DNA of 24,000 nt from Arthrobacter sp. GMC3 (GTDB lineage: Bacteria; Actinomycetota; Actinomycetes; Actinomycetales; Micrococcaceae), in assembly GCF_002929305.1 (NCBI RefSeq), contig NZ_PJIO01000012.1, forward strand, positions 8,628 through 32,627, in the 5' to 3' direction. The position numbers and the translations under genes were made by a program. The notes under the pieces were generated by a model. That model worked only from the letters and a program-made list of their open reading frames with translations, had not been told where the DNA came from and ran no database searches. This document shows, piece after piece, positions 1-24,000 of this stretch (position 1 is the stretch's first letter; every line of letters begins with the position of its first letter).

Positions 1-716
1 GATCAGCCATCCACCGACCCCGGTGTGGTCTCGCCCGTCAACAACACCTAGGATCTGTCCGGTATCCAGGTCAACGATCGTCGTCATCCACGGCTCGATC
101 CGCTGCCAAGCAATGGTCTCGGTGTTTTTGAAGAAGCGGACGGAGCGGAAGCGGTGTTCATCGATCCCGAGCACGCGTGGCCGTAAGAGATCAATGTTGG
201 GCAGTTTCGTTGCAGCCATGTTCAAGGCTTTTGCACCAACCACCACGAGACACCGTGCGCGGTGGCGGTTTCCGTCGCGGCACGGCCAGAGTCAATGACA
301 GCGCGCACGAGAGCCCTGCGGAGCCGGCTCGTGGTGCGTGACCTGGCCGGGACCTCGAGCGTGGCTTCAAAGAAGGTTCTGCGGGATCATGATGATTCGT
401 CGCAGAACAATCGCCGCTTTGCCCACCCGACTTCCACCGGACCAGCCACCGGGATATCGCGGACGCGTTGCTGCCGGCCAGAATGGCGACGAGTGCCGAT
501 AACACCGCATCCTGGGCACCCGGAATCGACGGTGCTTTCAATATGGATTCGGCGTTGGCCAGAACTCAACGTCTCGGCTCCCAGAACGCGGTAATCGTGA
601 AGATTGAAGATCGTGGTGGCAGCATCAGGGTGCACCAAAGTAAGCTCGTTCAACGCTCGCAGTCCTGTCAAAGATGAATGCGTCAGAACATCCATCACAA
701 CAGGGCTACGAGCCAC
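1..716 (-). pseudogene. ISL3-family transposase, disrupted and cut by the left window edge
   Basis: Minus ORF 387..716 contains ...STVDSGCPGCGVIGTRRHSGRQQRVRDIPVAGPVEVGWAKRRLFCDESS, an ISL3-type N-terminal zinc-finger region. Reading the same frame past the TGA at 387-389 gives SRRTFFEATLEVPARSRTTSRLRRALVRAVIDSGRAATETATAHGVSWWLVQ. After a frame change near 222-235 the reading continues KALNMAATKLPNIDLLRPRVLGIDEHRFRSVRFFKNTETIAWQRIEPWMTTIVDLDTGQILGVVDGRDHTGVGGWLI, which runs off position 1 at the start of the DDE domain. This is my own translation. The last segment is absent from the ORF track because it has no stop inside the window. Confidence 0.8.
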
Positions 717-766
717 CTTTGTTCAAGGACATGAAACCAGAATTCACCACGATGTCAACGCCAACC

Positions 767-805
767 GAAAATGAGGCCACAATCGCCAATTGAAAATGAG
801 GCCAC
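767..805. repeat. Two perfect 14-bp direct copies of GAAAATGAGGCCAC (767-780 and 792-805), 25 bp apart; probable terminal/subterminal repeat of the ISL3 element
   Basis: Exact match read directly from the sequence. The repeat lies between the ISL3 transposase start (716, minus strand) and the point where istB homology begins (about 806). On the minus strand it reads GTGGCCTCATTTTC, loosely like the GGCTCTTC-type ends I recall for ISL3 elements. Confidence 0.45.
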
Positions 806-1096
806 CTGACATCATTGAAGGTGATCAATTTGGATGATTTCTTAACGATCGGAATCGACCCGCGGGCAGCCAATGATCTCTTCACGGTTCTCGCCGACCG
901 GGACCGGCGACTGCCCACGATGGTGCTGTCTCAAACCGGGCCGGAGTACTGGGTTCAAATGATTCACGACCGAGTCGCGGCAGACTCGATCGTGAACCGG
1001 TTGGCGAATAATTCACGACAAATCAAACTTGGAACGGTTGACATGCGGCGTGAAGAAAACATAAGAATGCGCCAAACCGAGGACCACTGGAACTAA
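806..1096 (+). pseudogene. istB: IS21-family IstB helper ATPase, C-terminal fragment only (5' end removed)
   Basis: ORF 815..1096 translates as KVINLDDFLTIGIDPRAANDLFTVLADRDRRLPTMVLSQTGPEYWVQMIHDRVAADSIVNRLANNSRQIKLGTVDMRRE. This matches the IstB pattern (Walker B LLILDDxG, then ..LF.L...R..R.S....SN....W......D..LA.AI.DRL.H....I.L.G.S.R). There is no Walker A or N-terminal half upstream: the frame hits a TGA at 797-799 and the ISL3 end begins there. Confidence 0.75.
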
Positions 1097-1142
1097 CCAA
1101 AAGGCCCCTCACCAACGATACAGCGCAGGACCCCAAAGGGCG

Positions 1143-1170
1143 CCGGTCATCAGCCATCATTGATGACCGG
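1143..1170. terminator. Perfect 10-bp stem hairpin (CCGGTCATCA / TGATGACCGG, 8-nt loop) between the convergent istB fragment and the 1191-aa gene
   Basis: Read directly from the sequence. A second 7-bp stem (CGGTACC 1168-1174 / GGTACCG 1191-1197) follows. No clear U-tract is present. It could equally be part of the IS21 right end. Confidence 0.3.
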
Positions 1171-1269
1171 TACCCGGTCGGCGGAGCAGCGGTACCGCTT
1201 ACGTGGACCAACAGTTCCAACTACCGCCACTTAACAATCTGCCCGTAGGTGTAATGCGTGTCTGCCGGC

Positions 1270-4200
1270 TTACCAGTATTCTTCAGCTTCCCGCTCGAGC
1301 GCCTGTGATTGCTCATGTTTGAGTGACTGTGCTAGCTTGCGCATCCAGTCTCCGGCAGGTTTTGGCAGCGAAGGGTCTGATATCCATTTGGAGACTTGGG
1401 TGATTTGATCGCGGATTCGATCCGACATTTTTCCAGACCCTGAAATGTTTGTGAACTGATCCTCCAAGGCTGACGTTACCCCGTCATCTGTGCCAAATTC
1501 CGTTAGCAGGTAACGTGCGACCGGAGAAAGCTCCGTGTCTCCTACAAGCGACACTTGGGCCAGAATGCGCGCCCGCACCGCACTGCTTCCAACCCACCGT
1601 GCAGCTATTGGCAGTTCAACTGCGTCTGCCAGCCATTCTTTCGCCGCGACCGTGAGCTTCCATGATTTCAGTTCTAGGCGTCCCATAAGGTCAAGCCAAG
1701 CTGGCTCTCCGGATTGGTGGACGGCCTGTTCTAGCAGTTTCCGTTCCTCCGATCTGCGATGTGCGCTAATGGCTCCAGACTCGATCAAATTGGCCAGTAG
1801 ATGTGCAACCCCCGCGGCATCGTACTTGAGTTGACGTTTGGTCAGTTGCGTCCAGGCCCAGCTCTCGTGTCCAGTCTCGGGAAACATCGTCCGCCTGCCA
1901 ACGAGGACGACTATCAGTGGCTCAAGTTGCTCGAGATATTCTTCTGTGGCTCGTACACGCAAGGATACGAGACGAACTACAGCGTTGTAGTCATCCTGCG
2001 TCGAGATTCGCTCAAGCCAGCGACATAGGTATTCAGCCATACGTCTTTCAGGTTCTTCTTGCATCCATCCAATTAGAACTTGAGCTGCTTTGCTGACATC
2101 GACTTCATGAACTAGGTGCTCGACACGTTCGACTGCCCTCCCGCTTCGCGGACCACGAACCGTAAGCCCCAACTTCTGGTACGGGTCGGTTATTTGCTCG
2201 TCGATGTATGAATCGTAGGCACTTTCATCCCCTGCCTCGACCAAGTGGTTAAGATACCCGAAGACTGCTTCAGAATTTGGCCCATCAAGGAGGGCATCAA
2301 TTGCTCCTGCTAGTCCTTGAAGGTCGAATCCGGCATCGGCGAGCGAAAGGCCAACGAAGTAGGCGGTAGGGATCCTCGCGGATTGAAGGACGTCTAGGAG
2401 CATCTTTCCCGGGTCGGTTGAATTCAGTGCGCGAGCAGCGTCTAAAATTTCATCCGTGACTTCATTGGTTGGCCGATCGTAGAAGTCTCTGTGCACCACT
2501 ACTTGCAGACAGTCTGATGCTGGCTGTGGCGGGAGGAAGGTTTCAAAGATCTCTAGGCCTTCGATAAAGGTGATGTCGCCGTCGACCCGGCCATGCAGTG
2601 ATCTGAGGTTGTCAATTTCGATCCGCAACCGAGAGATAACGAATTGAGGCAATATCATAAGGGCCTGGCCCAGATGATCACGCACTGCCGGAAAGTCTAT
2701 TAGTCCCTGAATCGAGTCCGTTATTTGTTTGGCTGCTGCGGTTGCGACTTCTAGATCTTCGTCGGTGGCAAGTATCACCAACTCATCGATTACAGCGTTT
2801 TGATAATCCCATATATCAGCGTAAGTCTTAGGCTGGCCGCGGCGTTCAACGACTTGCCCACGTTGTAGTTCTCCCGACACAATAATCGATCCGTTTTGTT
2901 TCAGGGCATGCCCAAGCGCCGTCGCTGTCAGCACGCGCACTGTAGGCTCAGGTGATCCTACAACCTTTTGCAGATATGAAATCCGCTGATTTGGCGACGC
3001 TGCCGTCGCCGGGAGCAGGACTCCGAATAGCTCAACCCAAGTTCCCGAGGCGTTGTTGCTGAACGTCTCGGTCTCCACTGTGGCTAGTCGCAGAACTGTA
3101 TCGGCTGCGACTTCGAACGTGCGAGAGTGCCACGCGAGCTTCTCCAGTGTCCACATGAGGTCTCTTCTAATGCCCCTACTTGCGCGCAACTCGTCATCAG
3201 AAGCCTCCCCAATAAGTTGTGCCAATCGATCACAGATTGCATCGGGAGCGATCACGGCAAGGTGACTAAGAAGGCGTGAGTTTCCATGCTCGGCAAGAGC
3301 AGCCAAAGAGGCTAAAGGCCCGGCATCGGAGAGTAGAGCGTCCACTGCACTGCTCGTCGTTTCAGATGCACCGAGGTCGGCTGCTCGTCGAAAGAGACGT
3401 TCGGTTAGGTCTTGGTCGAGATGCGGGATCAAGTCTGAGACGATGCGATCTCCAAATTCAGTCCACGCCTGAGAAGCTAGGTAGACCGCGATTGGATATG
3501 GTGCAACGCTTCGGAACCTACCTTGTTTCGACATGAGGCCTCGCCGTTGGAGCTCAAAAGCAGCTGCTCGGAGCTCTGCAGATTCGAGTCCTAGTCCGAG
3601 GGAGATTGTGGTGAGTTCGTCCTTGACTTTTCCGTCGTATCCAAACCTGCTGAATAGTGCAAGTACGCAACAAGCTAGGAATATTGTGCCCTCGGGGAGG
3701 TCCCCTGTGACAAAAGCACGAACATCGTCACTTGTCACTAGCTGACCGGCTGAGCTAGGACCTCCGCGGACTACAGCACGGGCTGCTTTAAGGGCATAAT
3801 CGATGTTTCCAGCAGCGACCTCAACCACTACCCTTGCCGCTTCCGGCCAGAGTCGGGGTTCACTTTTGCGGAGAAGAGTCGTCATTGCCTGGTCATCGAA
3901 TCGTTCTAGAGTGACCATCGCAGTTCGGGGCTGCTTCCCCCAAGGCTCCCCAATCGTCATCAACAGTAGGCGTGAATCACCAGGAAGAACTGATGCGTAA
4001 CTTTCATGTCTCTTCCTTTCGCACTCATCAATTACTACAATTCCAGTCCGCCCCTGCGACTGAAGCTGGCTAAGAACATTGACACTGAAGGAATCGGCTG
4101 CCGGAGCATAGAGCACAGCTGACTCGAAAGGTTGTCCTCGGAGGGCTTCGAGAGCTAGACGAGTCTTTCCTAAACCGCTTACACCGTCTATGTGGATGTC

Positions 4201-4845
4201 AAGTTGACTTTCGTCTAAAACGAATCGACGAATGGTCTCGATATTTGCGTCTCGTTCCTCGGAGGATACCCACTCCGTGGCGTGTCGATGCGAGTCAGCC
4301 CACTCGTCGAATGTCTGACCCATCGGGTCATTGCCCCCCAATATGGGGCTGACTGCGATTGCTGGATATTGCTCGGCCCACCTTGCAAGCCCGTCGGCGC
4401 TGATGACCTCGATTAGTTGGTTAGCATTGGCAATTCCCAGCTCTGTAGCGGTCGTAATCAATGCATCGCGACGCCTCTCAATTTTCACCGGGGGGAGGCT
4501 TGCCCCCAAGACTAAGCGATAAGCACCTCCGCCACGGAGTGTCTCAAGTGCCCTGGTTGCGCCGCCCAGTTCCTTCTTACACTTGGCCGGGTTCAGATCT
4601 CCTGCCTTGAACTGCCATGCGCTGTCTCCAGCAGGAATCCATGTAGTTTCACAGGCATTTCGCAGACCCGCGTCAACCCCGCCGTCACCGACGTTCTCTT
4701 GGTAAGTAGCTTCGAGCACTGTGCCCTGCATCCGATAAGCCGCAGCTTCAGTGCTGAGGAGCTTAGTTACGAACGCCCCAAATCTCGCACCACCCAATGT
4801 GGCAATCTGTTGGGGAGCGACTGAAAAGGGGCCAAAATCAGGCAT
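1270..4845 (-). CDS. Large nuclease-NTPase-helical repeat protein (Mrr-like PD-(D/E)xK N-terminus + P-loop STAND/AAA-like NTPase + ~800-aa alpha-helical C-terminus); Avs-like candidate defence protein
   Basis: - Uninterrupted 1191-codon ORF with GAGGAAGGA about 8 nt upstream of the ATG at 4845.
- Nuclease motif: residues 52-80, VGDGGVDAGL...(17 aa)...AWQFKAG, plus strand 4606-4686, of the Mrr_cat type (GDgGiD ... Q.K).
- Walker A: GVSGLGKT, residues 221-228, plus strand 4162-4185.
- Walker B: GIVVIDEC, residues 268-275, with D273/E274 at 4024-4029.
- The rest is Leu/Ala-rich with HEAT-like segments such as SPEPTVRVLTATALGHAL.
- Composition: five 60-nt lines counted inside the gene gave 47-58% G+C, against 62% for one line in ppgK. 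Confidence 0.85.
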   Translation of the reverse strand: MPDFGPFSVAPQQIATLGGARFGAFVTKLLSTEAAAYRMQGTVLEATYQENVGDGGVDAGLRNACETTWIPAGDSAWQFKAGDLNPAKCKKELGGATRALETLRGGGAYRLVLGASLPPVKIERRRDALITTATELGIANANQLIEVISADGLARWAEQYPAIAVSPILGGNDPMGQTFDEWADSHRHATEWVSSEERDANIETIRRFVLDESQLDIHIDGVSGLGKTRLALEALRGQPFESAVLYAPAADSFSVNVLSQLQSQGRTGIVVIDECERKRHESYASVLPGDSRLLLMTIGEPWGKQPRTAMVTLERFDDQAMTTLLRKSEPRLWPEAARVVVEVAAGNIDYALKAARAVVRGGPSSAGQLVTSDDVRAFVTGDLPEGTIFLACCVLALFSRFGYDGKVKDELTTISLGLGLESAELRAAAFELQRRGLMSKQGRFRSVAPYPIAVYLASQAWTEFGDRIVSDLIPHLDQDLTERLFRRAADLGASETTSSAVDALLSDAGPLASLAALAEHGNSRLLSHLAVIAPDAICDRLAQLIGEASDDELRASRGIRRDLMWTLEKLAWHSRTFEVAADTVLRLATVETETFSNNASGTWVELFGVLLPATAASPNQRISYLQKVVGSPEPTVRVLTATALGHALKQNGSIIVSGELQRGQVVERRGQPKTYADIWDYQNAVIDELVILATDEDLEVATAAAKQITDSIQGLIDFPAVRDHLGQALMILPQFVISRLRIEIDNLRSLHGRVDGDITFIEGLEIFETFLPPQPASDCLQVVVHRDFYDRPTNEVTDEILDAARALNSTDPGKMLLDVLQSARIPTAYFVGLSLADAGFDLQGLAGAIDALLDGPNSEAVFGYLNHLVEAGDESAYDSYIDEQITDPYQKLGLTVRGPRSGRAVERVEHLVHEVDVSKAAQVLIGWMQEEPERRMAEYLCRWLERISTQDDYNAVVRLVSLRVRATEEYLEQLEPLIVVLVGRRTMFPETGHESWAWTQLTKRQLKYDAAGVAHLLANLIESGAISAHRRSEERKLLEQAVHQSGEPAWLDLMGRLELKSWKLTVAAKEWLADAVELPIAARWVGSSAVRARILAQVSLVGDTELSPVARYLLTEFGTDDGVTSALEDQFTNISGSGKMSDRIRDQITQVSKWISDPSLPKPAGDWMRKLAQSLKHEQSQALEREAEEYW

Positions 4846-5284
4846 ACGATAGTTCCTTCCTCGGCCTGCCTCCCATTGAGGACATCTGGTTGAAGTATCT
4901 CAGAATGGCGTCCTTCCCGTGTGCAATAGGCGCCGATCGGCATCAGGCAATAGGCCTGCCTTGTGCGATTGATCGAGGGCGGACCCGACCAATGCTCCAC
5001 GTCACGCTAGAGGGCGGTCACCTCGCCAGCGTTCCATACTCGCATATCGATTCAGTCATTTGCTGTGAATTCAAGAAGTCAGTGATTGATTCTCCTTGGC
5101 TATTTCCGAGTGAACACTTCTTCCTATACGAGACGGAGCTGCATCCTTGAGTCCTTGTGAACATACGTGCCTCGAAGTCGATCGGCGATACCGCTGCTGG
5201 CCTCGGTGAGTTCCTGCTCGGAGGCGAGCAGTTTCGTCCGGTAGGGTTGACTGGCCCGGCTTTCGCAACCCTCTGGAGAATTCA
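4846..5284. promoter_or_regulatory. 439-bp divergent control region shared by the 1191-aa gene and the DUF6308-like gene
   Basis: Both flanking genes start here and point outward, each with a good Shine-Dalgarno sequence. The region contains a 9-bp direct repeat GCAATAGGC at 4923-4931 and 4947-4955. ORFs predicted here (4797..5150, 5071..5319, 5124..5363) have no recognisable content. Confidence 0.4.
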
Positions 5285-5998
5285 ATGGCGCAGCTAGTCC
5301 CGCGAGATCCCGGCCGCAAAGTCTGGAGCTACCTCCAATCCGAACTGGGTACAAGCTCCGCAACCCCGTCCGACCTCGCCGTCGGGTACTTGAGGACTTA
5401 TCTAACCGGCGTCGACCCCGTGGTGAGTGGGGACTGGCCCGCTATCGGAAGGCGCTTCGAGCATCTGGCAACAACCGACATCGACCCCAACATCATCACG
5501 GCCGAGGACCTGTTGTCAGTTTCATTCCTCTCTGTGAATGTCCCTCCCAGGGCTGCTTGGGCAATTCTCACCTCCCGAAGCACTGCAATCGCTAAGAAGC
5601 TGGCGCAAATCCCCAACAAGGTGTCCATTGAACACCCTGGATGCACCCTGGACATGTATCTCGATGACTCTGCGCTACAAGGTCTTTGGAACCTTCTGCG
5701 GAGAGACGAAAACGAAAACCTATGGGACATGGGTGCGACGAAGATCAGCAAGGTCATGGCCCGCAAACGTCCGCACCTGGTTCCTATCCAGGACCGTATA
5801 GTCGTCTCCGAACTGGACGCCTCTGACGCGGACTATTGGGAAATGTGGTGGCACGCCATGCACCTACATGAAAACGGCAAACCAGTCGTGGCAGACTTTG
5901 CCCGTGAGCTGCGAGAACGCATCCCCGAAGCTGAGAAACTCAGCCTGCTGCGAACATTGGACATCGTCATGTGGATGCACAGGACCCATCGAAACTAG
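5285..5998 (+). CDS. Uncharacterised conserved actinobacterial protein, DUF6308-like
   Basis: 237-aa ORF with GGAGAA 5 nt upstream of the ATG. The motifs ITAEDLLSVSFLSVNVPPRAA, GATKISKVMARKRPHLVPIQDRIV and LRTLDIVMWM match my recollection of DUF6308 proteins (F..DDL.AV.FLSV.VP..AA ; GvG.TtASKLLARKRP.L.PI.D ; .FD.i.WM). The family name is from memory and was not searched. Confidence 0.75.
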   Translation: MAQLVPRDPGRKVWSYLQSELGTSSATPSDLAVGYLRTYLTGVDPVVSGDWPAIGRRFEHLATTDIDPNIITAEDLLSVSFLSVNVPPRAAWAILTSRSTAIAKKLAQIPNKVSIEHPGCTLDMYLDDSALQGLWNLLRRDENENLWDMGATKISKVMARKRPHLVPIQDRIVVSELDASDADYWEMWWHAMHLHENGKPVVADFARELRERIPEAEKLSLLRTLDIVMWMHRTHRN

Positions 5999-6110
5999 CC
6001 GCTGTTCCGATGCAACCATTCCGGTGCCACTAACGCCACCGGCATACTACCTCGGGTGACTCTGTAGAGACTGCTTGCAGAACAACGATTCAAATGTGAA
6101 CCCGCCGTGG

Positions 6111-6128
6111 ACCGGCTGATCAGCCGGT
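6111..6128 (+). terminator. Perfect 18-bp palindrome ACCGGCTGATCAGCCGGT followed by TTTGAT; possible terminator of the DUF6308-like gene
   Basis: Read directly from the sequence, 113 nt downstream of the stop at 5998. It has only a short T run. Confidence 0.3.
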
Positions 6129-6222
6129 TTGATCGCAACAGGCGGTGGCACTCCGTCGCCAGCTCACCATCCAGTGACGTGCCCTGCACCGAAGGACACC
6201 ACGCACCATGGACAGGGATCAA

Positions 6223-6244
6223 TTTAATGAGTTTTTAATGAGTT
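6223..6244. repeat. Perfect tandem duplication of the 11-mer TTTAATGAGTT
   Basis: Copies at 6223-6233 and 6234-6244 are identical. It forms an AT-rich spot in GC-rich non-coding DNA, about 200 bp from the tRNA-like remnant. Confidence 0.6.
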
Positions 6245-6450
6245 CGGTGGGAACGGCACGTCATGAGGCAGCTCCCCCACAGCAAAGTCGCAGGTCAGGG
6301 GCCACCACGTCACCCCAAACCGCCCCTTCGAACCGAGGACCGTTGTATTCGAAACCCAAGGCCCTTAAACGCGAAATGACGGGGTGAAAGACCACCCCGC
6401 CACTACGAGAAACCCCGTAAATCCGGGCTTTTTGGCCCTCCAAAACTTGA

Positions 6451-6505
6451 GGGCCCCTGTCGGATTCGAACCGACGACCCGGTGAATGCACGGACAAATC
6501 CGTGC
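6451..6505 (-). other. tRNA 3'-half remnant (T-arm + 3' acceptor strand), not an intact tRNA
   Basis: The minus strand reads GCACGGATTTGTCCGTGC-ATTCACCGGGTC-GTCGG-TTCGAAT-CCGAC-AGGGGCC-C. This is a canonical T-stem/T-loop (GTCGG TTCGAAT CCGAC) followed by a 7-nt acceptor strand and a discriminator. The complementary 5' acceptor strand GGCCCCT is absent from the roughly 110 nt upstream. The would-be anticodon hairpin has a 6- or 8-nt loop, not 7. Confidence 0.5.
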
Positions 6506-6579
6506 CCTTGGGAAAGTACTGGCGCAGCTGCGGGTCACCAAACTCCGGAGGAGTACGAGTAAAAATACTATGCTCGTAA

Positions 6580-6905
6580 GATCGGCTCGTTATCCGGCGG
6601 CGCCGCCAACAATTCGGCCGGACGATTGTGGGGTGGGCGACCTACACGATCAGGGACACCGCCTTCGTAGCGCGCTGCTTGCGCATGGCGCTATGGCGCC
6701 GCCAGCACACCGGCCGACCCGTCCCGGAAGGCCTCATTCATCATAGCGATGCGGAAAGCCAGCACACCTCGATCCGATACACCGACACCTTGGAGTTGGC
6801 AGGCATGCAACCTTCCACCGGATCTGTGGGCGCCGCGTACGACAAGCCGCGGCAGAGACGGTGATGGGGTTGTCCAAGAACGAGGCCGTCGCCGCTGTCG
6901 TCTGA
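6580..6905 (+). pseudogene. IS3-family transposase (OrfB/rve integrase core) internal fragment, frameshifted and truncated at both ends
   Basis: One frame reads GRTIVGWATYTIRDTAFVARCLRMALWRRQHTGRPVPEGLIHHSDAESQHTSIRYTDTLELAGMQPSTGSVGAAYD, matching the IS3 pattern SR.IVGW....M...LV..AL.MA...R.P..GLIHHSD.GSQYTS..Y...L...GI..SMGSVG..YDNA. After a shift at about 6850 it continues AETVMGLSKNEAV and ends at the TGA at 6903-6905. There is no N-terminal HTH/OrfA and no C-terminal part. Confidence 0.75.
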
Positions 6906-6907
6906 GC

Positions 6908-7510
6908 CTAGAGGTCGAGGCGGCGGTCCCGCCAGTAAAACTCCCGGTCATGGTCACTGATTTCTCGTACGACACGACAAGGAACCCCAACGGCGACAAC
7001 GCCTGAGGGAACGTCACGGGTAACGACACTTCCGGCGCCGATGACGGTGTTGTCACCGATAGTGACCCCGGGCATGATTTGGGCGCCACTTCCGATCCAA
7101 ACGTTGGATCCGATGTGCACAGCAAGGTTGAATTGCAGTCCTCGGACCCGTAGCTCGGGGAGTATCGGGTGACCGGCCGTCGTAACGACGACGTTGGGCC
7201 CGAACATAGTGTTGTTTCCGATGTAGATGTCCCCGTCGTCGACGAGGGTGAGGTTGAAGTTGGCATAGACGTTGTTTCCGACATGGACGTGCCGGCCTCC
7301 CCAGTTCGCTCGCAGCGGGGGTTCGAAGTAGCAGCCATCGCCCAGCGTTCCAAACATTTGGCGCAACAACCTTGACCGCTCGTCCAGCTGGGACGGGCGG
7401 GTGGCGTTAAAGTCATGCAGCAGCTCGAGGGCTTCGGCCTGTTCAGCCATGATCAGGCCTTCGCTGGGATCGTAGACTTGGCCGTTTAGCATTCGTTCGT
7501 AATTGTTCAT
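6908..7510 (-). CDS. maa: Maltose/galactoside O-acetyltransferase (hexapeptide-repeat, Maa/LacA family)
   Basis: The protein starts MNNYERMLNGQVYDPSEGLIMAEQAEALELLHDFNATRP (Mac N-terminal domain). This is followed by left-handed beta-helix hexapeptide repeats (IGNNTMFGPNVVV..., IGSNVWIGSGAQIMPGVTIGDNTVIGAGSVV). The start is placed at the ATG at 7510 with GGAGA 7 nt upstream. The track ORF start at 7630 adds 40 implausible residues. Confidence 0.85.
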   Translation of the reverse strand: MNNYERMLNGQVYDPSEGLIMAEQAEALELLHDFNATRPSQLDERSRLLRQMFGTLGDGCYFEPPLRANWGGRHVHVGNNVYANFNLTLVDDGDIYIGNNTMFGPNVVVTTAGHPILPELRVRGLQFNLAVHIGSNVWIGSGAQIMPGVTIGDNTVIGAGSVVTRDVPSGVVAVGVPCRVVREISDHDREFYWRDRRLDL

Positions 7511-8143
7511 TCCAAATCTCCTCGTGAAATTTCGATGGTTTGGGCCTCTAAATGCATACTGATATCGCCGCTGCGCATGGAAGCCAGGGCGCCAGTGATC
7601 AGTCGGGCGAATGACCGTAGTGCGGGGCAAGCAAGCAAGCCACGAGATGGACGTTTTCGGCTATGAAACCCACATAAATGGGGCATCAGATAATAACCCG
7701 ATTCTCATCCACCTCGACACGACGGTGAAGCCTATGACATTGCGGAGACAGCGCTTCTCTTGCCACTAGCGGCATATCGGCCGAGGCGGTGAACAGTCCA
7801 CGGGCCGTCAACTCGACTCAGCGCGCCATGCGTGTGAAGACGTGCCTCGAGTGGGAATGCCCGAGAAAGTCTCGTCGACGCCAGTTTCCCCAGTCGTCAA
7901 TCGACGCATCGAAGTCGTCAGAATTCGCGGGAACATCCTTGGGGTTGAGTTCCATTTCCAAGTCCTAGCCGGAAGCGTGGTGGTGTTAACGCCGTGGCCG
8001 CCAAAGTTGGGCTTCTAGTTAGTGCCAAAATCATTTCCCTAGCTTTGCTGCGGCTGCTGGGGTTGCGCAACTCGCTGGTCCTATCAAAAAGCAGTTCGCG
8101 CCTCTTTCCATCCGACCGCAGCTGGCCTCTACCTCGCCCTTTG

Positions 8144-8215
8144 CACCGCACAGAGTCAACAAGAACCAACCGCCACCTCGTCAGGGGTGCGGGTGCTTGT
8201 TGACTCTGTGCGGTG
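8144..8215. repeat. Perfect 20-bp inverted repeat CACCGCACAGAGTCAACAAG (8144-8163) / CTTGTTGACTCTGTGCGGTG (8196-8215) with a 32-nt spacer
   Basis: Read directly from the sequence. It lies 10 nt downstream (minus strand) of the GH36-like gene stop at 8225. Confidence 0.7.
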
Positions 8216-8224
8216 AAGGAGAAA

Positions 8225-9931
8225 CTAAGGTGTGTGGATCGTAACCCAGCTGAGGCTGGCGACAGGGACACTGTGTATGCCTTTTGGCAGCGGACCGGTC
8301 TCCGACACGATACTGCCGGACGGATCGTAGACTTGCACCGCTGTCGCCGGAGATGTGAGCTCTATGATGATGTCGTCAACGGGTGATCCGTTGACAACGG
8401 TTGTCTGCACCATTCTCTCGTTGAAGCGAACGACTTCGGGGCGATGTAGAACGATCACGGATCGTTGGTCGCCTTCAAACCGTGCAAGGGGGTAGCGCTC
8501 AGCTGGTTGGGCGTCGACGAAACGCCCATCGAGCAGGACGTCGCGATGGTCACGCCACAGACCGATCATCCCGGCAATTCGCTTGTGATGGGCGTCGCTC
8601 AGTGCAGTGAGGCGCATCGAGAGTTGCGGAACGCTGCCGAGAGTGTTGAGGAGCTGCCAGGCGGCCGCGTCAGGGCTGTCGTCTTCGCCCCACATGACCA
8701 TGTCTGAGTGGACGACGCCCGAGGTCATCGCGAGACGAGCGTCGAGAATGGAGACTCGATTGGTCACTGCATCCCCCGGACAATCCACAGCTCGGATAAT
8801 ACTGGCGAACGGGGCAAGCGCAGGGCTGACGTAGGGTTGCCGGAACTCGATCGTCCCTGGCAGTCCTTCGTCGACGATACGCCGATTCAGCTCGGACATC
8901 CATGCCTCCACCGCCTCGCCGACATCGTGGATGTCCCCCTGAGTGGGCGTGCCGTCATAGATCATGGCGTCGTCGAGGAAGTCGAGCTTGAGCCCATCGA
9001 CACCGTAATCACGGAGAATGTTGAGGCAGAGGTCGGTGAGATATCGCCGGGACTCGGGAAGCCTTGGGTCAATCACAGACGTCGACCCTGGTCGCACCGT
9101 TGGGGCCAAATGTGAGAAGCGCTGATAGGTCTCCGACTCAGGTCCAAGGAGCAGCGGTGCAACCCAGACAACCGTCTTGAGACCAAGGCCTCGCAGCTCA
9201 GCTACAAGCACCGAAAGGTCAGGAATCTTCTCCGGGTCCGGCGTCCAGTCACCGCAACCGTCATATCCGCGGCCCGAGGCATGCATCTGCCATCCATCAT
9301 CGAGAAAGATGGAGCCAAAACCTAGAGTTGCTGCGAGGCGCGCTTCGGGGATTATTGAGCGGGCGTCAAGATCCTGATTGAAGGCGTACCAAGTCGAATA
9401 GACCGGCTCTCGCGCGAAAGAGGATACCTGGGCGGGTGGCTCCGTCACCGAAGCGGCAAGGCAGGTCGCTAGATCTTGCGCACAATCCTCGAGAGAAGCT
9501 CCCGGTCGACGGAGAAACAATTGGTGCGGCGCTCCTGAGGGTGACGGGGCGAAACGCAGGGTGACGACGAAAACCTTCTCTTCTTCGCTGACACCTGCTT
9601 CGATTCGCGTGGTTCGGACGATGTTATCTAGAGCCCATCCCCCTGCCACACGACCATTTCGGTCGTAGACAATGCCGAGCGGGACGGAGTGGATCAGGCT
9701 TGTTTGGTATCGATGGACTCCGCCCGGCAGGAGAGTGCGCATCTCCCGTGAGTCTGGAGTCCAATAGCCGATTGCTTCGTGCAAGGGGAATCGCAGTCTC
9801 ACAGCAACCTCAGCCGTGTCCGCGTCAGCGTGAATGCGAAGGAGCGGGGAATTTTCATCACGCTCAAATTCGACCCGCGTTCCGCCGAGAGGCTCCACCA
9901 AGAAGCCTGATCCAACATCCAATGTATTCAT
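8225..9931 (-). CDS. Glycoside hydrolase, clan GH-D / GH36-like alpha-galactosidase family
   Basis: 568-aa ORF. It has TIM-barrel motifs typical of melibiase-type enzymes: IFLDDGWQ and DYGVDGLKLDFLDD (the K-x-D nucleophile region). A beta-sandwich-like N-terminus and C-terminus are also present. Substrate specificity cannot be read from the sequence. Confidence 0.6.
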   Translation of the reverse strand: MNTLDVGSGFLVEPLGGTRVEFERDENSPLLRIHADADTAEVAVRLRFPLHEAIGYWTPDSREMRTLLPGGVHRYQTSLIHSVPLGIVYDRNGRVAGGWALDNIVRTTRIEAGVSEEEKVFVVTLRFAPSPSGAPHQLFLRRPGASLEDCAQDLATCLAASVTEPPAQVSSFAREPVYSTWYAFNQDLDARSIIPEARLAATLGFGSIFLDDGWQMHASGRGYDGCGDWTPDPEKIPDLSVLVAELRGLGLKTVVWVAPLLLGPESETYQRFSHLAPTVRPGSTSVIDPRLPESRRYLTDLCLNILRDYGVDGLKLDFLDDAMIYDGTPTQGDIHDVGEAVEAWMSELNRRIVDEGLPGTIEFRQPYVSPALAPFASIIRAVDCPGDAVTNRVSILDARLAMTSGVVHSDMVMWGEDDSPDAAAWQLLNTLGSVPQLSMRLTALSDAHHKRIAGMIGLWRDHRDVLLDGRFVDAQPAERYPLARFEGDQRSVIVLHRPEVVRFNERMVQTTVVNGSPVDDIIIELTSPATAVQVYDPSGSIVSETGPLPKGIHSVPVASLSWVTIHTP

Positions 9932-10702
9932 TACTTAATCAATCCTTATTCTGGGGTCAAGATGGTACACAAGGGCCAGAAGGCAGCGCCTTCCCTGACG
10001 AAACGTCCGCAGTGCATCTTCCACGAGCGATCGGGCATAGCGGCTATCAAAGAAAATTTTAACGATCCAATCAACCGCGTATCACGATAGTCACGACAAT
10101 CAGGAGGTGTCAACCATGTTTGCGAAAACACCCATGAAGATGCACCTCGAGTGCAGCGGCCGGCTCCGGTTTCCAAGGTGTGGGCCTGGTGAAATGTAAG
10201 CCCTCACGCGGAGACCGCCGACACCGGGCCTGGATGAACCCGCTAGAAGGTTGGTGCCGAAGCTCTTCAAGCGGCCGGATACGGTCGAAGTGGCCACCGC
10301 CGCCTCAGCCCCCCCGAGGACCTGCCTATCGCAGTGAGCCTCGGTGATTCGGTTGCGACGGTATTAGCTCCACCACAAGAATGGAACCGCCGCATCCTGT
10401 AAGTGGGAGCTTCTTGCTGCGAGGGTTCCGGCGCAGCGCATCCAATGAGGCGTAGTTCCTTGAAGGCCTCCCACCTAAGACTGCCCCCACTTCCCTGGGG
10501 CATGGGAGACGTGGACCGGCATGCACCCATGGTCCCGTGTCCGAGCATGGCACTGCGCGGCTGGCCAACAAAATTTGGAACGATTTAGTCATATGTCTTA
10601 TCCTGGAATTTGAACGTTAAAACAGATGATGCCAATGTTCTTTCGGATGCAACAGCAGCCGCCAGCCTTGCAACATATGAACTACTTGTTTGGGAGACCC
10701 AC

Positions 10703-11497
10703 ATGTCCAAGAAGCACTCACCCAAGACAACCGTCATCGGCATCGACATTGGCGGCACCGGCATCAAGGGCGGCATCGTCGATTTGGAAACCGGCCAGGT
10801 CGTGGGCGAACGCTTCCGGATCCCGACACCCACCCCCTCCACGCCGCAAAACGTGGCCAAGGTTGTCAAGGAAATCGTGGACGAGCTCTCCGGCCGCGAC
10901 CAAGCCCCGTCAAAGGACGCCCCCGTGGGCATCACCTTCCCGGCCATCATCGCCCACGGCGTCTCCCTCTCCGCGGCCAACGTGGACCAGTCCTGGATCA
11001 ACGCCGACGTCGATCACATCTTCTCCAAGGAACTGGGCCGCGACGTCCAGGTCATGAACGACGCCGACGCCGCCGGCCTCGCCGAGGCCCGCTACGGCGC
11101 CGGCAAGGACATCAAGGGCACCGTCCTGGTCATCACCCTGGGCACCGGCATCGGCTCAGCGTTCATCTTCAACGGCAAGCTCATCCCCAACGTGGAACTG
11201 GGCCACCTGGAACTCGACGGCCACGACGCCGAAACCAAGGCCTCCGCCAGCGCCCGCGAACGTGACGACATCAGCTGGGACGAATACGCCGTGCGCCTGC
11301 AGCGCTACTTCTCCCACGTGGAATTCCTGTTCTCCCCCGAACTGTTCATCATCGGCGGCGGCATCTCCAAGCGCAGCGAAGACTACCTGCCCCAGCTGGA
11401 CCTGCGCACCAAGATCATCCCGGCAGAACTGGCCAACAACGCCGGCATCGTCGGCGGCGCCCTCCAGGCAGCCGTCCACTTCAAGATCACCAAGTAG
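10703..11497 (+). CDS. ppgK: Polyphosphate glucokinase (ROK family)
   Basis: Motifs seen: MSKKHSPKTTVIGIDIGGTGIKGGIVDL (phosphate-1 loop), VMNDADAAGLAEARYGAG, LGTGIGSA and GHLELDGHDAETKASASARERDDISWDEYA...FIIGGGISK. The start is placed at the ATG at 10703 with GGGAGA 5 nt upstream. The track start at 10610 is an in-frame upstream extension. Confidence 0.9.
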   Translation: MSKKHSPKTTVIGIDIGGTGIKGGIVDLETGQVVGERFRIPTPTPSTPQNVAKVVKEIVDELSGRDQAPSKDAPVGITFPAIIAHGVSLSAANVDQSWINADVDHIFSKELGRDVQVMNDADAAGLAEARYGAGKDIKGTVLVITLGTGIGSAFIFNGKLIPNVELGHLELDGHDAETKASASARERDDISWDEYAVRLQRYFSHVEFLFSPELFIIGGGISKRSEDYLPQLDLRTKIIPAELANNAGIVGGALQAAVHFKITK

Positions 11498-11638
11498 GGG
11501 TAGCAGCCTCCAAGCAGTGGGAAACCGATACTGGCCTAAGTAAGTTCGATCTGAATCTAGTTCCCACTACGTTCCCATACACCCCAGCGTTGAGCGAACA
11601 TCCACGAACCTTGTCCTTGAGAAAGCTTCCCCATATCT

Positions 11639-11667
11639 CCTCCCCTCGACATTACTGGCAGGGGAGG
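11639..11667 (+). terminator. Hairpin CCTCCCCT / AGGGGAGG (13-nt loop) followed by TTGGTGTTGATT; possible ppgK terminator
   Basis: Read directly from the sequence, about 140 nt after the ppgK stop, within a 410-bp AT-richer convergent gap. Confidence 0.3.
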
Positions 11668-11907
11668 TTGGTGTTGATTAAGGACTACAAAAGAAACGAT
11701 GGCAGGGTCGCCGTCGCCCGCCATGGCATCAAACTCACTGACGAATTGTCGTCAATATGAGTGAAGGCTACAGGCCGTCATCGGCTCCATCTCTGGTATT
11801 AGAACCATCCTGTTCGCATTGGACTGGTCTTCGGTGCCAGAAGCTAATTCTTGTGACGATAGGTGCGTCGACGGCCATGCGGCGGAGCCCCGCGGCCAGT
11901 CCGGTAC

Positions 11908-12951
11908 TTACCGTTGCGTGCTTGATCCGATGGACAGCTCAGGTTCGAGCAAAACGTGCTGGGGACTATCAGATGGTTCGAGAATCGACCTGACGAGTTC
12001 TCGTGCGATCTCCCGTGAGGGTTGTTTCACAGACGTGATTCGCACTGAACCGAATGAAGTCAGCGGAGTGTCATCGAACCCGGTAATGCCGATTTGAGCC
12101 CCGGGCTGCATGCCTAGATCACGAACAGCCAGAAGTGCACCTGCCGCGAGTAGATCGGACAGACAGACTATGGCCGTTGGTGGATGAGGACTTCTCAATA
12201 GTGTCAGAGTGGCGTTGAGCCCGTCTTCAAGGTCGTTCGGGGCAGAAACAACCCGAGACGGCTGTATCGAGTGTTCCAAACCACGTCGCCGGCAGGCGGC
12301 CAGGTATCCACGCAGGCGAGCATCGCCCTCTACGGTGTCTGGAAGGTGGCCAACAAACGCAAGTTCCGTATGGCCAATTTCAATGAGATGCTCTACGGCG
12401 AGCTCGACACCCTGCGCACTGTCCGCGTCAACCCAATTCCACGGAACCTCATTGCCGGCAGCTGTCTGACCGTAGGCGGCAAAAGGGATTCCGTATTCTG
12501 TCAGCAGAACCGGGCGTTGGTCCTGCGGTTTAATATTTGCGATCACAAACCCTGCAGCGGACTGTCCGTAGAACAGGTCTTGACACGCTTTCAATTGCGC
12601 CTCATGGGTCGGTTCGGCTATGAGCGTGAGGTTTCGCCCCTCGGCTTGGCACGCGCTGGCAAGCTCGTGGAGGAACTTGTCCATATATAGGTTGCCAGCA
12701 GTATCCTCCGACGGAAGGATATAGCCGATCTGGCGCGGCTGTGCCAGCCGAAGGCTCCGCGCAACAAGATTGTTGCGGTAGCTGAGCGCCCTCATGGATG
12801 CCAGCACCTTGTCGCGAGTCTGATCTGCAACTATGTCGGGTCTGTTGATGACATTGGAAACTGTCATCACTGACACGCCAGCGCGCTCCGCGACGTCTGA
12901 CATACTCGCGCGGCGTATCGATTTATCTTTGGCTTGGGATCCTGCGTTCAC
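11908..12951 (-). CDS. LacI-family transcriptional regulator
   Basis: N-terminal HTH ASMSDVAERAGVSVMTVSNVINRP followed by a periplasmic-binding-protein-like sugar-binding core (...LTGFDD-type segment ITGFDDTPL). GTG start at 12951 with GAGGGGA upstream. Confidence 0.9.
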   Translation of the reverse strand: MNAGSQAKDKSIRRASMSDVAERAGVSVMTVSNVINRPDIVADQTRDKVLASMRALSYRNNLVARSLRLAQPRQIGYILPSEDTAGNLYMDKFLHELASACQAEGRNLTLIAEPTHEAQLKACQDLFYGQSAAGFVIANIKPQDQRPVLLTEYGIPFAAYGQTAAGNEVPWNWVDADSAQGVELAVEHLIEIGHTELAFVGHLPDTVEGDARLRGYLAACRRRGLEHSIQPSRVVSAPNDLEDGLNATLTLLRSPHPPTAIVCLSDLLAAGALLAVRDLGMQPGAQIGITGFDDTPLTSFGSVRITSVKQPSREIARELVRSILEPSDSPQHVLLEPELSIGSSTQR

Positions 12952-13218
12952 GATTTCCCCTCGTGTGTTGGCTGTGCATCACGGTCGATCATCTGGCTCA
13001 GTCGGCCCTCGCCCTCTGATATAGAGAATACTAGGGCGGATTGAGCGGGTCGGCTCTGCGGTGTAGATCAGCCGATGCAGTGGGGCGAGGATCCCGGTAC
13101 GCTGTCGTGAATCTGAGGCCGAGACTCACAGCCTCGATCAGCGTCAGGCTAATTAGACTATCAGCGGCAGTGGCCCAGCCACCTGAAGATAATCTTGGTT
13201 TTCAAGGCGCGTCACCTT

Positions 13219-13270
13219 CCGAGCTCGCTGTGCCAGTGATGACGGTTAGGCACTGGTACAGCGAGCTCGG
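13219..13270. repeat. 20-bp inverted repeat with one mismatch (CCGAGCTCGCTGTGCCAGTG / CACTGGTACAGCGAGCTCGG), 12-nt loop
   Basis: Read directly from the sequence. It sits in the 480-bp gap between the GH63-like gene and the LacI gene, which are both on the minus strand. Confidence 0.65.
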
Positions 13271-13433
13271 GGCGTCTCTTGCCACAGACTACGACTTAAG
13301 ATGTTGGTGGTGGATTTGGCGGCCAGGATGTGAACCAAGGCATCGTCCGTCATGCACATTGCAGGGGCGATAGTTTTACGCGGGGCCGTCGAGACCGCCC
13401 GTTGTTTGATGGCTACACGCGGGCCAAAGGCGG

Positions 13434-15140
13434 TCAGCCTTGGAGAGCCAATTCGGCCTCCTCCGCCAGTAGCAAGTAGCAGCTCGCGGTCCATGTGTAT
13501 GAGCGGTCTCGCAGCCCTTCTCCAGTAAGGGCGTCGAAATTCTCAGCGAATCCGAAACGTTCGCACATTTCTCGGAAGCGGACGCTGATCTTGTCGGCCA
13601 GCTCGTTGCGGCCGGCGTCTCGCAGTCCGTGCACGATCAGGTACGTTGACGGTGCCCAGATGGGCCCACGCCAGTAGCCGTCTGATTCATATAGGGCTGA
13701 GTCTGTGCGCTCAGTTGCCAGGCCGAACTCTGTGAGGTGCCCCTCGATCGTTTCCACCAGCCCATCGATCACATCCTCCGGTAGCCGACTGCCAAGCACG
13801 ATCGGCATTGCGAGCAGCAGGCACTGTGACCAGCGTTCGACTCCAGTGCGCGCCTGCAACGCGACGAAATGGGTCTCCCGCCAGAAGGCCTGAAGAAGGT
13901 TAGTAAGCAGCTCCTGCGCCTCGCTAGCCCAGTATGTAGCACTCGCTTCGTCTCCAAGCTCCGCCGCAAGAGATGAGATCGCCTCCATCTGCAGCACCAT
14001 GAAAGCCGACAGATCCGGAGTCTGGAGCGGCGCTTCTCTGCCGAAGAGTGTCGCGTTGTCCCACCCGCTGTCGTTCCCGAAATGGTAGTGAGCAAATTTG
14101 CTCTTCGGTGCCGTCATCGTGGTGCGCCACCAGTTCGTCCACTTCACAAGGGCATCGAGCGCAGCGCGCAGTTCCTCTTCGCTTGGGCGTTCAGTGAGGC
14201 GCGGCAACAGGTTCGTCAGCGCCCAACCGTGAATTGGTGGCTTCGGGTAGTTGTAGATCACCTCGGAATGAGAGACCGCGTCGGGGATCCCACCGGATTC
14301 GGTCTGGTGGTCGAACATGATCACGTACTGATCCCAGGAGGCCTTAGCGTTGCGTGCAATGGCAAGCGCGTTGAAGCAGTGGTCCCAACTCCAGACCCTG
14401 TCCATCCATTGCATCGACATCAGCATGGCCGGTCGGGTGATGAACCCATCCGGCGCAACCGTCGTAGCCCAGTCGACGTACACGGCAGCAACGACTGCCG
14501 GTGTACGTTCGGAACGCCAAGGGGCGACCTGGTTCAGGTAAGTGTTGAACGAGTCCAGCTGGCCTTCTTTCAACTCCTCAAACGTCGATTCATAAGAATG
14601 CGGAACGGCTCCGGCATCCATCTCTTCGATAGCGATCTCCCACTTGTCCTGCCCAGCGGGCGATGCCACCCATGGGAACCCAACAACAGACCGGTCGTAC
14701 ACCTTGTACGCCTCCAGCGGCAGCCCAGAGAGGAGCGTCAGGCGGTAACGTCGGCCGGTCCCATGGACCGATAGGACATAGCTGTCGTCGACCTGATCGA
14801 CATACAACTCACTCACACCCGCTTCAAGCCTGAGGCCCGCTCCGCGCCCTTGGATACGGATCGTCTCGTTGTCCTGAAATACGATCTCGATGACATCCGA
14901 CTCGTGCGTCCAGGTAAGGACGTTCGGGCGCCCCAGCCAGGTCCCCGCGCCTTCCGCCAGAGGCTGGAGCCCTACAACAGAGGTCATCGTGGTCTTATGC
15001 GACACAACATGAACTGTTTCGCGGATATCGTTCAGGCCAACGACCGGAGACACGTCGAGCCACGAGCCATTGGTGCTAAATGGAATGTCCCGGATGGGGA
15101 ACGCGTATTCCTCGGTTGGGACAGCTGGTTCGATAGACAT
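13434..15140 (-). CDS. (alpha/alpha)6-barrel glycoside hydrolase, GH63-like (MGH1/glucosylglycerate-hydrolase/YgjK type)
   Basis: Motifs HYHFGNDSGWDNATLF and YESDGYWRGPIWAPSTYLIVHGL...AENFDALTGEG resemble the GH63 signatures (ESG.DNSP ; YWRGP.W ; ..YDP.TGE). The start is placed at the ATG at 15140 (MSIEPAVPTEE...) with a perfect AAGGAG 7 nt upstream. The track start at 15359 adds 73 unlikely residues. Confidence 0.65.
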   Translation of the reverse strand: MSIEPAVPTEEYAFPIRDIPFSTNGSWLDVSPVVGLNDIRETVHVVSHKTTMTSVVGLQPLAEGAGTWLGRPNVLTWTHESDVIEIVFQDNETIRIQGRGAGLRLEAGVSELYVDQVDDSYVLSVHGTGRRYRLTLLSGLPLEAYKVYDRSVVGFPWVASPAGQDKWEIAIEEMDAGAVPHSYESTFEELKEGQLDSFNTYLNQVAPWRSERTPAVVAAVYVDWATTVAPDGFITRPAMLMSMQWMDRVWSWDHCFNALAIARNAKASWDQYVIMFDHQTESGGIPDAVSHSEVIYNYPKPPIHGWALTNLLPRLTERPSEEELRAALDALVKWTNWWRTTMTAPKSKFAHYHFGNDSGWDNATLFGREAPLQTPDLSAFMVLQMEAISSLAAELGDEASATYWASEAQELLTNLLQAFWRETHFVALQARTGVERWSQCLLLAMPIVLGSRLPEDVIDGLVETIEGHLTEFGLATERTDSALYESDGYWRGPIWAPSTYLIVHGLRDAGRNELADKISVRFREMCERFGFAENFDALTGEGLRDRSYTWTASCYLLLAEEAELALQG

Positions 15141-15619
15141 TTGGTACTCCTTAGTATCTGAAAGATCGATGATTTTAAGCATACAATACAGGAATTCAGG
15201 GCGGATAGCTCCTAGGCGCGTCGCCTCGCGCAGCGGAGGCTGCTGGTGGTTAAAGGCGTTGCCCCTGAACGTGCCGATGACTATGCGGGCCAGAAGGTCT
15301 CCTGAGGACAATGGTTCCTGCGTTACCCGGAATGCGAATCTGAACATCGGGCTTGACATGCCCTTGAAGGTGGGGCTACGTTTACACCGATCGTTGGAAG
15401 CTTAAAATTTTGTCGAAACAACCATCCAATTCGATCGATCAAATAATACTTAACAGACTATGACCACGGAGGGTGGATGCACGCAGAGCTGCGAACCATC
15501 CCCTCTTCTGGGCACAGAATCCCCATAGATCTGCGCCCGTCGCGAACGTTCCACGGTTCCTGTGATCCCCACCGCATAGGACCGACTGGTCGCTCGCACT
15601 CACACCAAGGAGAGAAATA
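15141..15619. promoter_or_regulatory. Divergent promoter region between the GH63-like gene and the ABC transporter operon
   Basis: A 479-bp gap with an AT-rich core (GAAGCTTAAAATTTTGTCGAAACAACC...GATCAAATAATACTTAACAG). It has three sites built on a CGATCG/TCGATCGA core, around 15165, 15392 and 15436. I could not define a clean LacI-type palindrome. Confidence 0.4.
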
Positions 15620-16858
15620 ATGCGTAGATTTACCTCGCGCTGGCTCACAAGCGGTGCCGTCGCCGCCACGCTCGCCCTGACCGCTTGCAGTTCCGGTTTC
15701 AGCGGTACCAGCGACACGGACGCGCTAACTTCATCGGACAAAGCGCTCACCGTCATGATCGGTTCCTCTGGGGACGCCGAGACGGCGGCAGTCAATGAGG
15801 CCGTAGCCGGCTGGTCCGCCTCAAGTGGCACGAAGGCCAGTGTCATCGTCGCCTCAGACCTAAACCAACAGCTCTCGCAGGGCTTCGCCGCCAAAAAGCC
15901 GGCAGACGTGTTCTACCTTTCTACGGACGCGCTGGCGGGTTACGCATCCAACGGGTCGCTGCTCGCCTACGGTGATCAGCTGAGCAACAAGGATGATTTC
16001 TATCCCAGCCTGGTCAAGGCATTCACCTACCATGGCAAGTTCTACTGCGCGCCAAAGGACTTTGCGACGCTGCAGCTCATTATCAACACGGACATGTGGA
16101 GTGCGGCGGGACTGACCGACAGCGACTTCCCGAAGACCTGGGATCAGCTGGAGGCCGTCTCCAAGAAGCTCACCGGGAACGGTCACGTCGGGCTCGGTAT
16201 GGGGGGTGAATACTTCCGGATTGGCGCTTTCATGGCGCAAGCCGGCGGCAACCTGATGAACGAGGACAGTACGAAGGCGACCGCGAACAGCGACGGCAAC
16301 GTCAAGGCGCTCGACTTCACTAAGCAGATGCTCGACGGCGGACAGCTTAAATTCGCCAAGGACCTTGGCGCGGGCTGGGGCGGAGAGGCGTTTGGGAAGG
16401 GCCTAGCTGCGATGACCATCGAGGGTAACTGGATCACCGGCGCGATGAAGGCTGACTACCCGAACATCAAGTACCAGGTTGTGGAGCTGCCAGCCGGACC
16501 TGCCGGCAAGGGCACCATGCAGTTCAGCAACTGCTGGGGCATCGCTGCCGACAGCCCTAACCAGGCCGCTGCGCTCAAGCTCGTCGAGAAGCTGACCAGC
16601 AAGAGCGACCAGCTCGCCTTTGGTACGGCGTTCGGACCGATGCCGTCGATCAAATCGGCCGGCGATGAGTGGAAGTCAGAGAATCCTGGCCTTGTCCCAT
16701 TCTTTTCCGCCGTCGACTACGCCATGAGCGTTCCGACCGTCAAGGGCTTCGGTGACGTGGTGACTGACTTCAACGGCAAGCTGGAGTCATTGGCCACTGC
16801 CGACCCCAAAGTCATCCTTGACGACACGCAAAAGAACATCGAAGCCCTTCTGAAGTAG
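15620..16858 (+). CDS. ABC sugar transporter substrate-binding lipoprotein (family 1 extracellular solute-binding protein)
   Basis: Signal peptide with lipobox MRRFTSRWLTSGAVAATLALTAC|SSG. The length and composition are typical of a sugar-binding protein. AAGGAGAG lies upstream of the ATG. Confidence 0.85.
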   Translation: MRRFTSRWLTSGAVAATLALTACSSGFSGTSDTDALTSSDKALTVMIGSSGDAETAAVNEAVAGWSASSGTKASVIVASDLNQQLSQGFAAKKPADVFYLSTDALAGYASNGSLLAYGDQLSNKDDFYPSLVKAFTYHGKFYCAPKDFATLQLIINTDMWSAAGLTDSDFPKTWDQLEAVSKKLTGNGHVGLGMGGEYFRIGAFMAQAGGNLMNEDSTKATANSDGNVKALDFTKQMLDGGQLKFAKDLGAGWGGEAFGKGLAAMTIEGNWITGAMKADYPNIKYQVVELPAGPAGKGTMQFSNCWGIAADSPNQAAALKLVEKLTSKSDQLAFGTAFGPMPSIKSAGDEWKSENPGLVPFFSAVDYAMSVPTVKGFGDVVTDFNGKLESLATADPKVILDDTQKNIEALLK

Positions 16859-16886
16859 GGACCTCACTCGCGATGTAGCAAACCAT

Positions 16887-16931
16887 GAGGCGGGCTCACC
16901 TTTCCGACAGCCGGTAGGGAGAGCTCGCCTC
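16887..16931 (+). other. Intercistronic stem-loop (11 bp including one G.U: GAGGCGGGCTC / GAGCTCGCCTC, 23-nt loop) between the binding-protein and permease genes
   Basis: Read directly from the sequence, in the 145-nt gap after the binding-protein stop. Confidence 0.45.
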
Positions 16932-17003
16932 AGGTGACGAGTGGATTGACCTGCCCGCCACCCTAGGAAACACGACACAGACTTTTGTTGAACTGAGGAC
17001 CCC

Positions 17004-18113
17004 ATGACAGCAGTAACGACAATGCCGCCGACCCCGGCCCCCGCGGCCAAGAAGAAGCACCGCCCTCGGGACACCATCGCCGGCTGGCTGTTTACAGCAC
17101 CCATGCTCGTGATCCTCGGACTGTTCCTGGTGGTGCCTGTCGGCATGGCCCTCTGGGTGAGTTTCTCGGACTGGACCGGCCGTGGCAGCCCTTTCTCCTC
17201 AAACGTGGCGTTCGTAGGTATGAATAACTACAAGGATCTCGTGGCTGGCGGAGGGCTGGCCGAACGCGACTTTGGCACGTCCCTGCGCAATAACGCATGG
17301 TACGTGGTGCTGGTAGTGCCCATCCAAACAATCGTGGCCATCTTCCTGGCCGTGCTGGTGAACAGGAAGGTACTTAAGGGACGGGGCTTCTTCCGCACCG
17401 CGTTCTATTTTCCCTCTGTCACGAGCTCGGTTGCCATCACTGTACTGTGGCTGTTCCTTTTCGGTGCCACGGGTGCCGTCAATAAGGTGCTGGGGTTCCT
17501 TGGTATCCACGGACCCAACTGGTTCCAGGACCCGTCTGGTGTCGTGCATAACATACTGGGCGCTTTCGGCATTACCCAGGGCCCTACTTTCCTGACTGAC
17601 ACCAACATGCTTGGCCTGCCCCTATGGGATTGGTTGGCCGGGCCGTCGGTGGCTATGAGCGCGTTCATCATCATGGCCATCTTCACCACCAGCGGCACGT
17701 TCATGCTGTTGTTTATCGCCGCGCTGCAAAACCTCAGCGGCGAGGTCCAAGAGGCTGCCGTGATTGACGGGGCCAATGGCTGGCAGAGTTTTTGGTATGT
17801 CACACTGCCCCAGCTGCGCCCGACTGTCTTCACCGTGGTGACTCTTGGCGTGATCGGTACCTGGCAGGTCTTCGACCAGATCTACACCGGCACCCAGGGC
17901 GGTCCCGGCAAGACCACCCTGACCCCCGCCTACCTCTCCTACACCTCGGCGTTTCAAAGCCAGGAGTGGGGCCGTGGCGCCGCGATCGCATTTGTCCTGT
18001 TCGCCATCATCGTCTTTTTCACACTTCTCCAGCGCCTGGTGCTGCGCGAACGTCCCTTGTCACGACGCCACCGCCGCATCTACGGTGGACCCGCCAAAGG
18101 AGCCGGCAAATGA
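17004..18113 (+). CDS. ABC sugar transporter permease (MalF/CUT1 type)
   Basis: Multiple hydrophobic spans and an EAA loop EAAVIDGANGWQSFWYVTLPQLRP. Confidence 0.85.
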   Translation: MTAVTTMPPTPAPAAKKKHRPRDTIAGWLFTAPMLVILGLFLVVPVGMALWVSFSDWTGRGSPFSSNVAFVGMNNYKDLVAGGGLAERDFGTSLRNNAWYVVLVVPIQTIVAIFLAVLVNRKVLKGRGFFRTAFYFPSVTSSVAITVLWLFLFGATGAVNKVLGFLGIHGPNWFQDPSGVVHNILGAFGITQGPTFLTDTNMLGLPLWDWLAGPSVAMSAFIIMAIFTTSGTFMLLFIAALQNLSGEVQEAAVIDGANGWQSFWYVTLPQLRPTVFTVVTLGVIGTWQVFDQIYTGTQGGPGKTTLTPAYLSYTSAFQSQEWGRGAAIAFVLFAIIVFFTLLQRLVLRERPLSRRHRRIYGGPAKGAGK

Positions 18114-19021
18114 GCACCACCCCCACCTCAGATGAACGCCTACACGGAGCGGTGCCGACCAAGACCACCGAGGAGAAACTGCCGCAGCGAAGCCGCGCAT
18201 TCCTCACCGGTACCTCACTGTTGTACGCTATCCTCGCAGTCATCGCGGTCATCTACATCGGCCCGTTCCTGATCAGCATTGCCACCTCGTTTAAAACCGA
18301 CGCTAACGCCGCAACCGACCCTTTGTCGTTGATTCCCCAGACATGGTCGACGGCGGCGTACACCAAACTGTTCCTGAACTCGGATTTCCCCACCTGGTTC
18401 ACCAACTCGGTCATCGTGACGGTGTTCGTGACGGCTGGACGGGTGTTCCTGAACTCGCTGGCCGGATACGCGCTGGCCAGGCTTGATTTCCGTGGACGGA
18501 ATATCGTATTCGCCGGACTCATAGCCGTCATGGCCGTTCCTGGCGTCGTGCTGCTCATCCCGAAATTCCTGGTCATCAACCAACTGGGCATCTACGACAC
18601 TTATGCCGGCATGATCATTCCGCTCCTAATGGACGCCGCCGGCGTGTTCATCATGAAGAACTTCTTCGAATCAATCCCCTCCAGCGTGGAGGAACAGGCC
18701 CGTATCGATGGCGCCGGGACGTTCCGAACCTTCTGGTCAATCGTGCTCCCCATGGCGCGGCCTGCCCTGATCACCATCGTGATTTTGTCCTTTCAAGGCT
18801 CTTGGAACGAACTCTCGCACTTCATTATTTCTACCCAGTCACCGGACCTGACCGTTCTGACCAAGGGGGTTGCCTCGCTGGCCTCCGGCCAACTCAGCCA
18901 GGGTACCCAATACCCACTCAAGCTCGCCGCAGCAGCCCTCATGACCATCCCTGTGGCAGTGGTGTTCTTCTTGTTCCAAAAACGCATTATGAACTCCAGT
19001 GATGGAGCTATCAAGGAATAG
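18110..19021 (+). CDS. ABC sugar transporter permease (MalG/CUT1 type)
   Basis: The start ATG at 18110 overlaps the upstream stop (ATGA, translational coupling). EAA loop EQARIDGAGTFRTFWSIVLPMARPAL. The track ORF start at 17792 is an out-of-context extension overlapping the previous gene. Confidence 0.85.
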   Translation: MSTTPTSDERLHGAVPTKTTEEKLPQRSRAFLTGTSLLYAILAVIAVIYIGPFLISIATSFKTDANAATDPLSLIPQTWSTAAYTKLFLNSDFPTWFTNSVIVTVFVTAGRVFLNSLAGYALARLDFRGRNIVFAGLIAVMAVPGVVLLIPKFLVINQLGIYDTYAGMIIPLLMDAAGVFIMKNFFESIPSSVEEQARIDGAGTFRTFWSIVLPMARPALITIVILSFQGSWNELSHFIISTQSPDLTVLTKGVASLASGQLSQGTQYPLKLAAAALMTIPVAVVFFLFQKRIMNSSDGAIKE

Positions 19022-19151
19022 CCCCGCCAGCATCTTGCTGGCCATGTGTCGGGCAAGCACTGCCCCGTCTCACGTTTCTTCCAGTACTAACAGCGGTCCC
19101 ACGGATTGTCCGGGAGGCCCGCCACCCACCACCTATGAGGAGCACCTCCCC

Positions 19152-21161
19152 ATGTCCAAGCCTTTGCAGCCACTTCTCCATGACGCAACCGTGGTGCTAT
19201 CCGCACCCACTCAGGTCTGGTCTGCCCCCGATGGGCGCATGACCGGCGGCATCCATGGTCTCTACCACTCAGACACCCGGGTCTTTTCCACCTACCGATT
19301 GTCTGTAGGCGAAATCTCACCGGAACCTCTCGCCAAAGATAGCGTCTCGGCCTCTTCCGTGCGCTTTGCTGCCTTGGCCCGGAACATCGACGACGCCAGT
19401 GCCGATCCGCGGGTCCGCGTCGAAACCCTGCGCGAGGTTTCCGCGGGGTGGATGACGGAAACCATCACCATCCGATCTACTCTGAAAGAACCGATCACCA
19501 CCTCTCTTCGACTAGATCTAGCTGCCGACTTCACCGACATGCAGACCGTCAAAGTAGGACTGGCAGGGAGCACTGAATCTGCCGCCATCTCGGCTGCACA
19601 GGGCCCCGAGACCCTCGTCTTGATTCAAAATTCGATCGAGGCTGCCTTAACGGCACCCGGCGCCACCATTGGTTGTACCACCGACGGCGGCAGCATTAAC
19701 CTCATCTGGAACGTCAACATTCCGGCCAAGTCCGAGGTCACGGTGTCTTGGACCGTGGAAGTGACCGACTCAGCCGCCGTCGTCAACGGCGCATCCGATG
19801 AACCAGAGTGGCTGGGCCTCTCCGTGACATCGGGAGACAGCCGCGTCAGTCGCTGGGTTGATCGGGCTTTGGAGGATCTGAGAGCCCTGCGCATGACCAC
19901 CTCGGCGCACCCCGATGAAACTTTCCTGGCTGCCGGCGCTCCCTGGTTCTTCACTCTCTTTGGCCGCGATTCGCTGATTTCAGCACGGATGTTGCTACCC
20001 CTGGGCACCGCCCTTGCTGGCTCTACGCTGCGTGTACTGGCCGGGTTCCAAGGCACCAAGACTGACAATGCGACGGCTGAACAGCCTGGCAAGATCATGC
20101 ACGAGCTGCGCGCCAAGGAGCTACTGATCCCCGGCGAAGGTGTCTCCTTGCCACCGCTGTACTACGGTACCGTCGACGCCACGGCTCTGTGGGTGTGCCT
20201 GCTCGTTGATGCTTGGCGCTGGGGAATGTCTGAGGAGGAAGTCAAAGAGCTCCTACCAAACATGATCGCGGCCCTTGAGTGGATGCGTACAGACGGCGAT
20301 AGCGATGGCGACGGCTTTCTCGAATACGTCGACCTTACCGGGCATGGACTGGCCAACCAGGGCTGGAAGGACTCTGGTGACTCAGTACAGTGGCGCGACG
20401 GACGACTTGCTGAAGGCCCCATCGCCCTGTGTGAGGTTCAGGCCTATGCTTTCGAAGCGGCCGCAGGTGCGGCTGAGCTCCTGGACCACTTTGGACTCGA
20501 AGGGGCAGAGGAATGGCGCCAGTGGGCTGCGGATCTCGCCATCCGCTTCCGAGCACAGTTCTGGGTTGCAGACGCCGACGGCGCCTACCCCACCATGGCA
20601 CTTGACGCCAACAAGCTCCGCGTGGACACGGTGACCAGCAACATTGGCCACCTGCTGGGCACCGGTCTGCTCAACGCCGAGGAGGAGGCACTTGTTGCGG
20701 CTCGCCTGGTTTCGCCGGAGATGAATTCGGGCTTCGGCTTGCGTACCATGTCCACCGACTCGGCCGGATACTGGCCCTTGAGCTACCACGGCGGCTCCGT
20801 CTGGACTCACGACACGGCCATCGCCATCACCGGGCTCTCGCGTGCCGGATTCCATGCGGAGGCGGCGGAATTGAGCCGCGGACTACTCGCAGCCGCGGAA
20901 GCCTTCGACTACCGGATGCCCGAGCTACACTCGGGCGATGCCCGCAATGCCGGGAAGGTGCCCGCACCGTACCCGGCCTCCTGCCGCCCTCAGGCGTGGT
21001 CGGCGGCGTCGGCCATCGCCGTAGTGGCCTCCGCTCTGAACGTCCAGCCGTCGCGCGCGGATGGCAAGCTGCTGACCTCCGACCGCTGCGAACTGGGTTC
21101 GCTGAGCGTAACCGGGTTCCGCGTTAATGGTGCGCTGGTATCACCTATCGAGGTTGAATGA
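19152..21161 (+). CDS. Amylo-alpha-1,6-glucosidase / bacterial glycogen-debranching-enzyme-like (GDE_N_bis + GDE_C) glycoside hydrolase
   Basis: The N-terminus, LSAPTQVWSAPDGRMTGGIHGLYHSDTRVFSTYRL, is of the GDE N-terminal type. The core contains APWFFTLFGRDSLISARM and GLANQGWKDSGDSVQW...PIALCEVQAYAFEA, hallmarks I recognise from the GDE_C (alpha/alpha)6 family. The start is placed at the ATG at 19152 (MSKPLQ...) with GAGGAG upstream. Confidence 0.7.
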   Translation: MSKPLQPLLHDATVVLSAPTQVWSAPDGRMTGGIHGLYHSDTRVFSTYRLSVGEISPEPLAKDSVSASSVRFAALARNIDDASADPRVRVETLREVSAGWMTETITIRSTLKEPITTSLRLDLAADFTDMQTVKVGLAGSTESAAISAAQGPETLVLIQNSIEAALTAPGATIGCTTDGGSINLIWNVNIPAKSEVTVSWTVEVTDSAAVVNGASDEPEWLGLSVTSGDSRVSRWVDRALEDLRALRMTTSAHPDETFLAAGAPWFFTLFGRDSLISARMLLPLGTALAGSTLRVLAGFQGTKTDNATAEQPGKIMHELRAKELLIPGEGVSLPPLYYGTVDATALWVCLLVDAWRWGMSEEEVKELLPNMIAALEWMRTDGDSDGDGFLEYVDLTGHGLANQGWKDSGDSVQWRDGRLAEGPIALCEVQAYAFEAAAGAAELLDHFGLEGAEEWRQWAADLAIRFRAQFWVADADGAYPTMALDANKLRVDTVTSNIGHLLGTGLLNAEEEALVAARLVSPEMNSGFGLRTMSTDSAGYWPLSYHGGSVWTHDTAIAITGLSRAGFHAEAAELSRGLLAAAEAFDYRMPELHSGDARNAGKVPAPYPASCRPQAWSAASAIAVVASALNVQPSRADGKLLTSDRCELGSLSVTGFRVNGALVSPIEVE

Positions 21162-21466
21162 CACCTGTCTCCGGCGTCCTTGCGTGGTCACACCATGATC
21201 GCCCCGTGAGTCGGACCCAGAATCACCAGCCCGCGCAAGCTATTGCGCGCTATCACCGGCTTAGTCATCGCCTGCAATTCAAGGACCGACAACGGGAATT
21301 TTGGCCAGCAACCGCTGGTCGTGCAAGAACTGATCACGCGAGGATCCCTCCTGACTCGTCCTGCACGGTATGGCAAGCAGCGGCGAACCATAACCTCATC
21401 CACCTCTGCTCACCACTGCAGCTCAAACGGCACTCAGCGATTCAACACACCCACAGAAGGACCCTA

Positions 21467-22192
21467 ATGACTGAACTTCGTAATGCCTGGACCGGCGCTT
21501 CGGCGCTGCTTTTCGACCTAGACGGTGTGCTGACGCCCACCGCAGTTGTCCACGAACAGGCTTGGCAAGAGCTCTTCGAGGACTACCTCATCGAAACCGG
21601 CCATTCGCATGGCTACCAGCAAAGTGACTACTTCGATCATATTGACGGCAAGCCCCGATTCGACGGCGTCCGGGATTTCCTGGCATCGCGCGGCATCAAG
21701 CTGCCGGAGGGCCCCACTGACGATTCGCCAACGAACGAGACAGTCCAGGGCTTGGGCAACCGCAAGAATGTCATCTTCAACAAGATTGTGGACACCCGTG
21801 GTGTGGAACCATACCCGGGCTCGCTCAAGTTCATCAACGCCGCGCTGGAGCAGGGACTGCAGGTAGCGGTCGTATCCTCCTCTCGCAATGCACCCGCAGT
21901 ACTGATTGCCTCGGGCCTTGCCCACCATTTCGAGGTGGTGGTTGATGGGCAGGTGGCTGCTGCCGCCGGGCTTCCAGGCAAGCCGGACCCTGCAACGTTC
22001 GCCTATGCAGCCTCGCTGTTAGGCGTCCCCACCGAAGAATGCATCGTGGTGGAGGACGCTGTGGCAGGCGTCCAGGCTGGGAGCAGAGGCCACTTCCATG
22101 CTGTGATCGGCGTGGACCGCGGCGCAGGCCATCAGAGCCTGTTCGACGCGGGCGCCACTCAAGTAGTTGACGACCTCAACGAACTTCTCTGA
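21467..22192 (+). CDS. Beta-phosphoglucomutase-family HAD hydrolase (pgmB-like)
   Basis: HAD motifs are present: I LLFDLDGVLT, II VVSSSRN, III GKPDPATF, IV VVEDAVAGVQAG. The start is placed at the ATG at 21467 with GAAGGA upstream. The track start at 21158 adds 103 low-complexity residues across an intergenic region. Confidence 0.8.
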   Translation: MTELRNAWTGASALLFDLDGVLTPTAVVHEQAWQELFEDYLIETGHSHGYQQSDYFDHIDGKPRFDGVRDFLASRGIKLPEGPTDDSPTNETVQGLGNRKNVIFNKIVDTRGVEPYPGSLKFINAALEQGLQVAVVSSSRNAPAVLIASGLAHHFEVVVDGQVAAAAGLPGKPDPATFAYAASLLGVPTEECIVVEDAVAGVQAGSRGHFHAVIGVDRGAGHQSLFDAGATQVVDDLNELL

Positions 22193-22222
22193 CTCAACTC
22201 TTTAAAAGGACTTCAAAAGCCT

Positions 22223-24000
22223 ATGGCACTCATCAGCTCTGACCGGCGGCGCTTCCCTTGCGAGCCTTGGAAACTCGTGGAAGACATCCACCTCCCCGGC
22301 GACGAGGGTACCCTCGAGACGCTGTTCGCACTTGGAAACGGCCACCTCGGCATTCGTGGCGCGCACTCTACACGCGGCGACAGCGAACACCCGGGCACCT
22401 TCATCAACGGGTTCCACGAGATCTGGGACATCAAGCACGCCGAGAATGCCTTCGGTTTCGCGCGAACGGGGCAGCGGATAGTGTATGTCCCGGACGCCAA
22501 CAACTTCACGGTCTCCATTGACGGCGAGGCCCTCAGCCTTGCCGAGTCCACTGTGCTGGATTACCAGCGCAGCGTTGACTTCTCCTCAGGGATCTACGAG
22601 GAAACCACCACATGGGCGTGCCGGTCGGGGGCCACCGTCACCACGGCGGAACGTCGCGCAGTGGGGTTCGATTCCCGCGGATGCCTGGGCTTGGAACTCA
22701 CCGTGAGCGCTGATCGCGACGTATCCGCGGACATCACCTCGGGCGTCGTCAACCGCCAGGACCAGGCTGCGGAGGATCACACGGCCCACGACCCACGACG
22801 CTCCGGTCGCCACGCGAGCCGTGTCCTCTTGCCGCTGCATCTCCAGGGCACTGATGGTTCGTTGCGCCTGGCATGGGAAACCTCCGAGTCGCGCCAGCGC
22901 ATCGCCATGGCTGTGGACCATAGGATCTCGGTCGAAGGCCAACCGTTCGAGACTTTGGTGGGAGAGGATGAGTCATCCGTCCGCTACGTCCTTCCCTTGC
23001 AAATGGGAAAGGCTCTAGTCCTCGAGAAGGCCGTCAGTTATGTAACCGCTGCTTCTGGGGCGCCGATTGGGAGGGATGTTCTTCCGGCCTTGGCCGTCTT
23101 GAATGAAGCCGAAGCCGCTGCCGAGGCACTCGTCAACGAGGCAGCCGCTGCTCTCGTACCGGTTCAGACGGTGTTTGCACAGAGCCAGGCGCATTACGAC
23201 CAATACTGGATGACAGCCGACATCGTCCTCGTGGGGCAACCCGAAATACAACAGGCCGTGCGTTGGAGTCTCTTCCAACTAGCTCAGGCTACGGCCCGAG
23301 TTGACGTGGCGGGTATCCCGGCAAAGGGCGTGAGCGGTTCCGGATATGAGGGCCACTATTTCTGGGACCAGGAAGTCTACCTCTTGCCCTACTTGACCTA
23401 CACCAACCCCGGTGGAGCCCGGAAAGTGCTGGAATCCCGGCACAGAATGCTGCCGGAGGCCCGCGTCCGCGCCAAAGAGCTCAATGTTGAAGGCGCATTG
23501 TTCCCCTGGCGGACCATCAATGGCCTAGAAGCAAGTGCATACTACGCGGCAGGCACAGCCCAGTTTCACATTGTCGCGGCAATCGCCTTCGCTGCCAACA
23601 GGTATTCGTGGGCCAGCGCAGACGCAAACTTCCGTAGCGAGATCGGCGCCGAATTGCTGATCGAGACTGCGCGCATGTGGGCCTCTCTGGGCTTCTTTGG
23701 CAAAGACGGCCTGTTCCACATCCACGGTGTCACAGGCCCAGATGAGTATACGGCTGTGGTCAATGACAATCTATACACCAACGTCATGGCCCGTTTTAAC
23801 CTGCGTGCAGCCGCAGCTTTGGAGCACGAATCCATCGCCGAGACTGAGCGCATGATGTGGCGGCAGGCTGCCGAGCGCATGTCCCTGCCCTATGATCCTC
23901 ACTTGGAGGTGCACAGCCAGGACCAGGACTTCATGACCTTGGAGCCGTGGGACTGGAACACCCCGAAATCGAAGTACCCGCTGCTGTTGAACTTCCACCC
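22223..24000 (+). CDS. GH65 glycoside hydrolase / disaccharide phosphorylase (maltose/trehalose/kojibiose-phosphorylase family), 3' end outside the window
   Basis: This gene is not in the supplied ORF track because it has no stop inside the window. My translation from the ATG at 22223 is open to position 24000. It includes MALISSDRRRFPCEPWKLVE...TLFALGNGHLGIRG...GIPAKGVSGSGYEGHYFWDQEVYLLPYL...ALFPWRTINGLEASAYYAAGTAQFHI...IHGVTGPDEYTAVVNDNLYTN...PLLLNFH. The GYEGHxFWDxE segment is the GH65 catalytic-acid region. Confidence 0.85.
   Translation, partial: MALISSDRRRFPCEPWKLVEDIHLPGDEGTLETLFALGNGHLGIRGAHSTRGDSEHPGTFINGFHEIWDIKHAENAFGFARTGQRIVYVPDANNFTVSIDGEALSLAESTVLDYQRSVDFSSGIYEETTTWACRSGATVTTAERRAVGFDSRGCLGLELTVSADRDVSADITSGVVNRQDQAAEDHTAHDPRRSGRHASRVLLPLHLQGTDGSLRLAWETSESRQRIAMAVDHRISVEGQPFETLVGEDESSVRYVLPLQMGKALVLEKAVSYVTAASGAPIGRDVLPALAVLNEAEAAAEALVNEAAAALVPVQTVFAQSQAHYDQYWMTADIVLVGQPEIQQAVRWSLFQLAQATARVDVAGIPAKGVSGSGYEGHYFWDQEVYLLPYLTYTNPGGARKVLESRHRMLPEARVRAKELNVEGALFPWRTINGLEASAYYAAGTAQFHIVAAIAFAANRYSWASADANFRSEIGAELLIETARMWASLGFFGKDGLFHIHGVTGPDEYTAVVNDNLYTNVMARFNLRAAAALEHESIAETERMMWRQAAERMSLPYDPHLEVHSQDQDFMTLEPWDWNTPKSKYPLLLNFH

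Follow-up and report, generated by a model that had tools for sequence, protein, structure and literature searches.

The window, that is, the whole stretch of 24,000 nucleotides analysed here from Arthrobacter sp. GMC3, carries an intact open reading frame on its minus strand (1270..4845), with an ATG start, a stop codon at 1270-1272 and a Shine-Dalgarno-like stretch, GGAAGGAA, about 7 nt upstream of the ATG. The 1191-aa product matches a hypothetical protein of Arthrobacter sp. GMC3 at 100% identity and receives no direct annotation from Pfam or NCBIfam. The initial annotation of this DNA had described the frame and a series of motifs within it, and both proved correct, with each motif at the residues given: GDGGVDAGL (53-61), WQFKAG (77-82), KKELGGA (90-96) and YRLVLGAS (109-116), followed by the NTPase motifs GVSGLGKT (221-228) and VVIDECE (270-276). 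The window coordinates of the motifs were verified by translation, and the features of the locus are as follows.

387-716, minus strand: ISL3 zinc-ribbon fragment, IS debris 3' of the gene (Pfam Zn_ribbon_ISL3, E=2e-9)
815-1096, plus strand: IstB C-terminal fragment, IS debris 3' of the gene (Pfam IstB_IS21, E=4e-8)
1270..4845, minus strand: complete Avs8-like (PD-λ-4A-like) STAND nuclease gene (ORF list, PADLOC, hhalign)
1273..3495, minus strand: HEAT/TPR-like alpha-solenoid, predicted ligand sensor, residues 451-1191 (model, Foldseek, hhalign)
3496..3900, minus strand: STAND helical domain and winged-helix-like domain, residues 316-450 (model, Avs8A alignment)
3901..4245, minus strand: STAND NTPase, P-loop nucleotide-binding domain, residues 201-315 (model, Pfam, hhalign)
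4018..4038, minus strand: Walker B VVIDECE (270-276), its D273-E274 pair canonical (conservation)
4162..4185, minus strand: Walker A GVSGLGKT, residues 221-228 (conservation, translation)
4351..4845, minus strand: N-terminal effector, a Mrr-like PD-(D/E)xK nuclease, residues 1-165 (model, hhalign)
4606..4614, minus strand: Q78-x-K80 (QFK), where beta-strand 3 ends; Mrr-type version of (D/E)xK (conservation)
4672..4686, minus strand: DGGVD (D54...D58), the nuclease's metal-binding 'PD' aspartates (conservation, Mrr alignment)
6628..6864, plus strand: IS3-family transposase (rve) fragment (Pfam rve, E=5.6e-6, below the gathering score)

The gene's neighbours in the window are a DUF6308 gene and genes for sugar metabolism. 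Among the ORFs scanned there were no known defence genes, IS debris alone, and five neighbouring ORFs had no match in PADLOC. The IstB_IS21 match covers only the last 81 positions of its profile, and the rve fragment groups by BLASTP with rve transposases that adjoin homologues in four other loci. The IS debris on both sides brackets an accessory segment of about 5.5 kb that holds the Avs8-like gene and the DUF6308 gene. No methyltransferase was found among the window ORFs scanned, in keeping with what had been said of the adjacent genes, and classical restriction-modification was rejected for want of a cognate methyltransferase among these ORFs.

Around 200 homologues were found, nearly all of them full-length and 39-76% identical, and every one that carries a source name is from Actinomycetota, across which the distribution is patchy. 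Proteins of this clade are currently annotated as "hypothetical" or "ATP-binding". The family profile matches 5067 representatives of clusters formed at 50% identity. In an alignment of 40 sequences with identity down to 22%, D54, G56, D58, Q78, G221, G224, G226, K227 and D273 are invariant, and the conservation of motifs and family is far beyond chance. The loci of the homologues have no conserved partner gene: of 39 loci, any one neighbour family occurs in 6 at most, and those that are shared are integrases (beside homologues in six loci), transposases (IS3 transposases in five) and hsdR. The last lies directly upstream in 4 of the 39 (L001, L027, L034, at the site also labelled L024, and L036), and type I R-M systems were seen in the flanks read for L001, L007 and L024. 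OLD and HNH nucleases are found near the homologue in L022 and a HEPN protein in L006, and L023 has housekeeping neighbours only. R-M, OLD, HEPN, HNH, integrase or relaxase genes were present within 10 kb in seven of nine inspected loci, a qualitative count with no background rate.

The core of the N-terminal domain is predicted to be alpha-beta-beta-beta-alpha-beta (domain model pLDDT 85, pTM 0.76). When compared by hhalign with an alignment of Mrr catalytic domains, the N-terminus matched with a probability of 70-81% and E=1-4e-5 (controls 1% or less), and the DGGxD, QxK, beta-4 and beta-5 elements were collinear with those of the Mrr profile. The DGGVD motif lines up with GDGGIDG of E. coli Mrr, and QFK with the consensus IQaK of the Mrr alignment (VQAK in E. 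coli Mrr). D54, G56 and D58 are invariant across three alignments, including that with the Enterobacter Avs8A, and the family alignments show no variation at Q78 and at least 90% conservation at K80. A Foldseek search with the isolated domain gave no match at E<=1e-3, and neither Mrr_cat nor Mrr_N of Pfam matched the 1191-aa protein or 40 family members (E<=0.1). The Mrr-type PD-(D/E)xK nuclease proposed at the outset is upheld by the match to the Mrr profile and by the homology of the N-terminus to that of Avs8A, described below.

The two Walker motifs (A and B) read from the sequence are also borne out. G221, G224, G226 and K227 of the former and D273 of the latter are invariant in the 40 sequences, where E274 is at least 90% conserved. 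The P-loop domain is modelled with five parallel strands, and among the 40 family members the Pfam models AAA_16, nSTAND_NTPase5 and NB-ARC matched 19, 11 and 6, respectively. In the Pfam comparison suggested in the initial annotation, AAA/STAND models matched family members and Mrr_cat (PF04471) did not. In residues 316-450 the model has helices and then, around 438-445, a short beta-hairpin; this region falls inside the stretch aligned to Avs8A.

The remainder had been described as a Leu/Ala-rich, HEAT/TPR-like helical region, and this holds: residues 331-1190 contain 12.3% Leu and 11.6% Ala, and the model is almost wholly alpha-helical there. The likeness to HEAT repeats is weak (PP2A-A, E=0.002; HEAT/HEAT_2 of Pfam matched 6-7 of the 40 family members). 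The C-terminal sensor region is also the most variable one, with a mean within-clade identity of 36% at residues 781-1000 against 56% in the nuclease, which falls to about 22% at the same residues once a distant clade is included. A structure prediction with a Foldseek search, suggested earlier as a check, returned for the full-length model (pLDDT 85.8) Avs3 with terminase (8DGC) as the best PDB match (E=7e-10), ahead of SAMD9 and HEAT solenoids (importin-beta, PP2A-A).

The closest characterised relatives belong to PD-λ-4, a system reportedly first described by Vassallo et al. 2022 and originally defined as a two-gene operon with Avs8B. PD-λ-4 corresponds to the STAND family Avs8, whose ligand is the major capsid protein, characterised in Avs8A of E. 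coli ECOR07 (WP_000963924.1) and Klebsiella homologues (bioRxiv 10.1101/2025.07.02.662641; bioRxiv 10.64898/2026.01.04.697583). Avs8A is a STAND NTPase with a Mrr-family nuclease domain, an identity and function of the N-terminus that come from preprint sources, and it binds monomeric HK97-fold major capsid protein, with nanomolar affinity for λ gpE and the Bas21 capsid protein. Its cleavage of dsDNA requires capsid protein together with ATP and Mg2+, and nuclease active-site mutants lose defence. Defence in E. coli does not require Avs8B, so that its absence is compatible with a functional equivalent. One survey reported PD-λ-4 in Proteobacteria only.

The PADLOC models for PD-Lambda-4_A recognised the Arthrobacter protein (PDLC03991, E=1.5e-41, protein residues 7-731 against positions 4-764 of 1283; PDLC03990, E=4e-18). 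BLASTP against the 1283-aa PD-λ-4A of an Enterobacter plasmid, itself confirmed as bona fide by PADLOC (E=0), gave 24% identity over residues 7-715 (E=8e-25). The PADLOC sequence models stop at residue 731, with no match to the C-terminal model PDLC03989, and with both BLASTP and the PADLOC HMMs the last ~470 residues are not aligned to Avs8A. Profile-profile comparison of the actinobacterial family with 20 gammaproteobacterial Avs8A sequences by hhalign extends over the whole protein, at a probability of 100%, E=3.9e-71 and 1178 collinear columns. The nuclease (E=1e-23), NTPase (E=1.4e-23) and middle solenoid (E=2e-25) each align as separate segments, as do the C-terminal 430 aa (760-1191) with the Avs8A sensor (probability 97.9%, E=3e-13, 417 columns) and the final 290 aa (E=3.7e-10); controls with mismatched segments stayed at a probability of 0.2% or less and E≈0.4.

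These alignments confirm the initial reading of an Avs/STAND sensor-effector, in that both the domain order and the homology are those of an experimentally validated Avs protein, and they revise it in three respects. The C-terminus, to which no family had been assigned, is collinear with Avs8A over its last 430 residues. The supposed undescribed clade with an unknown trigger is homologous along its whole length to Avs8A, for which a capsid trigger is published. And the protein, taken to be shorter than Avs proteins, is at 1191 aa not unusually short, because Avs8A has 1283 aa.

The Arthrobacter gene is thus very likely an Avs8-family defence sensor-nuclease; we infer its defence function, trigger, oligomeric state and DNase activity all from homology to Avs8A. 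It is likely, too, that the product acts as a single-polypeptide anti-phage receptor of the Avs class, a divergent actinobacterial member of Avs8/PD-λ-4A, by the following mechanism. In the resting cell the receptor would be an autoinhibited monomer. During infection the C-terminal solenoid (~451-1191) would wrap a newly made monomeric phage protein, most probably an HK97-fold major capsid protein, and this binding would free the STAND NTPase (Walker A K227, Walker B D273/E274). The NTPase, supplied with ATP and Mg2+, would then drive oligomerisation, probably into a tetramer, uniting the Mrr-like PD-(D/E)xK domains (D54, D58, Q78, K80) into an active non-specific dsDNA nuclease that would destroy phage and host DNA and so abort the infection.

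That the trigger is the major capsid protein has, by this homology, slightly better than an even chance. The ligand specificity may have changed, because the sensor is the least conserved region and the identity to Avs8A is only about 19-24%. The architecture and mechanism of Avs would then have been kept while the sensor diverged to another phage protein, or to a host factor perturbed by infection. The drop in sensor identity within the clade and beyond it, the ~470 residues left unaligned by BLASTP and the PADLOC HMMs, and the alternative activators reported for some Avs proteins all point this way, but the C-terminal regions are collinear at the profile level, well clear of the controls. 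Moreover, Avs8A accepts capsid proteins less than 15% identical to each other, and since it reads fold, not sequence, capsid recognition is expected to survive divergence. Tailed actinophages use HK97-fold capsids as well. On balance, a switch to a ligand other than capsid appears unlikely.

The Mrr-like motifs, the window without an adjacent methyltransferase and the position of the gene directly downstream of a type I hsdR in four loci would also suit an NTP-dependent type IV or non-classical restriction enzyme, in which the nuclease acts directly on modified or foreign DNA and the NTPase and helical region serve translocation or regulation instead of protein sensing. Such an enzyme is very improbable here: DNA-reading domains such as SRA, YTH or the N-terminal winged helix of Mrr were not found, the NTPase is of STAND type by its AAA_16, nSTAND and NB-ARC matches, not McrB-like or helicase-like, the best structural match is Avs3, and DNA cutting by the homologous Avs8A depends on capsid protein. 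Least probable of all is a housekeeping or regulatory STAND protein (a signal-transducing ATPase of MalT/AfsR type) or an inactive relic, with no defence role, for which the adjoining carbohydrate-metabolism genes and the lack of a direct Pfam/NCBIfam annotation might speak, but which is at odds with the absence of a DNA-binding output domain, a nuclease output with catalytic residues invariant across thousands of relatives, an ORF as intact and full-length as in the homologues, a patchy distribution tied to mobile elements and R-M systems, and the IS debris that brackets the gene.

The Avs8-family sensor-nuclease favoured here would be a defence gene of known type and represent neither a new type nor a new mechanism; the protein is a distant and previously unlabelled relative of Avs8/PD-λ-4. 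As a single-gene, divergent homologue of Avs8, it comes from a phylum in which the standard tools report no Avs8, and it extends a characterised family of capsid-sensing receptors into the Actinomycetota. The clade is sizeable, at about 200 close homologues within a wider superfamily of thousands of cluster representatives. It could help in annotating actinobacterial defence repertoires, guide the choice of hosts for work on Arthrobacter and Microbacterium phages, and probe how far fold-level capsid recognition outlasts sequence divergence. More tentatively, the actinobacterial clade might be functionally distinct from gammaproteobacterial Avs8, working without Avs8B, with a hydrolysis-competent D-E Walker B and with a strongly diverged C-terminal solenoid that may bind an actinophage component other than the HK97 capsid protein, or the capsid itself through another interface. 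A distinct clade would offer a new trigger-receptor pair and a route to study STAND immunity in Actinomycetota.

Three known systems frame the comparison. With E. coli Mrr and Mrr_cat (PF04471) the protein shares, in collinear order, alpha-1 (xFE in Mrr), DGGxD, QxK and the hydrophobic strands beta-4 and beta-5, whereas the Pfam Mrr_cat HMM is unmatched, the N-terminal DNA-binding domain of Mrr is absent, and a STAND NTPase and sensor follow the nuclease in one polypeptide, so that oligomerisation, not the recognition of modified DNA, presumably controls it. Avs3 is a protein of ~2000 aa with a Cap4-type nuclease and the large terminase as its ligand. The tripartite order of effector, STAND and repeat sensor is common to the Arthrobacter protein and the Avs1-4 (AVAST) proteins, and the mechanism expected is like that of Avs3, with ligand-induced tetramerisation activating a PD-(D/E)xK nuclease; nevertheless, phmmer and hmmsearch against the PDB detected no sequence similarity to Avs3, and the Arthrobacter protein is much shorter and has a Mrr-like nuclease instead of a Cap4-type one. 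From two-gene PD-λ-4, reported by one survey in Proteobacteria only, the actinobacterial gene differs in its phylum and in having neither an Avs8B-like partner nor any conserved neighbour. It differs from Avs8A itself in its low overall identity, in a sensor whose likeness is detectable by profile-profile comparison only, and in a D-E Walker B where gammaproteobacterial Avs8A has an invariant D-N. In size it is similar, at about 90 aa shorter, and the two have the same domain order, from Mrr-like nuclease through STAND NTPase to alpha-solenoid sensor, and the same DGGxD, QxK and Walker A motifs.

The gene under study is a single unbroken reading frame close to one end of the window, with a GGAAGG-type ribosome-binding stretch ahead of its ATG, and it lies among the following features.

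387-1096: ISL3 zinc-ribbon fragment and IstB_IS21 C-terminal fragment, on the 3' side of the Avs8-like gene
1270-4845, minus strand: Avs8-like gene, 1191 codons, ATG start
5285-5998, plus strand: DUF6308 gene, 237 aa (Pfam E=3.8e-45), divergent from the Avs8-like gene, with 440 bp between the two
6628-6864: IS3 rve fragment, beyond the DUF6308 gene on the 5' side of the Avs8-like gene
6908-22192: maltose O-acetyltransferase-like hexapeptide protein, melibiase-like glycoside hydrolase, ROK kinase, LacI regulator, MGH1-like glycoside hydrolases, ABC sugar transporter and HAD hydrolase

The product of the Avs8-like gene matches, with 100% identity, a "hypothetical protein" of Arthrobacter sp. GMC3. 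Around 200 homologues share 39-76% identity with it, and nearly all of these are full-length; those with a named source are all from Actinomycetota, and the labels are only "hypothetical" or "ATP-binding". Because the frame is unbroken and homologues of this length are so many, the gene is real and intact and is under constraint. A promoter and terminator scan gave signal at or below shuffle expectation, and no tRNA gene that might mark an integration site is present in the window. The six motifs proposed in the initial annotation were all recovered from the translated frame at the residues assigned to them, and the long Leu/Ala-rich helical tract was also borne out, with about 860 residues (Leu 12.3%, Ala 11.6%) after the NTPase motifs predicted to be almost wholly alpha-helical.

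Residues 53-61: GDGGVDAGL, nuclease motif
Residues 77-82: WQFKAG, nuclease motif
Residues 90-96: KKELGGA
Residues 109-116: YRLVLGAS
Residues 221-228: GVSGLGKT, Walker A
Residues 270-276: VVIDECE, Walker B

Direct scans of the protein with Pfam and NCBIfam returned only noise (CheY-binding; HEAT at E=0.2; Hda at E=0.04), and the sole return from phmmer and hmmsearch against PDB sequences was a weak PP2A HEAT match. In the PADLOC defence library, the PD-Lambda-4_A model matches residues 7-731 at E=1.5e-41. An authentic PD-λ-4A encoded on a plasmid of Enterobacter cancerogenus (1283 aa, PADLOC E=0 across the full model length) is 24% identical to the window protein over residues 7-715 by BLASTP (E=8e-25), and the two align at DGGVD, Q-x-K and Walker A. 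The last ~470 residues are outside the reach of BLASTP and the PADLOC HMMs, and the C-terminal region was tested by profile-profile comparison with hhalign, using 40 sequences of the family and its distant full-length relatives against 20 gammaproteobacterial PD-λ-4A proteins. The two profiles align from residue 5 to the C-terminus over 1178 collinear columns (probability 100%, E=3.9e-71), and each segment is matched in its own right.

Nuclease segment: E=1e-23
NTPase segment: E=1.4e-23
Middle solenoid segment: E=2e-25
Residues 760-1191 against Avs8A 790-1283: E=3e-13, 417 columns
Last 290 residues: E=3.7e-10

Deliberately mismatched helical segments gave E≈0.4 and a probability of at most 0.2%, and therefore the C-terminal match is not a generic helical-repeat artefact. 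On these comparisons of sequence, the window protein is a distant homologue of PD-λ-4A, collinear with it along the full length. The architecture first proposed, with a nuclease, a STAND NTPase and a repeat sensor as in the antiviral STAND (Avs) proteins, was thus correct, as both the PADLOC match and the full-length alignment attest. The suggestion of an undescribed clade with an unassignable C-terminus and an unknown trigger had to be given up, as the C-terminus aligns, the family is already described and the family trigger is known.

PD-λ-4 was discovered by a functional screen in E. coli, where it is listed with a P-loop NTPase domain, and was renamed Avs8 by two recent preprints (bioRxiv 10.1101/2025.07.02.662641; bioRxiv 10.64898/2026.01.04.697583). 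According to one of these, Avs8A (the newer name of PD-λ-4A) is a STAND NTPase that carries a nuclease of the Mrr family (PD-(D/E)xK) at its N-terminus, binds monomeric capsid protein, with a KD of ~127 nM for λ gpE and ~14 nM for that of Bas21, and ignores assembled virions. The same preprint reports that linear dsDNA is degraded only in the presence of capsid protein, Mg2+ and hydrolysable ATP, that active-site mutations in the nuclease abolish defence, and that Avs8A does not need its co-operonic partner Avs8B.

In the N-terminal domain of the window protein (residues 1-165), the invariant residues are D54, G56, D58 and Q78, and conservation is at least 90% at K80 and E33; this pattern extends from the close clade to the distant one and to the Enterobacter Avs8A. 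An AlphaFold model of this domain alone (pLDDT 85, pTM 0.76) has an alpha-beta-beta-beta-alpha-beta core, with D58 opening strand 2 and Q78-x-K80 closing strand 3. Pfam Mrr_cat matched none of the family members scanned (0/40), and Foldseek with the isolated domain returned nothing from the PDB at E<=1e-3; its weak, individually non-significant top matches were mostly PD-(D/E)xK nucleases (XPF, Can2, EcoO109I, Cap4, NucS, Mus81). Profile-profile comparison with a 13-sequence alignment of Mrr catalytic domains, made up of E. coli Mrr and a varied set of homologues encoded on plasmids, gave a probability of 70-81% (E=1-4e-5), and seven control segments gave at most 1%. Alpha-1, DGGxD, QxK, beta-4 and beta-5 are collinear in that alignment, with YRLVLGAS paired with GVFITTSGF in beta-4 and IEVISADGL with ivLIDGerL in beta-5. 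Transitive homology and the motifs give good support to a Mrr-like nuclease, short of proof at the level of the fold.

The NTPase module (residues 201-450) retains G221, G224, G226 and K227 of Walker A and D273 of Walker B as invariant residues, with E274 at least 90% conserved, and the 40 family members matched AAA_16 (19), nSTAND_NTPase5 (11), NB-ARC (6) or ATPase_2 (4) in Pfam. In the gammaproteobacterial Avs8A proteins, Walker B consists of Asp followed by an invariant Asn (LDNCP), whereas the actinobacterial family has the canonical Asp-Glu with a near-invariant Glu (IDEC), a difference in sequence that could mean unlike ATP-hydrolysis behaviour in the two clades. No HTH output domain is found in the window protein, and a transcription-regulator STAND was rejected on that ground; a housekeeping STAND role is very improbable.

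Residues 451-1191 form an alpha-solenoid with weak HEAT signatures. In the full-length predicted model (pLDDT 85.8), the top PDB match is Avs3 bound to phage terminase (8DGC, E=7e-10), followed by human SAMD9 and then the importin-beta, SF3B1 and PP2A-A solenoids. Nowhere does the protein vary more than in this sensor, with a mean pairwise identity of 36% over residues 781-1000 versus 56% in the nuclease, as would be expected of a ligand-binding surface in an arms race.

The IS remnants lie on both sides and therefore bracket a segment of ~5.5 kb that holds the Avs8-like and DUF6308 genes, and the presence of three unlike remnants suggests a decayed insertion hotspot. The DUF6308 gene was rejected as an Avs8B-like partner, having no PADLOC match and not being conserved beside homologues; lying inside the same segment, it could represent separate cargo, either accessory or defensive. 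The remaining genes of the window belong to ordinary carbohydrate metabolism, with no defence genes seen in 6908-22192. A classical restriction-modification (R-M) role for the Avs8-like gene was rejected, as the window ORFs scanned include no methyltransferase, and type IV restriction is given hardly any credence.

Elsewhere, the neighbourhoods of homologues offer qualitative evidence for a possible defence role. Type I R-M systems lie in the flanks read at L001, L007 and L024, and hsdR is immediately upstream at four loci (L001, L027, L036 and L034, the last of which coincides with L024). Near the homologue there are HNH proteins and an OLD nuclease (PADLOC Old, E=6e-92) at L022, a HEPN_Swt1 protein at L006, and integrase, excisionase and relaxase modules at L002, L004 and L007. 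At L024, in Arthrobacter sp. KNU40, a second, unrelated large STAND protein (nSTAND1 plus HEAT, ~1500 aa, 16614-19591) is encoded ~5 kb from both the Avs8-like gene and a type I R-M system, and the three make up a small defence island. When all flanking ORFs from 39 homologue loci were clustered, the most widespread neighbours were tyrosine integrases in 6 loci, IS3 transposases in 5 and the directly upstream hsdR in 4; none was common to more than six loci and no conserved partner gene emerged, so this is a single-gene system without an Avs8B equivalent. The sole recurrent neighbour that is neither mobile nor R-M is a ~155-160-aa protein without a Pfam or PADLOC match, 82 bp upstream of the Avs8-like gene in two loci and ~75 bp downstream in a third (L004 9443-9919, L031 5434-5919, L024 11668-12135), and three loci are too few for a partner call.

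The family is spread patchily among species-representative genomes, in Micrococcales, Kribbella, Nocardia, Actinoplanes, Acidimicrobiia, Solirubrobacterales and a few Chloroflexota. Leifsonia sp. Root4 carries two full-length paralogues, L028 (contig 2) and L032 (contig 3), with 50% and 47% identity to the window protein, and these might differ in specificity. Only three distant relatives were found in IMG/VR, where the family is rare on viral contigs and therefore not notably phage-borne. A family profile search of 1.8 billion proteins yielded 5067 cluster representatives at E<=1e-3, presumably including the proteobacterial Avs8 proteins.

For the window protein, the analysis shows homology, conservation of residues and the predicted structure; its function, trigger and stoichiometry we infer, and the model with the best support has the Avs8 mechanism transferred by homology. 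The solenoid would capture a monomeric phage protein, most likely an HK97-fold major capsid protein, the STAND module would then exchange or hydrolyse ATP and oligomerise, and the clustered Mrr-like domains would act as an indiscriminate DNase, so that infection aborts. The main rival keeps this mechanism with another trigger and has perhaps one chance in four; a changed trigger specificity across the Actinomycetota clade is slightly less likely still.

Set against the Avs8A proteins already described, the actinobacterial clade is divergent (19-24% identity), and one survey found no PD-λ-4 in its phylum. The novelty is modest, as the family and its trigger are already known, and consists of a divergent, currently unannotated Avs8 clade in Actinomycetota, distinguished from described Avs8 by the lack of a B gene and by its D-E Walker B.
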